IMG/VR virus record: IMGVR_UViG_2923302340_000009
Span: 1-54,993 of that record
Length of the DNA: 54,993 nucleotides
Direction: 5' to 3' (one strand)
From: a virus
Lineage: Duplodnaviria > Heunggongvirae > Uroviricota > Caudoviricetes
Part shown: one piece after another, positions 1 to 54,993 of the stretch
How the letters are laid out: each line of letters starts with the position of its first letter
Numbering within the stretch: position 1 is the first letter of the stretch
Position numbers and translations under genes: made by a program
Notes under the pieces: model-generated
Database searches by the model: none
Told to the model about the DNA's origin: nothing
The model's input: the letters and a program-made list of their open reading frames with translations, nothing else

Positions 1-107
1 AAATTTAAAATCTATATTATCGTAACTTTTAAAGTTACAATTATATTGGATATTAGTGATATGGTTCCATTAATTAATAAGAGTTAAATTTAGCAATGTG
101 AAATTTC

Positions 108-134
108 TGATCAGGGTTGCTGCAACCCTGATCA
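108..134. repeat. 13-bp perfect inverted repeat (tgatcagggttgc / gcaaccctgatca) with 1-nt spacer in AT-rich non-coding DNA
   Basis: Palindrome read directly from sequence; no flanking T-tract, so function (operator or recombination site) unknown. Confidence 0.5.
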
Positions 135-365
135 ATCAACATCCAATTATCCAAGATATGTCTGATGCATCAGAAACTCCTGTTTATACCTAATTGAATA
201 TACTCCCATTTTTTTCATACTACCTAACAGAAATAGTGCGCAAGTAAGTTCTTAGCTTATTGTACATAAAGTAAGATAAAACTATGTCTACTTCTGGCAC
301 ATAGCACACCTAAAACAGTAGCGTGTAATCATGTAAGCTCGGTGTAAGGAGGAGCAAATCCTCTC

Positions 366-458
366 ATGCAAAAAATACATAAAATCAGTAATGGCTGGAA
401 ATTATTCAATACCCGAACTATCAAAGGTTCGCCAGCAAGCCGCAGTATTCCGCCATGA
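366..458 (+). CDS. small ORF (30 aa) with strong Shine-Dalgarno
   Basis: taaggaggag 6-10 nt upstream of ATG; ORF MQKIHKISNGWKLFNTRTIKGSPASRSIPP; no recognisable family. Confidence 0.25.
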   Translation: MQKIHKISNGWKLFNTRTIKGSPASRSIPP

Positions 459-475
459 CAAGTTGCTGCGACTTT

Positions 476-769
476 TTATGTTGAATGGATAAATACCCAG
501 ACCAGCAGACACGCCACCACCGGCACAGCAAAATCCATCAGGCTTGTCACATCCCATGCACGTGTATCAAAACCGCCCCACCACGGCATATTCATTCGCT
601 TGCCATGCCCGAACATTTCGATCCAGCGATATTCTGCCTGGGTGTGTTCACGCGCAATGAAGAACGTACAACCGGCTATCGCCCCGTAAGCCCAGTTCCC
701 GGTAAAAAGACCAATCAGTAGCTGCGCAGCCACAGCACAAAGCGCATGAAGAAAAGGTGTTATATCCAT
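476..769 (-). CDS. hypothetical small membrane protein
   Basis: Track ORF 476..784 begins with TTG; internal ATG (MDITPF...) preceded by AGGA; hydrophobic segments; family not recognised. Confidence 0.45.
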   Translation of the reverse strand: MDITPFLHALCAVAAQLLIGLFTGNWAYGAIAGCTFFIAREHTQAEYRWIEMFGHGKRMNMPWWGGFDTRAWDVTSLMDFAVPVVACLLVWVFIHST

Positions 770-781
770 TTTCATCCTACC

Positions 782-806
782 CAATAAAACGGGGCGCTCG
801 GCCCCT
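782..806 (-). terminator. putative rho-independent terminator downstream of tail-fibre gene
   Basis: GC hairpin ggggc-gctcg-gcccc followed on minus strand by GTTTTATTG. Confidence 0.4.
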
Positions 807-811
807 TAATA

Positions 812-1852
812 TTATTTAGACGCAAGCGCCGCATCAATTGCAGATAATCTTTGTCTTAATTCTGCGTTTTCTTCTTCCAGTGCTGTTATTCTGTCGTCTG
901 ACTCTCTGGCTACCTGAACAAGCAAGCCAGTAACACCAGAATAATCTACTGTGTAATAACGTTCACCTTCTTCACCTTCCGATCCGCTCGCACCGTCCTG
1001 ATATTTCATTGCGGAACCTACAACTTCTGGGATTGCTTCCAGAGCTTCCTGTGCAATGACACCAGCATAGGGCATACCGTTTTCTTTAAGCGTGTATGTA
1101 TAGCCGTTCATTTTACGGATGCGGTCGGTTGCATTATCGATCACCTGAATGTTGTCTTTCAGATCCCGGTCGGAATGCTGGTTAAATGCGGTGGCATGAC
1201 ATGCACCATTAACGCTTAACATATAGGTGTTATCGGTATTTTTCTGCGCATAGAACATATAAGCGCCACCATCAACACCGACTTCATAAACAACAGGACG
1301 GCTGGAGTTGCCCCACAATTGAGCAGTAACACCAGCATAAGCGGTTCCCTGTGTGTTTAATGTCATGGTTGACCCATGATTGGCATATTTGATCTGTAAT
1401 GTGTCGGTGTAATCAAATTTAATAAGCGCGTTACTTCCACGCTTGCTGTATGACATAAGGCAGTTACCCATTTTGAGGTATCCGCTGTCACCGGGAAAAA
1501 TCATCGTACCGCCATAAAGGTTGGTAAAGTCCCAGCAAATGTTTGTCCCGTTATCGTTCAGGTTAAGGCGCGCCATTGCGTTACCTGGGCTGTCTATCCA
1601 TTTTTTGAGGTATAGCTCGCAATACGCATCCTCAACACCTGCCGTCCTGTGAGTTGAGCGGAGTTTTCTCCCAAATATAGCTCCGCTAGTTGGCAATACC
1701 TGCTGATACCATGAAGCAGACCAGTCACCAACGATTTCATCTTTGCTGTCTACATATAATTTTGTTGCGTAGCTTCCTTGATCGTTTTTTAATTTGCTAA
1801 CGTCGGATTTTAGCGTTTTGATGTCATCAGGAATTACTGTCGATGTAGCCAT
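812..1852 (-). CDS. tail fibre/tailspike-like protein with C-terminal intramolecular-chaperone (peptidase S74-like) domain
   Basis: 346 aa; C-terminal HSDRDLKDNIQ...YAGVIAQEALEAIPEVV plus coiled-coil tail resembles auto-cleaving chaperone domains of phage fibres. Confidence 0.6.
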   Translation of the reverse strand: MATSTVIPDDIKTLKSDVSKLKNDQGSYATKLYVDSKDEIVGDWSASWYQQVLPTSGAIFGRKLRSTHRTAGVEDAYCELYLKKWIDSPGNAMARLNLNDNGTNICWDFTNLYGGTMIFPGDSGYLKMGNCLMSYSKRGSNALIKFDYTDTLQIKYANHGSTMTLNTQGTAYAGVTAQLWGNSSRPVVYEVGVDGGAYMFYAQKNTDNTYMLSVNGACHATAFNQHSDRDLKDNIQVIDNATDRIRKMNGYTYTLKENGMPYAGVIAQEALEAIPEVVGSAMKYQDGASGSEGEEGERYYTVDYSGVTGLLVQVARESDDRITALEEENAELRQRLSAIDAALASK

Positions 1853-1861
1853 TTTTCTTCC

Positions 1862-2143
1862 TCACATCCAGCCACGAAGTTGATGCTCAACAGCAACCAC
1901 GTATTCATCGAATAATGACGATATTTGCGAATCATTAATGATGCGCACGCTTACAAAATATCCGTCCTCCTTAACACATACCGGCTCGCCATCTTCAGTA
2001 AGTTCTCCGGTTTCTTTGTACACATTACCTATCACGTCAATAAGAATATCATCCTGCATCGACTCGTCATCATAATAGCCAATACTCTCCATAAAGGCCG
2101 AAAAGTCGGCCCTGTCGGCAAATTTGAGTGTTAAATCTTTCAT
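1862..2143 (-). CDS. hypothetical acidic protein in tail-fibre module
   Basis: 93-aa ORF between stf and downstream fibre gene, start overlaps stf stop; not a typical Tfa. Confidence 0.45.
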   Translation of the reverse strand: MKDLTLKFADRADFSAFMESIGYYDDESMQDDILIDVIGNVYKETGELTEDGEPVCVKEDGYFVSVRIINDSQISSLFDEYVVAVEHQLRGWM

Positions 2144-4515
2144 TAGATTGACTCCCCCACCTGAGCATCAGTCAATGCCTTGTGCCATATTCTGAAATTC
2201 CTGACATGACCAAATAAATGACGTAACCCGGCTGTAGTCTGGCCTCCAATACGGATAATTGCGGTGTTCTGAATACAGGACCATGTGGTTTTTGTTTCGC
2301 TGGATATATGCCCGTTACTTACTGAGCACGTAGACTGCTCTGACTTTACACGCATCCCCATAACCATTTTTTCAAGCGATGCGTTTTCGTTTACCCGTCT
2401 GTTAGCTCCTCCAATATCGCAATAAGGAAATCCGTCGTAATCTGTTGAACGACCGAAGCCAAGAATAATAGCCGCTCCGGTTTGATGACCGCCGGTATCA
2501 AAAACACGTGGCGCTGCATTTGGCGTTTTATACCAGTTCTTATGTACCTCACAAAGAACCGTAAAAGGAAGATTATAAAGATTATTCTTAATTGGAACTG
2601 TAACTATATCGCTTGCGCGGGTCGCCGCCGTCGCTCCTGATATAATAAAAGATGATACACAAGGCCCATCTTCTACTTGTGGGGTGGCCAGATAAATATA
2701 GTCACCAGATACGGTTGCCCCGCTCTGCTTAGGAGAATACTGTATCTGAGAGCCTATTTTTAACTCCCCATCAATTGCCTGAATTGTTGCCTCTGCAAAA
2801 ATCCATCCGGTAGCTTCGTCCTTTCTGACTCTCGCTGTAATTCTTGAGGCAGCACCGCCTGTCATATTAATTTCAAGCGTTTGTGTATCAATATACGCAT
2901 CACCAAGAAAAGTTGTTGCGCTACCGTCATATTTATCAAACCGGATACGCAACCTTACCTGCAGTTCTGTTTTAAAACGACATGAGGTTGTCACGTGTTT
3001 ATTATCGCCTGAGACATCAACTGACTTTGTTGCAGCAATTGATGCCATATTAATGGCTGAGGTTTGCCCAATCAGAGAATCGTTGCAGACAAACTTTCCA
3101 TAGGTAAAACCAAAATTATCCGTCCCTGTTTCGGGCACATCCATATTTGACGATCGCCCCCAACTGGCAGGGCTTTCCGAATTGAGCATGTAGTTTGTTC
3201 TTTGCCCCTCAATAAGCAGGCCATCACGTTCAAATCGTGGCTCGTCAATGGCAGCCTCTGTCAGCACACCAGATTTGTTAATATAGGTTGCTTTCGATGC
3301 ACGTTTAAACTTAACAATCTTGTCGCCAGGCATCGTTATTTCATCGTCACCAATAACAATTTTTTTATATGATGGCGAAAAGCCCGTAATCATATCCAGC
3401 GAATCGTTAAATGGTATCCACACATCAGGCAGCGGCTGTAAGACATATTTATACGGCTCCGCAGCCTGGCTTGCGTACTCTCTGGCTGCATCTTCGCTTG
3501 CTTTAGCTGCCGTCTGGCTTGCTGCCGATGCTTTCGCTGAGTTCGCAGCCGCTGTTTCGCTCACCTTTGCGTTGGTTTCACTGGTTTTTGCTGCTTTTTG
3601 ACTGTTAGCTGATGCAGTGGCAGAAGCAGCCGCCGCGCTTGCAGAACTGGCTGCGGCACTCTCGCTTTGGGCCGCTGCATCCTGACTGCTTTTCGCCGCA
3701 GTTTCACTGGCTTTGGCATTCGTTTCGCTGGTCTTCGCTGCCGTCTGGCTGGACTTTGCGTTAGTTTCACTCGTCTTCGCAGCTTTCTGGCTGTTAGCCG
3801 CAGCAGTTGCTGATCCAGCTGCTGAAGTCGCAGAACCGGCTGCCGCGCTCTCGCTTTGGGCTGCTGCAACCTGGCTGTTTTTTGCTGCAGTTTCACTGGC
3901 TTTAGCATTCGTTTCGCTGGTCTTCGCTGCCGTCTGGCTGGACTTTGCGTTGGTTTCGCTCGTCTTTGCGGCTGTCTCGCTATTTTTCGCGTTGGTTTCT
4001 GATTTTTTAGCTGCTGTTGCGGAGTTTGCCGATGCAGTCTGCGAGGCCGCTGCCGCCTGTGCGCTGTTAGCTGCATTCGTTTCTGAGGTTTTCGCCGCGT
4101 TCTTCGATGATGCCGCTGCAGTTTCGGATTTCTTTGCCGCCGCTGCGCTCTGAGAGGCGGCTTCAGCGTTGCGTGCCGCTTCTTCCACCATTTCCTCAAA
4201 ACGACGCAATGCCTCCGGCATGACATCATCCTCCGTCATGGCACCGAGAAAATCATTCAGCGTACCGGGTTGAGAATCTTCATACACGGTGATGGTCCCG
4301 GCATGTGACGGCGGGAATCCCTCCACCAACAGAATAACGCTGTACTGACCGTACTCAACGTCCATGCTGTAACGCCCGGCTTCATCCGGATTTTCTGAGG
4401 CCAGCGTGTTCACCACCACCGTGGTACTGTTACGTTTTGCTTTCAGCTGGATTGTGCAGTTCTGTACCGGTTTTCCTGTGCCGTCTTTCAGTACACCTGA
4501 AATCTTTACTGCCAT
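2143..4515 (-). CDS. stf: side tail fibre protein Stf (lambda-like N-terminus, Ala/Ser/Thr-rich repeats, distinct C-terminal domain)
   Basis: N-terminus MAVKISGVLKDGTGKPVQNCTIQLKA matches lambda Stf; track ORF starts at GTG 4521, ATG at 4515 matches lambda start. Confidence 0.85.
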   Translation of the reverse strand: MAVKISGVLKDGTGKPVQNCTIQLKAKRNSTTVVVNTLASENPDEAGRYSMDVEYGQYSVILLVEGFPPSHAGTITVYEDSQPGTLNDFLGAMTEDDVMPEALRRFEEMVEEAARNAEAASQSAAAAKKSETAAASSKNAAKTSETNAANSAQAAAASQTASANSATAAKKSETNAKNSETAAKTSETNAKSSQTAAKTSETNAKASETAAKNSQVAAAQSESAAAGSATSAAGSATAAANSQKAAKTSETNAKSSQTAAKTSETNAKASETAAKSSQDAAAQSESAAASSASAAAASATASANSQKAAKTSETNAKVSETAAANSAKASAASQTAAKASEDAAREYASQAAEPYKYVLQPLPDVWIPFNDSLDMITGFSPSYKKIVIGDDEITMPGDKIVKFKRASKATYINKSGVLTEAAIDEPRFERDGLLIEGQRTNYMLNSESPASWGRSSNMDVPETGTDNFGFTYGKFVCNDSLIGQTSAINMASIAATKSVDVSGDNKHVTTSCRFKTELQVRLRIRFDKYDGSATTFLGDAYIDTQTLEINMTGGAASRITARVRKDEATGWIFAEATIQAIDGELKIGSQIQYSPKQSGATVSGDYIYLATPQVEDGPCVSSFIISGATAATRASDIVTVPIKNNLYNLPFTVLCEVHKNWYKTPNAAPRVFDTGGHQTGAAIILGFGRSTDYDGFPYCDIGGANRRVNENASLEKMVMGMRVKSEQSTCSVSNGHISSETKTTWSCIQNTAIIRIGGQTTAGLRHLFGHVRNFRIWHKALTDAQVGESI

Positions 4516-4524
4516 ATTCACCCC

Positions 4525-4553
4525 ACAAAAAAGCCCGCCTGAACCGGCGGGCT
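4525..4553 (-). terminator. rho-independent terminator downstream of lom
   Basis: Hairpin gcccgcc-tgaacc-ggcgggc followed on minus strand by TTTTTT. Confidence 0.55.
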
Positions 4554-4579
4554 GTCATAACACTGTGTTACCTGGCTAA

Positions 4580-5179
4580 TCAGAATTTATAACCAACACC
4601 CACGATGAACCCGTCAGTGCGCCAGTCACCACTGCCAGAACCTTCATAAGCAATATCAATGGCCACGGATTCGGTCGGGTTAAACTGCACGCCAGCCCCC
4701 CACGCCAGAGACGTGTTGCTGTGGCGACCGTCATCACTTCCGGTCAGCACATCGTGCGTTTTCCCCTTGTTGTCAGTTACGCGAAGGTAATCCCCGGAAA
4801 AAGTCGAAACACGGCTGTAAGCCATACCCGCCATCGCATACGCGCTGAACCATTCATTCACGCGCACAGACGGCCCCGCCATCACGCTGAACCAGCGGTT
4901 ACGCACGGAATCTTCATGCCAGCGGGTATCGCTGTAACGGGTCAGCTGGCGATTCTTGTCTCCTGCATAGCTGAATGACGTCACCAGCCCCAGCGTATCC
5001 GTAAACTCATAACGGTATTTCACGTTAATCCCGTTCAGATCATCACTGCCGGGAACGTTGGTCCGGGCATGAAGATACCCCGCGCTCAGCGTGGACTGAT
5101 GTTCAGATGCCCATGCAGGCGCACCGGATACGGCCAGACAAATGGCTGCGGACAAAATGGCGGCATAAAGTTTACGCAT
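4580..5179 (-). CDS. lom: Lom outer membrane protein (Ail/Lom family)
   Basis: Signal peptide; C-terminus IAYEGSGSGDWRTDGFIVGVGYKF identical to lambda Lom. Confidence 0.9.
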   Translation of the reverse strand: MRKLYAAILSAAICLAVSGAPAWASEHQSTLSAGYLHARTNVPGSDDLNGINVKYRYEFTDTLGLVTSFSYAGDKNRQLTRYSDTRWHEDSVRNRWFSVMAGPSVRVNEWFSAYAMAGMAYSRVSTFSGDYLRVTDNKGKTHDVLTGSDDGRHSNTSLAWGAGVQFNPTESVAIDIAYEGSGSGDWRTDGFIVGVGYKF

Positions 5180-5200
5180 AATTACCTCTCGCTTTTCTGC

Positions 5201-5228
5201 AATAAAAAAGGCGTCATTTCTGACGCCC
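5201..5228 (-). terminator. rho-independent terminator downstream of J
   Basis: Hairpin ggcgtca-tttc-tgacgcc followed on minus strand by TTTTTTATT. Confidence 0.5.
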
Positions 5229-5245
5229 GTTCTGGGTTATAAAAT

Positions 5246-8647
<3,402 letters not shown>

Positions 8648-8704
8648 TCACGCTCCATAAATGACAAAACCGCCCGCAGGCGGTTTCACATAAAACATTT
8701 TGCA

Positions 8705-9376
8705 TCAGCGACCAATCACCACAACCTGACCACCGTCCCCTTCGTCTGCCGTGCTGATCTCCTGAGAAACCACACGTGATCCCACGCGCATTTCACCGTA
8801 CAGAACGGGCAGAACATTGCCCTGGGCAACCATGTTATCCAGTGAGGAGAAATAGGTGTTTTGTTTGCCGTTATCCGTTGTCTGTGTACGGGGAGTTCTG
8901 GCTTTCGGTGCCAGCATCTGGGCCACACCACCGAGCACCATACTGGCACCGAGAGAAAACAGGATGCCGGTCATACCACCGGCCCCAATGGCTGCCCCCC
9001 ACGCTGCAAGGGTGGCTCCGGCAGTAAAGAATGATCCGGCAATGGCGGCTGCTCCCAGGACAATCTGGAATACGCCACCTGACTTGGCCCCGGCGACTCT
9101 GGGAACAATATGAATCACAGCGCCATCAGGCAGAGTCTCATGTAACTGCGCCGTTAACCCGGACGTGCTGACATCCCGCCCGGCAATCCGTACCTGATAC
9201 CAGCCGTCGCTCAGTTTCTGACGAAACGCCGGGAGCTGTGTGGCCAGTGCGCGGATGGCTTCAGCCCCCGTTTTCACACGAAGGTCGATGCGGCGGCCAA
9301 ATCGTTGCAAATCCCCGTAAAGGCAGATGCGCGCCATGCCCGGTGACGCCAGAGGGAGTGTGTGCGTCGCTGCCAT
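8705..9376 (-). CDS. I: tail assembly protein I
   Basis: 223 aa, matches lambda gpI; overlaps K as in lambda. Confidence 0.9.
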   Translation of the reverse strand: MAATHTLPLASPGMARICLYGDLQRFGRRIDLRVKTGAEAIRALATQLPAFRQKLSDGWYQVRIAGRDVSTSGLTAQLHETLPDGAVIHIVPRVAGAKSGGVFQIVLGAAAIAGSFFTAGATLAAWGAAIGAGGMTGILFSLGASMVLGGVAQMLAPKARTPRTQTTDNGKQNTYFSSLDNMVAQGNVLPVLYGEMRVGSRVVSQEISTADEGDGGQVVVIGR

Positions 9377-10017
9377 TTGTCGGTATACCTCTCTCGTTTG
9401 CTCAGTTGTTCAGGAATATGGTGCAGCAGCTCGCCATCACCACAGTAAATGGCGGCATGATTCGGCACCGATGAACCAAAACAGCACAGCAGCACATCGC
9501 CCAGTTGTGCTGATGACAACGGCACCTGATACAGCCCTGTGGCCTCCAGATTATCCAGATAGAGATTCTGACCGTGACGCCACCAGTCATCCCCGCGATG
9601 AAAATCCGGCATCTCAATCCCCGCCAGATGATAAGCATCCCGGAACAGCGTGTAACAGTCCGTCACCCCGTGCTCAAAGCGCCGCCCGGTGAGATGCGGC
9701 ACACAGCGGAACTTATGAATCGTCCCCCGGCAGACCAGCCACCACGGCAAATCACTCTGCACCTGCAGCCGCCGGTCGGCCTCACTCAGCCAGGGCAGAC
9801 CACCGGGGTGGCTGTGGACCAGCGCCACAATCTCACCCTGCATTTCTGCCTGCAGCCAGTCTTCCGGCGACATACGGAAATACGCCTCCGGCTCACCGGA
9901 GATATTCACGCAGGGGAAATATCTTTCCCCCTCCGGCGTGCTTACCACGAAGCCGCACGACTCCGCTGGCGCACATCGCCGGGCGTGCGCCAGAATCGCT
10001 GATTCTGTCTGTGTCAT
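9274..10017 (-). CDS. K: tail assembly protein K (JAMM/MPN and NlpC/P60 motifs)
   Basis: HSHPGG JAMM motif; matches lambda gpK; start may be the internal Met giving the 199-aa form. Confidence 0.85.
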   Translation of the reverse strand: MTQTESAILAHARRCAPAESCGFVVSTPEGERYFPCVNISGEPEAYFRMSPEDWLQAEMQGEIVALVHSHPGGLPWLSEADRRLQVQSDLPWWLVCRGTIHKFRCVPHLTGRRFEHGVTDCYTLFRDAYHLAGIEMPDFHRGDDWWRHGQNLYLDNLEATGLYQVPLSSAQLGDVLLCCFGSSVPNHAAIYCGDGELLHHIPEQLSKRERYTDKWQRRTHSLWRHRAWRASAFTGICNDLAAASTFV

Positions 10018-10022
10018 GGGAT

Positions 10023-10721
10023 TTACTGCGAAAGTTTGTTAATGGAAAGGAAGCCGCCAAAGTTGCCGACGTTATTGCGGAACTTACAACCGCTCAGGCA
10101 TTTGCTGCATTTATCCTTCGTGATATCGGACGTTGGCTGGTCATATTCATCCGCGACCGCCGGACCGTGATAACCGCACTCATCGCCGCGATAGGTCCAG
10201 GTGCAGGTGTTGGCCAGCATGATACGTCCCGGAAAAACAGCGCCGTCCGTTTCCGTCGGCGTGGACAGTACAAAAGAGGCACTCACCGCGCTCAGTTCGC
10301 TGCACTGCTCAATGCGCCAGCGGCTGATCACCTCCTGCTCCGGATCGGCGTCACTGTTTCCGTTGACGAAGTTCACCGCATCCAGAAAACGGGCGTAAAC
10401 CTTACGCCGGACCACCGTTCCGCCGACCAGACTCTGCAGATCTTCCGCCATCCCGGTGACCATACCGTACAGGTTAGAAACCGTCAGCGTGGGGCGCGTA
10501 CTGGTGCCTTTGCCATTCAGTTCAAAACCACTCCCCTGAATGGGATACGGCTGATACTGTCGCCCCTGCCAGGTGACCGGCTCACCTTTTTCGTTCTGCT
10601 CATTACAGAAAAAATAACGTTCTCCACCGACCTCTGTCAGATCGATTTCCCAGAGCACCACGCTGGCAGACTGCTCCGCACGGGTGCATTCATTCAGTGT
10701 TTCCTGCCGGATATCCTGCAT
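10023..10721 (-). CDS. L: tail tip assembly protein L
   Basis: 232 aa, matches lambda gpL. Confidence 0.9.
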   Translation of the reverse strand: MQDIRQETLNECTRAEQSASVVLWEIDLTEVGGERYFFCNEQNEKGEPVTWQGRQYQPYPIQGSGFELNGKGTSTRPTLTVSNLYGMVTGMAEDLQSLVGGTVVRRKVYARFLDAVNFVNGNSDADPEQEVISRWRIEQCSELSAVSASFVLSTPTETDGAVFPGRIMLANTCTWTYRGDECGYHGPAVADEYDQPTSDITKDKCSKCLSGCKFRNNVGNFGGFLSINKLSQ

Positions 10722-11050
10722 CAGTTCACCACCTGTTCAAACTCTGCGCTGAACTCAACACGCAGCATACTGACCCGCGACGACCATTTTGCGCAGGTCA
10801 CCTTTATCTGCCGCCACTCATAAGGCGGCGTCCACAGAAAGGATTTCCAGCCCCCGTGCTCAGCCAGAAACGACTCAAGCGCCGTGGCCTCCCAACGGGG
10901 AACAGAAAGCGTCACGCTGTACGTTTTCAGGTCGGCATTCAGCCCGGCAGGCGCTCGCTGGGAATAGCCATCACCAAAGCGCACCTTTCTTACGGAAGGG
11001 GCCGAAGCCACATCCATACCGGGTTTCACTTTCCAGCGGAAGGTTTTCAT
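10721..11050 (-). CDS. M: minor tail protein M
   Basis: 109 aa, matches lambda gpM. Confidence 0.9.
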   Translation of the reverse strand: MKTFRWKVKPGMDVASAPSVRKVRFGDGYSQRAPAGLNADLKTYSVTLSVPRWEATALESFLAEHGGWKSFLWTPPYEWRQIKVTCAKWSSRVSMLRVEFSAEFEQVVN

Positions 11051-13596
11051 CGTCCACCTCCGGAGAACAGACCACCATCGCGCATCTGCCCGGTCACAAC
11101 ATCCATTGCCGCCTTACGGGCTACGTCATAAACCGCCTTCAGTGCCTGTGGCCCTATCTGCCCGTTCGTGCCGTCGTTGTTAATCACCACATGGTTATTC
11201 TGCTCAAACTTCCCGGACGCCTGCGAGAGGCTGTCCGCCATGCTGCCCGGTGTACCGACATAACCGCCGGTGGCATAGCCGCGCATCAGCCGGTAAAGAT
11301 TTCCCACGCCAATCCGGCTGGTTGCCTCCTTCGTGAAGACAAATTCACCACGGTGAACAATCCCCGCTGGCTCATATTTGCCGCCGGTTCCCGTAAACCC
11401 TCCGGCCGCAAAATGGAATTTCGCCGCAGCTGCCTGAATGGCTGTACCGCCTGACGCGGATGCGCCGCCGCCAATGGCGCTGCCTATACTTCCGACAATC
11501 CCCACCATTGCCTGCTTAAGCAGAATTTCTGTCATCATGGACAGCACGGAACGGGTGAAGCTGCGCCAGTTCTGTTCACTGCCGGTCAGCATCGCCGCCA
11601 TATTCTGTGCAATACCATCAAAGGTCTGCGTGGCAGCACTTTTAACCTGCGACATACTGTCCGTGGCGCTCTCTTCCCACTCACTCCAGCCTGACCTGAG
11701 GCCTGCCATCCAGCTCCCGCGAAGCTGGTCTTCAGCCGCCCAGGTCTTTTTCTGCTCTGACATGACGTTATTCAGCGCCAGCGGATTATCGCCATACTGT
11801 TCCTTCAGACGCTGTTCTGTGGCTTCCCGCGCTGCCTGCCGGTCAGTCAGCCCCCGGCTTTTCGCATCAATGGCGGCCCGTTTTGCCCGTTGCTGCTGTG
11901 CGAATTTATCCGCCTGCTGCGCCAGCGCGTTCAGGCGCTCCTGATACGTAACCTTGTCGCCAAGTGCAGCCAGCTGGCGTTTGTACTCCAGCGTCTCATC
12001 TTTATGCGCCAGCAGGGATTTCTCCTGTGCAGACAGCTGGCGACGTTGCGCCGCCTCCTCCAGTACCGCGAACTGACTCTCCGCCTTCCACAAATCCCGG
12101 CGCTGCTGGCTGATTTTCTCATTTGCTCCGGCATGCTTCTCCAGCGTCCGGAGTTCTGCCTGAAGCGTCAGCAGGGCAGCATGAGCACTGTCTTCCTGAC
12201 GATCGCCCGCAGACACCTTCACGCCGGACTGTTTCGGCTTTTTCAGCGTCGCTTCATAATCCTTTTTCGCCGCCGCCATCAGCGTGTTGTAATCTGCCTG
12301 CAGGATTTTCCCGTCTTTCAGTGCCTTGTTCAGTTCTTCCTGACGGGCGGTATATTTCTCCAGCGGCGTCTGCAGGCGTTCGTAAGCCTTCTGCGCCTCT
12401 TCGGTATATTTCAGCCGTGACGCTTCAGTATCGCTCTGCTGCTGCGCATTTTTGTCCTGTTGAGTCTGCTGCTCAGCCTTCTTTCGGGCGGCTTCAAGCG
12501 CAAGACGGGCCTTTTCACGATCATCCCAGTAACGCGCCCGCGCTTCATCGTTAACAAAATAATCATCCTTGCGCAGATTCCAGATGTCGTCTGCTTTCTT
12601 AAACGCAGCCTCTGCCTTAATCAGCATCTCCTGCGCGGTATCAGGACGACCAATATCCAGCACCGCATCCCACATGGATTTGAATGCCCGCGCAGTCCTG
12701 TCTGCCCAGGTCTCCAGCGTGCCCATGTTCTCTTTCAGGCGGCGGGTCTGGTCATCAAACCCTTTCGTTGCGGCCTCGTTCGCCGCCTGCAATGCCCCGG
12801 CTTCATCGCCGGAACGCTGCAACTGAGCAACATACGCAATCTGCTCCGCCGTCACGTTATGGAACTGGCGTGCCATCGCCGTCAGCCCCGACGTCGGGTC
12901 TGTGGTCAGCTTCCCGAAGGCTTCAGCGACCTTGTCCACCTCCACGCCGGATGCAGAGGAGAAACGCGCCACACTCTGGCTGATGGACGCAATCTGAGCC
13001 TCACCGCTTACCCCCGCCTTAACCAGTGCGCTGAGTGACTCGCTGGTCTGGTTAAACGTCAGCCCTGCCGCCTGCCCGGCTCTGGACAGGACCAGCATGC
13101 GATCTGCCGTCAGACCCGACTGATTGCCGGAAAGGACCAGCGTTTTGTTGAAATCGGACAGGGTTGAGTTGCCCTGATACCAGGCATACGCCAGCGCACC
13201 GGTCGCCACCGCCAGCGAGGTGGCCCCCACCATCGGCAGGGTGATCGCACCGGCAAGCCCCCTGAACATGGGGATCATCCCGCCGAAGGAGTCCTTCACC
13301 TGCCCCCCCTGTTGCAGCAGGATCAGCCACGGACTTTGCCCGCCTGCAAGCTGCGTGGCCACGTCGGTGAACTGTGCAGGCAGCATACGCATGGCGGCTT
13401 TATACTGCCCGACGGAAATCCCCGCTTTCTGTGCAGCCAGCGCCTGTCGGCTCAGCGACTGTTCAACGACTGCCGCTGTTTTTTTCGCATCACTTTCCGT
13501 ACCGGAAAAATGACGCCTGACTCTGGCCATCTGCTCGTCAAATCTGGCCGCATCCAGACTTAAATCAACGACCAGATCGCCTACCGGTTCAGCCAT
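11047..13596 (-). CDS. H: tail tape measure protein H
   Basis: 849 aa, lambda gpH-like, coiled-coil rich. Confidence 0.92.
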   Translation of the reverse strand: MAEPVGDLVVDLSLDAARFDEQMARVRRHFSGTESDAKKTAAVVEQSLSRQALAAQKAGISVGQYKAAMRMLPAQFTDVATQLAGGQSPWLILLQQGGQVKDSFGGMIPMFRGLAGAITLPMVGATSLAVATGALAYAWYQGNSTLSDFNKTLVLSGNQSGLTADRMLVLSRAGQAAGLTFNQTSESLSALVKAGVSGEAQIASISQSVARFSSASGVEVDKVAEAFGKLTTDPTSGLTAMARQFHNVTAEQIAYVAQLQRSGDEAGALQAANEAATKGFDDQTRRLKENMGTLETWADRTARAFKSMWDAVLDIGRPDTAQEMLIKAEAAFKKADDIWNLRKDDYFVNDEARARYWDDREKARLALEAARKKAEQQTQQDKNAQQQSDTEASRLKYTEEAQKAYERLQTPLEKYTARQEELNKALKDGKILQADYNTLMAAAKKDYEATLKKPKQSGVKVSAGDRQEDSAHAALLTLQAELRTLEKHAGANEKISQQRRDLWKAESQFAVLEEAAQRRQLSAQEKSLLAHKDETLEYKRQLAALGDKVTYQERLNALAQQADKFAQQQRAKRAAIDAKSRGLTDRQAAREATEQRLKEQYGDNPLALNNVMSEQKKTWAAEDQLRGSWMAGLRSGWSEWEESATDSMSQVKSAATQTFDGIAQNMAAMLTGSEQNWRSFTRSVLSMMTEILLKQAMVGIVGSIGSAIGGGASASGGTAIQAAAAKFHFAAGGFTGTGGKYEPAGIVHRGEFVFTKEATSRIGVGNLYRLMRGYATGGYVGTPGSMADSLSQASGKFEQNNHVVINNDGTNGQIGPQALKAVYDVARKAAMDVVTGQMRDGGLFSGGGR

Positions 13597-14023
13597 ACCG
13601 GATTCCTCCTGCGATCCCTTCTGATACTGTCATCAGCATTACGTCATCCTCCGTCATGTCCGCCACATCCGGGGAAACGGGGATAACTTCATTCCCGTCC
13701 GGGCCAAAGCGGACACCTCCGGCAAGCCCTGTCGCTTTCTGCATCAGCACATCATCTTCAGGCTCTTCGTCAGCCTCGCGCCGGTTCAGCAGACTGAAAT
13801 CCAGCGGATGCATATCCGGATCGCTGAAAAACAGGCTGAGCACGATGTACGTCAGCCCGGAAAAGTGCATATCCAGCAGAACATCATGAAAATAATGGGT
13901 ACTGTAAAAGCGGTGCCAGTCGGCATACTCCGTGGATGACATCCCGGCAAGCATGGCACGCCAGTCGGGTCGCCCCATCTCGCGCGCCAGTTTCAGGGCA
14001 AAACTCAGCTCACCGTCGAACAC
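13589..14023 (-). CDS. T: tail assembly chaperone T region (expressed as G-T fusion by -1 frameshift)
   Basis: Matches lambda gpT; overlaps 3' end of G in -1 frame. Confidence 0.85.
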   Translation of the reverse strand: MFDGELSFALKLAREMGRPDWRAMLAGMSSTEYADWHRFYSTHYFHDVLLDMHFSGLTYIVLSLFFSDPDMHPLDFSLLNRREADEEPEDDVLMQKATGLAGGVRFGPDGNEVIPVSPDVADMTEDDVMLMTVSEGIAGGIRYG

Positions 14024-14427
14024 TTTCCCGCAGAAACAGGCTCTGCAGGCCCGGCGTCCTCTGTCTGTTCAGGGGCATTATTCACAACAAACTCATACAT
14101 ACCAGACAGCCGGTACACCACGTTTTCAGCATGAGAAATTGCCTCTGTGGGCCAGGTGGTAAGCACTTCCTGCTCAATCTGTTTAACGGCTTCATTCATG
14201 GACGGCATCTGCGTCTTCTGCGGATGGTTATGCCACAGGGACATCGCCACCAGAAACGCGCCGGTTCTGATGGCGTCTTCCACAGTAAACTTCCGGTTGC
14301 TGTCTGACTCCGCCTGTTCTGCCTGCCGTTTCATCAGGGCGAGATGCTCAATACGCTGCAGGGCTGACAGTTCAGAAAGCGTGACGGTCACGCCGTTATG
14401 TTCAAATGATTCGGTTTTCAGGAACAT
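14005..14427 (-). CDS. G: tail assembly chaperone G
   Basis: 140 aa, matches lambda gpG. Confidence 0.9.
   Translation of the reverse strand: MFLKTESFEHNGVTVTLSELSALQRIEHLALMKRQAEQAESDSNRKFTVEDAIRTGAFLVAMSLWHNHPQKTQMPSMNEAVKQIEQEVLTTWPTEAISHAENVVYRLSGMYEFVVNNAPEQTEDAGPAEPVSAGKCSTVS
14023..14029 (-). other. programmed -1 ribosomal frameshift slippery heptamer (G GGA AAG) for G-T fusion
   Basis: Plus strand ctttccc = GGGAAAG on minus strand within the G/T overlap, as in lambda. Confidence 0.7.
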
Positions 14428-14442
14428 CGCTGACTCTCCGGA

Positions 14443-15183
14443 TTAACTGTCAGTGACAGTGATTTCTGCAACCGCAGCAAGTTCACCATTACCGGATACA
14501 ACCGGAATGTTGACCTTACCTGCAGCAACGCCGTTCACGGTGATGGTCATACCACTGACCGACACGGTGGCTTTTGTTTTATCCGCAGACACCGCACGAA
14601 AGCTCTTGTCGGTTACGCCCTCCGGCTGGAAGGCCACGGTCAGCGTGGTGCTCTGCCCTTTCACCACCGAGGTGCTGGCAGGCGTCACGGTCATGCCGGT
14701 TGCCGCTGTTACCGTGCTGCGATCTTCTGCCATCGACGGACGTCCCACATTGGTGACTTTCACCGTGCGGGTGATCACTTCCTTCGCCGTCACCGCCTTA
14801 CCGATACTGCTGACCCAGCCACGGAACACATCGACCGTGCCGTTCGGGAAGCGGATTTTATAGGCACGGGTATCGCCTTCATTAAACCACGCCAGCAGCG
14901 CCTGCTGCCCCTGCTCTCCGGGCATCCACGCCAGCGTGAAGCTGGTATCTCCGGCAGATTTCTGCCCCTGCCCGGTCGCAGTCCAGTCTGCATCTTCATC
15001 ATCGAGATAGCTGTCGTCACAGGACTCAGCGGTCAGTTCGCCGGGCGTCAGGTCTTTAACTTTTGCCAGACGCGACCAGTCAACGTCTGAAAGCGGATTC
15101 GCATAAGGGTCACCGCTCCCCTTATAAACCCACAGGGTGGTCCCGGCACCTTTCACCGGCATTGTAGGATTTGGTACAGGCAT
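14443..15183 (-). CDS. V: major tail protein V
   Basis: Matches lambda gpV from [14 protein letters not shown]; C-terminal Ig-like domain. Confidence 0.93.
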
Positions 15184-15190
15184 AGCGTCC

Positions 15191-15586
15191 TCACATTTCA
15201 TAGGTAATGACATAAGTCAGACCGGCTGAACTCCACAGGCCCGCATCATCGTCGCGCCGGTAGTCATAGCCGCTGGCCACCATACTGGTGATCAAATCTG
15301 ACAGTGCCGGGATATCGCTCATCACCGGATAAATCCGGGACTCCATCCACGCATCCAGCTCTGAATCCGGCACCTGAGCAGGCAGGAAAACTTCGATATG
15401 CAGCTCCGCCTGCCAGGTATCGCTGTCCAGCTCTTCGCCCGTGTATTCAGCGCCGGTGAGATAAACGGCAACTGCCGGAAAATCCGCCTCATCAAAAACA
15501 GCGGGGCGACCATCAAAAAGCGTCGCCCCGGTGTCATGCTTCTCCAGTGCATCCAGTACGGCTGCACGGAGTTCAGTATGTTTCAT
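15191..15586 (-). CDS. U: tail terminator protein U
   Basis: 131 aa, matches lambda gpU. Confidence 0.93.
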
Positions 15587-16161
15587 CGCTTTATTACCAT
15601 TCTCAGTTGATGCTGCAGCGCATAGCCCAGCTCTTTCGGAAGACGTTCACGCCGTATCCGTTCAATATTCTGTTTAAACGCCGTGGTCAGCGGCACCGCC
15701 ATCGGGATTTTCACCACATCAATGGGGTAACGGTTTTTCCCGGCCACACGCTGCATGACATGCCAGCGGCCATTTTTCAGTTGCTGAATAAACGCGCCGG
15801 GAATACGACGGTTTCCCACCACAAGCACGCTGCCGCCACCTTTCAGGGCTGAACGCTGCCCCTTTTTACGACGCCTGCGTCGGGACAGGACAATCCGCGC
15901 GTTACCCTGCTTTATTACGGGCAAATCCCCCCGGTTAACCCTGATTCTGGCCTGCGGATTTTTGACCGTGGCCCTTTTCAGCCTGGCCCTTTCCTTTACC
16001 AGTTTCCGGCGTACCTTTGTCTCACGGGCAACCTGTGACGCAGACTGCGATATCGCGGATGACGCAACGCGGTTAATGGCCATTGCGGCGGCACCAGGCA
16101 CCGCCGTTTTGCTGATACGGCTGAGGTTTTCAACGGCCTGCTCAAGACCTTTTATGGCCAT
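15583..16161 (-). CDS. Z: tail completion protein Z
   Basis: 192 aa, matches lambda gpZ. Confidence 0.92.
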   Translation of the reverse strand: MAIKGLEQAVENLSRISKTAVPGAAAMAINRVASSAISQSASQVARETKVRRKLVKERARLKRATVKNPQARIRVNRGDLPVIKQGNARIVLSRRRRRKKGQRSALKGGGSVLVVGNRRIPGAFIQQLKNGRWHVMQRVAGKNRYPIDVVKIPMAVPLTTAFKQNIERIRRERLPKELGYALQHQLRMVIKR

Positions 16162-16172
16162 ACATCCCCCTT

Positions 16173-16523
16173 TCAGCGGCGACGGTTAACGGCAGGCGGC
16201 ACGCCACGCCCAAGCCAGAGATGACAGCTTCCGCCATCATCCGGCGAAACCCGGTCTATCCAGAAGTTTTCCTCACCGATGGTCAGCGTGTCTCCACGCC
16301 GCAGCTGCCGCACCTCATCAGTCCGGACAAACAGGGACGGGCTGGAGCCTTCAACGCGCACGCCCTGTCCGGCATAGCTGATATTTTCAGGGTCATCAAA
16401 AACACCACGTATCACAGCACCGGACTGCTCACCGGATGTCATGGTGGCTGACGTTCCCATGTACCCGCGTATCGTTTCATCAGCGCGGGCAATGGCAGCA
16501 TCGAACAGGTTATCGAAATCAGC
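16173..16523 (-). pseudogene. FII: head-tail joining gene FII separated from its GTG start and SD by an IS insertion
   Basis: Lambda FII codons 2 onward (ADFDNLFDAAIA...) abut the IS end; in-frame TGA inside the IS; first usable ATG is 22 codons in. Confidence 0.75.
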
Positions 16524-16553
16524 GTAAGCGGCTCGTCAGAACCGTATTGATAT

Positions 16554-18125
16554 TTACTGAGAGCTCAGATCAACTTTCCAGGGCAACAGATCGCGTACCC
16601 GGTTTGCCGGCCAGTCCTGGATATGTTCAATGACGTAGCGCAGCCACTTTTCTGGCTCCACATTGTTCAGACGGCATGTGCCGATCAGCGAGTACAACAC
16701 CGCCGCATGTTCACCACCGCTGTCGGAACCCGCGAACATCCAGTTTTTCCGGCCTACGGCCACTCCCCGTAAGGCGTTCTCTGCGATGTTGTTGTCGATT
16801 TCCACCCAGCCATTACTGCAGTACACGTTCAGTGCATCCCACTGTTTCAGCAGGTATGCGAACGCTTTTGCCGTATCTGAGTGACGCGACAGTGTTTTCA
16901 TCTGTTGCTGTATCCAGTCATACAGTGACTGCATCAGTGGCGCGGCTCTGGTTTTTCTTGCCGCCAGACGCTGTTCTGCTGAACAGCCCCGGACCTCTGC
17001 CTCGATGGCATACAGTTCACCGATACGCTGCAGGGCTTCCGTGGTGATGTCGGTGGGCGCTCTTGCATGCACATCGTGGATTTTTCTCCGGGCATGAGCC
17101 ATACACGCGGCTTCCGTTATTCTGCCGGATTCGTATAACGCCCGGTAACCACCGTAAGCATCGGCCTGAAGCACACCGCTGTAACCGGCCAGGTGATTTT
17201 GTGGATGGATACCTTTCCGGTCCGGACTGTACGCGAACCAGACCGCCGGGGGCATCTGTGAACCGGCGTTACGGTCATCACGGACGTAGACCCACAGCCG
17301 GGCTGTCCGGGTTTTACCGCTGCCCGGCTCCTGGACCGGGACGGGGATATCATCAGCATGGACTTTACCGGGCATCAGCACATACTGGCGCAGGACGTCA
17401 TACAGCGGCTCCAGTAGTTCAGCAACGGCACCTGTCCAGCGCCCCAGCGTGGCGCGGCTCAGCTCCACACCCTGACGGCGGTATATCTCTGACTGGCGGT
17501 ATAACGGCAGATGGTCTGCATATTTTCCGGTGACGACATGGGCCAGGAGCCCCGCTCCGGCATAACTGCGTGCAATGGGTTTTGAAGGTACTGGTGCCTG
17601 CACGATATGGTCGCACCGGCAACAGGCCAGTTTCGGACGTTGTGTTTCGATAACCTTAAAGGCGCTGCTGATAAGCTCCAGTTGCTCTGACACATCACAT
17701 CCCAGAGAACTGAGTTCACCACCACAGGCCGGACAGCATTCCTCTTCCGGCCGGATAACCCGGGTTTCACGGGGAAGTGAGGCCGGTAACGGTTTACGGG
17801 CTGAAGACTGGCGCAGGGCGGATGGCAGTACCGGGTCATATTGCTCACCCAGCGTTTCCGCCATTTCTTCCTGAAGTGCGCTGATTCGCTCCTGTGCTTC
17901 CTGTATCTGCCGTTCGGTTTTTGCGCGAAGTTTTTCTGAGCTTTTACCGAACTGCATACGCTGCAGTTTCGCAACCAGCGCCTTCAGCCGGTTGATTTCG
18001 GAAGCATAAGCCGCCACCCGCTGTGAGAGCAGGCGGTTGTATTCAGCCATCTGGCGTATGGTGTCCTGTTGCGTCTGCAACAGTGCCCGCAGGCGGGCGT
18101 TCTCATGAGCAAGTGAGGTGTCCAT
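16554..18125 (-). CDS. tnpC: IS66-family transposase TnpC
   Basis: 523 aa with N-terminal coiled coil and Cys-rich zinc-finger region typical of IS66 Orf3. Confidence 0.85.
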
Positions 18126-18144
18126 ATCCTCACTTTACAACGGG

Positions 18145-18492
18145 TTATATACGGATTCCAGCGCGTTCCGTTCGTTTCGGGTGCTTCCAGTTGATACCTT
18201 CAAGAAGCATGGATAACTGAGCCGGAGTAAGGTGCACCTTGCCGTCACGGGTGACTGGCCAGACGAAGCGGCCCCGCTCCAGGCGTTTGGTGAAGAGGCA
18301 CAGTCCGTCACTGTCAGCCCACAACACTTTTATCTGGTCACCCCGGCGTCCGCGGAAGATGAACAGGTGTCCGGAGAACGGGTCATCCTTCAGGACGTTC
18401 TGAACTTTTGATGCCAGGCCGTTAAAACCATTTCGCATGTCGGTGATACCGGCAACCAGCCAGATACGCGAACCGGCAGGGAGAGATATCAT
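18145..18492 (-). CDS. tnpB: IS66-family accessory protein TnpB (Orf2)
   Basis: 115 aa; position and size match IS66 Orf2. Confidence 0.8.
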   Translation of the reverse strand: MISLPAGSRIWLVAGITDMRNGFNGLASKVQNVLKDDPFSGHLFIFRGRRGDQIKVLWADSDGLCLFTKRLERGRFVWPVTRDGKVHLTPAQLSMLLEGINWKHPKRTERAGIRI

Positions 18493-19169
18493 CAGTGGCT
18501 GCTCCCTTTCATTTCGCGGATAAGTGTCTGTAATAACGCCGGCGTCAGTTTACCTTTAAGCCTGAGAGTTCCGGCCGGCAGAACCAGCTCGCAGCACAGA
18601 CTGTCTGGCAGTGTATTTATCTGTTCAGGTATCTGCACTGGTGCCGGGATTTTATTATCCGGCTCCGGCGTTAACGTCACGGGAAGTAGCGATGTTTCAT
18701 GTTCGCCGGGCGGCTGCAGGCCGCCGTTACGCCAGAGATGCCGCCAGTTAAAGAGCAGGTTATCGTTGATTCCGTTTTCCCGGGCGATCTGCGCCACACA
18801 GGCTCCGGGCTGCAGTGACTGCTCCACTAAGGCGATTTTAAACTCATAAGGGAAGTTGGGCCGCCGGGGACGTTTTTTTACCACGGGGGCTTCGGATATA
18901 ACGGTGCTTTCAGGACGTACGACTGGTACCGTGGAAAATTGTCCGTAAAGGCAGGCATCAAGTTCCTGCTCCGACATGCCTGCGGGCAAAGGCCACGAAA
19001 GGCCAGCTCTCCGAAAGCGCACGAACATACTACAAACGGTTGATTTTGGTACACCCAGGCGACGCCCGGCCACAACCCGGGGTAAATGTTCTTCAAAGTG
19101 AAGACGTAAAGCTTCAGTGATCCAGGTCCGATGTTTCATACGATAGTGTCCATTAAAAATGATGGACAT
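18492..19169 (-). CDS. tnpA: IS66-family accessory protein TnpA (Orf1)
   Basis: 225 aa with N-terminal HTH-like region; first ORF of the IS. Confidence 0.75.
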   Translation of the reverse strand: MSIIFNGHYRMKHRTWITEALRLHFEEHLPRVVAGRRLGVPKSTVCSMFVRFRRAGLSWPLPAGMSEQELDACLYGQFSTVPVVRPESTVISEAPVVKKRPRRPNFPYEFKIALVEQSLQPGACVAQIARENGINDNLLFNWRHLWRNGGLQPPGEHETSLLPVTLTPEPDNKIPAPVQIPEQINTLPDSLCCELVLPAGTLRLKGKLTPALLQTLIREMKGSSH

Positions 19170-19244
19170 TATTTTTGTAGAGCCGGAGGAAACAGACCAG
19201 ACGGTTTAAATGAGCCGGTTACAAATCAGCCACAGCGCCTCCCG

Positions 19245-19640
19245 TTATTGCATTCTGGCCAGGCCACGTTCTGTCATTTCGGCTGCCACACCGGCAGAGA
19301 CACGAAACGCCGTTCCCGGCAGCACAAATGCCACAGGTTTATCCCGCGTGGCGTGAAGTGCATCAGTATGCAGCGTCACCAGTGCCACGACCGTGACCAG
19401 AGCAGCCGTATCAATCACGGTATCCGGCTGCGCTGATACCACCTCATTTTCATGCCCGGTCAGCACATTTTCCCGGCTGAGAGGGGTGTCCTGACCGGCA
19501 CTGTCGCCCGTGTCATCAAGCTCTTCTTCCAGCTCTGCCACACGGAGCGCCAGTTCTTCTTTCGTCCCCGTCAGGCTGATATCACGGTTCAGTTGTTCAC
19601 CCAGCGAGCGGAGACGGGCAATCAGTTCATCTTTCGTCAT
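19245..19640 (-). CDS. FI: DNA packaging protein FI
   Basis: Matches lambda gpFI from MTKDELIARLRSLGEQL. Confidence 0.92.
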   Translation of the reverse strand: MTKDELIARLRSLGEQLNRDISLTGTKEELALRVAELEEELDDTGDSAGQDTPLSRENVLTGHENEVVSAQPDTVIDTAALVTVVALVTLHTDALHATRDKPVAFVLPGTAFRVSAGVAAEMTERGLARMQ

Positions 19641-19681
19641 GGACTCCTCCACAGAGAAACAATGGCCCCGAAGGGCCATGA

Positions 19682-20707
19682 TTACGCCAGTTGTACAGAC
19701 ACGAACTCATCAGGGTCAGCCAGCAGCATCAGCGGTGCTGACTGAATCATGGTGAACTCACGCGCCGGGTCGCCGGTGGTCACCCAGTTTTTCGGGTAAC
19801 GGGCAGAGGCGTTAATGCCTTCACGCTGTGCGTCCGCATCCTGAATGCAGCCATAGGTGCGCAGACCGCGTGCCTGAGTGTTCCCCAGCACCATCGTGTT
19901 GTCCGGCAGGAAGTTCTTTTTGACGCCGTTTTCCACGTACTGTCCGGAATACACGACGATGGCCACATCGCCATACATTCCCTTATAAGACACCGCTTTG
20001 CCCAGGTCTTTTACCGCTGTCTCCAGCTCGGAATGAGAGCCGCGACGGGTATCCAGCTTCTCCTTGACGGCCTTGAAGGAACGGAACAGCGCCCAGCCTT
20101 TCGGATCAAACACGATGATATTCACCACACCGCTGGCGTTCAGCGCGTAGGCTTCGATATCGTCGGTCGGGTCATACGTGGACTTGTCACGCTTGCTCCA
20201 CTCCGTGCCGCCGGACTGCGTGATGTTATTCGCCGCACTGCGGCCCATATCCACCTCAACCGGATCGAAGGCTTCACCGGTCATGGTGTATTTGCCCTTA
20301 AGCACGGCAGAAACTGCCTGCATCTCTTCGACCTGGGCAATCGCCAGATTTTCATCCAGCATATTCTGCCGAATAATACGGCGACGACGGTAAGCCGGGT
20401 CAGCCAGGTTCTGCGGATCTTCATCCGGCAGGCGACGCAGGGTCATCTGCGGATTCACCTCATGCTTGGGTTTGACATAACCCGGCGTAAATTCAGAGGT
20501 GGAGCCGCCACGGGATCGGATAACCTCACCGGAAACAATCGGCGAAACGTACAGCGCCATGTTTACCAGTCCCGGAATTTGTGAGAGATAGACTTTCTCC
20601 GTGGTGAAGGGATAGCTCTCACGGAAAAAGAGACGCAGAAACAGCGGATCAAACTTAAATTTCTGCTCATTTGCCGCCAGCAGTTGGGCGGTTGTGTACA
20701 TCGACAT
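19682..20707 (-). CDS. E: major capsid protein E
   Basis: Matches lambda gpE from MSMYTTAQLLAANEQ. Confidence 0.95.
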   Translation of the reverse strand: MSMYTTAQLLAANEQKFKFDPLFLRLFFRESYPFTTEKVYLSQIPGLVNMALYVSPIVSGEVIRSRGGSTSEFTPGYVKPKHEVNPQMTLRRLPDEDPQNLADPAYRRRRIIRQNMLDENLAIAQVEEMQAVSAVLKGKYTMTGEAFDPVEVDMGRSAANNITQSGGTEWSKRDKSTYDPTDDIEAYALNASGVVNIIVFDPKGWALFRSFKAVKEKLDTRRGSHSELETAVKDLGKAVSYKGMYGDVAIVVYSGQYVENGVKKNFLPDNTMVLGNTQARGLRTYGCIQDADAQREGINASARYPKNWVTTGDPAREFTMIQSAPLMLLADPDEFVSVQLA

Positions 20708-20762
20708 AAAAAAATCCCGTAAAAAAAGCCGCACAGGCGGCCTTTAGTGATGAAGGGTAAAG

Positions 20763-21095
20763 TTAAACGATGCTGATTGCCGTTCCGGCAAACGCGGTCC
20801 GTTTTTTCGTCTCGTCGCTGGCAGCCTCCGGCCAGAGCACATCCTCATAACGGAACGTGCCGGACTTGTAGAACGTCAGCGTGGTGCTGGTCTGGTCAGC
20901 AGCAACCGCAAGAATGCCAACGGCAGCACCGTCGGTGGTGCCATCCCACGCAACCAGCTTACGGCTGGAGGTGTCCAGCATCAGCGGGGTCATTGCAGGC
21001 GCTTTCGCACTCAATACGCCGGGCGCGGTTGCGGTATGAGCCGGGTCACTGTTGCCCTGCGGCTGGTAATGGGTAAAGGTTTCTTTGCTCGTCAT
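20763..21095 (-). CDS. D: head decoration protein D
   Basis: Matches lambda gpD ([15 protein letters not shown]...). Confidence 0.95.
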
Positions 21096-21104
21096 AAACA
21101 TCCC

Positions 21105-22424
21105 TTACACTGGTGTGTTCAGCAAATCGTTAACGGCATCAGATGCCGGGTTACCTGCAGCCAGCGATGCCGGTGCCCCCTGCATCAGACGATCCAGCGC
21201 AGTGTCACTGCGCGCCTGTGCACTCTGTGGTGCTGCGGCCAGAATGCGGCGGGCCGTTTCCACGGTCATACCGGGGGTTTCTGCCAGCACGCGGGCCTGT
21301 TCTTCGCGTCCGTGAGCCTCCTCACAGTTGAGGATCCCCATAATGCGGCTGTTTTCTGCCGCAACCGCAGCGGTGATCTGCGCGTTCACGTCCGGCTGCG
21401 CCGCGCTGGCGTTTTCGCCCTCCGTCGCTGGCACCACGTCAGTAACGTCAGCCTGCGAAGCAGTGGCTGAAACAGTTGTTGATTGAGTCTCTTTGGTCAT
21501 TCGCCCTCCTGAGAGACGGGATTTACGTGCATCCAGTGCATCACGCATAACGGTGATCGCATCGGTACTGTTAACAAGTTCATCAGCCAGTCCGGCATCA
21601 ATGGCCTCCTGACCGCTGTACACTGCAGCCTCGGTATCCAGCACAGCCTGCACAGACAGGCCGGTATATGCCGACACCTTCTGCGCAAACATCTGGCGGG
21701 TTGCGTCCATCCGGGACTGCAGTGTCTCCCGGACGTCATCCGGAAGATGGCTGTAGGGATTGCCATCCACCTTATGGCTGCCGCTGTAAATCAGCGTGAT
21801 TTCCACGCCCTGTTTCTCCAGCGCAGCACCGTAATTGCTGTGAGCCATCATGACGCCGATGGAGCCTGTCCGGGCGGTCTGCGTGACCAGACGCCGGGAG
21901 GCGGCGCTGGCAAGCAGCTGACCTGCACTGCAGTTCATGTCGTTGGCCAGCGCCCATACCGGTTTTATGTCTCGCACACGGGCGATGATGTCAGCACAGT
22001 CAAATGCTCCCGCCACCATCCCGCCCGGTGTGTCCATATCCAGCAGAATGCCGTCCACCATCGGATCGCTGGCAGCCTGTTGCAGACGGGCGATAATGCC
22101 GTTGTAACCGGTCATCCCCGAGTACGGCTGCAGCGCCCGCGTCCGGCTGACCAGCGTACCGGACACCGGCAGCACGGCGATGCCGTTCATGACCTGATAG
22201 CTGCGGGCCTGTCGTGGTCCGTCATCATCACCGGATATCGCCAGCGCCGCGGGTGCCTCTCCGGCAGTCAGGCTGTCGCCGGATACTGCATCCGTCAGGC
22301 GGCTGATCCCAAGCTGGCCTGCAAGCGCACAAAAGAAAACCCGCGCATAGGCGGGTTCAAGCATCAGCGGCTCATTAAAAGCCATGCTGGCAATATGCGG
22401 GAGATTACGCAGCTCTGCTGTCAC
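21105..22424 (-). CDS. C: head protease/minor capsid protein C (with in-frame scaffold Nu3)
   Basis: Matches lambda gpC from VTAELRNLPHIASMAF (GTG start); overlaps 3' end of B. Confidence 0.9.
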   Translation of the reverse strand: MTAELRNLPHIASMAFNEPLMLEPAYARVFFCALAGQLGISRLTDAVSGDSLTAGEAPAALAISGDDDGPRQARSYQVMNGIAVLPVSGTLVSRTRALQPYSGMTGYNGIIARLQQAASDPMVDGILLDMDTPGGMVAGAFDCADIIARVRDIKPVWALANDMNCSAGQLLASAASRRLVTQTARTGSIGVMMAHSNYGAALEKQGVEITLIYSGSHKVDGNPYSHLPDDVRETLQSRMDATRQMFAQKVSAYTGLSVQAVLDTEAAVYSGQEAIDAGLADELVNSTDAITVMRDALDARKSRLSGGRMTKETQSTTVSATASQADVTDVVPATEGENASAAQPDVNAQITAAVAAENSRIMGILNCEEAHGREEQARVLAETPGMTVETARRILAAAPQSAQARSDTALDRLMQGAPASLAAGNPASDAVNDLLNTPV

Positions 22425-23184
22425 TCTTCTCCTCCTCTGTTGATTGTCGCAGTCCGGATTCAAATGCCGCAGCCGCCCAGGCGGGCGGTTTAAGACCGGC
22501 TGCACGGCGCTCCATCGTTTCACGGACCTGCTGGGCAAAAATTTCCTGATAGTCGTCACCGCGTTTTGCGCACTCTTTCTCGTAGGTGCTCAGTCCGGCT
22601 TCTATCAGCATCACCGCTTCCTGTACTTCTTTCAGACCATCGATGGCCATACGACCGGAGCCTATCCAGTCACAGTTCCCCCAGGCACTGCGGGCTTCCT
22701 GAAAGCTGAAGCGCGCTTTTGAAGGTAACGTCACCACGCGGCGAACGATGGCCTCTTCCAGCCAGCACAGAAACATCTGGCTCGCCTGACGGGATGCGAC
22801 GAATTTTCGCCGCCCCATAAAGTACGCCCACGACTCGTTCGCGCTGGCCCGTGCCGTGGAGTAGCTCATCTGGGCGTAATTCCGGGAAAGCTGCTCATAC
22901 GAGACACCCAGCCCGGCAGCGATATACCGCAGCAGTGACTGCTCAAACACGGAGTAGCCGTTATCCGTATCCTGAGCCGTCTGCAGGTTCAGTGAGTCAC
23001 CCGGCATCAGGTGCGGCACTTTTGCGCCTCCAAGCCGGACCGGCGCTGCGGCGTAATACGCGGCAATTTCACCAATCCAGCCGGTCAGCTTGTCCCGCTG
23101 CTCCTGACTGTTCGCGCCCAGAATAAAATCCATCGCTGACTGCGTATCCAGCTCACTCTCAATGGTGGCGGCATACATCGCCTT
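22405..23184 (-). pseudogene. B: portal protein B, C-terminal segment (codons 277-533) separated from N-terminal segment by the inserted island
   Basis: MYAATIESELDTQSAMDF... to end matches lambda gpB C-terminus; preceding codons KA retained at the junction. Confidence 0.9.
23172..23184. repeat. left copy of 13-bp direct repeat (catacatcgcctt) bounding the island; putative att core
   Basis: Same 13-mer with one mismatch (cataaatcgcctt) at 34071..34083; lambda portal sequence is continuous across one copy. Confidence 0.7.
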
Positions 23185-23256
23185 TATGAAAAGACAGGAA
23201 AAAATAAAATTTAAAAACAGTACATTACGAATGCTCAGACCTATCGTTTAAAGGAG

Positions 23257-23280
23257 TCGCAATACACACTGCAATACACG
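23257..23280. repeat. two tandem copies of GCAATACAC motif near left island end (putative integrase/AlpA arm sites)
   Basis: tcgcaatacacac tgcaatacacg; same motif three times at right end 33894..33947. Confidence 0.5.
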
Positions 23281-23619
23281 ATTATTTATAAGATGAGCGG
23301 CATCCGTCATAAAGCTGGTGGATGCTTTTTCTATGCATATATGCACAGTTTTAGTGGGCGTTAATGTCGATATAGGGATCCCCATATCGAGATTGGATAC
23401 CTGGCTTTTTTCCGGTTAACCTTTAATCAGGCTGGTGGGCTTTACCTGTTTTGTATGAGTGGTCATCATGACCATGTCATAACAAAAACCCCATATTCGT
23501 GGTTTTTCTGTGTCGGGCTATTCTGTCGTTGCTGTGCTGATTTGGCTGGTGGGCTGAATCATCATTACGGCGATGCAGCTATGTAGACGTTCCGGCCTCC
23601 TCAAATTGAGGATTGTGGA

Positions 23620-23980
23620 AGAATCAATGGGTTAGTCTTACTTTCCCGACATCCCCCAATGGGGGTTTTCGAAACAATCAATAGCTTAGGCTTACTTCCC
23701 CGATTTCCTGCATTGCAGGTTTTCGAAATAATCAATGGGTTAGGCCATCGTGCAATTTTGCACTTTGCCAGCCAGCGCAATGTCGCGTTATCAGTCCTCA
23801 GATGTGAGGGATGTAGCCAGCTTTTCCCCCAGTGGGGGATATCCAGCACCGACGGCTTAACTGTGCGTGCCAGCACAAGGTAGCCTTGAACTACTTACTG
23901 CATCCCATCTTACAGGCCGTGCCTTCCTGCTTAACTTTTTGCAATGCAACAAGTCAGCCAGCGCAATTTTGCGTTATCGG
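23620..23980. repeat. array of about 54-bp periodic repeats (aatcaatRgSttagg) each followed by a short GC palindrome and ttttcgaaa
   Basis: Three units starting near 23622, 23676, 23730; palindromes cccccaatggggg, cctgcattgcagg, gtgcaattttgcac, cccccagtggggg; second family cagccagcgcaatNNNgcgttatc twice. Confidence 0.5.
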
Positions 23981-23993
23981 GAATATCAGCAAG

Positions 23994-24275
23994 TTACCGC
24001 CGCAATCGTTCCGGCTTCTTCCACTGGTAAGTATTTTTCGCGCTCTCCCTCCGTTGTTGAGAAAGGCGACGATATGCCAGCAACTCAAGGACTCTTGTTC
24101 GTATGTTGCGCATATCCACGCCGTTAAGCTCAATACCGTCACGGCGCATCACCTCAGCCACTACACGCACATAATTATCTGCGGTCACGCTGTCCGGCTG
24201 CGTGGCCTGTTCGTCATGCTGCTTGCTGATTCCACAAGCACGGCGGATTAATCGCAGTATTTCGGATTCAGTCAT
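23994..24275 (-). CDS. hypothetical protein (island packaging module)
   Basis: 93-aa ORF 11 nt downstream of TerS-like gene; no recognisable family. Confidence 0.45.
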   Translation of the reverse strand: MTESEILRLIRRACGISKQHDEQATQPDSVTADNYVRVVAEVMRRDGIELNGVDMRNIRTRVLELLAYRRLSQQRRESAKNTYQWKKPERLRR

Positions 24276-24286
24276 AGCGTACTACG

Positions 24287-24829
24287 TTACTTATCTTTAT
24301 TCGGCTGCAACTTATCCGGTACGTTTCCGGCAGTTTCCATCAGATAATCGGACAGCATCAGCGGTATGTTTTCGTCAAGTTTTGCGCATGCGTTACAGGC
24401 TCTGATAACTTCTTTTTTCAGTCCATCCAGCATAGACGGCTTCATGTCGGGAAACTTCCTTGTCATGGCAAGCGGCAGGCTGTCCATGATTGAAGAAATC
24501 TGACTCGCCAATTTTGAAAGCACGTATATACAAAACGCTGTATCAATAACGTCGCCGCGTTCGCGCTCGTTTTTAAGCTCCTGCGCCTCTGCCTGTGCTG
24601 TCAGCAATCTGATCCTGACTCGTAGGAGTTCATCATCATCAATCTCGCCTTTGTCGTCTGTAATCTGGTTAATTGCATTGCTAACCCGATTGTCTATTAC
24701 GCTGGCAACATCATAAAACGCCTCGCGGCCTTTACGTTCAACGGGAGTCACTCCCCACTTGTCGAACGCTGTCGCACTTACACGGCAGCTTTGCGCCATG
24801 TTTTTTTTGTTCATCAGGTGCGATTTCAT
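24287..24829 (-). CDS. terminase small subunit-like protein (lambda Nu1 homologue) encoded by the island
   Basis: Aligns with lambda Nu1 core LTRAQADAQELKN...AFCTFVLSRIAGEIASILDGIPL; ATG at 24829 preceded by GGGGA; lies downstream of island cos. Confidence 0.75.
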   Translation of the reverse strand: MKSHLMNKKNMAQSCRVSATAFDKWGVTPVERKGREAFYDVASVIDNRVSNAINQITDDKGEIDDDELLRVRIRLLTAQAEAQELKNERERGDVIDTAFCIYVLSKLASQISSIMDSLPLAMTRKFPDMKPSMLDGLKKEVIRACNACAKLDENIPLMLSDYLMETAGNVPDKLQPNKDK

Positions 24830-24940
24830 CAATATCCCCACTTAAGTAATGTTTCAGGTTGGTGTATTGACTTTATCTTTTCCTTTTTATTCATAGAGAT
24901 AGAGCGAACAACAAAACCACCACCAGCACCCGAAAAAGGC

Positions 24941-25010
24941 TCATAAATAGCGAAAACCCGCGAGGTCGCCGCCCCGTAGCCTACCGGATCACCGGAAAGG
25001 ACCCGCCAGC
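24941..25010 (-). other. island cos site with canonical lambda-type cosN (GGGCGGCGACCT) and lambda-like cosQ-side flank, divergent cosB side
   Basis: Plus strand aaatagcgaaaacccgcg AGGTCGCCGCCC cgtagcctaccggatcaccggaaaggacccgcc (cosN 24963..24974); paralogous to prophage cos at about 37700. Confidence 0.75.
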
Positions 25011-25030
25011 CAGAGCGGGCCCTAATTTCA

Positions 25031-25414
25031 TCAACCAATCAGCTTATAGCGACCATCCCGTGCATTGCGGCGTACACGCTCAATCTTGAGGCATAGCGCC
25101 GCATCTGGCTTTTTTGGGACAGGTACGCGGCAATATTCAGAAGCGCGAGGAATATTATTTATCCAGTCGATCACTTCACTTAAATACCAGGCCTTACGCC
25201 CTTCCGTAACCTGCACACGCTCCGGGAACTCTCCACTAGCCTCAAGGTTTAGCAGTGTACGACGACTCAGGGTTGTAATTTCCATCACCTGATTCATATC
25301 AACAAGGCGCTCGCTTAAACACATTTTGTCAGCGATAGCTTTTAATTCCTCTACAGCTGGATTCGGGTACATCATTTCGGCAATTGGCTTAAGGTCATTG
25401 TAATCATTCTGCAT
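25031..25414 (-). CDS. AlpA-family HTH protein (second copy, in packaging module)
   Basis: Motif ITTLSRRTLLNLEASGEFPERVQVTEGRKAWYLSEVIDWI; strong SD AGGGGGA. Confidence 0.65.
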   Translation of the reverse strand: MQNDYNDLKPIAEMMYPNPAVEELKAIADKMCLSERLVDMNQVMEITTLSRRTLLNLEASGEFPERVQVTEGRKAWYLSEVIDWINNIPRASEYCRVPVPKKPDAALCLKIERVRRNARDGRYKLIG

Positions 25415-25425
25415 TGTATCCCCCT

Positions 25426-25767
25426 TTACACACGAGCCAGCGGCTGAACAGAAATACCTGAGCCAACAAACGCTGCAACCTTTACTGACAGTTCTTTAAC
25501 AGACTCAGGCCAGTTCAGAGCATCAACATTTAAGACACCTGTCTTATAGACCTGAGCCTGTGTTTTTTTCGCGGTGTCGATTTGTACAGCGGAAACATAA
25601 ACCGCTTTACCTACGCTCGAACCATCCCATACCACCAGTGCACCTGTTGCATCTTCCTGCATCAGTGGCGTAAATGCAGGAATTACCCCTTTATTAGCTG
25701 AAAATATCCCCAGCGTAGTCACCAGTGCTTCAGTGCCAGCCATGAGTTCAGTGTAATGAGTAGCCAT
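25426..25767 (-). CDS. head decoration protein, lambda gpD-like (island paralogue)
   Basis: 113 aa alignable to lambda gpD (PAFTPLM...VWDGSS...); SD AGGGGGAG. Confidence 0.75.
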   Translation of the reverse strand: MATHYTELMAGTEALVTTLGIFSANKGVIPAFTPLMQEDATGALVVWDGSSVGKAVYVSAVQIDTAKKTQAQVYKTGVLNVDALNWPESVKELSVKVAAFVGSGISVQPLARV

Positions 25768-25776
25768 TGCTCCCCC

Positions 25777-26823
25777 TTAGCCAATGCGAACGGTAACAAA
25801 ACGATTGATGCGGGCCGGTATTGGCTGTGGTGCTGAATGTGTCTGCACATATTCAATAGCCGGATCACCAGGCACAATATAGTTTTTCGGTGCAAGTTCG
25901 GCTTTAGTCAGCCCCATTCGGATTAGCTCCGGATCCTGAATACCGCCATAGGCGACAATCCCCTGAAGAGCCGTATTGCCAAGCACCATCAAATCAGGAT
26001 CAAGGAAATGTTTTTCTGTTCCGTCCTCGTCGGTATAACGCCCGCTGTAAACAACAATCGCAACATCGCCCATATACCCTTTAAAACTCACCGAATCACC
26101 AAGGTCTTTAAGGGCCGTTTCCAGTTCGGAATTAGAACCACGACGGGTATCCAAAGCCTCTTTTATCGCTCTGAATGAACGGTATTTCTTCCATACATTA
26201 CCACCCATAATGATGATATTAGTGACGCCCTCACTAAATTCTGCGTAGCTCTCAATATCATCATTTGGATCAAAAGTTTCTTTATCCTTACCTGACCACT
26301 CAGTACCGCCAGACTGAGTGATGATATTTTGTGGTTTTATATTCCAGTCCAGCTCATAACGTTCAATACCATCGCCCTCAATGATATTTTTCCCCGTTGT
26401 GATTGCCTGAACAGCAAGCCATTCAATACGTGCACGAATAGCTTTAGCCTGATTTACAATCGCCTGTTTAACTTTAATATTACGCGCCCCAAAAGCATTG
26501 TATTGCTCAGGTGACACACCAGCAGGGCGCACAGCTAACTTATTTGGATCAATGCTGCTTTTCGGCTTCATATAACCTGGACGAATTGTTTTTGATTCGT
26601 ATCCCTCATCTCGTGAAACTTTACTGCCCACCATAGGAGAGCAAAACGCCGCGATCGGGATATTTGGATCGTCGATCGTATCAAGAATAATGTCTCTCGA
26701 TTCAAACATTACCGAGCGAGTGAAAAACAAACTGGTAAACAACGCATTTAATTTTTTTTGCACATCTTCAGCATTAGCCACCTGCACAAGCTGTGTAGGC
26801 GAATATAAATCAACCATACTCAT
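25777..26823 (-). CDS. major capsid protein, lambda gpE-like (island paralogue)
   Basis: Roughly half identity to lambda gpE by eye across C-terminal two-thirds (QSGGTEW...LDTRRGSNSELETA...VAIVVYSG); start at MSMVDLYS with SD AAGAGGA. Confidence 0.8.
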   Translation of the reverse strand: MSMVDLYSPTQLVQVANAEDVQKKLNALFTSLFFTRSVMFESRDIILDTIDDPNIPIAAFCSPMVGSKVSRDEGYESKTIRPGYMKPKSSIDPNKLAVRPAGVSPEQYNAFGARNIKVKQAIVNQAKAIRARIEWLAVQAITTGKNIIEGDGIERYELDWNIKPQNIITQSGGTEWSGKDKETFDPNDDIESYAEFSEGVTNIIIMGGNVWKKYRSFRAIKEALDTRRGSNSELETALKDLGDSVSFKGYMGDVAIVVYSGRYTDEDGTEKHFLDPDLMVLGNTALQGIVAYGGIQDPELIRMGLTKAELAPKNYIVPGDPAIEYVQTHSAPQPIPARINRFVTVRIG

Positions 26824-26988
26824 CCTCTTTACATTCATTACAAATAATTGTGAATATATTCTATTACCGATGTCTGCTATGCGAACACATGCAACCAAGT
26901 GCAATGTTGTATAAAATATGCCGTAACAACTTCAGTGCTGATAATTCGTGTTAATGTATTTACTTCCTTTGGTCGGGATTTATGTAGC

Positions 26989-27028
26989 ATGCCGGAAAAT
27001 CTATTTTTTTCCGGCATCTTTTTGTTTG
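26989..27028 (+). terminator. plus-strand hairpin with T-tract between island ssb and capsid genes
   Basis: atgccggaaa / tttccggcat 10-bp stem followed by ctttttgtttg on plus strand; both neighbouring genes are on minus strand. Confidence 0.35.
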
Positions 27029-27034
27029 CAGAAT

Positions 27035-27457
27035 TTAAAACGGTATATTATCGCCGTACGGATCATCATTCCCCGACTGTTGTTTTGCCCTGTTCAGTGC
27101 GTCAGTGGCCTGCCCCTGCTGGCCTTTTTTGCCGCCCGGTCGCGCCGTTCGCGCACTGATTACGCTGTCTGCGATAACCTGCCAGCCCCGCCGCGTTTCG
27201 CCGTTCTGGCCTGTCCACTGGCTTACCTGCATGTTACCCGCCACGCTCACCAGTTCGCCTTTGTGGTGTTTTGCCAGTGCGTCGGCCTGTCTGCCAAACG
27301 CCAGGACGGATAACCACATCGTCGCCGTTCCGTCATCTGCCTGGCTGCACGGCAGGGGAACCGCCATACTCGCCATCGCCATTTGTGTCCCTTTGCTGGT
27401 GGTCTTTAACTGCGGGTCAGCCACCAGCCGCCCGTAAGCCGCTATCTGTGCTGTCAT
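27035..27457 (-). CDS. ssb: single-stranded DNA-binding protein (SSB-like)
   Basis: 140 aa with Gly/Gln-rich linker and acidic C-terminal tail DDPYGDNIPF typical of SSB. Confidence 0.75.
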   Translation of the reverse strand: MTAQIAAYGRLVADPQLKTTSKGTQMAMASMAVPLPCSQADDGTATMWLSVLAFGRQADALAKHHKGELVSVAGNMQVSQWTGQNGETRRGWQVIADSVISARTARPGGKKGQQGQATDALNRAKQQSGNDDPYGDNIPF

Positions 27458-27768
27458 GCTGTCTGCTCTCCGGTTTTAACATTGATGGTTGTCACCTGTT
27501 CCGCTTCGGCAATCTCCCGTTCTGTCAGCGTGGCAAAGTTTGCCGCTGCTGTGGTCATAAATGCGCTTATCAGGTCGGGATGTTCCTTCGCGTATCCTGC
27601 CCGTGTGTGGTGGTCTATCGCTTTGATTGCCACCTTTAAGGAAAGCTCTGTCATGTCTAACGCTTTATATTTTGCCTGTGTTCTGTCTCTGCGAATTTTG
27701 GTCATTTGTCGCCCCTGATTCATGTTTTCGGCTGGCATGTTTGTTAAGTGATTTTTATGTATGCGCAT
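27454..27768 (-). CDS. hypothetical protein translationally coupled to ssb
   Basis: 104-aa ORF; stop overlaps ssb ATG (ATGA). Confidence 0.45.
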   Translation of the reverse strand: MRIHKNHLTNMPAENMNQGRQMTKIRRDRTQAKYKALDMTELSLKVAIKAIDHHTRAGYAKEHPDLISAFMTTAAANFATLTEREIAEAEQVTTINVKTGEQTA

Positions 27769-27819
27769 TTATTTTCACCCCCCCTCGTTTAAAAAGTTTT
27801 TAGTTGTGCCTCCCCCCCT

Positions 27820-28045
27820 CTACCCATCTACCCGAATGCTCATCATGTCAGTAATGGCGCCGCTTTCAGCGGGTAGATAGCTTTTTTGACTCCTCTACCT
27901 GCCGTCTACCCTGCTACCTGAAACTGATAAAATCAGGTAGAAGAGGTAGAGAGCTTTTATTAGCCTTCTACCTAGCCCTATATCCACTTATCATGTTGAA
28001 TAATATGCATTTATTTCGTTCAGGTAGATGGGGTAGATGGCTTTT
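27820..28045. repeat. iteron cluster (GGTAGA / TCTACC motifs, about 12 copies in both orientations); putative island replication origin
   Basis: ctctaccc, atctaccc, gggtagat, aggtagaagaggtagag, ggtagatggggtagatgg immediately upstream of primase gene. Confidence 0.7.
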
Positions 28046-28053
28046 ACAAAAAA

Positions 28054-29808
28054 TTATAAAAACGCGTCGCAATCGTCTGTTGTAATTGCGTTGGTCTGCG
28101 TTACTCCCTTAACTTTTCGCGTAATATATTCATGCCCGTAAACTTTCGCCGCTGGCTTCATGGCCTTGCTGAACTCAGCCACGTTTAGCGGTTTGCTCCT
28201 GCCCGCGTATGCCATAAACGCCAGATAGACGCGGTAAAGGCTGTTCCTGGTCGTGTACTTCACTGAATCACCACCGCCACCCATCATCAGGCCGCGCGCT
28301 TCCTCCAGAAAATTCAGGAACTGGCAAAACTCAATAACCGGATCCGTCTGTTGCTTTATTGCCAGTGCTTCATCACCGTCACGCTGTTCCAGTAGTAAAG
28401 CCCGTGCCTTCTCAGGGTCGGTAAAGTTCGCCAGCAATCGGCGGATAATAACGGGGATTTCAGCCGCAATCTTTTCCGGTAGCTCCCTGTCTTTTTCGGC
28501 CTCACTGACGATATTGTCGAAACGGAAAATCACGCGACGACGTGCCACACCTCCGGCCCGTTCGGTGAATATCATCGGGTTGTTGTTGGTCGCCAGCACC
28601 ACCGCCCTGATTACCGCCGTGAAACGCTTTTCATATTTCGGGTTAATTTCCACGGGGTCGCCGCCTGTGATTTTCTTGATGCCCGTTCCTTCGCCTGTAT
28701 ATTTCGGCTGGTCAGCCAGGACGATAAGACGACTCCCGACAACCTGCGCACGTCCACCAGCATCATCAAGCGATGTCATTTCAGCGCTTACCGTGTTCTG
28801 TTTCCCTGCCAGAAGGCTGGCTATGTGTGTGAATGTACTTTTACCGCTCCCGCCGTCTCCGGTGGCCTCAATAAACATCTGCCAGTCGTACCGGTTCGCC
28901 ATAATCATGTACAGCGCGGCACATATACGCATCATCTTGCGCGGGTCTTTTCCGGCTGCGTGCTCAAGCCATTTATGAAAGTTTGGCGCGTTATCGCGGA
29001 TGTTCTCCCCTGGTGCTGGTGGCGTGTACTCAATGCCGTTGTGCGTGGTGATCCAGTTCTCCGGCGTGTGCGGGGAAAATTCCCCCGTTTTCAGGTCAAG
29101 CGCACCATTGGCGAACGGCAGCAAATCGCCAGACGGCTCGCCCATTGGTTCGGCAATAACTTTTAACGCTTCCACGGCGTTATTGATTACGCGCTTGCTG
29201 AAAGTGGCCCTGTGCTCTGAATAGATCGCCACCATTTCGCGGCTAAGTTCCATTGTGCTGACCGGACACCATACCCCGCCGCGCCATACGTGAACGATTT
29301 CACTTTCAGGATGTACGCAAACGCCATCAAAGCGATCGGCAAGCAACTGCGCGCGCTCACTGTCCGCCATCTGCGAAAGTTGCGCCTTTTGCTTTACCGG
29401 AAGCTCAATGACCAGACCATCAGAAAGATTCTGGCGTTCACGGGCCAGATATTCGCGCCAGGTCTGCACCTCCTGGCCGTGCATACCCTCAGGATAAAAA
29501 TTTGCATCCTGTACGCCTGCTGCCGCCAGCTTCTGACCAATCGCCTTTATCATTACAGGCGCAAGATATCCGGCCCTGTATATGCGTGCTGATTTTCGGC
29601 CTTCCGGCACAATTTGCAGATTATCCAGTTCGGATAGCTGCTGCTCCCCAAGCCACACAGGAGGCTCATTATCTCCGGCCATACGCGCATCATGTTCCTG
29701 CCATTGTTTCGCGTGTGCCCAGGCATCACTACCCGCAAAAATAATTACTTCTGTTCCTTTGTGTTTTATGCCGCGTGACTGCTGTTTTACGTTCGGTGCC
29801 AGTTTCAT
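28054..29808 (-). CDS. primase-helicase (P4 alpha-like replication protein with P-loop NTPase domain)
   Basis: 584 aa; Walker A GDGGSGKST; adjacent iterons; translationally coupled to upstream ORF. Confidence 0.75.
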   Translation of the reverse strand: MKLAPNVKQQSRGIKHKGTEVIIFAGSDAWAHAKQWQEHDARMAGDNEPPVWLGEQQLSELDNLQIVPEGRKSARIYRAGYLAPVMIKAIGQKLAAAGVQDANFYPEGMHGQEVQTWREYLARERQNLSDGLVIELPVKQKAQLSQMADSERAQLLADRFDGVCVHPESEIVHVWRGGVWCPVSTMELSREMVAIYSEHRATFSKRVINNAVEALKVIAEPMGEPSGDLLPFANGALDLKTGEFSPHTPENWITTHNGIEYTPPAPGENIRDNAPNFHKWLEHAAGKDPRKMMRICAALYMIMANRYDWQMFIEATGDGGSGKSTFTHIASLLAGKQNTVSAEMTSLDDAGGRAQVVGSRLIVLADQPKYTGEGTGIKKITGGDPVEINPKYEKRFTAVIRAVVLATNNNPMIFTERAGGVARRRVIFRFDNIVSEAEKDRELPEKIAAEIPVIIRRLLANFTDPEKARALLLEQRDGDEALAIKQQTDPVIEFCQFLNFLEEARGLMMGGGGDSVKYTTRNSLYRVYLAFMAYAGRSKPLNVAEFSKAMKPAAKVYGHEYITRKVKGVTQTNAITTDDCDAFL

Positions 29809-30104
29809 TTTTTACCTCTGAATCCGTTAATCATGGTTTTCATTTTCTGGATATTTCCCCACGCTTTTTCCCTGCTGATGGGCTTACTGCGGGGTGCGGC
29901 ATATACCAGGGAAAAATCACGCCGGAACTGATAAACAGGCATCACGCAGTCATAGCTATACCCCTCACGGCGGTAAGTGATGCGCCGTTCTGCCACGCCT
30001 TTAATCGTTACCGTGCCGCCGTATTTATCGCGGTAAATATCGCCGTTCATAAATTCAGGTCGAGCGGGGCCGCTGGCAATAAAGCCAGAATTTTTCATTT
30101 CCAT
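29805..30104 (-). CDS. hypothetical protein
   Basis: 99-aa ORF whose stop overlaps primase start. Confidence 0.45.
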   Translation of the reverse strand: MEMKNSGFIASGPARPEFMNGDIYRDKYGGTVTIKGVAERRITYRREGYSYDCVMPVYQFRRDFSLVYAAPRSKPISREKAWGNIQKMKTMINGFRGKK

Positions 30105-30121
30105 ATTATTTATTCCTCGAC

Positions 30122-30343
30122 TTAACTCGACTTATTTGATAGCAGGGCACTATTTATTGCGTCATTGAGTTTTTCTGCTGATTCATCAATAAGTGACAAC
30201 AGGCCATAAGCAATATTTGCATCTTCATTGTCATTTATGCAATCAAGCCACATATTTAATATTGCTTTTGCTGAATTATTTAAAGTTAATGAACTTTCTG
30301 CACATGCTAACAATTTAAAAAAGACTTCCCGTTCTGTATTCAT
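30122..30343 (-). CDS. hypothetical small protein
   Basis: 73-aa ORF in tightly packed three-gene array. Confidence 0.4.
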   Translation of the reverse strand: MNTEREVFFKLLACAESSLTLNNSAKAILNMWLDCINDNEDANIAYGLLSLIDESAEKLNDAINSALLSNKSS

Positions 30344-30535
30344 TTAATCCCCCACCAGCTTACTTTCTTCCTCAATCAAAAAACTAGCGACACTTCCCGA
30401 AAGACGCGCCAGTAGGCTCGCCAGTGCGGATATATCAGCATCTGTAATTTTGTTCGGGTATACCTCAAGAAGGCGGCAAATAATTTCTGTCTGGTGCGCA
30501 CGTTCAGCGGCTTCGTGTAATGTAATTTCCTGCAT
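30344..30535 (-). CDS. hypothetical small protein
   Basis: 63-aa ORF abutting neighbours. Confidence 0.4.
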   Translation of the reverse strand: MQEITLHEAAERAHQTEIICRLLEVYPNKITDADISALASLLARLSGSVASFLIEEESKLVGD

Positions 30536-30720
30536 TAATGCACCTCTTTTAATTCATACACTGCTGAAATAATGACTTGTGATAAGCCATATTCTGATGA
30601 TTCGCTTCTCACCGCAGCAATAGCCGTCTGAACATTAACAGCCTTCACATTCTGAGCGATACCAATTGTGTGGCCTATTGGGTTAACAGCTCGGGCAAAT
30701 ACACGGAAGGTTTTAAGCAT
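30535..30720 (-). CDS. hypothetical small protein
   Basis: 61-aa ORF with SD GGGAG; first gene of minus-strand array. Confidence 0.4.
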   Translation of the reverse strand: MLKTFRVFARAVNPIGHTIGIAQNVKAVNVQTAIAAVRSESSEYGLSQVIISAVYELKEVH

Positions 30721-31001
30721 GACTCACTCCCTGGCGGATTTTTGCAGCGAATACAGCAACACAACCGGACGGGCAACGGCTACGCGCTTCGCGTTCCGTC
30801 CAGGCGGTTACGTGGATGATTTGAGATTCTCCGGCACTCAGTGCCAGAAAACGCCACACAAAGGCCGTTTGTGTGTGTACAAGGTGTGGTATATGATTTA
30901 CAGCAACCATAACGGCTCCTAGTTTACGTTGTTGGTTAGACGCCCCGTATGTGTTCCCAGCACTGCGGGGCGTTGCTCTTTGTATTTCAACAATCCTTTC
31001 G

Positions 31002-31034
31002 GTGTGTTTCATGTTATGAGCGCATGAAACACAC
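31002..31034. promoter_or_regulatory. 12-bp perfect inverted repeat (gtgtgtttcatg N9 catgaaacacac) in divergent intergenic region; putative operator
   Basis: Lies between minus-strand small-gene array and plus-strand gene at 31101; half-site gaaacacac recurs at about 31071. Confidence 0.5.
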
Positions 31035-31100
31035 GTCAAGGCTTTTTGTATTTCTTTTTTTGTGTATACTGAAACACACCGATGATTAGGAGTTTCAGAA

Positions 31101-31406
31101 ATGGCAACGGCTAACAAAAACGCAAAATCACAACTGACAACTGTCAGAGTCCCACTAGATGTTATGCAAGGGATGGAATCCGTTAAGCTGGACGGTGAAA
31201 GCAATGCCGGATTTATCGTAACCGCCATGCGCGGAGAAATAGCCCGCCGCCAAGCAGAAGGCAGCGGAGAAAATCCCCTTGTGTCGTCACTGGATGCCCT
31301 GGCTAAGGTCGAACAAATCGGCATCAAAGCAGCCGAGGAGATCGGGCAACTCGTCACCGTCGCGCGTGAAGAACTCCAGCGACGCAAGGTCAAAGAGCAT
31401 GAATAG
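31101..31406 (+). CDS. hypothetical protein, candidate island regulator
   Basis: 101-aa ORF with SD AGGAG; divergent from small-gene array; downstream of operator-like repeats. Confidence 0.5.
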   Translation: MATANKNAKSQLTTVRVPLDVMQGMESVKLDGESNAGFIVTAMRGEIARRQAEGSGENPLVSSLDALAKVEQIGIKAAEEIGQLVTVAREELQRRKVKEHE

Positions 31407-31463
31407 CCAATATCAGCGCCATAGTTTGAGGAACGCAGGCGCATTGCTTTACAGGACAGCACC

Positions 31464-31643
31464 ATGAGCGACACAGAATCAACCAAAACACCATCACCAA
31501 CTCGTAAGAGACGACGCAAAAATATAGCGCATGAACATGAATCAGAAAGATTCGCACCTTGTTCGTTTGCTCTTGAGAAATTCCTTAAAGAGCACAGGAA
31601 AAAGCTCTCGTTGCAAACCTTGGAACGAACCAAATCTGACTGA
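31464..31643 (+). CDS. hypothetical small basic protein
   Basis: 59-aa ORF (not in track, below 60 aa) MSDTESTKTPSPTRKRRRKN...; followed by terminator. Confidence 0.3.
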   Translation: MSDTESTKTPSPTRKRRRKNIAHEHESERFAPCSFALEKFLKEHRKKLSLQTLERTKSD

Positions 31644-31709
31644 TCACATTGCCCACCAGCCGCAAATGTGGCATTGTTGGTGATGCTTTTGTTTTCCCTT
31701 GTTCCCACT

Positions 31710-31740
31710 GGCGACCCTTTTGCGGTCGCCTTTGTTTTGT
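31710..31740 (+). terminator. rho-independent terminator for plus-strand island genes
   Basis: ggcgacc-cttttgc-ggtcgcc hairpin followed by TTTGTTTTGT. Confidence 0.55.
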
Positions 31741-32318
31741 CACTGAATGCGGTTACCAAAGTAAAACTCAGGCTGATATTCACGTATCAGCGTTTTTTCT
31801 TCTTCCTCCAGCTCACGCTTTTTGCGCTTACATGCCTGTAGCTCCCTCCCCTTCTCGCTGGCACTTATTTGATATTGCTCTTTACGGCGGGAAAAATCCT
31901 GTAATGCACCCCACGGGATACCATAAGTCCCCGTTTTTCTGATACCTGGTATCACATTTCTGAATACCCAGTTACTGAAACGATGAGCAAATGTGCCAGG
32001 CGTCGTTGCTTTGCGGCTGCGGGCTATTAGTTTGTAGAAACCTGACTCAGAGATAATTCTCATATTCTGATTTCCTCCTGGGGTGTAAGTTAAATTTACT
32101 CCCTTTTCATCATCATCAAGCATCTGCAACGCCGTACGCGAATTGGTTAGTTCCAGCGCAGCACAAACATCTTTTGCAACAAACCACGGATCGCCGTTCA
32201 GATACACCACACGAACGTTCACACTATCAAAGCGCAGAACGACGAGATCACGAATATCGCAGAATTTTTTCACTGGACGAGCGTACCCCTTGCCCGTCAC
32301 GGCAATATTTTTATTCAT
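31740..32318 (-). CDS. BRO-N domain protein (antirepressor-like)
   Basis: N-terminal VVLRFDSVNVRVVYLNGDPWFVAKDVCAALEL resembles Bro-N/KilA-N family. Confidence 0.65.
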   Translation of the reverse strand: MNKNIAVTGKGYARPVKKFCDIRDLVVLRFDSVNVRVVYLNGDPWFVAKDVCAALELTNSRTALQMLDDDEKGVNLTYTPGGNQNMRIISESGFYKLIARSRKATTPGTFAHRFSNWVFRNVIPGIRKTGTYGIPWGALQDFSRRKEQYQISASEKGRELQACKRKKRELEEEEKTLIREYQPEFYFGNRIQ

Positions 32319-32334
32319 CGCGTTTTTACCTTAT

Positions 32335-32361
32335 AGACAAAAAACCCCTCGTGATGAGGGG
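32335..32361 (-). terminator. rho-independent terminator downstream of alpA
   Basis: On minus strand cccctcatcacgagggg followed by TTTTTTGTC. Confidence 0.55.
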
Positions 32362-32374
32362 CATTATTTACTGG

Positions 32375-32632
32375 TTATTGCTGTTTTGTTTTTCCAGGTT
32401 TCCATCCAGGATGCCACTCACCACGGATCCATGCCTGAACCTCTGAAAGTCGATACCCTGCAGCACGTTCACCGATCTTGATACGTCGCGGGAATTTACC
32501 TGCCTGCTCCATTTTCCAGCGTGTTGAGTTTGCCAGCGTGGTAAGTGCTATGCACTCTTTTTCACGAATGAACCGATCAATGTCCTTCATTGTGCGCAAA
32601 TCGTTTTCATCAACAAGAGAATAAATTGCCAT
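32375..32632 (-). CDS. alpA: AlpA-family transcriptional regulator/excisionase-like protein
   Basis: 85 aa; ...FPRRIKIGERAAGYRLSEVQAWI motif; immediately downstream of integrase. Confidence 0.75.
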   Translation of the reverse strand: MAIYSLVDENDLRTMKDIDRFIREKECIALTTLANSTRWKMEQAGKFPRRIKIGERAAGYRLSEVQAWIRGEWHPGWKPGKTKQQ

Positions 32633-32633
32633 A

Positions 32634-33875
32634 TCACACCACCTCTTTATTAAGCTCGATAACGTTGTTGTTAAATCCTGCTATCGTATTAAGGTAATTA
32701 ACCCACATATTAAGCACCTCAAGTTTTTTCTTTATATGCCTGCTTTTATTGTAAACACCAGCAACCCCTTTCACTTTATGACCTAAAAGAAGTTCGACAA
32801 TATAAGGATCCGCCCCCATATCATTAAGCGTAGTGGAAAATGTGCGCCTGAAATCATGTATGCACCACAAGCCATTAGTATCATGACCAAGACGCCTGCA
32901 TATTCTGTTTGCAGCCCCTGTTATTGTCGCCCTTTGCAAAGCACAACCGACAACATAACCGCGATTTTTTGTTTCTGCGTAAAGATTAACGATCCATTGT
33001 TTTATTCCGTCAGGAACAGGCCTTACTATAGCCTCCTTGTTTTTGCTGTGCTCTTTTGGGACTGTCCATACCCAGTTTTTTAAATCCCATTCGTCCCAGG
33101 TGGATAGCCTCGCCTCCTGCTGTCGGCAACCAAACACCAGGCAGATAACCATTATTCTTCGGTTATATATTGATGACAGAGTTAGCAAATTATTACCGTA
33201 AGCATAAGACCATACATCAGCGGTTTCATTGATATTAAGAACGCGATCCCTTATACCGGATGAGCGCCCGACATAACTTACGTTAATATCTCCAAAGGGA
33301 TCGCACGCGATGTATTGCCTGACGCGACAAAAACGCAACGCCTGTTTGATATCAAGAAAAATTGCACCAGACATAACAGGCGCATTTTTTTTGATCCTGT
33401 CAAAGACGGTAAGCCATGTGTGTAATTTGCACTGTTCTATAGCCATATCACCGATATAGGGGAAGATATGCTTTTCAAATCGTTTTATTAAATATTCATG
33501 CTCTTTTCTGGCTGTTGTGGCGTGATTGTCGTACCAGTAAAACAGCGCATCCCTTACGGTCACTGGTTGCATAGTTTTTTCGGCAGCAAGTTTTATTTGC
33601 CTGCGGGGGTCCAGATTTTCAGCCAGCCATTCACGGCACTGATCACGCATGCGCCTGGCCGTTGCAAGAGACATGTCAGGATAGCGACCAAGTGTAAGCC
33701 ATACCGGAGGGAATTCCCTGCCACCAAGACGATAGTAAAAAACAAAGCTGATCCCCCCAACCATGCTTACACGCACAGACAACCCGCGCCCATCCGCTAT
33801 TGTTTTTTGTTTGTCCTGCCGTTTTCCGACAAGACTCTTTAACAGTTTGTCACTGAGTTTGTTTTCAATAGCCAT
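32634..33875 (-). CDS. int: P4-type tyrosine integrase
   Basis: 413 aa; P4-like N-terminal arm-binding region and C-terminal HDFRRTF...LLGH...Y catalytic region; adjacent to island end. Confidence 0.85.
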   Translation of the reverse strand: MAIENKLSDKLLKSLVGKRQDKQKTIADGRGLSVRVSMVGGISFVFYYRLGGREFPPVWLTLGRYPDMSLATARRMRDQCREWLAENLDPRRQIKLAAEKTMQPVTVRDALFYWYDNHATTARKEHEYLIKRFEKHIFPYIGDMAIEQCKLHTWLTVFDRIKKNAPVMSGAIFLDIKQALRFCRVRQYIACDPFGDINVSYVGRSSGIRDRVLNINETADVWSYAYGNNLLTLSSIYNRRIMVICLVFGCRQQEARLSTWDEWDLKNWVWTVPKEHSKNKEAIVRPVPDGIKQWIVNLYAETKNRGYVVGCALQRATITGAANRICRRLGHDTNGLWCIHDFRRTFSTTLNDMGADPYIVELLLGHKVKGVAGVYNKSRHIKKKLEVLNMWVNYLNTIAGFNNNVIELNKEVV

Positions 33876-33893
33876 TAAAAGCCCTCAAGAGAT

Positions 33894-33947
33894 TTGCAAT
33901 ACACACCCATCCCGATCGCCAATTTGCAATACACATTGCAATACACA
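33894..33947. repeat. three direct copies of TTGCAATACACA next to integrase start (putative arm-type binding sites)
   Basis: Copies at about 33894, 33924, 33936; same motif at left island end. Confidence 0.55.
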
Positions 33948-34023
33948 AAACCGCGAAAAACTGGAAGGGTGATGAACGGTCATCAAAAGCATGGAAAACG
34001 ACATTCCAGACGCAGCAAGGGTT

Positions 34024-37004
<2,981 letters not shown>

Positions 37005-37030
<26 letters not shown>

Positions 37031-37550
37031 TCAGCAACCCCGGTATCAGTTCATCCAGCGCGGCTGCTTTGTTCATGGCTTTGATGATATCCCGTTTCAG
37101 GAAATCAACATGTCGGTTTTCCAGTTCCGGAAAACGCCGCTGCACCGACAGGGGGATCCCGTCGAGAATACTGGCAATTTCACCTGCGATCCGCGACAGC
37201 ACGAAAGTACAGAATGCAGTTTCCACCACTTCAGCGGAGTCTCTGGCATTTTTCAGCTCCTGTGCGTCGGCCTGCGCACGCGTAAGTCGATGGCGTTCGT
37301 ACTCAATAGTCCCTGGCTGGAGATCTGCCTCGCTGGCCTGTCGCAGTTCTTCAACCTCCCGGCGCAGCTTTTCGTTCTCAATTTCAGCATCCCTTTCGGC
37401 ATACCATTTTATGACGGCGGCAGAGTCATAAAGCACCTCATTACCCTTCCCACCGCCTCGCAGAACGGGCATTCCCTGCTCCTGCCAGTTCTGAATGGTA
37501 CGGATACTCGCGCCGAAAATGTCAGCCAGCTGCTTTTTGTTGACTTCCAT
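37005..37550 (-). CDS. nu1: terminase small subunit Nu1
   Basis: 181 aa, matches lambda Nu1 (MEVNKKQLADIFGASIRTIQNW...). Confidence 0.96.
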
Positions 37551-37699
37551 TGTTCATTCCACGGACAAAAACAGAGAAAGGAAACGACAGAGGCCAAAAA
37601 GCCCGTTTTCAGCACCTGTCGCTTCCTTTCTTTTCAGGGGGTATTTTAAATAAAAACATTAAGTTACGGCGAAGAAGAACGGAAACGCCTTAAACCGGA

Positions 37700-37760
37700 A
37701 AATTTTCATAAATAGCGAAAACCCGCGCGCCTTCCGCCCCGTAGCCTGCCGGATCGCCGG
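37700..37760 (-). other. prophage cos region with variant cosN (GGGCGGAAGGCG instead of GGGCGGCGACCT)
   Basis: Flanks match lambda cosQ and cosB sides; 12-nt cosN at about 37728..37739 differs from lambda at 5 positions as I recall it. Confidence 0.6.
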
Positions 37761-38174
37761 AAAGGACCCGCCAGCCATTCGGGTTTACTTCACAATGGGA
37801 TTTAATATCTGAACGACCAAAGTCGTGCGGCCACGGTCGCACAGACCTGAATACACGTCCTGTTTCTTCCACCCCCGCACAGGACTGGCGAGCATGAGGG
37901 ACAAACCCGCGAATCATAAACGCGGTAAAAACCCGGTGTGCATCGTTTTTGATTATTCCCGCACACTCGCGCAGAAGGAATTCCCCGTCGGGCTACGGTC
38001 ATGGTTAATGCGGGAATACGGCGACGATACAGCGCATAATGTGTCAGGCTTGAATACCTTTATCGAATCCCGGTAACGAATTCTCCTGACGTTCCAGTCA
38101 GGTGATGATATGCATGGTGAGATTCAGATATGAAAAAGCCCCGCTAAAAGCGAGGCCATAAATCACTTAATATC

Positions 38175-38600
38175 TTATTGAGGACGCTGGAGTAATCCGT
38201 GCTGAGCGAGAGTTAGAGCAATGTCATAAGACCCTTGCCTGTCTTTATAGCAAGTTTTATCAACTAGCTCAGCTTTGCTAATTCCGGGTAAATCAAGAAT
38301 CAGATTCGCAACTTCAATTGCCCTTTGGTACAACTTACCGATCTTTTTCTCCCCATGATGTGGTTTTACATTCTTCAGATAACCGCTATCCGCCAGAGCG
38401 AGAAACGTTGCCCTTGGGCATCCCTTCTTTCTTGCCGATTCGCTTTCTGTAACCTCAGCGACAGCAGCATCCCATGCATCACGCGGGGATATTGAATTAT
38501 CAGCAACCAAATAATAAGCAATTAAAGCGGCGCGCGCGTATTGAGACATAATGCATCCATATACAAAAATCTTATGATAAGACTTTTCTAATATGAACAC
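38175..38600 (-). CDS. hypothetical protein between Rz and cos (moron position)
   Basis: 141-aa ORF; likely starts at internal Met (MSQYARAAL...); no family recognised. Confidence 0.45.
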
Positions 38601-39031
38601 TGTGATCTCACATACTCTTGCAGGCCATTCAATTGGTTAGTTATGGTTTCGATGCGCTCTCTGAGAACGAAATAATCCCGTTGAGCGGTGTCAGTAAGTC
38701 TGGGGCTGGAAGCATCATCCACGCCGGAGGCGGCGGTGGTTTTATGCATGTCGGGACAGACTGCTTTGACGTGCAGCCACTTACGACCAGCAGAAACATC
38801 AGCACGAAGACTTTCGATAGTCGCGTTAGCATCAGCAAGCTCCTTTGTATATCTGGCATCGAGTTCAGCTACATTACGTTGACGTTTCTGCATGTCAGCG
38901 ATAATGGATGCGGCCTTATCGCGCTGTTCTTTGTAGGCGATGGCGTTATCACGGTAATGATTAACAGCCCATGACAGGCAGGCGATGATACAAATAACCA
39001 GAGCGGAGATAATCGCAGTTACTCTGCTCAT
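38588..39031 (-). CDS. Rz: i-spanin Rz
   Basis: 147 aa; N-terminal TM then coiled coil; lambda Rz-like. Confidence 0.88.
38641..38832 (-). CDS. Rz1: o-spanin Rz1 (embedded in Rz, +1 frame)
   Basis: Lipobox VVSGC, proline-rich PPPPPAW, nested within Rz as in lambda. Confidence 0.8.
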
Positions 39032-39504
39032 ACCTCAATCTCACTGACCGTTCCGCCTGCTTCTTTGAATTTTGCAATCAGGCTGTCAACTTTATGCTCG
39101 AACTGACCATAACCAGCGCCCGGCAGTGAAGCCCAGATGTTGCTGCAACAGTCGATTGCCTGACGGATGTCACCGCGATCAATCATTAGTAAAGCACCAC
39201 GCTCCTTAATCTGCTGCAATGCAACAGCATCCTGGCTTTTAGGAGAGAAGTCTGTCAGCCCTAACTGCTTGCGGTAAGCATCCCACCAGCGTGAAAGAAG
39301 TTGATAACGGCCTGCGGCTGTTGATTTGAGTTTCGGGTTTAGCGTGACAAGTTTTCGAGGGTGATCGGAGTAATCAGTGAAGAGTTCGCCACCGACAATA
39401 ACGTCATAACCGCGGTTACGTGTCGGTTGTCGCCCGTTATCCGTTCCTTCTGACCACGCCAACATATCGAGGAAAGCTTTACGCTGAGGATTAAGATTTT
39501 GCAT
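39028..39504 (-). CDS. R: endolysin R (lytic transglycosylase)
   Basis: 158 aa, matches lambda R ([17 protein letters not shown]...). Confidence 0.93.
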
Positions 39505-39808
39505 TTTTCACCCCTGTCAGTCGTTCCCAGAAGTACGTCAGTGCAACCGAGCCCATCGCACCACTAATCCCCGCTGTCGCGAGAATCATGTAAATACTGA
39601 ATCCACTTTCGATACTGATCAGGCCACCAATAACACCGGTGAATCCCGATACCACTATCTGAGCCAGAGCATTTATCCAGCTCCACGTTGCTTTACTTTG
39701 CTTCACATCTATCAGATAGCGGACCAGACCGCCCCAACCTGCGATGATCAGCAAAACGAGCCAGAACGCTCCGGCAAGGCTCTCTTTTTCGTGCATATGA
39801 ATAGCCAA
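39491..39808 (-). CDS. holin (non-lambda type)
   Basis: 105 aa with predicted TM segments directly upstream of R; not lambda S; apparent non-ATG start. Confidence 0.7.
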   Translation of the reverse strand: MAIHMHEKESLAGAFWLVLLIIAGWGGLVRYLIDVKQSKATWSWINALAQIVVSGFTGVIGGLISIESGFSIYMILATAGISGAMGSVALTYFWERLTGVKNAKS

Positions 39809-40025
39809 TGTTTCGCCGCCGACGAAAGGCCGGGACGCTAATGATTAAAAACTTACATGGGAAATATTGTTATAAACAGTCAACTCAAAAATAACTAAAA
39901 AATCTTATAACTACGCGAATGGCCTTCAAAAGCCGATCCGTGCAACTTGCATAAAACGATCTTTATCAATGAGTTACATGTGTGGTTAAATACCATGCTT
40001 TAAGGACTAAGAGCATTACCAGCAG

Positions 40026-40829
40026 ATGACAGAAAAAGATAACATTGGTAAGTTAATTTGGCATATTGCTTGCGATGAATCTGGCATTGATGGGCAACGT
40101 TTCTACGGCTTTGGCAGTCTGTGGATGAAGTACCAACGCCGTGGGGATTTCTGTCAACTAATCAGAGAACTACGCAGCAAACATGGTTTTTTTGAAGAAA
40201 TAAAATGGCAAAAAGCCCATTCAAAAAGATACTCTGAATTTTATCTTGAGCTGATCGACTTATTCTTTAGAGTTCCTTGGCTAGCTTTTCATTGTATCGT
40301 GGTTGAAAAATCAATAGTAAACAAGGCATTTCATAATGGGGATTATGACCTGGCAAGGAGAAAGCACTTCACAAATCTCATTACCACAAAAATTAGCTCT
40401 GTAATTTCTGCACACCCTGAAAGAGACAGTTACTTCAGGATTGAAGTTGATCCTATCGCATCTCGTTATAAAAAGGCCGATGAAGAACTAAATGTTATTG
40501 CCAATAACATATTGAATAGAAAATTTGGTCGTAAAGGGATAATCAGCAGTGTAGTGACAAAAGACTCTAAAGCATCTGAAAACATTCAGCTAGCCGATTT
40601 TTTCTTAGGTGCGGTTATGTGCGCATATCAAGGAAAAGCTTCATCTGAAGCCAAAATAAGAGTATCAAACTATGTTGCTTCATATTTAGGCTGGGATCAT
40701 TTGCAATATGATACATGGCACACTGAGAGAAAATTTAATATCTGGTATTTTTATGATAAAACTCGAGGGCCACGAGATATAGAAACTCAAAATGTTAGCT
40801 TAAAGTATCCACTTCCCCAAAAGAAATAG
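40026..40829 (+). CDS. DUF3800-like protein (moron between Q and lysis genes, opposite strand)
   Basis: N-terminal DESG motif (IACDESGIDG) and C-terminal QLAD motif (IQLADFFLGAV) characteristic of DUF3800 as I recall it. Confidence 0.6.
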   Translation: MTEKDNIGKLIWHIACDESGIDGQRFYGFGSLWMKYQRRGDFCQLIRELRSKHGFFEEIKWQKAHSKRYSEFYLELIDLFFRVPWLAFHCIVVEKSIVNKAFHNGDYDLARRKHFTNLITTKISSVISAHPERDSYFRIEVDPIASRYKKADEELNVIANNILNRKFGRKGIISSVVTKDSKASENIQLADFFLGAVMCAYQGKASSEAKIRVSNYVASYLGWDHLQYDTWHTERKFNIWYFYDKTRGPRDIETQNVSLKYPLPQKK

Positions 40830-41050
40830 ACGTCGACCTCTCAGCCGACACGGTTGGAGTCCCAGACCAATTATCGAGTCGAAGTTACCAACTTGGCGGT
40901 TATCTTTTGGGAGCCGCCCCTTCATTCCCAAAACCTTTATTGCAGAAAAATCTATATCCTGGAAATTGGATAGTCAACCCTTACGACACCTACGAACAGT
41001 TGCACATACAACATTGGCAAAATATCAGATTTACACGGAATATATGCCTT

Positions 41051-41740
41051 TCAATCCAGTTTTGCAATACTTTGCTGTGAAAATGTCGTCTTTTGTTTTG
41101 AACGTGTTCTCGTTACAAGCAATAAAGCTTCGCTATCAAGCTGTAGAAAAATGTGCTTCATTGCAACCCAGCGTTCAGTAAATGTCTCAGACCAGTTTTT
41201 TGATGTCACTCCCACCAGTGATGCCAGCTCCTGGTATTCATAGGTCTTACGCCCTGCCAGCTCATTCTTCACATCCTGTGCCGCCAGCCAGATCAACTTC
41301 TTCAAACGTTCCAGTGTCTTACCTGCAATTTTCCTGGTACCCAACAGAGTCTTAAACTCGCTCCATACCCACTGCGTTATGGTGACCTGATGTTCCCAGC
41401 GAACACTTTCGCTGTAACTCCACAGCAACCACGCTTTCTGATGTTCTTCGAGAGACAGAACCGCGCGGCGCCATGAAGATGTTGAGAACTCAACCTGGCT
41501 GACCAGTGCAATGGATGAACCTTTTGCGTACGACTGCTTACCGGAAATCGGCGGATTATCCAGCGTAATCATCTTGCCCGTTACCTCATCCAGAATGCGC
41601 GGCTTCTTTCGTTTATATGTACCAGTATCAAATTGTGCATGCTCCAGCCAGGCTTCAAGCTGGCCTTTCGTTGCTCCGCTCAAATCAGCAGTAGCCACAA
41701 TGAGTTGCTCGCGGACATACTGTAAATATTGGGTATTCAT
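41051..41740 (-). CDS. putative late-gene antiterminator Q-like protein
   Basis: 229 aa at the Q position between rusA and lysis cassette; start at internal ATG with SD AAGGAG; assignment by synteny. Confidence 0.55.
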   Translation of the reverse strand: MNTQYLQYVREQLIVATADLSGATKGQLEAWLEHAQFDTGTYKRKKPRILDEVTGKMITLDNPPISGKQSYAKGSSIALVSQVEFSTSSWRRAVLSLEEHQKAWLLWSYSESVRWEHQVTITQWVWSEFKTLLGTRKIAGKTLERLKKLIWLAAQDVKNELAGRKTYEYQELASLVGVTSKNWSETFTERWVAMKHIFLQLDSEALLLVTRTRSKQKTTFSQQSIAKLD

Positions 41741-41873
41741 GCGGCAGCTCCTTTCAGTGTTTTGGCGTAATTCTTCAGTATTCGGTAATCGGTCAAAACA
41801 GAACCGGGGAAACGATATAAGCGCAGACGCCACCAGCGGTGGCGAAGAAGTTCTGCCATATAAAACTCAAACA

Positions 41874-42236
41874 TCATTCATTCCCCATTTCGGTGATGGT
41901 CAGTTCCAGCCTCCCACCTTTGGTAACAGGCATCTTCACAACGCGGTAATCAACGACCTGAGCATCATCCAGCCAGAAACCTGCTTTGGTGAGTGCGTCA
42001 AAAGCGGCTTTTTGCAGATTATCCAGGTCACGGCGACGGCGATCCGGCATGTGGCACTCAATACGGATTTTCACTGGCATAGCCAAGCCGATATCCAGCA
42101 TTGCGTTTTTAATGATTCGGGCGACGTTATCACGGTATGCCTGCCCTTCTGCGCTGATGTGCGTGCGCCCGCGATTATGCCTGTAGTAGCGGTTATTGCT
42201 CGGCGGCCAGGGTAGTGTGATGTGGTAAGTATTCAC
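41874..42236 (-). CDS. rusA: Holliday junction resolvase RusA
   Basis: Matches E. coli RusA ([25 protein letters not shown]...), GTG start. Confidence 0.9.
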
Positions 42237-42523
42237 GCCTTGATTACCCCCTCTTTCAGCCAGATAACCTGCGTTCTCGCCATACCTTCCAGCGCGCATT
42301 CTTTTGCGTACTCAGCATCGACAAAATGCGTGCGGCGGTCGATTTCGTCGTGACAGGCAGAACAGGCAATGGTGGCAATAAGGTCTGGCGGTTTGATACC
42401 GGTACCGCACAATCCAGCCAGCCGGATATGTGCCAGTACTGACGTTTCAGGATTGCCATTACATACGCCAGGGATTCTTACCTGGCATTCCCGACCACGC
42501 GCTGCTTTTCTCAAATCAGCCAT
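42233..42523 (-). CDS. ybcO: YbcO-like nin-region protein (DUF1364, Cys-rich)
   Basis: Matches DLP12 YbcO from [23 protein letters not shown]. Confidence 0.8.
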
Positions 42524-42686
42524 GATTCCTCCTTGCTGCCAGTCGCAACCATTTTTTATCAACCAGGCTGGCGGTATACCCGAGCAGTGTTGGTATTTCG
42601 GATGGCTTCAGCTCAGGTTTACGCTTACGACGATTTGGTACTTTGTAGATGTGTCCGTTCATGACACGAATAAGCGGTGTAGCCAT
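42516..42686 (-). CDS. ninE: NinE
   Basis: 56-aa [40 protein letters not shown]... (not in track); overlaps ybcN stop and ybcO start. Confidence 0.7.
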   Translation of the reverse strand: MATPLIRVMNGHIYKVPNRRKRKPELKPSEIPTLLGYTASLVDKKWLRLAARRNHG

Positions 42687-43141
42687 TACGCCTCCTGCTT
42701 GTCGCGCAGCAGCTGGAACTCGCAGCTCTGCGGAATAGTCAGGTGGCAGCCAATATTCATCGCCCAGGCTTCAACCTTACACAGGAAGACATACATCTCT
42801 CCGGTATCAAGATCGGAGGTATGGCGTAACGACTGGATAGTAGTGATTTCGCCGGTTACGACATCAACCAGGTCCTTGGTTTCATAACCGAGGTATGTGT
42901 GTTTGAGAGCATCTTTTACCCAAGCTGGAGTAGCAAACGTTTTACCCCTGCTGATGAGGTACTCACTAATTTCGCTGTACCACATGTGGCTAAGTGCATT
43001 CTGGGAAAGACTGCGTCTCTTGCGCCACGGTTTAAGCACCATGCGAAAGCATTTGCCTTCCTCCAGATAAGGCTGGATCTGCTGGCCGATAGCGGTGAAG
43101 TTGCCGCGATGTAATTTGATGCCGTCTTGTGAGAGGTTCAC
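42686..43141 (-). CDS. ybcN: YbcN-like protein (DUF1367)
   Basis: 151 aa, matches DLP12 YbcN. Confidence 0.8.
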
Positions 43142-43328
43142 GCTTCACCTCCGCAGAGGTCAAACGCTAGATGCAAAGAATTGCAGGTGCATTTCTGCAT
43201 CTGTGAAGGGAGAAGAGAGTTTGGATTGTATGTGCGCATAAACGTCCCCGTTTAGCGCAGAAGTCACCGGAGTTGTTCAGGCTCCGATGACATGATTATG
43301 GCTAATAGCTTAGTTTTTATCAATTGTA

Positions 43329-44639
43329 CTATGGATTAGAGAGTGAATCTGGATGTGGTATTTCAGCCATGACCTCCTCTGCATCACAGTTGTCGATAAA
43401 AAAGTATAAAGTTGAGTCAACAATTTTTAAACGCCTGGTACCTTGATCATAATCGAATAATGGCGGAACGATATTCTGATTTGTTTGAAGTATAGGCAAT
43501 CGCTTCAGTGTCCCTGTTACATCAGAAGTTCTGACGTTATCAGGATGAGTATGTATTTCTTTAATAAGTTCCTGTAGAGTCTTTCTCTCAATCCCATCCT
43601 TGAGCTCAGAATAAGTTCTACTTAACAGAACTTGAACTAAATAATACTGAAGATACAAAGCCACAGCCTCTTCACTTGGCCTGCGACTTCGACTCCCTGC
43701 GGCAATTGACTCAAGACTACGGACATGTCTTGACGAATAATCTGCAACCTTAACGTCAATTGCTCTTTGTAGAACGGCCATATCACTCAAATAAACTACT
43801 TCTTGTTGGACCATTCGTATTCCTGACAATTCACAAAGTTGCTTAAGAAGCTCTTGCACTACTGCAACACTTCCATGGGCCTCTTCAAATATACGCTCTT
43901 TAATTTGCTCTGAAATAGATATATTTAAACACTGCTCGCCAACTGTAGCGATTCTTGAAAAGTCACCTTTATCCCATGGCTCAACAGGAACCTCAGCCAT
44001 ACGGTCCTGTAAGTCGCCATTAAACTGAATAAGACGATTATTTTCTCTCCATACTCCGAGTATGATAAATCTAATACCCATTTCTTCAAATGTACGAAGA
44101 TCAAATGCCAACTGTCCTTGAACTTCAACAGAGAGATAATGAAAGTTTTCGAGAACGAAGAACTTATCCTTCCCGCCAACATTAATCAATAATTCTCCTA
44201 CATCTTGTGCCGCCGTCAAGTTGAACTCAATCGGCCTAGATTTTGTTTCTGTATTTTTGGATATCGTCCCTTCAACCCCCGCCTCTACTTCAGTTTTTGC
44301 TAAAAATGGCAGGATGGCAGAAAAAGTGCTTTTTAAAGACGCTGAAGCCTCCTTAGAGTTACCTGTTGTTCTCTCGGTAATAATTTCCACTCCAAAGTGA
44401 CGTAAAAATGTACGATAGATATCTTCCGCAGAATTGGTGGGACCACAATGATATGTAACCCTGCTGTTTTCATCTAAATGGCGCTGAAGTAAGGCTGTTT
44501 TCCCTTGTTTTGATGAGCCATAAATCACGATCTGCTTCGTCGTTGCAAGTGCATCAGCAAGTGCCTGATCGACCTTTTCACGTTCAATATAGCTGGCTAC
44601 CGGATCTCTTGATACTCCGAATACATTATTTAGATGCAT
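43329..44639 (-). CDS. P-loop NTPase (AAA-like ATPase) of unknown function; nin-region moron
   Basis: Walker A GSSKQGKT, Walker B-like FFVLENF; AT-rich gene flanked by AT-rich DNA. Confidence 0.6.
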   Translation of the reverse strand: MHLNNVFGVSRDPVASYIEREKVDQALADALATTKQIVIYGSSKQGKTALLQRHLDENSRVTYHCGPTNSAEDIYRTFLRHFGVEIITERTTGNSKEASASLKSTFSAILPFLAKTEVEAGVEGTISKNTETKSRPIEFNLTAAQDVGELLINVGGKDKFFVLENFHYLSVEVQGQLAFDLRTFEEMGIRFIILGVWRENNRLIQFNGDLQDRMAEVPVEPWDKGDFSRIATVGEQCLNISISEQIKERIFEEAHGSVAVVQELLKQLCELSGIRMVQQEVVYLSDMAVLQRAIDVKVADYSSRHVRSLESIAAGSRSRRPSEEAVALYLQYYLVQVLLSRTYSELKDGIERKTLQELIKEIHTHPDNVRTSDVTGTLKRLPILQTNQNIVPPLFDYDQGTRRLKIVDSTLYFFIDNCDAEEVMAEIPHPDSLSNP

Positions 44640-44825
44640 GGTTCATTTCCTTGTTATAAAAGAAAAATCTTAGCATATTAATACATTAATAACTTCCGCC
44701 CCTTGTTTAACTGTACAATTAATAGACTTTTATGCCTCCTACCCAATGACCGGAAGAATATCCGTAATACCTAGCCCCATTTATCACCTTGTCATGAGTT
44801 GAATCCGAGGTCCGTAGCCTCCCTA

Positions 44826-44860
44826 GCAAAATAGCCCTCCATTCGGAAGGGCTATTTTTA
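44826..44860. terminator. bidirectional rho-independent terminator
   Basis: 11-bp stem aaaatagccct / agggctatttt with A-tract before and T-tract after. Confidence 0.55.
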
Positions 44861-45028
44861 GATTGTTATAAATCGAGCAGTTTCCCAATGAGTGGAGAGC
44901 ACTAAAATGTCTAAATAGTCATAAGGGCAATATCCAAAATCTCCAACAACAATTGGTAGTCTTATAAATTACTCAGTTCAACATACGGTAGGTGTGTTTC
45001 TAATTGATGAAGTAGCATGGTGCGTTAT

Positions 45029-45361
45029 TTAATGTAGTGCACTTCGTGACAACAAATTAATCACCAACACACCGGCACAAATCAACATCATGCCTATAAT
45101 GGCTGGCAGGTCCAGCCGTTGGCCGAAAAATCCCCATGACAGTAAGCTAATCAGGACAATCCCGACTCCTGACCAGATAGCATAAGCAATCCCTGTAGGA
45201 ATATAAGCCAGCGTCTGAGCTAATAACCAGAATGATGCACAGTAACAAATAATTGTACCAACAGATGGCCATAACCGTGTAAAACCTTCTGAAAACTTCA
45301 TTAAGGTTGTACCAATGACCTCTGCAAGTATTGCACCACCAAGATAAATATAAGGGTTCAT
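45029..45361 (-). CDS. emrE: small multidrug resistance efflux protein EmrE
   Basis: 110 aa from MNPYIYLGGAILAEVIGTT; near-identical to E. coli EmrE. Confidence 0.92.
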   Translation of the reverse strand: MNPYIYLGGAILAEVIGTTLMKFSEGFTRLWPSVGTIICYCASFWLLAQTLAYIPTGIAYAIWSGVGIVLISLLSWGFFGQRLDLPAIIGMMLICAGVLVINLLSRSALH

Positions 45362-45428
45362 AGCATATTCTTTCCTGTTCAAACTGGAGAGAATTGTACT
45401 ACAGTTTGAACTCAACTCACCTGTTTCA

Positions 45429-45731
45429 TCATTGTGTTCCCATTGATGTTCTTTTATATACCCTCAATACCCGTTTCATCGCGGCACTCTGGCGACACTC
45501 CTTAAAAATCAGATTCGTGCTCACCTTTCCTTCCCGTTCTTCTCTGGTAGCGAACCGGTAATACACCGTTCGCCAGACCTTACCATCAACGACCAGGATT
45601 CCTGCCCGCGCCATTTTAGCCGCAGCCTGATTTATGCTGGTTACGGTTGCGCCTGTTACCGCGGCAACGTCCTGTGCACAGAAGCTCTTATGCGTCCCCA
45701 GGTAATGAATAATTGCCTCTTTGCCCGTCAT
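45429..45731 (-). CDS. ren: Ren protein
   Basis: Matches lambda Ren (MTGKEAIIHYLGTH...). Confidence 0.85.
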   Translation of the reverse strand: MTGKEAIIHYLGTHKSFCAQDVAAVTGATVTSINQAAAKMARAGILVVDGKVWRTVYYRFATREEREGKVSTNLIFKECRQSAAMKRVLRVYKRTSMGTQ

Positions 45732-46429
45732 ACACTTGCTCCTTTCAGTCCGAACTTAGCTTTAATTTCTGCGATCTTCGCCAGAGCCTGTGCACGATTT
45801 AGAGGTCTACCGCCCATAACAGGAAGTTGTTTTACTGGTTCAGGTATCGTCTCACCACGGTTAATTCGCGCTGTCATACAGGTCAGTTCATCGGCAGCCT
45901 TGCGCCGTAATTCCGCGTCAGTCAGCGCATTGGCCCGCATGTTCTGGTACAAGTTGGTAACCAACCAGTAATGCGCGTTCGATTTCCACGGATAAGACTC
46001 TGCATCCGGATACAGGCCACGCTTCCGGCAATACTCGTAAACCATATCAACCAGCTCGCTGACGTTTGGCAGCCCGGCGTTAACAGATGCTTCTTCCCGG
46101 CACCAGGCGACAAACTGCCCGGGTGATGGCAGGAATGGTCGATTCTGCCGACGGGCTACGCGCATTCCAGCGTTAACCTGTTCCATTGTGGTGATCCCGT
46201 TTTCCCGGAAAGCCAGAACCCACTGGCAGCGGATTTCGTTCAGTTCATTCTGGTCACGGTTAGCCAGGCTCGCCGGGAAAGTTGCCAGTAACTGGCTGAA
46301 CACACCGTTGATGATCTGCGCTACCTGCTGTACCTGTGGCTTTTCGTCGTACTGTTCCGGCATGTTGTTGGCGATCCGGCGCATCTGCTCACAGTCAAAG
46401 TTAACCATCTGTGCGGCGATGTTTTTCAT
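45728..46429 (-). CDS. P: replication protein P (helicase loader)
   Basis: 233 aa, matches lambda P. Confidence 0.95.
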   Translation of the reverse strand: MKNIAAQMVNFDCEQMRRIANNMPEQYDEKPQVQQVAQIINGVFSQLLATFPASLANRDQNELNEIRCQWVLAFRENGITTMEQVNAGMRVARRQNRPFLPSPGQFVAWCREEASVNAGLPNVSELVDMVYEYCRKRGLYPDAESYPWKSNAHYWLVTNLYQNMRANALTDAELRRKAADELTCMTARINRGETIPEPVKQLPVMGGRPLNRAQALAKIAEIKAKFGLKGASV

Positions 46430-47355
46430 AGCTCCACCCCGTAAATCCAGTCAGTGTTCGTCAGGTCGAGTTTTGGTTTGCCGGCTGTCACGCCAGCCTG
46501 TTGCTTGTTTCGGTTGATTTCGAGCTGGGTCCACTTGTCGCGGAGTTTGGCCGGACTTAGCACGTTACCGGACCAGAAGTTGTCCTGGCATGCCCAGCGG
46601 AACAGCACGCACATGTCGCGGTGGTTACGTCCGTCACGTTCACGCATCAGGCGGATATCGTTAGCCCACCCTGCAAAATTCGGTTTTCTGGCTGATGGCG
46701 CGATGGTCTTCACCATGTCAAACATCCACTCTGCGGCGGTCAGGTCTTCTGCTGTCCCCCACTTGCTGCCGCTCTGAATTGCAGCATCCGGTTTCACCAC
46801 AGGAAGATCGTTTTCTGGTTGGTCAGAGGATTCGCCAGAATTCTCGGACGAAAAAGGTTTTATATTGTCTTTTGTTAGTTTGTCTTTTGTGTTTACCTGA
46901 TTCGGGTAAACGCCTTTACCTGATTTGGGTAAACTTTTTTTACCTGATTCAGGTAAATTTACCTCTTTCAGGTAAACTTTATTTTTCTTACCTGATTCGG
47001 GTAATGTTGACCATTCACTGACCACATTATTAATGCCGGTATTCCGCCCGCTCTGAATAAAAATCCCACGCTTTACCAGAACACTTTTTGCAGCAGAACA
47101 CTTGTGCGGCAATATCCCGGTTAATTCGGAAAGTTGCTCGTTGCTCACCCAATCCAGTTTTTTATTAAAGCCATATGTTTTGCGCATGACAGCCAGAAAG
47201 ACCAGAAGCTGGTGCTGTGTTAATCCGGCCAGCATCACAGCTTCCAGCAACTCATTTGCAATGCGCGTATAACCATCATCGAGATCTGCCACGCGCGGCT
47301 CCTTTTGTGCCGCATCCGGCACTGGAAAATTGAATATCTCAGCAGTGTTTGCCAT
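46426..47355 (-). CDS. O: replication initiator O
   Basis: C-terminal half matches lambda O, N-terminal domain divergent; start MANTAEIF with SD GGGAGG. Confidence 0.9.
   Translation of the reverse strand: MANTAEIFNFPVPDAAQKEPRVADLDDGYTRIANELLEAVMLAGLTQHQLLVFLAVMRKTYGFNKKLDWVSNEQLSELTGILPHKCSAAKSVLVKRGIFIQSGRNTGINNVVSEWSTLPESGKKNKVYLKEVNLPESGKKSLPKSGKGVYPNQVNTKDKLTKDNIKPFSSENSGESSDQPENDLPVVKPDAAIQSGSKWGTAEDLTAAEWMFDMVKTIAPSARKPNFAGWANDIRLMRERDGRNHRDMCVLFRWACQDNFWSGNVLSPAKLRDKWTQLEINRNKQQAGVTAGKPKLDLTNTDWIYGVEL
46893..47004. repeat. ori iterons inside O gene (about 5 copies of ttacctgattcgggtaa-like palindromic repeat)
   Basis: Repeats tacctgattcgggtaaa, tacctgatttgggtaaa, tacctgattcaggtaaa, cctctttcaggtaaa, tacctgattcgggtaat within the O coding region. 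Confidence 0.75.
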
Positions 47356-47441
47356 AATTCCTCCCGCAATGAGTGTGTTACGATTTGCACCTGAAAGTCG
47401 GTTCTGTTCCAGCAGACCGGCTTTCGCCATTTCTGAACCTG

Positions 47442-47981
47442 TCATATCGCCCCCAGCATGGTAGTAACCATCGCCATCAATGGACCAGCCAGATCTGGGT
47501 CCACACGAAACATCGACACAATACCTTCACTAATTTCCTTCAGTTTCTGGTGGCGTGGTGCGTTGAGAATGACAGCCTGTTTTGCCTCACTGAGTTCCTT
47601 TTCCATTTCAGCCAACCTAGCCATGAAGCTATCCTGCTCAACCAGGTAACCGCGATATTCCAGCGGTAGTACCGCCAGAATTGCCGGGGTCAGTTCACGC
47701 ACGTTATTTCGGTATTTTTCAGAATCGAATTTGTTATCGAGGAAGCGGAACAGCTTCTGGCGTGCACGGCTGACATCATCAGGGAAATCGATGGTGCCGC
47801 CGCCCTGCTCCCGATACTCATTCACAATGAGTGTGGCAACGACATCCTGATTATCTACAGCCGACCAGGCGCGGACGGCATCACGGATTTTTTCGTGGCC
47901 TGGCACCTGTTTTGTTTGAGAACGATTTATCACCGCAGTCGGGCTAAATCCGCTAGTCTGTTGGTATGTAAGTGGTTGCAT
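47442..47981 (-). CDS. YdaT-like protein (cII position)
   Basis: 179 aa; EYREQGGG...LTPAILAVLPLEYRGYL pattern resembles Rac-prophage YdaT family. Confidence 0.5.
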   Translation of the reverse strand: MQPLTYQQTSGFSPTAVINRSQTKQVPGHEKIRDAVRAWSAVDNQDVVATLIVNEYREQGGGTIDFPDDVSRARQKLFRFLDNKFDSEKYRNNVRELTPAILAVLPLEYRGYLVEQDSFMARLAEMEKELSEAKQAVILNAPRHQKLKEISEGIVSMFRVDPDLAGPLMAMVTTMLGAI

Positions 47982-48050
47982 AATTGACTCCTTTAGTTTG
48001 AATTGACTGTTAAGTTGATTGCTTATTGTTAAAGAGCGTGAAATGGAAAT

Positions 48051-48281
48051 TTAAGCTGCGTTCTTTTCGGTGTGTGGAAACAACTTCGGAAGATCCGGGC
48101 GAATCTGGTATGCCTTCACTACTCCACCAGTAGCCGTAACAATGCTGCCGACATGTTCAGGGGATACCTTTGCTTTGTTGTGAAGCCACTTATAGACGGC
48201 CTGCTGTGAAACTTCGCAAGCAGCGCCCAGTTTCTTTTGTGAACCAACGATATTGATCGCTGTTTTGATAGCTGGGTTCAT
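48051..48281 (-). CDS. Cro/YdaS-like HTH regulator
   Basis: 76-aa HTH protein divergent from repressor; SD GGAGG. Confidence 0.65.
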   Translation of the reverse strand: MNPAIKTAINIVGSQKKLGAACEVSQQAVYKWLHNKAKVSPEHVGSIVTATGGVVKAYQIRPDLPKLFPHTEKNAA

Positions 48282-48385
48282 AACAACCTCCGTGGTTAAT
48301 TTGAATCAAGATTAAAACTATGGTTGTTTTTAGTCAACAACCATTTTCGCTTGATGGAATAAAACCTTGGTTGTACATTTGGACT
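48282..48385. promoter_or_regulatory. rightward-operator-like region between cro-like and cI-like genes with AACAACCAT half-sites
   Basis: ATGGTTGTT-N7-AACAACCAT perfect inverted repeat plus AACCTTGGTTGT; divergent gene starts on both sides. Confidence 0.6.
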
Positions 48386-49075
48386 ATGAAAACAACACTC
48401 TCAGAAAGACTTAAAGAAGCCAGATTAGCGCGAGGCCTTACACAAAAGGCGCTTGGGGATTTGGTCGGGGTTAGCCAGGCTGCTATTCAGAAAATCGAAA
48501 CAGGGAAAGCTAATCAAACAACTAAAATCGTGGAGATCGCGAACGCTTTGGGTGTGCGCGCAGAATGGTTATCTTCTGGCGTTGGAAATATGTCAGACAG
48601 TACAGTGCAACCAATACAATCAACTGTCAGCCATTCCAAATACTTCAAGATTGACGTTCTTGATATAGAAGTCAGTGCTGGGCCGGGAGTCATCAACCGT
48701 GAGTTTGTAGAAGTTCTACGCTCGGTTGAGTACTCGTTTGACGATGCTCGTCACATGTTCGATGGTAGGAAGGCGGAAAATATCCGCATCATTAACGTGC
48801 GTGGTGACAGCATGTCAGGAACGATCGAACCAGGTGATCTGCTGTTCGTTGATATCACAGTTAAATCTTTCGACGGTGATGGTATCTATGCGTTTCTGTA
48901 CGACGACACAGCCCATGTAAAGCGCCTGCAAATGATGAAGGATAAGCTGCTGGTCATCTCTGATAACAAAAGCTACTCACCGTGGGACCCGATCGAGAAA
49001 GACGAGATGAACCGGGTGTTCATCTTCGGTAAGGTTATTGGGAGCATGCCGCAGACATATAGGAAGCATGGGTAG
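48386..49075 (+). CDS. CI-like repressor (HTH + LexA/S24 peptidase domain)
   Basis: HTH TQKALGDLVGVSQAAIQKIE; S24-like C-terminal domain with Ser (GDSMSG) and Lys (HVKRL); start at internal ATG 48386. Confidence 0.8.
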   Translation: MKTTLSERLKEARLARGLTQKALGDLVGVSQAAIQKIETGKANQTTKIVEIANALGVRAEWLSSGVGNMSDSTVQPIQSTVSHSKYFKIDVLDIEVSAGPGVINREFVEVLRSVEYSFDDARHMFDGRKAENIRIINVRGDSMSGTIEPGDLLFVDITVKSFDGDGIYAFLYDDTAHVKRLQMMKDKLLVISDNKSYSPWDPIEKDEMNRVFIFGKVIGSMPQTYRKHG

Positions 49076-49195
49076 TACCAATTAAAAATTATCAACTGGG
49101 CATTGTGCTCATTCAGTAAAGAACTAATTCCTATCTTTGCTCTAGGTAGTAATATTAAGCCACCGCAATAATATCTTTACCTAACGGCGTAAGAA

Positions 49196-49222
49196 TCCCG
49201 GTCACCGTGCCGGGTTTTCTTT
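49196..49222 (+). terminator. rho-independent terminator downstream of cI-like gene
   Basis: cccgg-tcaccgtg-ccggg hairpin followed by TTTTCTTTT. Confidence 0.5.
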
Positions 49223-49364
49223 TGCCCTCCCCTCATCACACACACCGTTAAAAAAACCACCATAACCTCGCTTCAGTTATCGCTATGCGATTCAAGTCAC
49301 AAAATAAATCCATCCTAAATACAACCAGTTATATCTAAAACAACCAATAAAACAACTTTTGTTG

Positions 49365-49393
49365 TTGACGATAAAACAACCATGGTTTTAAAT
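49365..49393 (+). promoter_or_regulatory. pL-like promoter with operator palindrome in spacer
   Basis: -35 TTGACG, 17-nt spacer containing aaccatggtt, -10 TTAAAT; further AACAACCA half-site upstream. Confidence 0.5.
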
Positions 49394-49586
49394 AAGTTCA
49401 TCGCAACAACACAACGATACGGCAACTACCTGATTCACCGTTGCGATGACCGCTTAGATCCGCAGTTTGAATTTCAGCAGGCTTCGGGGAGTGCGAGGGG
49501 TGAAACGGACGCGTGAACGTCGGTGTGACCAGCTGAAATTAACTCAACATTTCATACCTTAGTCGCTTCAACGAGGCGGCTTAGTT

Positions 49587-49877
49587 ATGACAACCGGCGG
49601 CCATCCACCGCCTGAATACGCGCAGAAGTCTCTATATGTTCAGCAGCCCAGCTTACGGGCAGGAGTTTTTATGGTTCATCAACATTATGGAACGCAGACC
49701 GTTAATCGAGGTGCGGTCATGCCAGGAATGCTGGTCAAACACAAAGATGGTACCTGGACTGCATCAGCTAATTTACGCGGACGGCTTTATCTGCATCGCG
49801 GCATCGAGCGCACTTATACCCGTGATTTGCTCGTGGAAGTTTTTCTCGACGGACGCGGTAACGGCCTGAATCACTAA
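49587..49877 (+). CDS. hypothetical protein occupying the N/early-left position
   Basis: 96-aa ORF, SD-like GAGGCGG; not Arg-rich N-like; lambda homology resumes just after its stop. Confidence 0.45.
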
Positions 49878-49952
49878 TCCCCTTTCCTGTTTTCCTAATC
49901 AGCCTGGCATTTCGCGGGCGATATTTTCACAGCCATTTTCAGGAGGTCAGCC

Positions 49953-50249
49953 ATGAACGCTTATTACATTCAGGATCGTCTTGAGGCTCAGAGCTGGGCG
50001 CGTCACTACCAGCAGATCGCCCGTGAAGAGAAAGAGGCAGAACTGGCAGACGACATGGAAAAAGGCCTGCCCCAGCACCTGTTTGAATCGCTATGCATCG
50101 ATCATTTGCAACGCCACGGGGCCAGCAAAAAAGCCATTACCCGTGCGTTTGATGACGATGTTGAGTTTCAGGAGCGCATGGCAGAACACATCCAGTACAT
50201 GGTTGAAACCATTGCTCACCACCAGGTTGATATTGATTCAGAGGTATAA
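49953..50249 (+). CDS. gam: Gam (RecBCD inhibitor, short form)
   Basis: Matches lambda Gam from [21 protein letters not shown]. Confidence 0.95.
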
Positions 50250-50254
50250 AACGG

Positions 50255-51040
50255 ATGAGTACAGCACTCGCAACGCTGGCAGGGAAGCTGGCTGAACGTG
50301 TCGGCATGGATTCTGTCGACCCACAGGAACTGATCACCACTCTTCGCCAGACGGCATTTAAAGGTGATGCCAGCGATGCGCAGTTCATCGCATTGTTGAT
50401 CGTCGCCAACCAGTACGGCCTTAATCCGTGGACGAAAGAAATTTACGCCTTCCCTGATAAGCAGAACGGCATCGTTCCGGTGGTGGGCGTTGATGGCTGG
50501 TCCCGCATCATCAATGAAAACCAGCAGTTTGATGGCATGGACTTTGAGCAGGACAATGAATCCTGTACATGCCGGATTTACCGCAAGGACCGTAATCATC
50601 CGATCTGCGTTACCGAATGGATGGATGAATGCCGCCGCGAACCATTCAAAACTCGCGAAGGCAGAGAAATCACGGGGCCGTGGCAGTCGCATCCCAAACG
50701 GATGTTACGGCATAAAGCCATGATTCAGTGTGCCCGTCTCGCCTTCGGATTTGCTGGTATCTATGACAAGGATGAAGCCGAGCGCATTGTCGAAAATACC
50801 GCATACACTGCAGAACGTCAGCCGGAACGCGACATCACTCCGGTTAACGATGAAACCATGCAGGAGATTAACACTCTGCTGATCGCCCTGGATAAAACAT
50901 GGGATGACGACTTATTGCCGCTCTGTTCCCAGATATTTCGCCGCGACATTCGCGCATCGTCAGAACTGACACAGGCCGAAGCAGTGAAAGCTCTTGGATT
51001 CCTGAAACAGAAAGCCACTGAGCAGAAGGTGGCAGCATGA
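50255..51040 (+). CDS. bet: Bet (Red beta single-strand annealing protein)
   Basis: 261 aa, essentially identical to lambda Bet. Confidence 0.97.
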
Positions 51041-51717
51041 CACCGGACATTATCCTGCAGCGTACCGGGATCGACGTGAGAGCTGTCGAACAGGGGGATG
51101 ATGCGTGGCACAAATTACGGCTCGGCGTCATCACCGCTTCAGAAGTTCACAACGTGATAGCAAAGCCCCGCTCAGGAAAGAAGTGGCCTGACATGAAAAT
51201 GTCCTACTTCCACACCCTGCTGGCTGAGGTTTGCACCGGTGTGACTCCGGAAGTTAATGCTAAGGCGCTGGCCTGGGGAAAACAGTACGAGAACGACGCC
51301 AGAACTCTGTTTGAATTCACTTCCGGCGTGAATGTTACTGAATCCCCGATCATCTATCGCGACGAAAGTATGCGCACCGCCTGCTCTCCCGATGGTTTAT
51401 GCAGTGACGGCAATGGCCTTGAGCTGAAATGCCCGTTTACCTCCCGGGATTTCATGAAGTTCCGGCTCGGTGGTTTCGAGGCCATAAAGTCGGCTTACAT
51501 GGCCCAGGTGCAGTACAGCATGTGGGTGACACGAAAAGATGCCTGGTACTTTGCCAACTATGACCCGCGTATGAAGCGTGAAGGACTGCATTATGTCGTG
51601 GTTGAGCGGGATGAAAAGTACATGGCGAGTTTTGACGAGATGGTGCCGGAGTTCATCGAAAAAATGGACGAGGCACTGGCTGAAATTGGTTTTGTATTTG
51701 GGGAGCAATGGCGATGA
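51037..51717 (+). CDS. exo: Exo (lambda exonuclease)
   Basis: 226 aa, essentially identical to lambda Exo. Confidence 0.97.
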
Positions 51718-51869
51718 CGCATCCTCACGATAATATCCGGGTAGGCGCGATCACTTTCGTCTACTCCATTACAAAGCGAGGCTGGGTATTTCCCGGCCTT
51801 TCTGTTATCAGAAATCCACTGAAAGCACAGCGGCTGGCTGAGAAGATAAATAATAAACAGGAGGATATA
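51714..51869 (+). CDS. small ORF downstream of exo (lambda orf60a-like N-terminus)
   Basis: 51-aa [31 protein letters not shown]...; ATG overlaps exo stop. Confidence 0.45.
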
Positions 51870-52933
51870 TGAGTCAGGTTGGTAATCATTCATTCGAATT
51901 TCCGGCATCGCAAGGTGTACAGGGTGGTACTGTTACACTCTTCCTTACCATACCAGGAAGATCGCTGGCTCGTTTCCTCGCTTCAGATAATTACGGCCAT
52001 ACACTGGAACGCTCTCAGCGAGAAATTAATCCAAATCGAGTACGAAAATTTTTAAATTATCTCACTAACGCAGACTCAAGAAATGAGCCTTTTATCATTC
52101 CCCCTCTCGTAGGTAACTGTGATTCGAATATAGAATTTGTACCGTTTGGCAACACAAATGTTGGTATAGCCAGAATTCCCCTCGACGCCGAAATAAAACT
52201 TTTTGATGGTCAACATCGTGCAGCTGGCATTGAGATATTTTGCCGAAGCTCCCCATCAACGCTCATGGTTCCCATGATGCTTACAATGAATCTGCCGCTA
52301 AAAACCCGGCAGCAGTTCTTTTCGGACATAAATAACAACGTTTCTAAGCCATCAGCGACCATCAATATGGCGTATAACGGCCGGGATGATATTGCTCAGG
52401 GAATGATATCCTTCCTGACCCAACATACTGTATTTGCCGATATAACCGATTTTGAACACAACGTAGTGCCATTAAAAAGTAATATGTGGGTGAGTTTCAA
52501 GGCACTCACTGATGCAACGTCAAAGTTCGCTAGGAACGGCAATCAACAACTTGAAATGGGATATATAGAATCTGTCTGGGAGGCATGGATTACACTAACT
52601 CAGATTGACTCAATTCGACATGGTGTACACCACGCTACGTACAAGCGCGATTATATTCAGTTCCATGGAGTAATGATTAACGCTTTCGGTTTTGCGGTTC
52701 AACAGATGATGGTTAATCATTCCATCGCAGAAATAACTTCTATGATCGAAAAACTATGTGCAACTACCAGCTCTGCAGAAAGAGAGGATTTTTTTCTGAT
52801 GGATAACTGGGCGGGGATCTGCACGAAAGCCAGCCAGGAAAAACTATCTGTTATTGCCAATGTGGCAGCGCAGAAAGCAGCAGCAAACAGACTGATACAA
52901 GCTTTTACCAAAGGAAGTCTGGAAACAACTTAA
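51869..52933 (+). CDS. DGQHR-domain protein (DndB-like), stand-alone
   Basis: Exact DGQHR motif (KLFDGQHRAAGIE); 354 aa; SD AGGAGGA; between exo and xis. Confidence 0.65.
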   Translation: MSQVGNHSFEFPASQGVQGGTVTLFLTIPGRSLARFLASDNYGHTLERSQREINPNRVRKFLNYLTNADSRNEPFIIPPLVGNCDSNIEFVPFGNTNVGIARIPLDAEIKLFDGQHRAAGIEIFCRSSPSTLMVPMMLTMNLPLKTRQQFFSDINNNVSKPSATINMAYNGRDDIAQGMISFLTQHTVFADITDFEHNVVPLKSNMWVSFKALTDATSKFARNGNQQLEMGYIESVWEAWITLTQIDSIRHGVHHATYKRDYIQFHGVMINAFGFAVQQMMVNHSIAEITSMIEKLCATTSSAEREDFFLMDNWAGICTKASQEKLSVIANVAAQKAAANRLIQAFTKGSLETT

Positions 52934-53086
52934 TGAATCAACATTGTCTCATATCAGCATGCTGTACGGCGTCTTTAAGGAACGGTGAGCATGAAAAACA
53001 AAATCATCATGGAGCTACAGGCTCCTTTTTTATTATTCGCATTCACCCTCAAGCGTATTAACCAACAATTCAGGGATTAATGAAAG

Positions 53087-53305
53087 ATGGCAGACATCAT
53101 TGATTCAGCATCAGAAATCGAAGAATTACAGCGCAATACAGCAATAAAAATGCGTCGTCTGAACTACCAGACTGTATCCGCAACTCATTGTTGTGAGTGT
53201 GGCGATCCGATAGATGAGCGAAGACGCCTGGCTGTTCAGGGTTGTCGGACTTGTGCTAGTTGCCAGGAGGAGATCGAACTTAAGAACAAACAATGGGGAC
53301 TGTGA
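53087..53305 (+). CDS. TraR/DksA-family C4 zinc-finger protein
   Basis: 72 aa with CxxC...CxxC (CECGDPIDERRRLAVQGCRTCASC). Confidence 0.7.
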   Translation: MADIIDSASEIEELQRNTAIKMRRLNYQTVSATHCCECGDPIDERRRLAVQGCRTCASCQEEIELKNKQWGL

Positions 53306-53352
53306 TGGCCTCAAAGCAGCAAATTTCAACATCGTCCAACTGAGGTGTAAAA

Positions 53353-53631
53353 ATGTTCAGAATCATTTTTCCTAACACCTGGTACGTCGACCACCACGGC
53401 ACTCCCTGCAAAATCCTGCGTTCTACCCACAACAAAGTTCACTACATCCGAAAAGGCAGAACATGTATCGCCAGCATGTTCCGCTTTAATCATGACTTTG
53501 AACCTGTGAATAAAGCTGATGCAGATCGGATAGCAGAAGAGATCGAAACGGCAGAACACATTAAGAAGTTACGTGACATGCGTTCAAAAAGCAGAGGTAA
53601 CCATGGAATCATACAGCCTCACACTCGATGA
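53353..53631 (+). CDS. hypothetical protein
   Basis: 92-aa ORF upstream of xis; no family recognised. Confidence 0.4.
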   Translation: MFRIIFPNTWYVDHHGTPCKILRSTHNKVHYIRKGRTCIASMFRFNHDFEPVNKADADRIAEEIETAEHIKKLRDMRSKSRGNHGIIQPHTR

Positions 53632-53974
53632 GGCCTGTCAGTTTCTTAAGATATCCAGACCAACCGCCACCAACTGGATACGAACAGGCCGCCTACAGGC
53701 AACACGTAAAGATCCAACCAAGCCAAAATCTCCTTACCTCACAACACGGCAAGCCTGCATTGCGGCGCTTCAGTCTCCGCTGCATACTGTCCAGGTGAGC
53801 GCGGGTGATGGCATAACAGAGGAAAGAAAATGTCACTCTTCCGCAGAAATGAAATATGGTATGCCTCGTATTCGCTCCCGGGCGGGAAACGAATTAAGGA
53901 ATCTCTTGGCACAAAGGACAAGCGGCAAGCTCAGGAGTTGCACGACAAGCGAAAAGCAGAACTCTGGCGTGTAG
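53603..53974 (+). CDS. xis: excisionase-like HTH protein
   Basis: [34 protein letters not shown]; SD GAGGT; C-terminal part overlaps int by about 145 nt, so 3' extent uncertain. Confidence 0.55.
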
Positions 53975-54993
53975 AAAAGCTAGGGGATTTACCTGATGTC
54001 ACTTTTGAAGAGGCCTGCCTAAGATGGCTTGAGGAAAAAGCTGATAAAAAATCTCTCGATTCAGATAAAAGCCGGATTGAGTTCTGGCTTGAACATTTTG
54101 AGGGTATAAGGCTTAAAGATATCTCGGAGGCAAAGATTTACTCTGCTGTAAGCAGAATGCATAACAGAAAGACGAAAGAAATATGGAAACAGAAAGTTCA
54201 GGCCGCTATCAGGAAAGGTAAAGAACCGCCTGTTTATGAACCAAAGCCAGTATCAACTCAGACAAAGGCAAAGCATCTTGCCATGATAAAGGCCATTCTC
54301 CGTGCTGCAGAACGCGACTGGAAGTGGCTGGAAAAAGCGCCTGTCATCAAGATACCAGCGGTCAGAAACAAGCGAGTCAGATGGCTGGAAAAGGAGGAAG
54401 CAAAACGCCTTATTGATGAGTGCCCCGAACCACTGAAATCTGTCGTCAAGTTTGCGCTGGCAACTGGTCTGAGAAAGTCGAACATCATAAATCTGGAATG
54501 GCAACAAATCGACATGCAGCGACGAGTTGCCTGGGTGAATCCAGAAGAGAGCAAATCAAACCGCGCCATTGGTGTGGCGCTGAACGATACCGCCTGTAAA
54601 GTGTTGCGTGATCAAATAGGCAAGCATCACAAATGGGTGTTTGTACATACCAAGGCGGCTAAGCGAGCAGATGGAACATCAACGCCTGCGGTCAGGAAGA
54701 TGCGCATCGACAGCAAGACATCATGGCTATCAGCTTGTCGTCGTGCAGGAATTGAAGATTTCCGTTTCCATGACCTCAGACACACCTGGGCAAGCTGGCT
54801 GATTCAGTCAGGCGTCCCATTATCAGTGCTTCAGGAAATGGGCGGATGGGAGTCCATAGAAATGGTTCGTAGGTATGCTCACCTTGCGCCTAATCATTTG
54901 ACAGAGCATGCGAGGAAAATAGACGACATTTTTGGTGATAATGTCCCAAATATGTCCCACTCTGGAATTATGGAGGATATAAAGAAGGCGTAA
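53830..54993 (+). CDS. int: phage tyrosine integrase (DLP12 IntD-like)
   Basis: 387 aa; C-terminal catalytic motifs HDLRHTWAS...GGWES...MVRRYAHL; resembles E. coli DLP12 IntD; stop at window end. Confidence 0.9.

Follow-up and report, generated by a model that had tools for sequence, protein, structure and literature searches.

The bro gene of the window (the whole stretch of DNA analyzed, 54,993 nucleotides) is a real gene, expressed as a protein in evolutionary terms, and its product is a member of the Bro-N family. It closes the three-gene unit int-alpA-bro of a helper-embedded PICI (HE-PICI), where it lies between alpA and the icd-primase operon (Table 1). By sequence comparison, the full-length protein appears to be an old component of PICI-type satellites. 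Our explanation of its function is tentative: Bro would be a DNA-binding regulator, accessory and non-essential, that serves the induced phase of the satellite and is transcribed together with alpA or through late read-through from the helper. Databases and the literature already contained the gene, its domain, and its location in an element of a known class. The gene is recognizable by routine annotation, its product already bears the RefSeq name 'BRO-N domain-containing protein' (WP_001038675.1), and the element class with its 'Bro zone' was described in 2023. The function of satellite Bro proteins bears on the communication between Gram-negative PICIs and their helpers.

Table 1. Features of the island and of the portal gene that it interrupts; positions are those of the window.
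Feature	Position	Strand	Evidence or remark
Whole helper-embedded PICI, 10.9 kb	23177..34083	-	Split portal frame and gene content
Portal gene (lambda B type), N-terminal part	34084..34905	-	Translation; EC93 RefSeq 'partial'
Same portal gene, C-terminal part	22405..23176	-	Frame goes on ...KAMYAATIESELD...; EC93 annotation
Island tyrosine integrase	32634..33875	-	Pfam Arm-DNA-bind_3 and Phage_integrase
alpA (Phage_AlpA), excisionase/transcriptional activator family	32375..32632	-	Pfam PF05930, E 5.4e-14
Intrinsic terminator between alpA stop and bro start, GCCCCTC-ATCAC-GAGGGGT then TTTTTG	32344..32362	-	Terminator scan
Shine-Dalgarno-like AAGGT, ~10 nt upstream of the bro ATG	32328..32332	-	Read from the sequence
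bro, Bro-N domain protein, 192 aa	31740..32318	-	ATG at 32318, stop 31740-31742
Intrinsic terminator at the end of the convergent unit; the bro stop is 10 nt away	31710..31730	+	Terminator scan
59-aa ORF downstream of the YlcI-like gene	31464..31643	+	PHROG 21027, E 5.2e-15; annotated in related islands
YlcI/YnfO-family gene, 101 aa, RHH-like N-terminus, convergent with bro	31101..31406	+	NCBIfam NF041551, E 1.6e-17
Control region: promoter and three TGAAACACAC copies	31002..31079	.	Promoter scan, motif count
Near-consensus sigma-70-like promoter TTGACG-17-TAACAT facing the icd-primase operon	31039..31011	-	Promoter scan
Icd-like small gene, first of the replication operon	30713..30910	-	NCBIfam NF033153, E 1.2e-17
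D5-type primase/helicase, replication zone	28054..29808	-	Pfam D5_N, DUF5906, Pox_D5

The coordinates given for bro in the initial annotation correspond exactly to one minus-strand ORF in the ORF list. That annotation had called the product a Bro-N protein and had named a profile search as the check, with the lack of any Bro-N or KilA-N hit counting against the call. In the Pfam search, Bro-N (PF02498) matched residues 34-124 over the entire profile (positions 1-96 of 96, E 4.9e-20), with 72.4 bits against a gathering cut-off of 25.6 bits, and no domain besides Bro-N was found. The top PHROG for Bro was PHROG 2593, labeled 'anti-repressor' (E 3.8e-85, positions 1-192 of a 255-position profile), and the remaining PHROG matches lay mainly in the Bro-N region. 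A PDB sequence search with Bro returned chance matches only, and no NCBIfam model matched the protein. AlphaFold2 with an input alignment of 67 sequences gave a model of Bro with mean pLDDT 81.7 and pTM 0.75; the model from the single sequence reached pLDDT 39.6 and was unusable. In the alignment-based model, residues 1-25 are basic and disordered, residues ~26-130 form the Bro-N beta-alpha domain, and the tail consists of two long helices (136-155 and 160-181). When this model was compared with viral models by Foldseek, 111 Bro-N proteins matched at E<=1e-3. The Bro-N call is thus borne out by the full-profile PF02498 match, the modeled Bro-N fold, and these structural matches. The predicted fold is of the DNA-binding-domain type, i.e., Bro-N/APSES/KilA-N-like alpha-beta. 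Bro is also basic overall (pI 9.7), as is every one of its segments, and it is this modeled fold and the charge that suggest binding of DNA.

The whole bro gene, including the part for the C-terminal tail, is under purifying selection. Compared with two natural alleles, bro had dN/dS values of 0.12 and 0.16; for the C-terminal third alone they were 0.08-0.10.

The claim of the initial annotation that the gene is encoded by an island, or satellite, proved correct as well: bro lies inside a 10.9-kb int-alpA-primase-capsid-terS element. This element has the 8-bp core ATCGCCTT at both ends (23177-23184 and 34076-34083), and the portal gene that holds it is cut in two. Past the junction, the N-terminal portal frame continues for 15 foreign codons before it meets a stop, and joining the two halves at the ATCGCCTT core restores ...VKA(I/M)YAATIESELD.... 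At the 99.9% identical EC93 locus, both portal parts are marked partial in RefSeq. Motifs of the GCAATACACA type are also repeated close to both island ends. The GCAATACACA(C) repeats were considered as the crossover and rejected, because joining there leaves the portal unrestored; the true junction is the ATCGCCTT core. The island has the PICI gene set of int, alpA, and primase and is without tail or lysis genes. Its replication operon comprises the Icd-like gene, three small ORFs, DUF4222, and the D5-type primase, and its late zone holds genes for SSB, a lambda-E-like major capsid protein, a decoration protein, an HTH protein, and TerS. It is co-oriented with the disrupted prophage late gene (portal) and brings no replacement sequence for it. 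The surrounding prophage is lambdoid, sits at the DLP12 locus, and carries nu1/A/W, portal, C, D, E, tail, Q, lysis, and CI/Cro genes. E. coli EC93 is among the genomes that match the segment 27500-34100 of the window with 99.9% identity, and the island's integrase protein recurs at portal sites across many genomes.

By the definition of Tommasini, Mageeney & Williams 2023 (PMC10111431), the island is an HE-PICI, and it shows no essential difference from theirs. Those authors divide HE-PICIs into Integration, Bro, Replication, and Late zones; the Bro zone holds 'domain-swapping DNA-interactive proteins', whose role was left unassigned there. Their elements have the same int-alpA, Bro zone, primase/SSB, and captured late genes, are co-oriented in a prophage late gene, and likewise carry a Bro-N gene directly after alpA. 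Insertion in the portal gene is also common to both; they named the portal site B:Phage_portal_2:241, and the likeness to the window island is drawn at the level of the gene. Some of their Bro zones contain C4/isrK-type immunity RNAs, whereas the Bro zone of the window is without a detectable one: an Rfam scan of 22000-35000 returned no C4/isrK-type RNA and no family at E<=1.

Satellite Bro proteins are common. Full-length bro was found in 182 of 5,426 complete E. coli genomes, in 55 of them at 99% identity or more, and the exact Bro protein occurs in 6,590 indexed blocks of a public assembly collection. Alleles whose proteins are 95% and 87% identical to Bro belong to HE-PICIs that are inserted in Stx-type prophages, in the gene for the large terminase, where they accompany a different integrase and AlpA. 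Another allele occurs in islands in a Terminase_1-type terL gene that have two alpA genes and a DUF927 primase. Genuine phage proteins share only the Bro core (approximately residues 24-135, at up to ~60% identity). For the 60-aa tail, tblastn against 50,697 phage records returned no match, and a Pfam search with the tail alone hit no family even at E 10. A scan for distant relatives with one genome per species yielded full-length relatives of Bro in 26 loci, with 49-63% identity over the best segment and mostly reaching residue 183-191. They are from Providencia, Aeromonas, Leclercia, Yersinia, Kosakonia, Enterobacter, Xenorhabdus, Rouxiella, Lonsdalea, Budvicia, Serratia, Gilliamella, Frischella, and Proteus. 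A co-oriented integrase was located 2-3 kb upstream of bro in 22 of the 26 loci, and alpA was detectable between the two genes in 16. The full-length Bro family thus occurs in PICI-type satellites of many Gammaproteobacteria, in which it stands downstream of a co-oriented integrase and usually of alpA. This synteny, together with the absence of the tail in phages, suggests that Bro-N plus tail is an old PICI-type satellite component without a counterpart in sequenced phages.

In E. coli, bro is separated from alpA by a terminator. Each of the 37 E. coli loci compared had an intrinsic terminator, which lay 23-25 nt upstream of the bro ATG. By their upstream sequence, these loci form five classes, between which the stems differ (GCCCCTC/GAGGGGT, ACCCCGCGT/ATGCGGGGT, AGCCCCGC/GCGGGGTT, AACCCCGCA/TGCGGGGTT). 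Other bro alleles have GAGGT at the place of the AAGGT of the window, and the position of the hairpin behind the bro stop is kept in the related loci aligned. A promoter of bro's own between the terminator and the ATG was rejected, as there is no room for one and no consensus match. With the terminator upstream of bro, strong expression should need read-through. Since the island is embedded in a late gene and shares its orientation, this read-through would be helper late transcription and would occur after the helper has already been induced; that helper late transcription continues into HE-PICIs was hypothesized in PMC10111431. In the distant genera, the alpA-bro terminator is absent, and in many loci bro starts within ~20 nt of the upstream stop codon. 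Terminator gating was therefore rejected as a universal feature. Co-expression with the alpA unit is the general rule, and gating would apply at most to the E. coli lineage. Off-target chromosomal copies of the island also exist; these would be without helper late transcription, an observation that speaks against the gating view.

Bro appears to be dispensable. The island of strain CFT073, which has int, alpA, primase, capsid, and decoration genes but no terS, retains only a bro remnant equivalent to residues 57-107. From its fit to the published description, this island appears to be EcCICFT073, which was excised, replicated, and transferred after helper induction (PMC6092414). In the same study, overexpression of AlpA alone triggered EcCICFT073, and AlpA was identified as the activator. 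In strain GZEC065, the bro copy is frameshifted. The remnant in an island that fits functional EcCICFT073 and this frameshift make Bro an accessory protein. One could go further and regard bro as decaying or functionless cargo, which would fit these two damaged copies and the ~115 of 297 E. coli genomes with a match that carry less than 80% of bro. However, the dN/dS of 0.12-0.16 across the whole gene, the retention of the full-length family in more than a dozen genera, and the exact protein in so many assembly blocks make this extremely improbable.

We tentatively propose that Bro, as a regulator accessory to the satellite's induced phase, would act by binding DNA at satellite or helper targets and would not titrate the helper CI. 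In E. coli islands, the terminator after alpA would keep bro nearly silent in the lysogen. Bro would be made when Q-modified late transcription of the helper enters the island from nu1-A-W-portal and passes int, alpA, and the terminator, or alternatively by heavy AlpA-driven transcription. The same read-through would proceed antisense over the convergent RHH-like gene and into the replication operon. Read-through of the Q-modified polymerase into bro is a step that we infer, and this counts against the explanation.

Phage proteins with Bro-N are widely annotated as antirepressors, which counts against the view of Bro as a DNA regulator, as does the chance that Bro acts through protein-protein contacts. 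The phage Bro-N antirepressors (PHROG 2593, 130, 2899, 245; 'Ant') have a homologous Bro-N core. Of the 480-position profile of PHROG 130 ('Ant'), only positions 165-304 match the window Bro. Canonical Ant-type antirepressors carry an ANT/KilAC or P22_AR_C module at the C-terminus, whereas the window Bro is without either. Some relatives in the Bro alignment do carry ANT/KilAC or P22_AR_C; since mostly short single-domain sequences had been selected for this alignment (A1), the count of partner domains was not used quantitatively. The placement also differs: Ant-type genes lie in an immI-like immunity region, often under the control of a c4/isrK-type RNA, whereas the window bro lies in the integration module of a satellite.

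The initial annotation had further suggested that the protein could inactivate a phage repressor and so sense or induce the helper. As an antirepressor of this kind, Bro would bind the CI-type repressor of the helper, as the P2 repressor is bound by epsilon of P4, the textbook satellite-encoded helper derepressor. The top PHROG families of Bro are labeled 'anti-repressor', and many database copies are named antirepressor. P4 sets the precedent of a satellite that derepresses its helper (PMC10111431, P4 annotation), and control over the prophage would benefit a satellite that depends on one of its late genes for attachment. However, with ANT/KilAC and P22_AR_C absent, Bro offers only a Bro-N fold of the DNA-binding type. 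When the whole P4 genome was searched with Bro by tblastn, only chance matches (E>2) came up, with no homology to epsilon, eta, or kil, and the CI/C4-like RNA of P4 has no counterpart detected in 22000-35000 of the window. The terminator would imply that bro is expressed mainly once helper late transcription is under way. The CI-like protein of the window helper has an XRE HTH and a LexA/UmuD-type S24 domain for self-cleavage, and it should therefore be SOS-cleavable unaided. The helpers were also compared among genomes with an island of at least 99.9% nucleotide identity over 27500-34100 of the window. The CI of the strain MS 85-1 helper was 98% identical to that of the window, whereas the CIs of the EC93 and 20Y000092 helpers were 82% identical (70% over the matched N-terminal part) and their Cro-like protein was clearly different. 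In the strain 210205630 helper, a CI homolog was undetectable within the region examined, and ren was a fragment beside insertion sequences. Near-identical islands thus reside in helpers with differing immunity proteins. Moreover, between Aeromonas and E. coli the Bro sequence stays 50-63% identical, unlike fast-evolving immunity specificities, and the island of CFT073, which fits EcCICFT073, functions although just a remnant of bro is left in it. The helper-inducer reading, which draws its support only from PHROG and RefSeq family names, is somewhat disfavored, and a direct action of Bro on the helper CI is unlikely. In the literature searched, no experiments stood behind the names 'putative antirepressors' and 'regulators', the only ones given to BRO proteins of PICIs.

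P22 Ant is an example of a broad-range antirepressor. Bro might be a terminator-gated factor, produced solely while antiterminated late transcription of the helper passes over the island, that acts back on a prophage, either as such a broad antirepressor or as a CapR-like repressor of head genes; we consider this distinctly unlikely. In the first case, it would induce co-resident lambdoid prophages; in the second, repression of the helper head genes would favor the capsid, decoration, and terS genes that the island has captured. If true, this reading would add a new, cis-coupled layer of satellite-helper control. CapR of the Vibrio cholerae satellite PLE is a DNA-binding protein that represses the late (capsid) promoter of the helper (Netter et al. 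2021, PMC8096241). As a member of the Bro/KilA/T5orf172 'network', CapR serves as a working model for a DNA-binding Bro protein. It derives from a homing-endonuclease DNA-binding domain, not from Pfam Bro-N, and is likened to Bro by description; its helper is a lytic phage, whereas the helper of the window is a lambdoid prophage.

The position of bro invites a comparison with P4. In P4, epsilon and eta/kil are likewise satellite genes between the alpA homolog (vis) and the primase, so bro, following an alpA homolog, takes the position of eta/kil. Like P4 Kil/Eta or Gp07 of phi11, Bro could target the host or competing phages, i.e., perturb growth or division, or act in interference or exclusion. 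Tommasini et al. placed eta in the 'Bro network' (PMC10111431), and Gp07, which has a Bro-like and a KilA domain, inhibits growth of E. coli (PMC5944126). The accessory nature and frequent loss of bro fit such a role, and the terminator would silence a harmful product. In contrast, the same study attributes the toxicity of Gp07 to its KilA domain, not to its Bro domain, and the window Bro is without KilA-C. Neither Bro nor the small neighbor genes matched a PADLOC defence model, and the sequence of Bro does not resemble the eta region of P4. This role is therefore doubtful.

A role in recombination was considered as well, in which Bro would be a DNA-architectural accessory that works with Int and AlpA in excision and integration at the prophage late gene. 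The strict int-(alpA)-bro synteny across many genera and the DNA-binding fold of the predicted model are consistent with it, and the GCAATACACA motifs repeated by both island ends must be bound by some protein. However, Int has its own arm-binding domain, so that arm sites of Int are the simpler reading of these end repeats. One Bro central type is also shared by loci that differ in integrase and AlpA (window versus locus L003), and EcCICFT073 excises although the CFT073 island is without an intact Bro. We consider this role quite improbable.

The likeness to eukaryotic viruses is more distant. The N-terminal domain of baculovirus BRO / CpGV Orf22 (PDB 4ye7) has 16% sequence identity to Bro, and the C-terminal parts of the baculovirus BRO proteins, which are eukaryotic-virus proteins, are unrelated to that of Bro.

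The only clear operator set of the island was found to track the RHH-like gene and not Bro, and no DNA target of Bro was found, both of which count against the DNA-regulator view. Copies of TGAAACACAC lie at 31002-11, 31025-34, and 31070-79 (3 observed versus 0.12 expected), and two of them form an inverted repeat spanning the -10 element of the promoter. Related islands keep the operator geometry with other motifs (CTGGAATCCAG, GGTATTCAC, GTGGGCCACAC, GTGTAAGACA, and GTGCAAGTCAC). The motif tracks the YlcI-like N-terminal sequence in 22/22 loci, which form six classes. It is independent of the AlpA type, as loci L002 and L003 have identical AlpA and different motifs, and it is independent of the Bro type. 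The identical Bro protein P0070 adjoins three different YlcI/operator classes, the identical Bro protein P0034 adjoins two small RHH-like proteins without obvious mutual sequence similarity, and one YlcI class was found with two different Bro central segments. Bro as the reader of the TGAAACACAC operators was therefore rejected, given that the motif follows the YlcI-like gene and P0070 stands beside three operator classes. The independence of motif and Bro also means that Bro is not a plausible specific partner of the repressor-like protein. Bro has nevertheless to be weighed as an antirepressor of the island's own RHH-like YlcI/YnfO protein, which would derepress the icd-primase operon upon transcription of the alpA unit. 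The two genes are convergent neighbors, and the strong sigma-70-like promoter under a triple operator suggests a need for active derepression. However, the combinations seen with P0070, P0034, and the two central segments argue against such a pairing, and AlpA alone induces EcCICFT073, while the CFT073 island is without an intact Bro. This local antirepressor role is very improbable.

The YlcI/YnfO-like gene itself is a candidate island repressor. In the 2018 PICI paper, the master repressor of Gram-negative PICIs was called 'unclear', and none of the literature searched pairs PICIs with ribbon-helix-helix proteins. By its covariation with the triple operator over the promoter of the replication operon, the divergent RHH-like gene looks like a putative master repressor of Gram-negative PICIs, and this control region, as a candidate for the missing repressor, may matter more than bro.

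A small gene of the YlcI/YnfO family, with an N-terminus resembling a ribbon-helix-helix (RHH) protein, lies divergent from the icd-primase (replication) operon of the island and adjoins its near-consensus promoter. In the window, this promoter is overlapped by the 10-nt motif TGAAACACAC, which is present there in three copies. Among 22 related islands, the operator motif covaried with the N-terminal sequence of the YlcI-like protein in six classes with no exceptions, and the change of motif tracked neither AlpA nor Bro, the island's Bro-N domain protein. The module was found in the window and in the related loci L002-L005 and L098-L112. Judging by these sequence patterns, the YlcI-like gene and the triple motif look like an immunity module, made up of a repressor and its operators, in Gram-negative PICIs. 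For such PICIs, a global repressor was called "unclear" in a 2018 paper (PMC6092414), and our literature search found no paper pairing PICIs with ribbon-helix-helix proteins.

Coordinates of the features discussed (positions in the window unless another locus is named)
Feature	Sequence	Positions	Strand
YlcI/YnfO-family gene and control region	window	30999-31406	
Occupants of the YlcI slot beside Bro allele P0034	L089	4080-4533	
	L090	4229-4673	
356-aa ORF, GTG start	window	30713-31783	minus
alpA-bro intrinsic terminator	window	32344-32362	
CI region compared	window	48320-49075	
	L007	5752-6444	
Helper major capsid pseudogene	L001 (EC93)	6183-7208	
Corresponding capsid ORF	window	19682-20734	
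Satellite within helper portal gene	window	23177-34083	
GCAATACACA(C) repeats	window	33892-33947 and 23254-23280	
Tandem 54-bp repeats (three)	window	23592-23753	

Where an island has the P0034 allele of Bro, different small proteins, also RHH-like in sequence pattern, stand in place of the YlcI-like one. The occupant is either a 58-aa protein or an uncalled ORF of ~64 aa, the latter adjoining a GTTACGTACGTAC palindrome. The YlcI slot seems, from its gene content, to be exchanged among small repressor-like families. A 356-aa ORF runs antisense to the YlcI-like gene and its control region; it overlaps homology-supported genes on both strands and is in all likelihood spurious. Across 37 E. coli loci, alpA and bro are separated by an intrinsic terminator whose stem takes at least four different sequences, which argues for selection on the terminator structure; it was absent at the homologous position in other genera.

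As far as the compared sequences indicate, the helper prophages are mosaic around an identical satellite, because their immunity regions diverge while the window and EC93 share 99.9% identity across the island region (27500-34100). For the CI repressor of the window, identity is 98% with the MS 85-1 protein and only 82% with the EC93 protein. In EC93, a SIR2-family gene adjoins CI; the corresponding interval of the window seems to hold no ORF of at least 100 aa, as judged by ORF content. The major capsid gene of the EC93 helper is a pseudogene with an internal stop according to RefSeq, whereas the corresponding ORF in the window is uninterrupted. Capsid and decoration genes are also present on the island itself and might be relevant to helpers with a defective capsid gene, such as that of EC93. 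Strain 210205630 (L124) carries the same island; there, the helper ren is a fragment beside insertion sequences, and no CI homolog was detectable in the helper region examined. This helper fits the "abandoned HE-PICI" situation described by Tommasini et al. (PMC10111431).

The satellite splits the helper portal gene at the 8-bp core ATCGCCTT and supplies no replacement C-terminus; therefore, the helper is unable to produce portal protein before island excision. Disruption of this kind is an already known feature of HE-PICIs (PMC10111431). Repeats of GCAATACACA(C) flank the island near its two ends: the int side has three, immediately beyond the start of int, and the far end has two. These repeats are probably arm-type sites of Int and may represent the "doubled DNA motif" of Tommasini et al. 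(PMC10111431). They were rejected as the crossover point, which is the 8-bp core. The tandem 54-bp repeats, close to the island end and ~550 bp downstream of the island small-terminase gene, each contain a short palindrome (CCTCAAATTGAGG, CCCCCAATGGGGG, and CCTGCATTGCAGG); possible roles are as cosB-like sites bound by terminase or as iterons of an origin. Four loci (L090, L095, L096, and L115) carry off-target insertions of this type of island, located not in a portal gene but beside chromosomal genes, namely the dhaKLM region and a lactate permease gene.

Follow-up and report, generated by a model that had tools for sequence, protein, structure and literature searches.

Within the window, by which we mean the whole 54,993-nt stretch of viral DNA that was analyzed, a DUF3800-family gene with an ATG start and a product of 267 amino acids lies on the plus strand at 40026..40829. 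The neighbouring phage genes are all on the minus strand, which places this gene in the Q-to-holin interval and against the late operon. The upstream border of this cargo slot is the gene for the antitermination protein Q (41051..41833, minus strand; PF06323, E = 1.5e-94; phrog_304), for which the RefSeq start gives 41051–41740, and the first late gene downstream of the slot encodes a holin (39491..39808, minus strand; PF16083, E = 8e-22; phrog_785). In map order the minus-strand neighbours are Q, then, past the plus-strand DUF3800 gene, holin, lysozyme, Rz, a DUF6979 gene, Nu1, and TerL. The same coding sequence is annotated in RefSeq as WP_064226622.1, "DUF3800 domain-containing protein", in Escherichia coli CFSAN018748 (NZ_CP028192), whose chromosome is 100% identical to the window over the gene stretch. 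The initial annotation had described a 267-aa reading frame on the opposite strand of a Q-to-holin slot, and this description holds at the exact coordinates, with the neighbours now identified through Pfam, phrog, and RefSeq. We conclude that the DUF3800 gene is a real cargo gene, probably an intact "moron" of a defective lambda-like prophage.

The family association proposed from the bare sequence was borne out by a Pfam search, in which PF12686 (DUF3800) matched residues 16–197 above its own threshold (E = 1.2e-10; 42.7 bits versus a cut-off of 21; profile positions 4–146 of 149), and phrog_3732 matched the protein at 6e-137. The reading frame is not a product of chance, since 501 homologues were found at E ≤ 0.001, full length and 53–99% identical, from many Gammaproteobacteria and from myxobacteria, with 58 invariant columns. 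DUF3800 proteins have been defined by an N-terminal DE and a C-terminal QxxD motif (PMC7736814); both are present here, within the DESG and QLAD motifs noted at the outset, which lie in CDESG at residues 16–20 and IQLADF at residues 187–192. D17, E18, Q188, and D191 are invariant in 33 homologues.

The protein has an RNase H-like fold, with a core at approximately residues 9–200 followed by a conserved C-terminal extension (205–267), and an RNase H-type fold has also been assigned to DUF3800 in published analyses (PMC7736814, PMC10910872, PMC12669027). D17 and E18 are located at the end of strand 1, D142 ends a later strand, and D191 lies inside the QLAD helix; all four are invariant, and we propose them as the catalytic residues, in an arrangement as expected of an RNase H-type DEDD site. 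In comparison with RNase HII the fold matches and the four invariant acidic residues fall, at the level of structural elements, on those expected. Sequence identity to RNase HII/H2 is only 13%, and neither Pfam nor the PDB sequences, the latter searched with a profile of the family, gave a match that would link the protein by sequence to RNase HII or to a solved structure. The protein would be a nuclease of the RNase H-fold type and is probably not an RNase HII orthologue, and we infer that the protein would act as a metal-dependent, stand-alone nuclease with an RNase HII-like fold.

The gene is accessory. Its GC content is 0.36–0.39, versus ~0.50 in the flanks, and a complete copy occurs in 44 of the 5426 finished E. 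coli genomes, with several further E. coli copies cut by IS1 in decayed prophages; deposited phage genomes contained none at high identity. Among the matches listed, 18 of the 121 viral-contig stretches that carry the same late-leader RNA (described below) include the gene, and the remaining stretches have other open reading frames or none in the Q-holin slot. This slot holds other cargo in both orientations, in keeping with the initial annotation's view of the Q–S interval as a cargo site, and the gene, being variable among related phages, is not a conserved structural gene of the late region. Across 72 genome loci there was no conserved protein neighbour. Of the traits expected of a lambdoid moron, the gene has atypical composition and variable presence and is preceded by a conserved promoter-like block, but a terminator on the plus strand after the gene was not found.

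The initial annotation had also suggested a defence or abortive-infection function. PADLOC matched the window protein to PDC-M04A (PDLC04353; E = 7.7e-35), which is a candidate model only and whose "M" label implies a multi-gene system, and the homologues from Chuche, Gilliamella, and Colwellia match it too. No PDC-M04B partner was found, and Q, holin, lysozyme, Rz, RusA, the DUF1364 protein, and NinB had no PADLOC match. The homologues recur in several kinds of location. Modules containing them lie between Q and holin genes, where Q may belong to any of three unrelated families (PF06323 here, PF03589 in locus L002, and PF06530 in loci L005, L006, and L008). In P2-like prophages the homologue occupies the portal–gpA interval, where its neighbour is a KAP NTPase (PADLOC PDC-S49) or a PIN protein, and the P2-like phage Chuche carries a DUF3800 gene. 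In a Gilliamella prophage the gene is directly behind the CI-type repressor on the same strand, and it is this position, directly behind cI, that rexAB occupies in lambda. Still others have as their neighbour a type I methylase, a P4-type primase, or a retron RT-Toprim I-C. Bare integron cassettes bounded by attC sites, recognizable by TAACAA at the stop codon and GTTAGGT or GTTATAT at the cassette ends, carry close homologues (63–68% identity) of the same protein clade in Vibrio, Colwellia, Psychromonas, and Ferrimonas. Flanking repeats of ~400 nt and 91% identity in the Colwellia and Psychromonas loci lie within attC-bounded cassette arrays and have no partner RNA beside them.

The locations of the homologues are all recognized as slots that collect defence genes, which supports a defence function by association. 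The whole defence case consists of the PDC-M04A match and these slot types and is circumstantial; the defence or abortive-infection label is fair as a candidate, and an anti-phage role of the gene is plausible. The literature searched contained no report of a phenotype for a stand-alone DUF3800 protein, and searches for PDC-M04 and PF12686 returned nothing useful.

A predicted nuclease in a prophage could also serve the phage or itself, as a replication or recombination enzyme, in degradation of host nucleic acid, in anti-defence, or as a selfish nuclease that targets sites beside structured-RNA genes. The RNase H fold is common to resolvases, transposases, and replication RNases, the insertion point of the gene is always the P1 end of the adjacent RNA, and at one locus this slot is taken by a Tad2-like anti-defence gene. 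We regard such a role as very improbable: the gene reads against the late operon and has a putative promoter of its own, which points to expression in the lysogen, most related phages are without the gene, no repeats or inverted repeats suggestive of transposon ends, terminal repeats, or target duplications were seen around the unit, and the gene is found in integron cassettes and defence islands.

Comparing the flanks of the gene all against all, we found that the ~110 nt directly behind the stop codon are conserved in Enterobacterales even between loci that encode proteins of no more than 70–87% identity. A pattern derived from this block matched at least 120 viral contigs, and the commonest sequence among these was the pR' leader of phage lambda (checked in NC_001416), from which it follows that the block and the core of lambda 6S RNA are homologous. 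The window RNA (40824..40942, minus strand) aligns with the lambda leader at lambda nt ~44,608–44,721. With a covariance model, the match at 40824–40939 on the minus strand scored 102.7 bits and was the sole copy in the window; lambda itself scored 108 bits. Where the gene is absent, a Q-like gene lies ~147 nt upstream of the RNA and lysis genes ~490 nt downstream of it, and the RNA lies between Q and the lysis genes in ~74 loci, as it also does in lambda. At the locus studied here the RNA follows Q behind a sigma-70-type promoter sequence (TTGACT-17 nt-TAGATT, 9 of 12 consensus positions; 40949..40977, minus strand), which would be the late promoter equivalent to pR', with transcription expected to start near 40942. 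By its homology and position the RNA belongs to the lambda 6S/late-leader family, and it is the late-operon leader of the present prophage.

We built a covariation alignment of 42 distinct sequences in the late-transcript sense, which revealed four helices and a pseudoknot. In the window, all on the minus strand, the pseudoknot pairs 40927–40933 with 40905–40911, and the helices are P4 (40914–40918/40895–40899), P2 (40888–40892/40853–40857), P3 (40877–40880/40865–40868), and the P1 hairpin with its GAGA loop (40843–40849/40832–40838). Directly after P1 comes a U-rich tract, UAUUUCUUUU (40819–40831), which is antisense to the final Lys codons and the stop codon of the gene. The structure was paired in 95.9% of cells of the alignment, compared to 27–56% in slid controls, and 12 pairs located in P1, P3, and the pseudoknot showed compensatory changes, to which the Gilliamella copy adds one in P2. 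The single-sequence folding energy is unremarkable (z = 0.11), so the case for the structure rests on covariation. The GNRA loop of P1 and its two invariant G-U pairs exist on the minus strand only, which fixes the strand of the RNA. No relevant Rfam family was found in the whole window at the gathering threshold, nor in 11 homologous loci or in lambda, SI5, and Chuche, and a search of 39400–41400 at E ≤ 10 gave no match; the lambda late leader has a conserved pseudoknotted fold that is missing from Rfam.

Three other readings of the block were rejected. A plus-strand 3'UTR element is ruled out by the minus-only features of P1 and the homology to the lambda leader. A 43-codon open reading frame on the minus strand (40800–40931) is not a gene, since among homologues the loops differ by indels of 1 nt or of other lengths that are not multiples of three, and paired positions change in a compensatory manner. 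An RNA specific to DUF3800 is excluded too, because the RNA family occurs mostly without the gene, downstream of Q, and one sub-type only is linked to it.

The linkage of gene and RNA is conserved. We identified 29 distinct gene-plus-RNA modules in Enterobacterales and Gilliamella. In each the RNA is convergent to the gene, and the stop codon precedes the scan pattern by 24–43 nt, which puts it no more than ~35 nt from the P1 hairpin. Pairwise identity in these modules is 74–95% in the RNA core and 65–83% in the coding sequence, and in the sequence outside the unit, on both sides, it falls to ~50%, the level of alignment noise. Identity at four-fold degenerate sites is saturated (~0.30), and modules with more similar proteins also have more similar RNAs. 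The linked RNAs form a sub-type of their own, whose 5' end is short, whose pseudoknot is UUUUGGGA/UCCCAAAA, and in which the nearest neighbour of a linked RNA is also linked in 16 of 17 cases; the sub-type character extends over the whole RNA, the gene-proximal end included. This sub-type remains with the gene when it is found in the P2 slot, next to a retron or primase, or, in Gilliamella, behind cI, and a sigma-70-like promoter site precedes the pseudoknot by 12–19 nt in modules from all of the genomic contexts. One P2-like contig (L153) has the sub-type RNA and no gene, which, like the RNA-free integron cassettes, argues that the protein has no strict need of the RNA. The conserved unit, ~1.0 kb in length, consists of a promoter-like block, the gene, and a convergent RNA with a putative promoter of its own. 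The initial annotation was silent on this coupling of the gene to the adjacent late-leader RNA. The DUF3800 gene itself was already annotated and the association of DUF3800 genes with RNAs in general was already known; the literature searched contained no report of the pairing of DUF3800 with a lambda 6S-type RNA, of the stand-alone architecture, or of the distribution over defence slots.

Two explanations of this linkage compete with the one that we prefer. The RNA could be a working partner of the nuclease, as an antitoxin or decoy, as an antisense regulator of the mRNA 3' end (resembling type I toxin–antitoxin systems), as a guide, or as a self-marker. Such a partnership would account for the RNA core being the most conserved part of the module and tracking protein divergence, for the separate sub-type in which nearly all nearest neighbours are linked, and for the retention of the RNA, with its promoter-like site, alongside genes that lie outside any late operon, in the P2 slot, after cI, or near a retron or primase. 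It would also agree with the published finding that DUF3800 genes are accompanied, in either orientation, by at least 11 unrelated structured RNAs (PMC5737381), and with the missing plus-strand terminator, by which the mRNA may read into the RNA gene to which it is complementary. Against it, the close homologues in integron cassettes are single genes without the RNA, indicating that the RNA is not obligatory for protein function, ~100 of the 121 viral stretches with the RNA family have no DUF3800 gene nearby, and the layout is unlike that of known RNA-antitoxin systems. We consider a working partnership possible but rather doubtful.

In the self-marker version, the nuclease would attack the 6S-type leaders of incoming lambdoid phages and spare its own sub-type. 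More generally, the lambda 6S-type leader might be the cognate RNA of the DUF3800 nuclease, with the abundant structured leader that any incoming lambdoid phage produces from its constitutive late promoter being cut or acting as a trigger, and the prophage's own sub-type either marking self, whereby its late transcript would be spared, or keeping the enzyme inactive as an RNA antitoxin; this idea is speculative, and we think it decidedly unlikely.

Alternatively, the link might be historical hitch-hiking, the leader being carried along as a terminator, an insulator, or recombination homology for a protein that works alone. The gene would first have landed beside a late leader, to be accompanied by it in later moves, and the RNA would have been conserved for its own leader role only. 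That the RNA family consists mainly of lambdoid late leaders (the ~74 loci and lambda), that the Q-holin slot takes other cargo in both orientations, and that the integron copies lack the RNA would all be expected from such a history. This explanation would not predict that the RNA is strongly constrained where Q and the late genes are absent, as in the P2-context loci L009 and L011, which share 0.41 identity at four-fold sites and 0.95–0.96 in the RNA. Nor would it predict stems kept by compensatory changes while loops vary, or a specificity that extends over the whole RNA and is not confined to its gene-proximal end. We judge hitch-hiking to be unlikely.

The reading that we prefer joins gene and RNA through transcription. 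Upstream of the gene, a promoter-like block on the plus strand (39953..39991), recognized by conservation and consensus only, comprises AAAACGATC, which holds a GATC at 39958–39961, a −35-like TTATCA at 39963–39968, a 17-nt spacer ending in TGg, and a −10-like TTAAAT at 39986–39991. It lies 35–75 nt upstream of the ATG and is the only conserved upstream part in 18 diverse modules. A generic promoter scan of the window did not list this block, and the Shine-Dalgarno sequence of the gene is weak in the window. We infer that the block is the gene's own promoter. On the opposite strand, P1 and the U tract suggest termination before the late genes, but termination at P1 is uncertain because its stem counts only 7 pairs, of which two are G-U, and a strong separate tR' hairpin was not found before the holin gene.

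In the lysogen, the gene would be expressed from its own promoter while the constitutive late promoter yields a short RNA that ends at P1 and the U tract, over the stop codon of the gene. The late leader lies ahead of the gene in the antisense direction, so that Q-driven late transcription should cross it antisense: upon induction, Q-modified polymerase would pass P1, traverse the whole gene, and reach the holin gene 1.1 kb downstream, and the gene would thereby be silenced during the prophage's own lytic growth. Since no plus-strand terminator was found after the gene, the DUF3800 mRNA may extend into the RNA gene, where it could pair with the abundant leader and come under post-transcriptional control. 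Most probably the product would guard its host from infection by other phages, by way of superinfection exclusion or abortive infection, and would do so by cutting nucleic acid. Taken together, these considerations lead us to propose an accessory nuclease gene that is expressed in the lysogen, acts against phages, forms a ~1.0-kb unit with the leader RNA, and is silenced by late transcription. For this proposal as a whole, in which the nuclease activity, the promoter and terminator functions, the antisense silencing, and the defence role are all predicted, our confidence is evenly balanced.

DUF3800 is a widespread family that recurs in immune contexts (retrons, CRISPR accessory genes, and PADLOC candidates) and beside enigmatic structured RNAs. 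The locus described here offers a tractable E. coli case, in which one gene and one RNA together make up a 1-kb unit in the classic lambda setting. If the pairing is functional, it bears on how DUF3800 proteins act, on why their genes travel with structured RNAs, and on roles of lambdoid leaders beyond being by-products of antitermination. Were the leader the cognate RNA of the nuclease, a role would be found for lambda 6S RNA, an orphan for 50 years, and the occurrence of DUF3800 genes beside unrelated structured RNAs across bacteria would be accounted for. Even if the RNA is a mere neighbour, the conserved pseudoknotted fold of the lambda late leader, absent from Rfam, stands, and the locus illustrates how prophage late transcription could switch off a cargo gene on the opposite strand.

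Compared with the DUF3800 proteins of type VII retrons and of CRISPR types V-A2 and VI-F (Cas12a2/a3), the window protein shares the Pfam family, the DE motif, the predicted RNase H2-like fold, and the immune context (PMC7736814, PMC10910872, PMC12669027). It differs in being stand-alone, its surroundings containing neither a reverse transcriptase nor a TPR domain or Cas gene; consistent with this, no reverse transcriptase is annotated in the window or present among the open reading frames of 37–44 kb, and no Rfam retron RNA was found. It also has a conserved 60-residue C-terminal extension and keeps the Q of QxxD, which the retron-linked proteins are missing (PMC7736814). The motifs DUF3800-I to -XI are structured RNAs that occur beside DUF3800 genes in either orientation, frequently with 3' terminators (Weinberg et al. 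2017, PMC5737381). The window RNA is likewise a structured, putatively independently transcribed RNA adjoining the gene, here convergent with it, but the Rfam models, including DUF3800-I (RF02969) and DUF3800-IX (RF02968), gave no match, and it differs in sharing its ancestry with lambda 6S RNA, a phage transcript already known.

Lambda 6S RNA is a short, abundant transcript running from pR' to tR' and constitutive in lysogens, to which "no function has been ascribed" (PMC7547250). That such short leaders can be regulatory RNAs is shown by StxS of Stx phages (PMC7547250). The window RNA resembles lambda 6S in lying directly downstream of Q behind a sigma-70 promoter. The linked sub-type differs from it in being without the first ~25 nt of the leader, in having a different pseudoknot (UUUUGGGA/UCCCAAAA), in the absence of a separate tR' hairpin, with P1 and then the U tract located inside the 3' end of the gene, and in occurring also away from Q.

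With ToxIN (type III) and hok/sok (type I) the locus has in common a small constitutive structured RNA beside a putative nuclease, and a home in mobile elements. ToxIN has a tandem array of antitoxin RNA repeats upstream of the toxin gene on the same strand, whereas here the RNA is single-copy, downstream, and convergent, and 39780–41100 contains no tandem or direct repeat family of that kind. Comparable prophage cargo, either on the opposite strand or expressed in the lysogen, includes lambda rexAB, which follows cI, DLP12 nmpC, which lies between quuD and essD, and stx, carried in the Q–S interval. The DUF3800 gene shares with these genes a low GC content, a promoter of its own, at least putatively, and variable presence among relatives, and it differs from them in its product, a predicted nuclease.

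The core of the lambda 6S-type late-leader RNA, which lies on the minus strand of the window at 40824-40942 and in lambda (NC_001416) at ~44,608-44,721 (positions 809-922 of L204, the lambda stretch compared here), adopts a conserved fold of a pseudoknot and four helices. Covariation for this fold is clear across lambdoid, P22-like, and other phages, and the core has no family in Rfam 15.

The RNA sub-type that is linked to DUF3800 genes, and the gene itself, were also found apart from each other or damaged. In a P2-like contig that carries a ParM partition gene (L153, IMGVR_UViG_2778261450_000003), the DUF3800-type RNA is present at ~1258-1294 with no DUF3800 gene beside it, and the preceding 287-aa ORF, possibly the portal gene, lies only ~370 nt from the RNA. 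This gene-less RNA is either the remnant of a deletion or an instance of independent use of the RNA. In E. coli ANT (L205) and T16R (L206), IS1 insertions truncate or replace the DUF3800 gene within decayed prophage remnants adjoining trkG or icd, and the holin-proximal flanking spacer is kept.

Homologues of the DUF3800 gene also occur as integron gene cassettes with recognizable attC sites (loci L012, L013, L017, L018, L020, L021, L022, and L067), encoding proteins with 63-68% identity to the DUF3800 protein of the window; repeats of ~400 nt sharing 91% identity bracket the Colwellia and Psychromonas cassettes. In Xenorhabdus hominickii (L006), a gene for a protein with a Tad2-like (Thoeris anti-defence 2) domain (7195-8070, minus strand) is placed between Q and the DUF3800-RNA module, the ~1.0-kb unit of promoter block, DUF3800 gene, and convergent RNA, such that a putative anti-defence gene adjoins a putative defence gene in this slot.

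Other genes of the window's prophage also stood out. A 436-aa AAA-type protein encoded in the nin region (43329-44639, minus strand) matched the PADLOC candidate PDC-S59 (E = 1.5e-72); after the DUF3800 gene, its gene is the second cargo gene of this prophage that is a candidate for defence. A DGQHR-domain protein encoded in the exo-bet-gam region (51869-52933, plus strand) matched the PADLOC DndB model (E = 4e-37), and no further dnd genes were seen near it. A further small cargo gene, the DUF6979 gene (phrog_5039; 38175-38600, minus strand), closes the lysis cassette and separates Rz from the cos/Nu1 region. The multidrug efflux gene emrE (~45029-45361, minus strand), which adjoins ren, is likewise carried within the prophage; the surrounding gene order, emrE, ybcN, ninE, ybcO, rusA, ylcG, and Q, we take to be that of the DLP12 prophage of E. 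coli K-12.

An insertion of the IS66-family element ISCro1 (tnpA, tnpB, and transposase; ~16554-19169) among the head-tail joining genes probably leaves the prophage defective. Its portal gene is also split into halves (~22405-23178 and ~34024-34905) by a satellite-like element of ~10.7 kb (~23200-33900). This element, which resembles a capsid-forming PICI, has genes for an integrase, a primase, SSB, and an HTH regulator, besides BRO-N and Icd-like genes; it also codes for a small terminase and for major capsid and decoration proteins of its own.

Follow-up and report, generated by a model that had tools for sequence, protein, structure and literature searches.

The 54,993-nucleotide stretch of Caudoviricetes DNA analysed here (the window; IMG/VR record IMGVR_UViG_2923302340_000009) carries, just downstream of its O-P-ren genes, an intact single gene for a 436-aa ATPase. 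A first-pass annotation had placed this AT-rich reading frame between ybcN and emrE, at a position where DLP12 has other genes, and its coordinates and AT-richness are both borne out. By blastn, the region matches the K-12-type DLP12 locus (L002) at 42501-43302 and 45028-45642 only; because this homology stops at 43302 and restarts at 45028, we place the cassette at 43303-45027, where it replaces ybcM, ybcL and ybcK, which together with a small ORF take up 3,657 bp in K-12-type DLP12. One edge lies at a 33-aa ORF proximal to ybcN and the other at the emrE stop codon; the only repeat found at these edges is an imperfect inverted pair of 12 nt on either side of the ORF, which we judged to be due to chance. 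GC content is 0.38-0.42 over the ATPase gene and its upstream spacer and 0.50-0.54 in ybcN/rusA and O/P. The sharp edges, the AT-rich composition and the presence of the gene in 4 of 5,426 complete E. coli genomes, versus ~2,900 for the flanking ybcN module, agree with the earlier suggestion of a recently acquired cassette, and on these comparisons the cassette is horizontally acquired prophage cargo. The copy in E. coli CFSAN018748, a RefSeq "hypothetical protein" (WP_107236128.1), shows 100% identity to the window, and the identical protein is seen in prophages that differ in their Q, lysis and immunity modules. Elsewhere in the window's prophage, a satellite-like element sits inside the portal gene. 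The features referred to below are:

43303-45027, minus strand: variable cargo cassette, 1,725 bp, delimited by blastn against the K-12-type locus
43329-44639, minus strand: CDS of the PDC-S59-family AAA+ ATPase, 436 aa (WP_107236128.1)
43332-43739, minus strand: C-terminal helical and winged-helix-like domain, residues 301-436, from the predicted model
44001-44048, minus strand: family signature W197-x-E199-x-N-R-L-x-Q-x-N207-G-D-L-Q-D-R213, after strand beta4
44136-44162, minus strand: Walker B strand and motif F160-F-V-L-E164-N165-F-H-Y168, predicted strand 160-164
44235-44375, minus strand: residues 89-135, a hypervariable insert that follows helix 2 and precedes the Walker B strand
44496-44519, minus strand: Walker A / P-loop G41-S-S-K-Q-G-K-T48, from the alignment (n=70)
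44640-44827, minus strand: AT-rich 5' region in which the gene's own promoter is expected, from direct sequence reading
44828-44859, minus strand: symmetric (bidirectional-type) intrinsic terminator, from a terminator scan and RNA folding

The reading frame starts with an ATG that has a Shine-Dalgarno sequence, AAGGAA, 7 nt ahead of it (RBS 44647-44652), and homologues of the ATPase use the same Met start. Between emrE and the ATPase gene lies the terminator, AAAAAUAGCCCUUCC-GAAU-GGAGGGCUAUUUU, whose 13-bp stem has a dG of -18.4 kcal/mol (z = -3.86) and was equalled in stability by 0 of 200 shuffles. The first-pass annotation had described the gene as flanked by AT-rich non-coding DNA and a bidirectional terminator; the terminator is real by both scan and RNA fold, but it stands upstream of the gene only and does not flank both sides. 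In that position it would shield the ATPase gene from emrE and early-right read-through. A sigma-70 consensus scan of 44640-44827 returned no match of at least 9/12, so the promoter there is one that we infer, with the extended -10 TGcTAAGAT at 44667-44675, found by direct reading of the sequence, as the candidate. This 5' region is not in common with the cassette of the Klebsiella prophage described below.

We counted motif conservation over 70 independent family members. The Walker A sequence GSSKQGKT, already picked out in the first pass, is part of YGSSKQGKT (residues 40-48), matches the AAA+ pattern GxxxxGK[ST] and has an invariant core, with G41, S43, K44, Q45, G46 and K47 identical in 70/70 members and T or S at position 48. 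The Walker B-like motif noticed alongside it is FFVLENFHY (residues 160-168), in which E164, F166, H167 and Y168 are invariant (n=70). It departs from the AAA+ pattern of hhhhDE with a catalytic Glu, reading hhhh-E164-N165; position 165 is N in 59/70 members, D in 11/70 and E in 0/70. E164 would be the metal-binding acidic residue, with Asn at the position of the usual catalytic Glu, and the restriction of this position to Asn and Asp points to a slow ATP switch. The signature W197-R213 is the protein's lowest-entropy window (H = 0.80), with W197 and R213 conserved at 100%, E199 in 69/70 and D209 in 68/70. E199 and N201 come after beta4, and R213 lies just ahead of strand beta5 (214-218), a place that makes it a candidate arginine finger. 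The insert at residues 89-135 has the highest column entropy in the protein (2.8-3.0 bits) and a regional dN of 0.36, versus 0.09 for the ATPase core. It is predicted to form a beta-hairpin with a low-confidence loop (pLDDT <50 for 90-105 and 110-132) and may provide a specificity or sensor surface.

Structure prediction, one of the checks proposed with the first-pass annotation, yields a nucleotide-binding alpha/beta base, a helical lid and a C-terminal winged-helix-like domain, which is the AAA+ module with a complete P-loop. This model places the protein among AAA+ ATPases of the Orc1/Cdc6, PF01637 and STAND-like kind: its closest fold neighbours are PABY2304/SSO1545 and Orc1/Cdc6, followed by TnsC/MuB and STAND proteins, and the structural alignment with Orc1/Cdc6 and PABY2304, over 279-300 residues, takes in the C-terminal domain. 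That domain has the lowest regional dN (0.07), a conserved H363, a PPLFD-x-D398 motif and a DSTLYFF wing, with helices at 352-362 and 371-387 and strands at 395-398 and 403-406. The earlier proposal that the C-terminal region could bind DNA stands as far as the predicted winged-helix-like fold goes, but the domain is acidic (pI 5.8; 5.3 for the whole protein), so DNA binding is no more than putative. No enzymatic effector domain is recognisable in the ATPase.

In Pfam, no AAA+ profile reached its gathering score (AAA_22, 24.4 vs 27; ATPase_2, 15.6 vs 33.2; AAA_35, 15.1 vs 27), and PF13401 is on record for about a quarter of close relatives. The nSTAND/NACHT profiles likewise did not take in the protein, with nSTAND6 at 15.5 bits (cut-off 27.7). 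NCBIfam profiles gave zero matches, PHROGs gave one weak partial match to a family of unknown function, and PDB sequences, queried both with the protein and with a profile of 32 sequences, returned P-loop noise only (concatenated RecA and RuvB, E > 1e-4). Foldseek against BFVD found generic clamp-loader or AAA+ similarity only (TM <=0.43).

Set beside its structural neighbours, the window protein shows differences of several kinds. PABY2304 (PDB 2qen) and SSO1545 (PDB 2fna), archaeal "Walker-type ATPases" of PF01637 (ATPase_2), share 14-15% identity with it, but the window protein has E-N rather than D-E in Walker B and an extra hypervariable hairpin insert. With Orc1/Cdc6 (PDB 2qby, 2v1u, 1fnn) it has no sequence-level homology and, unlike them, it has an acidic C-terminal domain and is encoded by a mobile, patchily distributed gene (4/5,426 E. 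coli) that shows no linkage to origins or replication genes across its loci. The nucleotide-binding, helical and winged-helix module of STAND NTPases is also predicted in the window protein, which at 436 aa is about the size of the STAND nucleotide-binding module alone and has no further Pfam domain; unlike STAND and NLR-like proteins (Avs, bNACHT, NB-ARC, MalT), it lacks an N-terminal effector and a C-terminal TPR, WD40 or LRR sensor.

A defence-system finder, a further check suggested at the outset, matched the protein nearly end to end with the PADLOC profile PDC-S59 (HMM PDLC05049; residues 2-414 against profile positions 4-399 of 428; E = 1.5e-72, 243 bits). All sampled branches of the family, archaeal and P2-borne ones included, match the same profile at 233-276 bits (E ~1e-70 to 1e-83). 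PDC-S59 is 1 of 145 "guilt-by-embedding" candidates (Payne et al. 2024 preprint, doi 10.1101/2024.01.29.577857), drawn by PADLOC from genes embedded within defence systems; it is a bioinformatic candidate with the same single-gene architecture as the window protein and no structural difference from it. The idea of a defence candidate is not new, since PADLOC already lists the family. The PDCs are labelled untested by the PADLOC authors and have been set aside as unvalidated by others, S59 is absent from the PDCs assayed in PMC12881386, and our literature searches found no mention of "PDC-S59" or WP_107236128.

The family comprises ~1,100-2,000 clusters at 50% identity (1,961 at E <= 1e-3, 1,143 at 1e-10 and 307 at 1e-30), and at least 1,483 clusters are homologous. 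Its distribution is patchy and takes in bacteria (E. coli among them), CPR and archaea, with 35-45% identity kept from E. coli to Thaumarchaeota and Methanomassiliicoccales; tblastn against 50,697 sequenced phage genomes found no relative. Lengths are nearly all 415-450 aa and purifying selection is strong (dS saturated, dN 0.14-0.17). The number of clusters and the selection on them show that the reading frame has not arisen by chance. Among the longer homologues, which we checked for fusions, an additional nSTAND3 NTPase is present in two and a weak alpha/beta-hydrolase match in one, and none has a fused nuclease, TIR, SIR2 or protease.

We sampled neighbourhoods at 78 independent loci and scanned the 111 nearest neighbours with Pfam and PADLOC, finding no recurring partner gene. 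One apparent upstream partner (the "-1" cluster, 8 loci) proved to be the N-terminal fragment of split ATPase copies; such copies occur at 8/78 loci, and assembly errors and decay are both possible sources. The cassette itself has zero Rfam RNA matches and no credible small ORF upstream, and with no partner recurring at the 78 loci the gene is, as first described, a stand-alone one. Transposases account for 1/111 nearest neighbours, many neighbours at chromosomal loci are housekeeping genes, and many copies lie in chromosomal islands or on MAG contigs without nearby phage genes. Adjacency to known defence systems recurs across the sampled loci: the P. putida copy adjoins Thoeris, the Variovorax copy a type IIG restriction-modification gene, the Psychromonas copy GajA and a Phycisphaerae MAG copy GajB, and the P. 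syringae copy has a KAP NTPase, SRAP and an integrase close by. GajA and GajB were considered as a case of literal embedding, but they belong to two separate loci, so the relation is one of adjacency; literal embedding inside a defence system was seen at none of the sampled loci.

Several copies occupy cargo slots in mobile elements that are unrelated to one another. In a Klebsiella prophage, an 80% relative sits in the equivalent replication-to-nin slot, adjoining a NACHT gene and just after a DnaC/IstB-like gene; the Serratia copy lies in a siphovirus tail-module slot, and the Xanthomonas copy adjoins an integrase. A branch at ~30% identity lies between P2 gpA and portal Q, a published defence hotspot (gpA-portal, old/tin; PMC9122126; PMC13586616), and Rousset's hotspot table enters a family protein at this site as "hypothetical". 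The cargo of the ybcN-to-ren slot in E. coli is hypervariable (6 genomes, 6 sets), and strain SCU-171 has BstA there, which has been validated as a defence (PMC8585504). Because BstA lies there in another strain, the DLP12-type ybcN-to-ren slot is a hotspot able to carry defence genes.

From the candidate-family match, the loci beside defence genes and the cargo slots, we infer a role in defence, which supports the first-pass suggestion that this could be a single-gene defence system. With rather more confidence than doubt, we read the ATPase as an autonomous single-gene accessory cassette at the DLP12 site that likely protects the lysogen, and with it the prophage, from other phages. Points that weigh against this reading are the lack of a recognisable effector domain, the acidic pI values, the housekeeping genes among the neighbours at chromosomal loci, the empty tblastn search of 50,697 phage genomes, the failure of the sigma-70 consensus scan upstream of the gene and the split copies at 8/78 loci. 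As background to this estimate, 4 of 8 PDC/HEC candidates were active in one study (PMC12881386), and other activity rates are 7/9 for HECs and 6/8 for genes without assigned function at the P4 hotspot. If the window gene proves active, a large pan-prokaryotic family that is so far a PADLOC candidate only would gain its first functional evidence, and the protein's mode of action could reveal how a bare AAA+/STAND-like switch stops phage; if inactive, it would be one more mobile gene without assigned function and the finding would be ordinary.

In the mechanism that we propose, the gene's own promoter, behind the upstream terminator, would drive transcription of the ATPase, and the protein would rest as an ATP- or ADP-bound monomer. 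With Asn where Walker B usually has its catalytic Glu, hydrolysis would be slow and the protein would act as a switch, not a motor. A phage protein or replicating DNA might be sensed through the hairpin insert (89-135), the linker (271-300) or both, and sensing would trigger ATP-dependent self-assembly with the invariant R213 at subunit interfaces. The assembly could then sequester or occlude a phage target and in this way block phage DNA replication, packaging or growth, an outcome that we liken to those of BstA and P2 Tin, single-protein prophage defences of the same slots. The blocking or killing step is conjecture, no effector domain being recognisable. Simple coating of DNA by the winged helix was down-weighted on account of the acidic character of both the domain and the whole protein (pI 5.8 and 5.3). 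A more far-reaching version, which we hold tentatively and with considerable doubt, is that PDC-S59 is an immune ATPase pared down to a bare, effector-less switch of the Orc1/Cdc6-STAND type, whose ATP-locked assembly on a phage target is itself the effector and sequesters or occludes that target. If true, defence would do without a nuclease, NADase, pore or protease, and the family would form a mechanistic class apart from STAND/Avs, ABC-ATPase and BREX-type systems.

Other roles can be weighed against the same evidence. The ATPase could be cargo with a different part in conflict, either an anti-defence factor for the carrier phage or a competition or exclusion factor against satellites or plasmids. 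Prophage cargo slots also house counter-defence and inter-element competition genes, the window's prophage itself carries a satellite-like element within the portal gene, and an effector-less ATP switch would fit a protein that binds and inactivates a partner. We nonetheless consider this unlikely, given the many copies without phage genes around them that lie beside Thoeris, Gabija or restriction-modification, the PADLOC derivation of the family from genes embedded in defence systems, and the count of zero relatives among 50,697 isolated phage genomes. Known anti-defence proteins are mostly small, and a 436-aa protein built on a conserved ATPase would be unusual among them. An ATP-dependent transcription regulator of prophage or host genes, of the MalT/STAND or AAA+-wHTH type, appears improbable: no target operon or neighbour is conserved over the 78 independent loci, the winged-helix region is acidic, the protein has no sensor-repeat domain, and the slots vary from replication and tail modules to integrase-adjacent sites and the P2 hotspot.

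The position of the gene downstream of O-P-ren in the window, and after a DnaC/IstB-like gene in Klebsiella, would suit a phage replication AAA+ protein acting as initiator, helicase loader or clamp loader accessory, as would best fold matches that include Orc1/Cdc6 and RFC subunits. Yet O and P are both already present in the prophage, an intrinsic terminator stands between the ATPase gene and the replication operon, the flanking module occurs in ~2,900 E. coli genomes and the ATPase in 4, and relatives are found in non-replication slots and non-phage islands. Furthermore, the likeness to initiators is at the level of fold only (9-16% identity), HMMER against Pfam, NCBIfam and PDB sequences found nothing past the P-loop, the BFVD matches are weak (TM <=0.43), and no replication family in Pfam, NCBIfam or PHROG matched, leaving the protein outside lambda P, DnaC and IstB. 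Clear homology to a housekeeping or phage replication ATPase, which the first-pass annotation had set as the refutation of its defence idea, was not found in Pfam, NCBIfam, PHROG or PDB, and we regard a replication role as very improbable. An origin as the relic or orphan of an ATPase for transposition target selection (TnsC, TniB, MuB or IstB-like) is barely credible. The Pfam TniB profile does not match the window protein, which falls outside TnsC/TniB/MuB, transposases are 1/111 of the nearest neighbours, there are no notable terminal inverted repeats around the cassette, and purifying selection acts strongly on this solitary gene, whose length is uniform across the family.

For the favoured reading, in which the ATPase protects its lysogen and so the prophage, the nearest parallels are BstA (PMC8585504) and P2 Tin and Old (PMC9122126), which are solitary prophage cargo genes as the ATPase is. 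The ybcN-proximal slot is shared with BstA, which E. coli SCU-171 carries there, and Old and Tin define the hotspot of the ~30% relatives. These proteins have neither sequence nor fold kinship with the ATPase, and the analogy is one of lifestyle and possibly of outcome: BstA combines KilA-N/HTH-type domains with a self-immunity element in DNA, "aba", and Old is an ABC ATPase-TOPRIM nuclease. E. coli offers two natural entry points to the family, the lambdoid copy in the replication/nin slot and the P2-borne relative WP_000402159.1 in the old/tin hotspot, so routine plaque assays would be enough to examine both.

The ATPase gene (43329..44639, minus strand, ATG start, 436 aa) was recovered from the window with exactly the coordinates and length assigned to it in the first-pass annotation. 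The window matches E. coli CFSAN018748 (NZ_CP028192.1) at 100% identity; there the gene product is annotated as WP_107236128.1, a "hypothetical protein", and the element carrying it is a lambdoid prophage that looks complete and occupies the DLP12 (intD) site. Gene order on the minus strand is as follows:

O, P, ren, emrE, ATPase gene, 33-aa ORF, ybcN, ninE, ybcO, rusA, ylcG, Q

Aligned to K-12-type DLP12, homology stops at 43302 and restarts at 45028, the emrE stop codon, indicating that a 1,725-bp cassette stands in place of 3,657 bp carrying ybcM, ybcL, ybcK and a small ORF. Whereas the ybcN flank is found in ~2,900 of 5,426 complete E. coli genomes, the cassette is found in only 4. The annotation had described an AT-rich, acquired cassette, and both descriptions stand: the replacement is rare and sharp-edged, and GC content is 0.38–0.42 in the ATPase gene and its upstream spacer versus 0.50–0.54 in the adjoining phage genes. 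Scanning the cassette returned no Rfam RNAs and no credible small ORFs. A 12-nt imperfect inverted repeat (TATCAATTGTAC / GTACAATTAATA, 43318-43329 / 44713-44724) brackets the ATPase ORF and may be a chance match in AT-rich DNA.

The bidirectional terminator proposed earlier is genuine (13-bp stem with an A-tract and a U-tract on either side, dG -18.4 kcal/mol, z = -3.9), and is located ahead of the gene, in the interval from emrE to the ATPase ATG, thereby insulating the gene from the operon above. A ribosome-binding site (AAGGAA) sits 7 nt ahead of the ATG and a candidate extended -10 (TGcTAAGAT) ~28 nt upstream of it; a consensus scan found no strong sigma-70 site upstream, so we only infer a promoter here. 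Directly after the ATPase stop, a 10/12 sigma-70-like site (TTGATA-17-CATAAT, 43295-43323, minus strand) points to ybcN and may likewise be a chance match.

Searching the PADLOC library, we found that the ATPase belongs to the candidate defence family PDC-S59, with a near full-length match (E = 1.5e-72, residues 2-414 versus profile positions 4-399 of 428). Pfam matches were all of P-loop type and below threshold (AAA_22, 24.4 bits for a cut-off of 27, along with AAA_35, ATPase_2 and nSTAND6), NCBIfam profiles gave no match, and PHROGs gave a weak match to one family of unknown function. A word-indexed search yielded at least 1,483 homologous clusters, all unnamed, and an exhaustive profile search of 1.84 billion representatives yielded 1,961 clusters at E <= 1e-3, 1,143 at 1e-10 and 307 at 1e-30, nearly all 415–450 aa in length. 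All branches tested score 233–276 bits against the PDC-S59 model. Bacterial hosts span Gamma- and Betaproteobacteria, Firmicutes, Cyanobacteria, Planctomycetota, Bacteroidota, Acidobacteriota and CPR; archaeal relatives occur in Methanomassiliicoccales and Nitrosopumilus, at 35–49% identity across the whole protein, and further relatives lie on 51 IMG/VR viral contigs. This high cross-domain identity and patchy spread argue for horizontal transfer. Compared with an ~80% enterobacterial group, dS is saturated while dN is 0.14–0.17, pointing to strong purifying selection. Two rare proteins (P0147, 791 aa; P0151, 860 aa) carry a complete PDC-S59 module preceded by an nSTAND3 NTPase module at the N terminus, an arrangement that makes a tandem NTPase and may reflect either real fusion or gene calls merged in error.

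Modelled with AlphaFold from an alignment of 32 sequences (mean pLDDT 79, pTM 0.75, low confidence only in the 90–132 loop), the protein is predicted to have an AAA+ base, a helical lid and a winged-helix-like C-terminal domain. Foldseek searches of the PDB agree, the best matches being Orc1, PABY2304 and Cdc6. Neither profiles nor the predicted fold revealed a recognizable nuclease, TIR, SIR2, protease or membrane domain. Across 70 independent sequences, the Walker A motif noted earlier (GSSKQGKT) contains invariant residues (G41, S43, K44, Q45, G46 and K47), F166-H167-Y168 is invariant, and so are H363, D398 and D408 in the C-terminal domain. AAA+ ATPases carry a catalytic Glu at the position after the Walker B acidic residue; here E164 is invariant and the next residue is Asn in 59/70, Asp in 11/70 (the P2-borne branch) and Glu in none. 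A further conserved segment, W197-x-E199-x-N-R-L...N207-G-D-L-x-x-R213, ends in an invariant arginine that, by its position just before strand beta5, is a candidate arginine finger. An intact nucleotide site, a weakened catalytic position and a candidate trans arginine form a combination that, in Orc1/Cdc6, TnsC/MuB and STAND proteins, is associated with ATP-governed assembly switches rather than motors. By region, dN is highest in residues 89–135 (0.36) and 271–300 (0.46) and lowest in the ATPase core (0.09) and C-terminal domain (0.07), a pattern with which column entropy over the 70 sequences agrees. The C-terminal region had been suggested to bind DNA; the winged-helix-like fold upholds the resemblance, but the acidic pI (5.3 for the whole protein, 5.8 for this domain) leaves DNA binding as a likeness of fold rather than an established property.

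To examine genomic neighborhoods, we called genes in 130 loci, grouped into 78 independent sets (<80% target identity). No partner gene recurs among the 78 sets, in keeping with the stand-alone gene first described. The only cluster fixed at position -1 was rejected as a partner, as it consists of N-terminal fragments of ATPase copies split into two ORFs in 8 of the 78 (L007, L047, L065, L070, L072, L076, L077 and L078, near 8000-9300); they could be pseudogenes broken by frameshifts, hinting at a carriage cost if so, or errors of MAG assembly. What recurs is mobile-element genes: tyrosine integrases, CI/LexA-type repressors, P2 gpA, portal and terminase. Likewise, the 111 nearest neighbors in 61 genome loci share no family by Pfam and PADLOC; they include GajA, GajB, type IIG and type IV restriction enzymes, DrmMI, AriA/mad3-like ATPases and PDC-S05, as well as housekeeping genes. 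Representative settings are:

Klebsiella prophage: 80% relative in the equivalent replication-to-nin slot, NACHT gene next
P. putida: ThsA (SIR2/STALD) and ThsB (TIR), then the family gene, in an island with an integrase
Variovorax: family gene adjoining a type IIG restriction-modification gene and a resolvase
P. syringae: family gene ending a P2/pyocin-like cluster with SRAP, UmuDC, KAP NTPase and integrase
Serratia: family gene in a slot within a siphovirus tail module
Xanthomonas: family gene abutting a prophage integrase

The Klebsiella NACHT gene (633 aa; L134 9978-11879) lies ~670 bp past the relative in 4/4 contexts shown, and the pair may be a two-gene defence islet or merely co-resident cargo. 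In Variovorax guangxiensis, a 359-aa ORF without a Pfam match (L142 9347-10426) overlaps the family gene's stop by 4 nt, which suggests a lineage-specific operon partner not seen elsewhere.

In E. coli the family occupies two cargo slots. The exact window ATPase is always in the emrE-to-ybcN slot, although Q, lysis and immunity-side modules differ between prophages; this slot is hypervariable, with 6 cargo sets in 6 sampled genomes. In SCU-171 (NZ_CP054363.1) this ybcN-proximal slot holds a 309-aa homologue (L156 6149-7078, PADLOC E = 3.6e-121) of BstA, a validated single-protein prophage abortive-infection system usually described downstream of cI (PMC8585504), making this location atypical; that gene is annotated just "hypothetical protein". 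The other slot, held by the ~30% branch, is the old/tin defence hotspot reported by Rousset et al. [quoted passage not shown] The branch member WP_000402159, present in 11/5,426 E. coli genomes, is entered as "hypothetical" in the Rousset hotspot table. Cargo at this hotspot is combinatorial: an opposite-strand DUF4145 gene lies beside the ~30% relative in APEC IMT5155 (L148 3856-4596), and a KAP NTPase accompanies it in another strain (Rousset Table S5). At the immunity-left cargo position, E. coli strain 131 carries a SIR2-family gene beside the prophage repressor (L157 10594-11613), and other related prophages carry DUF6414, or HipA_2 with DUF3037.

The ATPase gene is thus real, intact, selected, horizontally mobile and solitary, its predicted fold is an Orc1/Cdc6, PF01637, STAND-like AAA+ without a recognizable effector, and its family occupies cargo slots and defence neighborhoods of unrelated elements. 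From this context and the validation rates published for comparable candidates (50–78%), we lean toward an anti-phage defence function. Any PADLOC run would pick the gene out, and the idea of it as a defence candidate therefore predates this work. The 145 single- or multi-gene PDC candidates were defined as genes recurrently embedded within known defence systems, and their authors call them untested (Payne et al., bioRxiv 10.1101/2024.01.29.577857); DefensePredictor's authors left PDCs out as unvalidated. Our literature search found no paper naming PDC-S59 or WP_107236128 and a single PDC-testing study (PMC12881386), which covered S01, S02, S05, S09, S27, S70, M05 and HEC-01 but not S59, and in which 4/8 candidates were active. 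As to mechanism, we offer a tentative conjecture, itself rather unlikely: the ATPase would act as an ATP switch, recognizing a phage component through its rapidly evolving insert or linker and then assembling through R213-mediated interfaces to sequester or occlude a phage target.

For a gene in such settings, a conflict role other than defence, such as anti-defence or inter-element competition, is a lesser possibility. The first-pass annotation named, as a finding that would count against its proposal, a clear homologue among housekeeping or phage replication ATPases. We found none: resemblance to Orc1/Cdc6 and RFC is at the fold level only (9–16% identity), and kinship is backed neither by sequence profiles nor by genomic linkage, leaving a phage replication accessory improbable. 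A MalT-like regulator is scarcely more probable, and a relic of a transposition ATPase is very improbable. What this work contributes is an assigned fold, a Walker B signature (E-N/E-D) with further invariant motifs, an insert that is hypervariable, evidence that the family is solitary, a view of its breadth, and its presence in two independent prophage hotspots of E. coli. For specialists, a defence role would be unsurprising, yet the gene would give them a clean and inexpensive way to test an effector-less AAA+ candidate for defence.

Elsewhere in the window, the portal gene is annotated as two fragments (22405-23178 and 34024-34905) ~11 kb apart. The intervening insert (~23179-34023) encodes a tyrosine integrase, HTH regulators, BRO-N, an Icd-like gene, DNA primase and SSB, together with major capsid, head-decoration and small-terminase genes, and looks like a capsid-encoding, PICI-like phage satellite that has integrated into the portal gene of its own helper, in which case the prophage would be defective. 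An IS66-family element, ISCro1 (tnpA, tnpB, transposase; 16554-19169), lies between the head-tail joining and FI packaging genes. A DGQHR-domain (DndB-like) gene (~51869-52933, plus strand), in the early-left region after bet, exo and DUF1317, is possible conflict-related cargo. A second AT-rich moron (40026-40829, plus strand, GC ~0.37–0.38), on the opposite strand between antiterminator Q and holin, encodes a 267-aa DUF3800 protein matching phrog_3732 and PADLOC PDC-M04A (E = 7.7e-35), PDC-M04 being defined as a two-family cassette.

Follow-up and report, generated by a model that had tools for sequence, protein, structure and literature searches.

An emrE allele carried as cargo by a DLP12-type lambdoid prophage, bordering a low-GC slot

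The multidrug transporter EmrE is a four-helix, 110-residue member of the small multidrug resistance (SMR) family, Qac subfamily, that forms an antiparallel homodimer. Its substrates include ethidium, methyl viologen, quaternary ammonium compounds and acriflavine. Carriage of the gene by DLP12 and other lambdoid prophages is already known, emrE being annotated there in thousands of genomes and published in 2020 for isolated phages. In E. coli K-12 the DLP12 copy (b0543) lies directly after ren, in the order renD (split by IS3), emrE, ylcJ, ybcK, ybcL, ybcM, ylcH, ybcN. The O-P-ren-emrE arrangement in isolated phages was reported by Mathieu et al. 2020 (PMC6969025). Isolated phages with emrE, which include Lambda_4C10, 4A7, 1W, 3W, Perceval and PhiR34_1, show 96-99% nucleotide identity over O-P-ren-emrE, which is followed by variable cargo and then by ybcN-ninE-ybcO-rusA. 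Phage lambda has neither emrE nor a cargo slot; its ren is followed by a GC-rich hairpin with a T-run and then by ninB, about 70 nt after ren. The lambda hairpin is presumably tR2.

The window analysed here, the whole 54,993-nt stretch of a Caudoviricetes record in IMG/VR (IMGVR_UViG_2923302340_000009), carries a copy of the gene at 45029-45361 on the minus strand. With a probability of roughly 90%, this copy is a functional emrE allele and moron-type cargo of a DLP12-type lambdoid prophage, placed right after ren at the edge of a low-GC slot. The coding sequence runs from an ATG at 45361 to a TAA at 45029-45031 (110 codons plus stop). The open reading frame listing also holds an alternative TTG start at 45415 that gives 128 aa, whereas the ATG form has the canonical EmrE N-terminus MNPYIYLGG. 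The match to EmrE is far above chance. Pfam PF00893 gives 121.6 bits (E = 2e-35; residues 3-94 against profile positions 2-93 of 93), the PDB EmrE entry 3b5d aligns over 1-110 to 1-110 (E = 1e-67), and the NCBIfam models NF042984 (SMR_efflux_EmrE, specific to EmrE) and NF007087 score 238 bits against a cutoff of 226 and 233.8 bits against a cutoff of 162. By PF00893 and the full-length alignment, the protein is a single SMR domain of about 110 aa spanning four transmembrane helices. It is identical to K-12 EmrE and PDB 3b5d at 107 of 110 residues, the changes being I100V, T108A and P109L, and it retains E14, K22, Y40, Y60, A61, W63, G65, G67, I68, I71, D84, G97 and H110. The conservation and roles of these residues, among them the essential, membrane-embedded E14, are described in PMC12234006 or belong to established EmrE biochemistry. 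The window thus holds an intact emrE copy, and the description of the gene as near-canonical SMR in an earlier, sequence-only reading is borne out by the identity to K-12 EmrE, the NF042984 score and the key residues.

The integron- and plasmid-borne SMR pumps QacE, QacG, QacL and Qac-pB8 belong to the same Pfam family, have the same length and align with EmrE end to end. However, Qac-type NCBIfam models score the window protein at 84-125 bits, far under their own cutoffs of 185-220, and the vehicle differs, since emrE is almost never plasmid-borne. Given 97% identity to characterised EmrE and the solved structures, the window protein would export cationic drugs in a proton-coupled manner, with protons bound at Glu14 exchanged for cationic, mostly aromatic, toxic compounds.

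The neighbourhood of the gene is lambdoid. Along the minus strand, emrE is preceded by a YdaS/Cro-like gene (48051-48281), a YdaT-like gene (47442-47981), the replication genes O (46426-47445) and P (45728-46429), and ren (45429-45731), the last backbone gene before the cargo. Pfam matches in the replication module (P and O, 45728-47445) are PF06992 at 204.8 bits and PF04492 at 116 bits. The 100-aa ren product is identical to lambda Ren at 83 of 92 residues (90%), and its homologue is annotated as 'protein ren' in matching genomes; it adjoins emrE, so the gene does lie after ren in the replication/nin region as the sequence-only reading had it. Beyond the slot on the same strand follow ybcN (42686-43141, by family match and by annotation in a matching genome), ninE (42516-42686), ybcO (42233-42562) and rusA (41874-42299), the last two by family match, then Q (41051-41833) and the lysis genes. 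An integrase identical to IntD of DLP12 at 385 of 387 residues is encoded at 53830-54993, where the window ends on the right; the argU attachment site lies beyond the window.

DLP12 and the window thus share the integrase type (IntD, 99%) and the nin genes ybcN, ninE, ybcO and rusA, and the set of IntD-type integrase, ren-emrE and ybcN-ninE-ybcO-rusA modules is present in the window. Because of the integrase at 385/387 and the O-P-ren/nin gene order, the window is best read as a DLP12-type lambdoid prophage, a fuller relative of the cryptic DLP12 of K-12. The K-12 prophage lacks O and P and has IS3 inserted in ren, whereas the replication module of the window is complete. Nucleotide identity to DLP12 is 98.5-99.7% over 45028-46039, with the ren-emrE stretch at 98.5%, and 95.8% over 41736-43300. 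Lambda shares the backbone in P and ren at 94% nucleotide identity, and this homology ends within the 3' end of ren, at 45456. SfI, PA28 and Stx1a phages match ren and P, not emrE.

The distribution of emrE follows the same pattern. Of 5426 complete E. coli genomes, 3692 (about two-thirds) carry the gene, at 4161 places, one of them on a plasmid. The reading frame is intact in nearly all of these genomes, and matches cover at least 80% of emrE in 3682 of them. Two nucleotide classes can be told apart. Class one, with 95-99% identity, comprises about 1400 genomes; class two, with 90-95% identity, comprises 2285 genomes and sits between fliE and yedF as fliE-emrE-ybcL-ybcM. A fliE-emrE junction is present in 2595 of the 5426 genomes (about 48%), and most other E. 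coli copies are in the O-P-ren-emrE arrangement. The 80 IMG/VR loci fit the order O-P-ren-emrE, variable cargo, ybcN: ren is directly upstream in 75, O and P only in one, at least one lambdoid backbone gene is upstream in 76, and three have none. All E. coli and viral copies whose flanks were examined are located within lambdoid prophages or their decayed remnants. Plasmid carriage was considered as a vehicle and rejected, as only three PLSDB records (393 kb, 1.3 Mb and 4.9 Mb) carry the gene, all typed as non-mobilizable and the two largest chromosome-sized.

The fliE site itself is a decayed lambdoid remnant. Homology to the window ends there at the emrE stop, and scraps of ylcH-region and quuD DNA follow ybcM. 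Compared with the window, the fliE-locus copy, e.g. in ST131 strain MNCRE44, has the same 76-nt leader and cassette ends at about 92% nucleotide identity, but no ren, P or O and only scraps of nin and Q DNA. Two sampled fliE loci (L004, 9001-9333, and L173, 6001-6333) encode proteins identical to that of the phage lineage or one residue different, the L173 protein being 110/110 identical to that of the window. In Escherichia sp. E1V33, emrE stands alone between folD and ybcH/nfrA, i.e. in the DLP12 neighbourhood as an argU-region remnant, and the gene is also kept in other Escherichia species. In Citrobacter, Kluyvera, Erwinia and Pantoea, whose homologues are 75-78% identical, the tested lambdoid markers were not found within 4 kb of the gene. 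The nearest non-Escherichia homologue, in Citrobacter murliniae (locus L011, 3995-4333; 86% aa identity), is flanked by open reading frames that by eye resemble an integrase C-terminus, YbcV, a NinI-type phosphatase and a hydrolase; it looks like part of a prophage or island remnant.

Downstream of emrE, the window departs from its relatives. A hypervariable cargo slot spans 43301-45027 on the minus strand, between emrE and the ylcH/ybcN nin genes. Its GC content of 38-43% (39-43% across about 43250-45400) contrasts with 50-56% in the flanking P/O and nin regions. When 41000-49500 was compared by pairwise BLAST with DLP12, an O157 prophage and Lambda_4C10, backbone homology covered 41736-43300 and resumed from 45028 on, and 43301-45027 had zero homology to any of the three. 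A multiple alignment of the window, K-12, NH-21 and Lambda_4C10 places the break right after the emrE stop. On both sides the ends of the homologous unit, at 45437 and 45025-45028, are identical in prophage and fliE contexts, which shows that emrE moves as a cassette of about 410 bp with its own leader.

The slot holds a gene for a 436-aa ATPase (43329-44639, minus strand) with a strong match to PADLOC family PDC-S59 (E = 1.5e-72) and a weak one to AAA_22; it has no Pfam match over cutoff and no NCBIfam match. PDC-S59 is a candidate defence family. This protein is confirmed as the 3' neighbour of emrE. The sequence-only reading had given the neighbours of emrE as those of DLP12; this stands for ren upstream and for the slot, whereas the ATPase downstream is a difference, DLP12 having ylcJ-ybcK-ybcL-ybcM at that place. 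Isolated emrE phages differ again: a ybcK-type recombinase follows emrE, in some of them together with an alpha/beta hydrolase, and the pump has a T108/P109 tail, where the window has the PDC-S59 ATPase and A-L. The entire emrE-to-ATPase interval is present in 3 of 5426 complete E. coli genomes and in none of the 80 IMG/VR loci. By exact-protein look-up, the pair of emrE and the 436-aa protein recurs in lambdoid prophages whose immunity and Q/lysis modules are of at least three kinds, and because of this recurrence the pair is a small mosaic unit of its own.

In keeping with a moron, emrE is an insertion between backbone genes that is missing in close relatives (in lambda, ren is followed by ninB), and its base composition differs from that of the backbone. 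As to transcriptional autonomy, a terminator-like hairpin (44828-44858) and a conserved -10-like TACAAT are present and no sigma-70 promoter was called. Description of emrE as phage-borne cargo is thus upheld by the low-GC island, the absence of the gene from lambda, the sharp homology breaks at both cassette ends and, fourthly, a leader that shares homology with the sequences 5' of related genes in non-lambdoid surroundings. Within the prophage, emrE is probably best regarded as the conserved left edge of a slot whose downstream cargo is swapped by recombination. This singles out the site just after emrE as one where candidate anti-phage defence genes are exchanged.

The 5' leader of about 76 nt (45362-45437, minus strand) travels with the gene and contains the TACAAT hexamer (45393-45398) and a Shine-Dalgarno-like AGGAAAG (45370-45376), both on the minus strand. 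In the multiple alignment, the 80 nt 5' of the ATG show no differences among the window, K-12, NH-21 and Lambda_4C10. In the fliE-locus copy, homology to the window begins at 45437, 76 nt before the ATG and just inside the ren stop. The leader motif TTCAAACT...TGTAGTACAAT aligns with TTCAAACT...TGTGATACGAT upstream of the Citrobacter and Kluyvera homologues, and the leader stretch TTCAAACTGTAGTACAAT shares a motif with TTCAAACT...TGTGATACGAT/TATAAT upstream of the Citrobacter, Kluyvera, Erwinia and Pantoea homologues; TACAAT is conserved with their TACGAT/TATAAT. Since this upstream motif is common to all four genera, the cassette appears to retain a portion of an ancestral 5' region. Relative to the Citrobacter homologues, the stretch between the -35-like and -10-like elements is shorter by about 13 nt in the Escherichia leader.

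No sigma-70 promoter was called in the scan between ren and emrE, where only the -10-like hexamer is arguable, from its conservation. The -35 region is poor and the Shine-Dalgarno spacing long, so that expression of emrE may be very low. Autonomous expression is probably weak, and in a lysogen the gene would be transcribed from a weak promoter of its own. The emrE copy of strain ATCC 25922 is assumed here to be of the remnant type. In published data, emrE mRNA is detectable in that strain.

An imperfect 13-nt inverted repeat in the leader (45377-45411; arms 45377-45389 and 45399-45411) was considered as a regulatory hairpin or operator and rejected as unsupported. Its fold is no better than that of shuffled sequences (z = -0.94), the right arm lacks complementarity in the sister-species loci L007, L008 and L010, and the repeat is probably without function. 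A permissive Rfam scan of 44400-45900 for a riboswitch or known RNA element yielded a single, chance-level lncRNA match (E = 0.25), and such an element was rejected. Silencing of the low-GC island by H-NS was likewise set aside, the sole paper found having emrE mRNA lower, not higher, in an hns mutant.

Past emrE, the hairpin at 44828-44858 is a perfect 11-bp inverted repeat (AAAATAGCCCT / AGGGCTATTTT) with a T-run on either strand. It lies about 170 nt 3' of the emrE stop and, like the post-ren hairpin of lambda, between ren and a ninB/ybcN-type gene. The fold of the 3' UTR (44810-45035) is not significant except for this hairpin. The ren-emrE gap is 67 nt, with no terminator called in it, and emrE is oriented like O-P-ren. 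During lytic growth, emrE would be reached by read-through from pR, because it lies in the pR direction, no terminator was called between ren and emrE and the hairpin follows about 170 nt downstream of the gene.

The same layout could mean that emrE serves the phage and not the host, being expressed early in the lytic cycle on a pR transcript shared with O-P-ren. On the phage side it might help to control membrane potential or small-molecule stress in replication, or lower exposure to SOS-inducing cationic compounds such that mistimed induction is avoided. The shared orientation, the short unterminated gap after ren and the position of the first terminator-like hairpin after emrE all favour such a service, as does the very stable O-P-ren-emrE linkage (at least one backbone gene upstream in 76 of 80 IMG/VR loci). 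It is nevertheless unlikely to be the explanation, as emrE is intact, with dN/dS of about 0.01, in remnants without phage functions (the fliE locus and E1V33), and experiments in K-12 show a direct benefit to the host: in published laboratory evolution, selection with paraquat and erythromycin favoured amplification of the emrE region of DLP12. Phage and host roles are not mutually exclusive, and a phage role is not needed for retention in remnants. Since emrE is kept in remnants that lack every phage function, purifying selection there is the strongest computational argument for a benefit that does not rely on the phage. Cargo with a host benefit is accordingly the reading preferred by us; purifying selection, retention in decayed remnants and the published K-12 experiments suggest that emrE would raise host tolerance to cationic toxins.

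How strong this selection is can be estimated from the two nucleotide lineages. Between the window gene and the fliE-locus alleles there are 22-24 synonymous and 0-1 nonsynonymous differences (dS 0.34-0.38, dN/dS 0.00-0.01). Because deep synonymous divergence goes with an unchanged protein, strong and sustained purifying selection on emrE is indicated, in phages and in dead remnants alike. Two deeply diverged nucleotide lineages with essentially one protein are good evidence that a phage-delivered pump has been kept for its function.

For the same reason it is very unlikely that emrE is just a neutral passenger, at present functionless in the strain and held in place only by linkage to the essential replication module and to the slot's recombination joint. 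Neutrality would be unable to yield 0-1 amino-acid changes in 110 codons at dS 0.34-0.38, and the reading frame is intact in nearly all 3692 genomes. In favour of a passenger are the lack of a called promoter for emrE, the absence of about 13 nt between the -35-like and -10-like elements relative to Citrobacter, which suggests weak expression, and an E14Q change in one IMG/VR locus, from which loss of function appears to be tolerated at least occasionally. This change, found in one locus among L087-L166, is at the essential proton- and drug-binding glutamate, and the copy would be a natural loss-of-function allele. Frequent frameshifts or stop codons in phage-borne emrE were not seen in the loci of the allele table.

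The window allele and that of K-12 differ mainly at one end. Six differences fall in nt 296-333 and two in nt 1-295 (Fisher p = 4e-5), and the last 38 nt (45029-45066, minus strand), encoding I100V and the tail S-A-L-H, apparently differ in ancestry from the remainder of the gene. In the sampled alleles, nearly all amino-acid variation falls at residue 100 and in the tail at residues 108-109. The tail forms seen are S-T-P-H, S-A-P-H, S-A-L-H and S-A-T-H; that of the window keeps H110 and has A-L in place of T-P at 108-109. The last four residues of EmrE have been described as a secondary gate against proton leak (PMC12234006).

Possibly, cargo is exchanged in the slot at a joint within the final 38 nt or so of emrE, so that swaps rewrite the tail and the tail alleles are functionally different gating variants and not neutral; the cargo to be swapped would be the ybcK-type recombinase, the PDC-S59 ATPase or ybcL-ybcM. 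This is considered quite improbable. Two narrower proposals were rejected. The S-A-L-H tail is not strictly tied to PDC-S59 cargo, as the fliE-locus copy L173 encodes an identical protein, and the 3' end of the window gene was not borrowed from the fliE lineage, which differs there too, at 4-5 of 38 nt. The concentration of variation in the last 38 nt and the rarity of the emrE-PDC-S59 pairing are new minor details. Variation limited almost entirely to residue 100 and the C-terminal gating tail could guide EmrE biophysics.

Several other features of the window concern the state of the prophage and its further cargo. The lambda-family portal gene is split, with profile positions 2-242 matched at 34024-34905 and positions 238-354 at 22405-23178. 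Between the halves lies an integrase-bearing element of about 10.8 kb (23179-34023), with genes for an integrase (32634-33875), a D5-type primase-helicase (28054-29808), a second major-capsid-E-like protein (25777-26904), a Nu1-like small terminase (24287-24841), Bro-N, SSB, a head-decoration-D-like protein and AlpA. The element looks like a PICI- or P4-like satellite inside the portal gene of its potential helper. An IS66-family element (16554-19169; transposase 16554-18125, accessory open reading frames 18145-18492 and 18492-19169) is located between capsid gene E (19682-20734) and the tail genes, where it may disrupt a head-tail joining gene. With the portal gene split by an element and IS66 among the head and tail genes, the prophage looks defective in the strain at hand, and 'phage-borne' may by now mean 'stranded' for this emrE. 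The isolated emrE phages are viable, whereas the window prophage has the split portal gene.

A DUF3800 protein matching PADLOC PDC-M04A is encoded at 40026-40829 on the plus strand, in opposite orientation between Q and the holin gene. This site is a classic late-region moron position, occupied by a porin or lipocalin in related prophages. A DndB-like (DGQHR-type) protein encoded at 51869-52933 on the plus strand, between exo (YqaJ-like)/bet (RecT-like) and the integrase, may be further defence or anti-defence cargo.

Follow-up and report, generated by a model that had tools for sequence, protein, structure and literature searches.

A YdaS/YdaT-family gene pair in a lambdoid prophage is very probably Cro and a phi80-type CII lysogeny activator

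The window, by which we mean the whole 54,993-nucleotide stretch of viral DNA that was analysed, contains two neighbouring minus-strand open reading frames whose outer ends coincide exactly with positions 47442 and 48281. The upstream member is a cro-like gene (48051-48281, minus strand) that has GGAGG before its ATG and encodes a 76-aa helix-turn-helix (HTH) protein of the YdaS family. The downstream member is a cII-like gene (47442-47981, minus strand) that has AAGGAG before its ATG and encodes a 179-aa protein of the YdaT family, of the phi80-CII type. The stop codon of the cII-like gene and the start of a lambda O-like replication initiator gene (46426-47445, minus strand; Pfam PF04492, 116 bits; PHROG 277, 2.2e-163) overlap in an ATGA, and O is translationally coupled to cII through this overlap. 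A lambda-type P gene (45728-46429, minus strand) was identified by Pfam/PHROG profile search, and ren was also placed on the O/P side of cII by profile search. The divergent plus-strand gene on the other side encodes a cI-like repressor (48386-49075; 229 aa, or 251 aa if translation begins at 48320) with HTH_3 and Peptidase_S24 domains (PF00717, 67.3 bits; PF01381, 49.2 bits; PHROG 4, 8.7e-73). The gene order is P-O-cII-cro, with cI divergent; the cro-like gene is the first in an operon that runs away from the repressor gene, and a 104-bp control region with operator repeats is common to both.

Elsewhere in the window are genes for a Q-like antiterminator (41051-41833), RusA and NinB, together with kil, gam, bet, exo, xis and int (xis/int, 53573-54993). 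Since neither the OR nor the OL operator set is missing any part, and the window also has Q and the kil-gam-bet-exo-xis-int genes, the switch sits in a seemingly intact phage; the window as a whole looks like an apparently complete lambdoid prophage, and the gene pair is the right-hand half of its immunity switch.

The 104-bp cro-cI spacer (48282-48385) is an OR-like divergent control region that contains operator-like repeats and a palindrome with 9-bp arms (48320-48344). A 19-nt operator-like sequence within it (48312-48330) has a second copy, with 95% complementarity, at 49373-49391, and an additional operator-like copy lies at 48357-48374. The distal copy falls in an OL-like operator cluster with a candidate PL (49315-49393), where repeats of the AAAACAACCA motif common to OR are found (repeat families D1, D5, I1, I4 and I19). 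Three plausible promoters can be read from the sequence by consensus, which does not imply function: a candidate PR on the minus strand, TTGACT(48337-48332)-N18-TTTAAT(48313-48308); a candidate PRM on the plus strand, TTGATG(48351-48356)-N17-TACATT(48374-48379); and a candidate PL, TTGACG(49365-49370)-N17-TTAAAT(49388-49393). Both PR and PRM score below the threshold of the promoter scan. The start of the candidate PRM would be the cI ATG at 48386, and cI would therefore be leaderless, as it is in lambda and CP-933P. The 69-nt cro-cII spacer holds a boxA-like sequence, CGCTCTTTAACAA (48026-48038, minus strand), likewise a reading of the letters, which we take to be a boxA from its likeness to those of nut sites and rrn operons. 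The CGCTCTTTAACAA motif is also present after unrelated cro genes in two of the related loci described below (L006 and L009). We found no nutR boxB hairpin after it, and the spacer has no predicted structure (-5 kcal/mol, z +0.2).

Both members of the pair belong to the families named in a first-pass annotation of this DNA, which had described a YdaS/YdaT-like pair in the cro/cII position. The 76-aa protein scores 62.2 bits on Pfam YdaS_toxin (PF15943; cut-off 30) and less on P22_Cro and HTH_3, and it matches PHROG 35 'transcriptional repressor' at 1.5e-27. It is a small, single-domain HTH protein with a YdaS/Cro-like profile, and its closest solved structures are the Cro proteins 3BD1 and 5W8Y. 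It shares 30% identity with Rac YdaS and is barely similar to phi80 gene 30 (Cro). As the product of the first gene of the PR operon, this YdaS-family protein would be the Cro of the phage, and is expected to act on OR operators that it shares with the cI-like repressor.

On Pfam YdaT_toxin (PF06254; cut-off 21) the 179-aa protein scores 103.5 bits, and its residues 17-179 match PHROG 163 'CII-like transcriptional activator' at 3.9e-67. Its gene has the position typical of YdaT, lying directly after the cro-like gene, before the replication genes and opposite the repressor gene. Escherichia phage PhiR34_1 encodes a protein that does not differ from it at all (100% identity) and is annotated as cII, and in about 15 further deposited coliphages, 4A7, Lambda_4C10, Perceval and IdasGreatGrand among them, a 'cII' or 'CII-like activator' is 95-99% identical to it. 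Its closest relative among the known systems is phage phi80 CII, with 66% identity over the full length; identity to mEp237 CII is 67%, to the cII products of HK225 and HK639 52%, and to Rac YdaT 35% over 96 residues. Phi80 CII and Rac YdaT both fall in PF06254/PHROG 163, as does the protein in the window.

We found no relationship of this kind to lambda CII. A Pfam search gave no PF05269 (lambda CII) match for the 179-aa protein at E<=0.01, and direct alignment to lambda CII with hhalign gave a probability of 1.8%, which together rule out lambda-CII homology. The lambda CII query, validated by its PF05269 score of 163.8 bits, falls in PHROG 191 and not in PHROG 163. The first-pass annotation had set the region apart from lambda cI/cro/cII, which is borne out for CII, and had named clear CII homology on profile search as the finding that would overturn its reading; such homology exists to phi80 CII and is absent for lambda CII. 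'CII' is the name of two unrelated families that fill one slot, and we place the 179-aa protein in the phi80/YdaT family.

The likeness to phi80 extends beyond the family (JX871397 / X13065; kin in mEp237, HK225 and HK639). Phi80 CII belongs to the same Pfam and PHROG family, is likewise 179/180 aa long, and has the N-terminal extension and the conserved C-terminal 40 residues; its gene also lies between a cro-like and an O-like gene, with the CII box and -10 element discussed below at +49..+66 and +23..+28, respectively. The partners differ: the Cro proteins are barely similar, as noted above, and phi80 cI is only 24% identical to the cI-like repressor. Rac (E. coli K-12 b1357/b1358) resembles the window in both Pfam families, in gene order and in the DNA-binding Arg. 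However, Rac YdaT is 140 aa long, lacks the 24-residue N-terminal extension and has another C-terminus; identities are no higher than 35% (YdaT) and 30% (YdaS); and the Rac replication genes are of the YdaU/YdaV type. RacR also has no S24 domain, whereas the repressor of the window has one, and a sequence comparison found no similarity between the two. The arrangement had initially been likened to that of the Rac prophage. This resemblance holds for the Cro-like and CII-like genes, but not for the repressor, which is an HTH+S24 protein of the cI/LexA type unrelated to RacR, nor for the replication genes, which are lambda O/P. Because the repressor is unrelated to RacR, O/P are lambda-type, and the CII is nearest that of phi80, whose Cro and cI are of yet other types, the immunity region is a mosaic lambdoid one: its cII is of the phi80 type and its cro of the YdaS type, its repressor is a cI-type protein with a specificity of its own, and its O and P are lambda-like.

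Structural comparisons point to the same family. A sequence search of the PDB with the 179-aa protein retrieved only the CP-933P YdaT structures 8BT1 and 3C4R (E 0.002-0.004). The AlphaFold monomer has a mean pLDDT of 63.6 (low confidence), which supports a family-level fold assignment at most; it consists entirely of helices, those towards the C-terminus being long, and the first ~27 residues are predicted to be disordered. With this low-confidence model, Foldseek returned 3C4R and 8BT1 as the only significant PDB folds (probability 1.00, TM ~0.6 on the target, ~26% identity over ~120 residues), and lambda CII was absent among the fold matches. Arg79 is kept without exception in 29 homologues and corresponds, in the alignment with Rac YdaT, to the DNA-binding Arg57; its CP-933P counterpart is R60. 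CP-933P YdaT is thus the best match in the PDB by both sequence and fold, and it does the work of a CII by switching on a PRE-like promoter (PMC8630535, PMC9986795), although it belongs to a distant subfamily and its repressor, PaaR2, carries a toxin-antitoxin (TA) cassette.

The function and structure of this family have been published, and with the gene annotated as cII in deposited phages, the pair itself is already known. Jobling 2018 argued from context that YdaS and YdaT are equivalents of Cro and CII (PMC5917428). Jurenas 2021 showed that CP-933P YdaS/YdaT do not form a TA pair and that YdaT, which is non-toxic, turns on a leftward PRE-like promoter, and remarked on the homology of YdaT to phi80 CII (PMC8630535). 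The structure of YdaT described by Prolic-Kalinsek 2023 consists of a POU-like HTH domain and a four-helix-bundle tetramer, and its footprint is TTGATT-N6-AATCAA (PMC9986795). Wons 2025 found that the footprint of Rac YdaT, ATGATTCATGAAAATCAA, overlaps the ydaT start, that leftward transcription into racR is activated 29-fold in a box-dependent manner, and that DNA binding is lost in the H56A/R57A mutant (PMC11879457). The same study assigned the box-dependent activation to PracR4, ~190 bp away, and not to a box-proximal promoter, and explained the toxicity seen with Rac by the activation of the host gene rcsA by YdaT (PMC11879457).

This literature, with the family assignment, bears on a different reading, in which the pair would be a toxin-antitoxin or toxin-repressor module, the 179-aa protein being a poison restrained either by the Cro-like protein or by the repressor. 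The database names favour such a role ('Bacterial toxin ydaT' in Pfam, 'toxin YdaT domain-containing protein' in RefSeq), as does the lethality of derepressing or overexpressing Rac ydaS/ydaT, in the form in which it is cited in PMC5917428 and PMC11879457. However, direct tests of CP-933P YdaT revealed neither TA behaviour nor toxicity (PMC8630535), and the TA tests on homologues by Christensen-Dalsgaard 2010 were negative as cited in PMC5917428. Activation of rcsA accounts for the toxicity of the Rac protein (PMC11879457), and overproduced lambda CII is toxic as well (PMC5917428). The predicted fold is, at family level, that of a DNA-binding POU-like HTH protein, with a conserved DNA-binding Arg, the gene fills the cII slot in plaque-forming phages, and a PADLOC search with defence/TA models gave zero matches. 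We give scarcely any credence to a toxin role. The view taken in the first pass, that the function was toxin-like or uncertain, is out of date, as published work shows YdaS and YdaT to be analogues of Cro and CII (PMC5917428, PMC8630535, PMC9986795, PMC11879457). We conclude that the pair is very probably Cro together with a lysogeny activator of the phi80-CII type.

An activator of this kind would need a binding site, and codons 17-22 of the cII-like gene contain a predicted CII (YdaT) box (47916-47933), an imperfect inverted repeat that reads GTGATA-AATCGT-TCTCAA on the gene strand. It matches the footprinted TTGATT-N6-AATCAA at 8 of 12 positions, with the core TGAT-N9-TCAA intact. A score of at least 8/12 occurs at 400 positions in the 55-kb window, and hence is not unusual by itself. 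Across the whole window TTGATT-N6-AATCAA is not enriched at up to three mismatches (30 matches, 29.7 expected), and nor is TGAT-N9-TCAA (2 matches, 2.0 expected). Because the canonical box is not enriched, it is positional homology, and not the score, that identifies the site. We analysed 62 related loci, taken from Enterobacteriaceae contigs with one genome per species, and aligned the 57 complete genes. All 57 loci have a box at the homologous site, scoring 7-11 of 12 against TTGATT-N6-AATCAA, and in the more divergent loci this is the top-scoring site in 6.5 kb. The core lies at the same offset in the gene in more than 30 loci and in phi80. In Rac it lies over the ydaT start: the Rac YdaT protein lacks the N-terminal extension, and hence the box straddles the ATG. 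The CP-933P box, as seen in its close relative Tritos, also overlaps the ydaT start and is a perfect palindrome, whereas that of the window is imperfect. TTGACT/TTGATT direct repeats in the cro-cII spacer (47984-48020) were also considered as CII sites and rejected, being specific to this cro type and without comparative support.

Conservation over the box follows the DNA rather than the protein. The half-sites are kept across the 57 loci despite changes both in the spacer (AATCGC, TACCAG, TCTCAG, TTTGAA and others) and in the encoded peptide, which is VINRSQ in the window and MINRAQ, MIYQNR, LISQNQ, LIFENQ and others elsewhere. In the 57-gene alignment, third-position and synonymous entropy is lowest in codons 1-10 of the cII-like gene, and two blocks of conserved nucleotides, +1..+23 and +46..+66, are separated by a freely varying stretch. 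The second block is the YdaT box. The first overlaps the predicted transcript start described below and the cII translation start; it was also tried as a second inverted-repeat box, to which it is a poor fit. The low entropy of codons 1-10, the two conserved blocks and the retention of the box despite a varying peptide indicate a constraint at the DNA level in the 5' coding region. The conserved peptide blocks in the first 27 codons, such as MINRAQ (VINRSQ in the window), are most likely a side effect of that constraint.

We assumed class II geometry, with the box centred at -41.5 and the promoter directed towards cI, which predicts a -10 element at +28..+23 of the gene. At that place, exactly 20 nt cI-ward of the box, each of the 50 distinct phi80-type sequences has a TAnnnT hexamer. 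The hexamer takes 12 forms and overlies 19 different encoded tripeptides, yet its T, A and final T never vary, and TAnnnT is rare at all other offsets in these sequences. In the window it reads TAGTCT (47954-47959, plus strand) and would belong to a PRE-like, CII-dependent promoter with its start at ~47966 (A47966). The spacing also holds across the wider YdaT family: all of the 11 sequences compared have TAnnnT at a distance of 20-21 nt on the repressor side of the box and none of the 11 has it on the other side, against a local frequency of ~0.01 per position. The -10-like hexamers are TATGAT in Rac, where it follows the core at 20 nt on the repressor side as in the window; TAGTTT in the CP-933P-like phage Tritos; TAGCAT in Klebsiella phage ST405-OXA48phi1.2; TATTAT in Citrobacter phage Chris1; TAACAT in Aeromonas phage pAEv1818; and TATGCT in Actinobacillus phage pPE4. 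HK225, phi80, Kp4865-4, Kp4882-1 and the window make up the remainder of the 11. The composite of a strict-core box and TAnnnT occurs once in the window, at the predicted PRE. The predicted -10 TAGTCT is weak (3/6) and there is no -35 element, as would be expected of an activator-dependent promoter, although this is not proof of one. A comparison of primer F-PRE with the Tritos sequence indicates that the CP-933P PRE reporter fragment begins at the box, which is compatible with a box-proximal promoter. On this evidence we consider the specific position of the promoter (-10 at 47954-47959, start at ~47966) to be probable, if by no great margin over even.

An alternative is that the box-bound 179-aa protein acts as a roadblock or repressor that autoregulates the PR operon (cII-O-P), with no activation of leftward transcription. 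The box does lie inside the transcribed cII gene, YdaT has often been named a 'repressor' in the literature (PMC9986795), and Rac YdaT also binds the PydaST promoter. Autoregulation would, however, leave unexplained an invariant TAnnnT at 20-21 nt, on the cI-ward side only, in 11 sequences; and in Rac, ydaT expression barely changed between the intact and the mutated box while racR expression rose steeply. We regard this alternative as unlikely. Activation of a PRE-like promoter accounts better for the fixed spacing, and we lean, with modest confidence, towards its extension to the whole YdaT family: a TAnnnT -10 at a fixed 20-21 nt, repressor-ward of the box, would make PRE a box-proximal class II promoter throughout, the disordered 27-codon extension of the phi80-type proteins would overprint PRE, and the conserved 'peptide motifs' would really be DNA motifs. 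If so, the activation of the Rac switch from about 190 bp away may reflect an unrecognised proximal promoter. Because the Rac reporter spans the region from the box to PracR4, a box-proximal promoter would score as PracR4 activated from ~190 bp; the proximal promoter may thus be the one at work in place of PracR4.

From these comparisons we infer how the pair would operate. The 179-aa protein would be the CII of the phage, of the phi80 type, forming a tetramer through its C-terminal helical bundle by homology with Rac and CP-933P YdaT. Its POU-like HTH (recognition helix ~R72-N83, with Arg79 as the key residue) would bind the imperfect inverted repeat at 47916-47933, inside the 5' coding region of its own gene. 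Bound CII would recruit RNA polymerase to the weak promoter that has TAGTCT (47954-47959, plus strand) as its -10. With 20 nt between this element and the box, the box would be centred near -41.5, in class II geometry. The transcript from ~47966 would run antisense over the cII ribosome-binding region and all of cro, and into cI (48386); this leftward transcription into cI would establish repression after infection. Against this scheme, two terminator-like hairpins on the plus strand lie between the predicted PRE start and cI, at 48158-48172 and 48320-48344, the latter being the palindrome of the cro-cI control region.

In phage lambda, the slot after cro is likewise filled by CII, an HTH activator that acts as a tetramer. 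It binds within the 5' end of the cII gene, where the -35 region of PRE is also found, and the RNA made from PRE runs antisense to cro and supplies cI. The repeat recognised by lambda CII is a direct one, TTGC-N6-TTGC, and that recognised by the YdaT family an inverted one; the two proteins are not homologous, and differ in length (97 aa and 179 aa, respectively). The switch in the window would thus follow the logic of lambda PRE, executed by an unrelated protein on an inverted rather than a direct repeat. We also looked for the other CII-dependent promoters of lambda. The phi80-type box consensus matches only itself in the window; composites of a box scoring at least 8 with TAnnnT number 8 in the window (12.8 +/- 4.1 expected); and the surroundings of xis/int (53573-54993) and of Q (41051-41833) yielded no further box-plus-promoter. 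Control of the lambda PI/PaQ style is unsupported. Phi80 has an intergenic oop-like RNA, M3, between cII and gene 15, whereas in the window cII overlaps O and no oop-like antisense RNA was found at cII/O: the lone plus-strand promoter-like match there (47330-47358) is no better than chance, and no terminator follows it. An Rfam search returned nothing in the whole window, nor anything at E<=1 in 46800-50000.

The 840-bp cro-cII segment has a match in 2222 of 5426 complete E. coli genomes (~41%), and in 1507 of those 2222 at least 80% of the segment is covered. This prevalence, along with the activation of host rcsA by Rac YdaT (PMC11879457), could be taken to mean that the 179-aa protein is a moron-like transcription factor that reprogrammes the host and is dispensable for the phage switch. 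However, its conserved position, its coupling to O and its association with its own box and promoter point to a circuit internal to the phage, and the gene is named cII in phi80. A dedicated host function therefore seems very unlikely to us, less so than a toxin only by a shade; a host-directed role is possible as a side activity of the CII-type activator.

The pair opens no new question in phage biology and is real but ordinary, sitting in a lambda-like E. coli prophage of a very common kind; what is mildly new is the comparative evidence for a conserved class II PRE that is overprinted by the N-terminal codons of the gene. The identification has value for annotation: RefSeq labels the matched segment 'toxin YdaT domain-containing protein | transcriptional regulator', and the gene that bears the 'toxin' label in ~41% of complete E. 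coli genomes is, on the evidence, a CII-type lysogeny activator. The architecture of a box, a gap of 20-21 nt and TAnnnT predicts where PRE would start in phages of both the phi80 and the Rac type, and an overprinted promoter would explain why the disordered N-terminal tail of these proteins looks conserved.

Many of the phi80-type loci among the related cro-cII regions that we compared (L003-L056) share a GC-rich hairpin, GCCGC(T/C)TAAC(C)GGCGGC, despite having unrelated cro genes. Situated some 15-45 nt ahead of the start of cII (in locus L005, for example, at 2955-2985), this hairpin contains the cro stop codon and is followed by CTAACCACGAAAGGGAAAGCA; possible roles are as a tR1/nut-like element or as a processing site. 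The window, in contrast, lacks the hairpin, and has a boxA-like spacer in its place. Within the cro-cII spacer of the window are three direct TTGAYT hexamers (47982-48020, plus strand; at 47984, 48003 and 48015), which resemble YdaT half-sites and were found, across the loci compared, only alongside the window's cro type.

On the repressor side, cI is annotated in deposited relatives as a 251-aa protein, with a start at 48320 that falls inside the operator palindrome. However, a PRM-like sequence, TTGATG-N17-TACATT (48351-48379, plus strand), has its predicted transcription start exactly at the ATG at 48386, suggesting that cI is instead a leaderless gene encoding 229 aa, as in lambda and CP-933P. 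Further along, a candidate PL (49365-49393, plus strand) precedes a kil-like gene (49587-49877, plus strand; PHROG 294, 1.2e-38). We found no N-like ORF between the two, and no Rfam match in this leader. Within the leader lies a pair of long inverted repeats, one at 49398-49449 and the other at 49470-49540, and the predicted folding of the leader is no more stable than that of shuffled sequence (z -0.36).

Beyond ninB, an accessory-gene slot is filled by a 436-aa AAA-type ATPase-like ORF (43329-44639, minus strand) that is matched over nearly its full length by PDC-S59, a candidate defence system in PADLOC (E 1.5e-72, 243 bits), and also by PHROG 6841, a family of unknown function. The equivalent slot in Escherichia phage PhiR34_1, whose annotated cII product is identical to that of the window, holds ybcK/ybcL/ybcM-type genes instead. 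Flanking the ORF on its other side, and directly after ren within the prophage, is a gene for an EmrE/QacE-like small multidrug resistance transporter (45029-45415, minus strand; PHROG 1395, 7.3e-57); emrE has this arrangement in the DLP12 prophage of K-12.

The two records of phi80 disagree on the length of cII: the 1988 early-region record (X13065) places it at 3750-4148, with an internal start and 132 aa, whereas the 2012 genome record places it at 2501-3043, with 180 aa. The 48 additional N-terminal codons are those bearing the conserved box and -10 element; the conserved frame and a strong SD support the 180-aa form. In the Rac prophage of E. coli K-12, a good -10-like hexamer, TATGAT (2152-2157 of locus L064, minus strand), lies 20 nt from the footprinted YdaT box, towards racR. 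The published racR promoter PracR4 is about 190 bp away in that direction (PMC11879457). The position of the hexamer suggests that Rac has a box-proximal promoter that is not identical with PracR4.

Follow-up and report, generated by a model that had tools for sequence, protein, structure and literature searches.

The early-left leader between cI and gam in a lambdoid phage genome that lacks a recognizable N gene

In textbook lambdoid control, early transcription is carried past terminators by the N protein or, in HK022, by put RNA. Lambdoid phages that lack N are usually taken to use put RNA (e.g. PMC12315714), which gives terminator read-through in cis and is blocked by mutations in the β′ zinc-binding domain (PMC9378689). 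The window analyzed here (the whole 54,993-nt stretch of IMG/VR record IMGVR_UViG_2923302340_000009) raises the question of how an early-left operon is expressed when neither device can be recognized. A first-pass annotation, made from the letters alone, had proposed that the Red genes must be expressed independently of N or that the prophage is defective.

Layout of the cI–gam interval and identity of its gene

The + strand of the window corresponds to the leftward direction of lambda, with the cI-like gene facing cro and "cII" on the minus strand. Between the cI-like gene and gam, the + strand carries, in this order, a terminator, oL/pL, a leader of ~270 nt, and a single real gene, and this feature scan agrees with the first-pass annotation, which had listed only a terminator, a pL-like promoter with operator, and a 96-aa ORF. 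The features of the region are as follows.

47442-47981, minus strand: YdaT-type "cII", from profile searches
48051-48281, minus strand: YdaS-type cro, from profile searches
48386-49075, + strand: cI-like repressor gene, 229 aa from ATG (Pfam HTH_3, 5e-13; Peptidase_S24, 1e-18)
49197-49224, + strand: intrinsic terminator, CCCGGTCACCGTGCCGGG + TTTTCTTTTG (6-bp GC stem CCCGG..CCGGG, then TTTTCTTTTG)
49319-49382: oL operator repeats, core AAACAACCA/ACAACC, from an exact and one-mismatch 9-mer search
49365-49394, + strand: pL, read from the sequence, with -35 TTGACG (49365-49370), operator in the spacer, and -10 TTAAAT/TAAATA (49388-49394)
49587-49877, + strand: 96-aa ORF, a conserved mini-ORF (MTTGGHPPP...) running in frame into kil, from the ORF list and comparison with relatives
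49671-49877, + strand: kil, phi80/Rac-KilR-type, 68 aa, with SD AGGAG at 49661-49665, from profiles and alignment
49871-51871, + strand: lambda-homologous block (kil 3′ end/gam upstream region, gam, bet, exo), from blastn
49953-50249, + strand: gam (PHROG gam)

The counterpart of the cI-like gene is annotated as cI in the record of phage PhiR34_1. The terminator that follows it would end the cI (maintenance) transcript and shield pL from read-through; in relatives the same position is the site of a cargo module (GevT/GevA in PhiR47_2). Exact copies of AAACAACCA occur only three times in 55 kb (48321-48329 on the minus strand, 49338-49346, and 49374-49382), with one-mismatch copies at 48335 and 49319, and the motif also borders pR/pRM. 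The pL spacer measures 17 nt with TTAAAT as the -10 element or 18 nt with TAAATA, and the promoter parallels pR across cI (TTGACT-17-TAATCT); a strict consensus promoter scan flagged neither of the two. Transcription from pL is predicted to start at ~49400, and homology among phages of different immunity and different operators starts at ~49400 as well.

Comparison with lambda by blastn gave a single block (49871-51871, equivalent to lambda 33193-31194, 97.5% identity). Homology restarts at the last two kil codons, 82 nt 5′ of the gam ATG and 6 nt short of the stop that closes the 96-aa ORF. Two earlier proposals, that lambda homology resumes at the gam upstream region and that the early-left region 5′ of gam has been replaced by non-lambda DNA, were both borne out by this block. 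The kil, gam, bet, and exo ORFs are all intact. Such genomes belong to a lambdoid lineage, N-less and very common, whose nin region is DLP12-like, whose Red genes resemble those of lambda, and whose cro/cII are Rac-like and of the YdaS/YdaT type; the region under study is probably the early-left leader of this lineage together with its left immunity boundary.

Over the 877-nt interval, identity to the window is 99.8% for PhiR34_1, whose recorded host is K-12 MG1655, and 98.7% for Turner; for PhiR47_2, IdasGreatGrand, 4A7, 4C10, 1W, 3W, and others it is 90-97%. The order cI-pL-leader-kil-gam is found, with 95-99.8% identity, in the isolated phages PhiR34_1, Turner, PhiR47_2, 4A7, 4C10, 1W, and 3W. 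The complete PhiR34_1 genome (44.6 kb) encodes O, P, and Q as well as lysis, head, and tail functions, and lacks N.

For the 96-aa ORF, a match to phrog_294 ("Kil protein for bacterial septation inhibition") was obtained at E 1.2e-38, with residues 20-96 on profile positions 4-80 of 83. Residues 29-96 also matched positions 1-70 of 73 of NCBIfam PRK11354 (KilR, "FtsZ inhibitor protein") at E 4e-17, a match of 61.9 bits that lies under the curated 92-bit cut-off. The Kil proteins of phi80, HK639, HK225, L104, and S9-5 align from the internal Met29 on, with 38-85% identity. The codon in question, ATG 49671, has a strong SD (AGGAG) at 5-nt spacing, Met1 is conserved, and the same 68-aa gene is annotated as Kil in phage 4A7. 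The predicted true start of the product is ATG 49671, giving 68 aa, and the gene is a predicted FtsZ/cell-division inhibitor of the phi80/Rac KilR type. The profile matches, together with the alignment to the phi80, HK639, and HK225 proteins, refute the earlier statement that kil is missing; the 96-aa protein, which might have proved to be an antiterminator, is returned by the profile searches as Kil. Of the other genes listed as missing, the equivalents of N, ral, cIII, and ea10 are indeed absent.

Lambda Kil (47 aa) gave no BLASTP alignment with the window Kil at E values up to 100, and the window gene thus belongs to another family, but its place immediately 5′ of gam is that of lambda kil. 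The kil gene of HK639 also lies directly upstream of gam, and those of phi80 and HK225 lie in the same early-left operon upstream of recombination-region genes. A 77-aa ORF in an alternative frame (49636-49869), recorded as a hypothetical protein in PhiR34_1, was judged to be a mis-call: it has no family match, and the Kil frame matches strongly.

Searches for N, nut, and put

PHROGs, Pfam, and NCBIfam were searched with every + strand ORF of the pL operon, which gave matches to Kil, Gam, a DksA/TraR-like protein, an excisionase, and unknowns, and no match to an antiterminator. The whole window was also searched by tblastn with lambda N, phi80 N, P22 gp24, phi21 N, and HK022 Nun (the P22 gp24 and phi21 N queries were approximate sequences); no match had an E value under 0.2, and the early region gave none. 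These results agree with the first-pass finding that no N is recognizable. On the + strand from 49395 to 49670, no boxA with up to 3 mismatches to GCTCTTTAACAA and no CGCTCTTA with up to 1 mismatch was present, and no boxA-boxB pair could be seen by eye, so that the nut-like boxA/boxB hairpins suggested earlier as a check are not found in the pL leader.

For put, a covariance model was built from eight sequences (HK022 putL and putR, HK639, CobraSix, S9-5, phiEt88, PdC23, and UPF_BP1), which share a two-stem RNA with the conserved core AACGGCGCG...GUCGG...GGCGGG..CAGG..GA..G.CAAU. On 18 other put-bearing loci, used as positive controls, the model scored 33-97 bits. Run without filters and at E values up to 10, it gave no match in the window's early region, where scores stayed below 5 bits; 4A7 and PhiR47_2 gave no match either. 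Because the model detects 18 other loci and gives no match here, the leader is not assigned to the HK022 put family, although its position, directly 3′ of pL in an N-less phage, is that of put in HK022, HK639, and L104. A scan of the whole window against Rfam 15 at gathering scores gave no match to the leader or to the conserved hairpin element described below, and an E-value scan of 47900-50000 gave chance-level matches only (E 0.7-9).

The missing terminator and the conserved RNA module

The segment 49550-49612 aligns with the region of phi80, HK639, and HK225 that lies directly 3′ of tL1-type intrinsic terminators. In these three phages (tL1A in phi80, annotated "terminator" in HK639), a GC hairpin with a T-run adjoins the CATACC motif/hairpin, and it is exactly this piece that is gone from the window. 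The element was examined in a set of 200 loci, 120 of which were further loci from an IMG/VR pattern scan. A T-run of at least 5 within 22 nt 5′ of the element was present in 75 of 79 loci outside the lineage versus 0 of 121 within it. Among the four exceptions is L104 (IMG/VR), in which an HK639-type putL abuts the element with no ORF or terminator between them. A search of the + strand from 49224 to 49820 for intrinsic terminators gave no terminator-like site.

Relatives therefore carry nutL-N or putL (with or without ORFs) followed by a terminator, where the window lineage has a terminator-free segment of 150 nt. Since both the antiterminator and the terminator that it serves are absent, kil-gam-bet-exo should be readable straight from pL, and this co-absence is the best-supported explanation for what would be N-independent expression of kil and the Red genes. 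The repressor transcript would stop at 49197-49224; upon derepression, pL would fire at ~49400, and RNA polymerase would read the ~270-nt leader, kil (49671-49877), and then the lambda-type gam-bet-exo, with no recognizable intrinsic terminator en route. The antiterminator unit and tL1-type terminator of relatives would have been swapped for the 150-nt segment, making the operon N-independent by construction. The earlier proposal that Red gene expression must be N-independent is supported by the absence of N, and we infer efficient read-through from pL.

Four observations count against a terminator-free reading of the operon. The C/G ratio of the leader is 1.7 at 49395-49454 and 1.2-1.5 at 49515-49654, and a 270-nt untranslated, partly C-rich leader is a plausible candidate for a Rho entry site. 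In phi80, a rho-dependent tL1B is annotated ~110 nt 3′ of the element. The pL operon also retains a hairpin after exo (51778-51800), probably the lambda tL3 region, and, ahead of xis/int, a good terminator (53011-53025).

The last third of the leader contains two conserved RNA hairpins.

49553-49589, + strand: conserved RNA hairpin of 15 pairs, from folding and covariation
49596-49612, + strand: invariant hairpin GGCGG-CCAUCCA-CCGCC inside the mini-ORF (codons GGHPPP)

The first of these is more stable than all shuffled sequences (z -3.85, 0 of 200 shuffles as stable). Across 73 distinct sequences, 99% of cells were paired and 7 pairs had changed on both sides, with 145 both-side-changed cells versus at most 32 in slid controls. 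Base-pairing between CAUA and UAUG in this hairpin masks AUG 49587 together with the GAG 5′ of it. The second is an annotated terminator in HK639, where a T-run follows; the window has no T-run there. A third hairpin precedes the SD of the following gene, with alternative stems (GCC/GGC, GCGC/GCGC, and GCCC/GGGC).

In most relatives the mini-ORF encodes 16-23 aa and stops before the SD of the next gene. In the window lineage a small deletion after GAAGTCT has removed this stop so that the frame joins kil, which is how the 96-aa ORF arises. The 26 nt around the mini-ORF start (UUAUGACAACCGGCGGCCAUCCACCG), which were also the search pattern, are essentially invariant, and the GAAGUCU block downstream is kept even where it is read in different frames. 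The module is found ahead of many different first genes. Conservation across differing frames, together with the alternative stems, points to a module that acts at the RNA level. A checkpoint linked to translation or to Rho may reasonably be guessed at; the rho-dependent tL1B annotated in phi80 lies downstream of the shared element. The segment 49553-49670 is a portable 5′-UTR module common to N-type and put-type phages, which probably sets translation of the downstream genes or escape of the transcript from Rho. Literature searches on the conserved sequence and peptide and on the phage names returned no paper on the element, and a search on phi80 tL1 returned none on that terminator.

A short ORF with consecutive Pro codons in a structured leader, its start codon sequestered in a hairpin, recalls mgtL of the Salmonella mgtA leader, a proline-rich leader ORF that controls Rho-dependent attenuation. 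The likeness, which extends to the rho-dependent terminator annotated just downstream in phi80, is offered as a lead only: there is no sequence relation, and the nucleotides of the module are conserved despite differing frames, suggesting RNA-level constraints.

Readings of the leader core and comparison with other lambdoid phages

The remainder of the leader, which takes the position of nutL-N-tL1 or putL in relatives, comprises two features.

49398-49449, + strand: leader 5′ hairpin, 10-bp stem UCAUCGCAAC/GUUGCGAUGA with a 32-nt CA-rich loop, from folding
49434-49552, + strand: conserved leader core, 119 nt, from sequence conservation

The 5′ hairpin has an MFE of -13.1 kcal/mol (z -3.46, 1 of 200 shuffles equally stable), and its 5′ arm is replaced in the minority immunity variants u14 and u46 (5 of 84 loci). 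The leader (49395-49590) was found at 93-100% identity in 2222 of 5426 complete E. coli genomes and was never annotated. Conservation of the core is strong and sets in precisely where the transcript is predicted to begin, a hint that the core has a function beyond that given by the best-supported explanation.

One such function would be that of a new cis-acting processive antiterminator RNA: the core (~49400-49552), as an analogue of HK022 put, would modify RNA polymerase leaving pL and take it past the terminators at 51778 and 53011 and any Rho-dependent sites. We regard this as unlikely, though several observations are in keeping with it. The core sits exactly where putL does in L104 (pL - putL - hairpin element); phages whose operators differ share the sequence from the predicted transcript start on; and the leader opens with ~20 nt (CAUCGNAACNANACANCGA) that look like the beginning of the pL transcripts of HK639, phi80, and HK225. 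Terminators persist upstream of xis/int, yet free phages with this layout have been recovered. The folding z-scores of the core are uninformative and their lack of significance is no counter-argument, as true put RNAs have z-scores of -0.9 to +0.4. The put model, however, scores below 5 bits here versus 33-97 bits on the 18 genuine loci, there is no Rfam match, and a minority variant lacks the first 39 nt of the leader and is shared only from 49434. The likeness to put and nut leaders is weak (alignment z 1.4-3.0) and falls mostly in the first 20 nt, and word matches to put stem I and to the core of phi80 nutL do not exceed chance (estimated p ~0.1). The 47 distinct core variants show scattered, mostly C/U changes; RNAalifold gave an unstable model with no double changes, from copies (93-100% identical, E. 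coli phages only) that are too alike for a covariation test. In its widest form, the reading would make the core a new class of cis-acting antiterminator RNA that stands in for N/nut and for put in the lambdoid prophage lineage most common in E. coli, with the adjoining hairpin/proline mini-ORF module as a shared Rho/translation checkpoint of lambdoid early-left operons; this larger proposal is slightly less likely still.

A further feature was found on the pR side.

48026-48038, minus strand: perfect rrn-type boxA CGCUCUUUAACAA, 13 nt, 12 nt after the cro stop, at the nutR position, from a boxA search

It is the sole zero-mismatch match to GCTCTTTAACAA in the window (~0.007 expected for an exact 12-mer in 55 kb), and no boxB-like hairpin was seen by eye in the 45 nt up to the cII-like start. 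The first-pass annotation had overlooked this boxA downstream of cro, as it had the covariation-supported leader hairpin and the missing terminator upstream.

Early antitermination could in principle proceed by host Nus factors alone through boxA, as in rrn operons, with no phage protein. This is improbable. The perfect 13-nt boxA on the pR transcript, the only exact match in 55 kb, is kept in 28 related loci, but all of these have the same cro allele, and because the copies share one cro 3′ end they represent one allele and not independent conservation. Members of the lineage with another immunity type have a different cro allele and a 24-nt cro-cII spacer, and no boxA. The site lies on pR and not pL, the pL leader having no boxA within 3 mismatches, and rrn-type complexes mainly counter Rho and not intrinsic terminators, which also counts against such a mechanism. 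The boxA may work as a site for Nus factors only, or it may be left over from a nutR.

That the leader encodes an Arg-rich N-like protein is highly improbable. Such an ORF would run from TTG 49467 or GTG 49491 (GVKRTRERRCDQ...) through the mini-ORF into Kil, giving 128-136 aa, with the window as a variant carrying an amber TAG at 49560. An ARM-like KRTRERR does lie in frame with the 96-aa ORF, no stop interrupts the frame in 49 of 84 loci, and several phage records annotate a 128-aa "Kil". The TAG, however, is present in 29 of 84 loci, including those of the isolated phages PhiR34_1 and Turner, and most of the other 6 are broken. The 5:3:5 spread of polymorphisms across codon positions is unlike that of a coding sequence; there is no family match, no similarity to N, and no relative outside the lineage. 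From 49553 on, the sequence is homologous to the non-coding leader of relatives, with the same nucleotides in different frames, and Kil has its own strong SD and conserved Met1. The Arg-rich frame was also rejected as a mini-N, considered unlikely on the same grounds: no family, no outside relatives, a frame that is not kept open, and a flat codon-position pattern.

That the prophage is a decayed remnant that has lost N and its neighbors is scarcely credible, for although five genes are missing between pL and gam by comparison with lambda, the identical arrangement is found in complete isolated phages that have their structural, lysis, and replication modules in full, the junctions coincide with clean module boundaries common to thousands of genomes, and kil, gam, bet, and exo are intact. 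Since isolated phages have this layout too, with identity as high as 99.8%, the earlier suggestion of a defective prophage is not needed. The N-less layout is a common working design and not a defect; it is natural and not a new kind of system.

The preferred reading, joint absence of antiterminator and terminator, can be set against known systems. The window resembles the lambda early-left region in the order cI, terminator, oL/pL, and a leftward operon ending in kil-gam-bet-exo, with the gam-bet-exo block 97.5% identical. Unlike lambda, it has no nutL, N, tL1, ral, sieB, ea10, or cIII, its kil is of another family, and its immunity genes are of the Rac YdaS/YdaT type. With HK022 and HK639 it shares the lack of N and a non-coding leader from the pL transcript start, of which the first ~20 nt resemble the HK639 leader, and the putL of L104 abuts the same conserved hairpin element as the window leader; it differs in having no put-model match and no putR equivalent. 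The early-left region of phi80 (nutL - N - tL1A - shared element - tL1B - ... - kil) has a Kil of the same family (42% identity) and the same hairpin/mini-ORF element, there downstream of tL1A, whereas of the phi80 nutL boxA/core, N, and intrinsic terminator tL1A the window has none. The logic is like that of N-independent lambda derivatives, in which nin-type deletions remove terminators and make N dispensable. The state seen here differs from these in being natural, widespread, and on the pL side.

Isolated phages thus include members of a lineage with neither N nor put, the leader of which is carried by 2222 of 5426 complete E. coli genomes. Two conserved RNA elements lie unannotated in this very common prophage leader. 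The small ORF upstream of gam should be annotated as kil, some records using the wrong frame or the 128-aa extension, and lack of N is no ground for annotating such prophages as defective. The early-left operon of this lineage is apparently N-independent through the joint loss of a terminator and its antiterminator.

Conserved module in the early-left leader

The leader between pL and kil contains a conserved element that lambdoid early-left operons share and that is unannotated; the closest architectural counterpart of the leader itself was seen in a compact put phage, put being the HK022-type antiterminator RNA.

49553–49670: conserved 5′-UTR module, also present at comparison loci L005, L006, L007 and L095–L214
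6093–6300 of IMG/VR UViG_2568526609_000001 (locus L104): leader of the compact put phage

The module begins with a covarying hairpin that conceals the AUG of a mini-ORF (MTTGGHPPP). A second hairpin, GGCGG-CCAUCCA-CCGCC, is invariant, and a GAAGUCU block and a hairpin ahead of the SD complete the module, which lies 3′ of terminators of the tL1 type (the intrinsic terminator of relatives' early-left operons) in N-type, put-type and N-less phages, and the genes downstream of it are many and differ. No Rfam family was found for 49553–49670. At L104, pL is followed directly by an HK639-type putL and then by the conserved hairpin element, all three adjoining without an intervening ORF or terminator, and it is this arrangement that most closely resembles the leader of the window.

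Reading frames around kil

The 96-aa ORF, in which the mini-ORF runs in frame into kil, is preceded by a second small frame.

49467–49562: small ORF with an Arg-rich stretch (KRTRERR); it shares the frame of the 96-aa ORF, and TAG 49560 lies between the two

This stop codon is replaced by CAG in 49 of 84 related loci, resulting in a 136-aa open frame, and some phage records annotate a 128-aa "Kil" from GTG 49491 within the extended frame. The Arg-rich ORF is probably fortuitous. In the annotation of the isolated N-less phage PhiR34_1, a 77-aa ORF in an alternative frame (49636–49869) is listed as "hypothetical protein" in place of kil; no family match was obtained for it.

Cargo site and the exo–integrase interval

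The spacer between cI and the terminator (49076–49196) is where relatives (loci L002 and L003) carry an inserted cargo module, analogous to lambda rexAB: GevT/GevA in PhiR47_2, and a hypothetical protein with an ASCH-domain protein in 4A7. No cargo was found in this spacer of the window. Lambda homology ends at 51871.

51869–52933: 354-aa ORF (phrog_7901) with an internal DGQHR motif and a weak ParB-like match
53830–54993: integrase ORF

The 354-aa ORF and its own strong terminator (53011–53025) form an insertion that separates exo from the TraR-like/xis/int genes and is missing from PhiR34_1. The integrase stop falls on the very last base of the window, and the attachment site and flanking host DNA are therefore outside view.

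Immunity genes and pR operon

48026–48038, − strand: perfect rrn-type boxA (CGCUCUUUAACAA) in the pR transcript, 12 nt past the cro stop
45029–45415, − strand: emrE (SMR efflux) in the pR operon, after ren

The boxA, the sole exact 12-mer match in the 55 kb, lies in a phage that lacks N and boxB; it accompanies one cro allele and is missing from another immunity type of the lineage. Both cro and "cII" (47442–48281, − strand) match the Rac-prophage Pfam families YdaS and YdaT, which carry the label "toxin". The immunity region is thus of Rac type, and the recombination genes are lambda-like. Leftward of emrE, going by how PhiR34_1 is annotated, lies a DLP12-like nin region (ybcK–ybcN, ninE, ybcO, rusA, ylcG and Q). 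The window has the appearance of an intact phage related to DLP12, the cryptic K-12 prophage.
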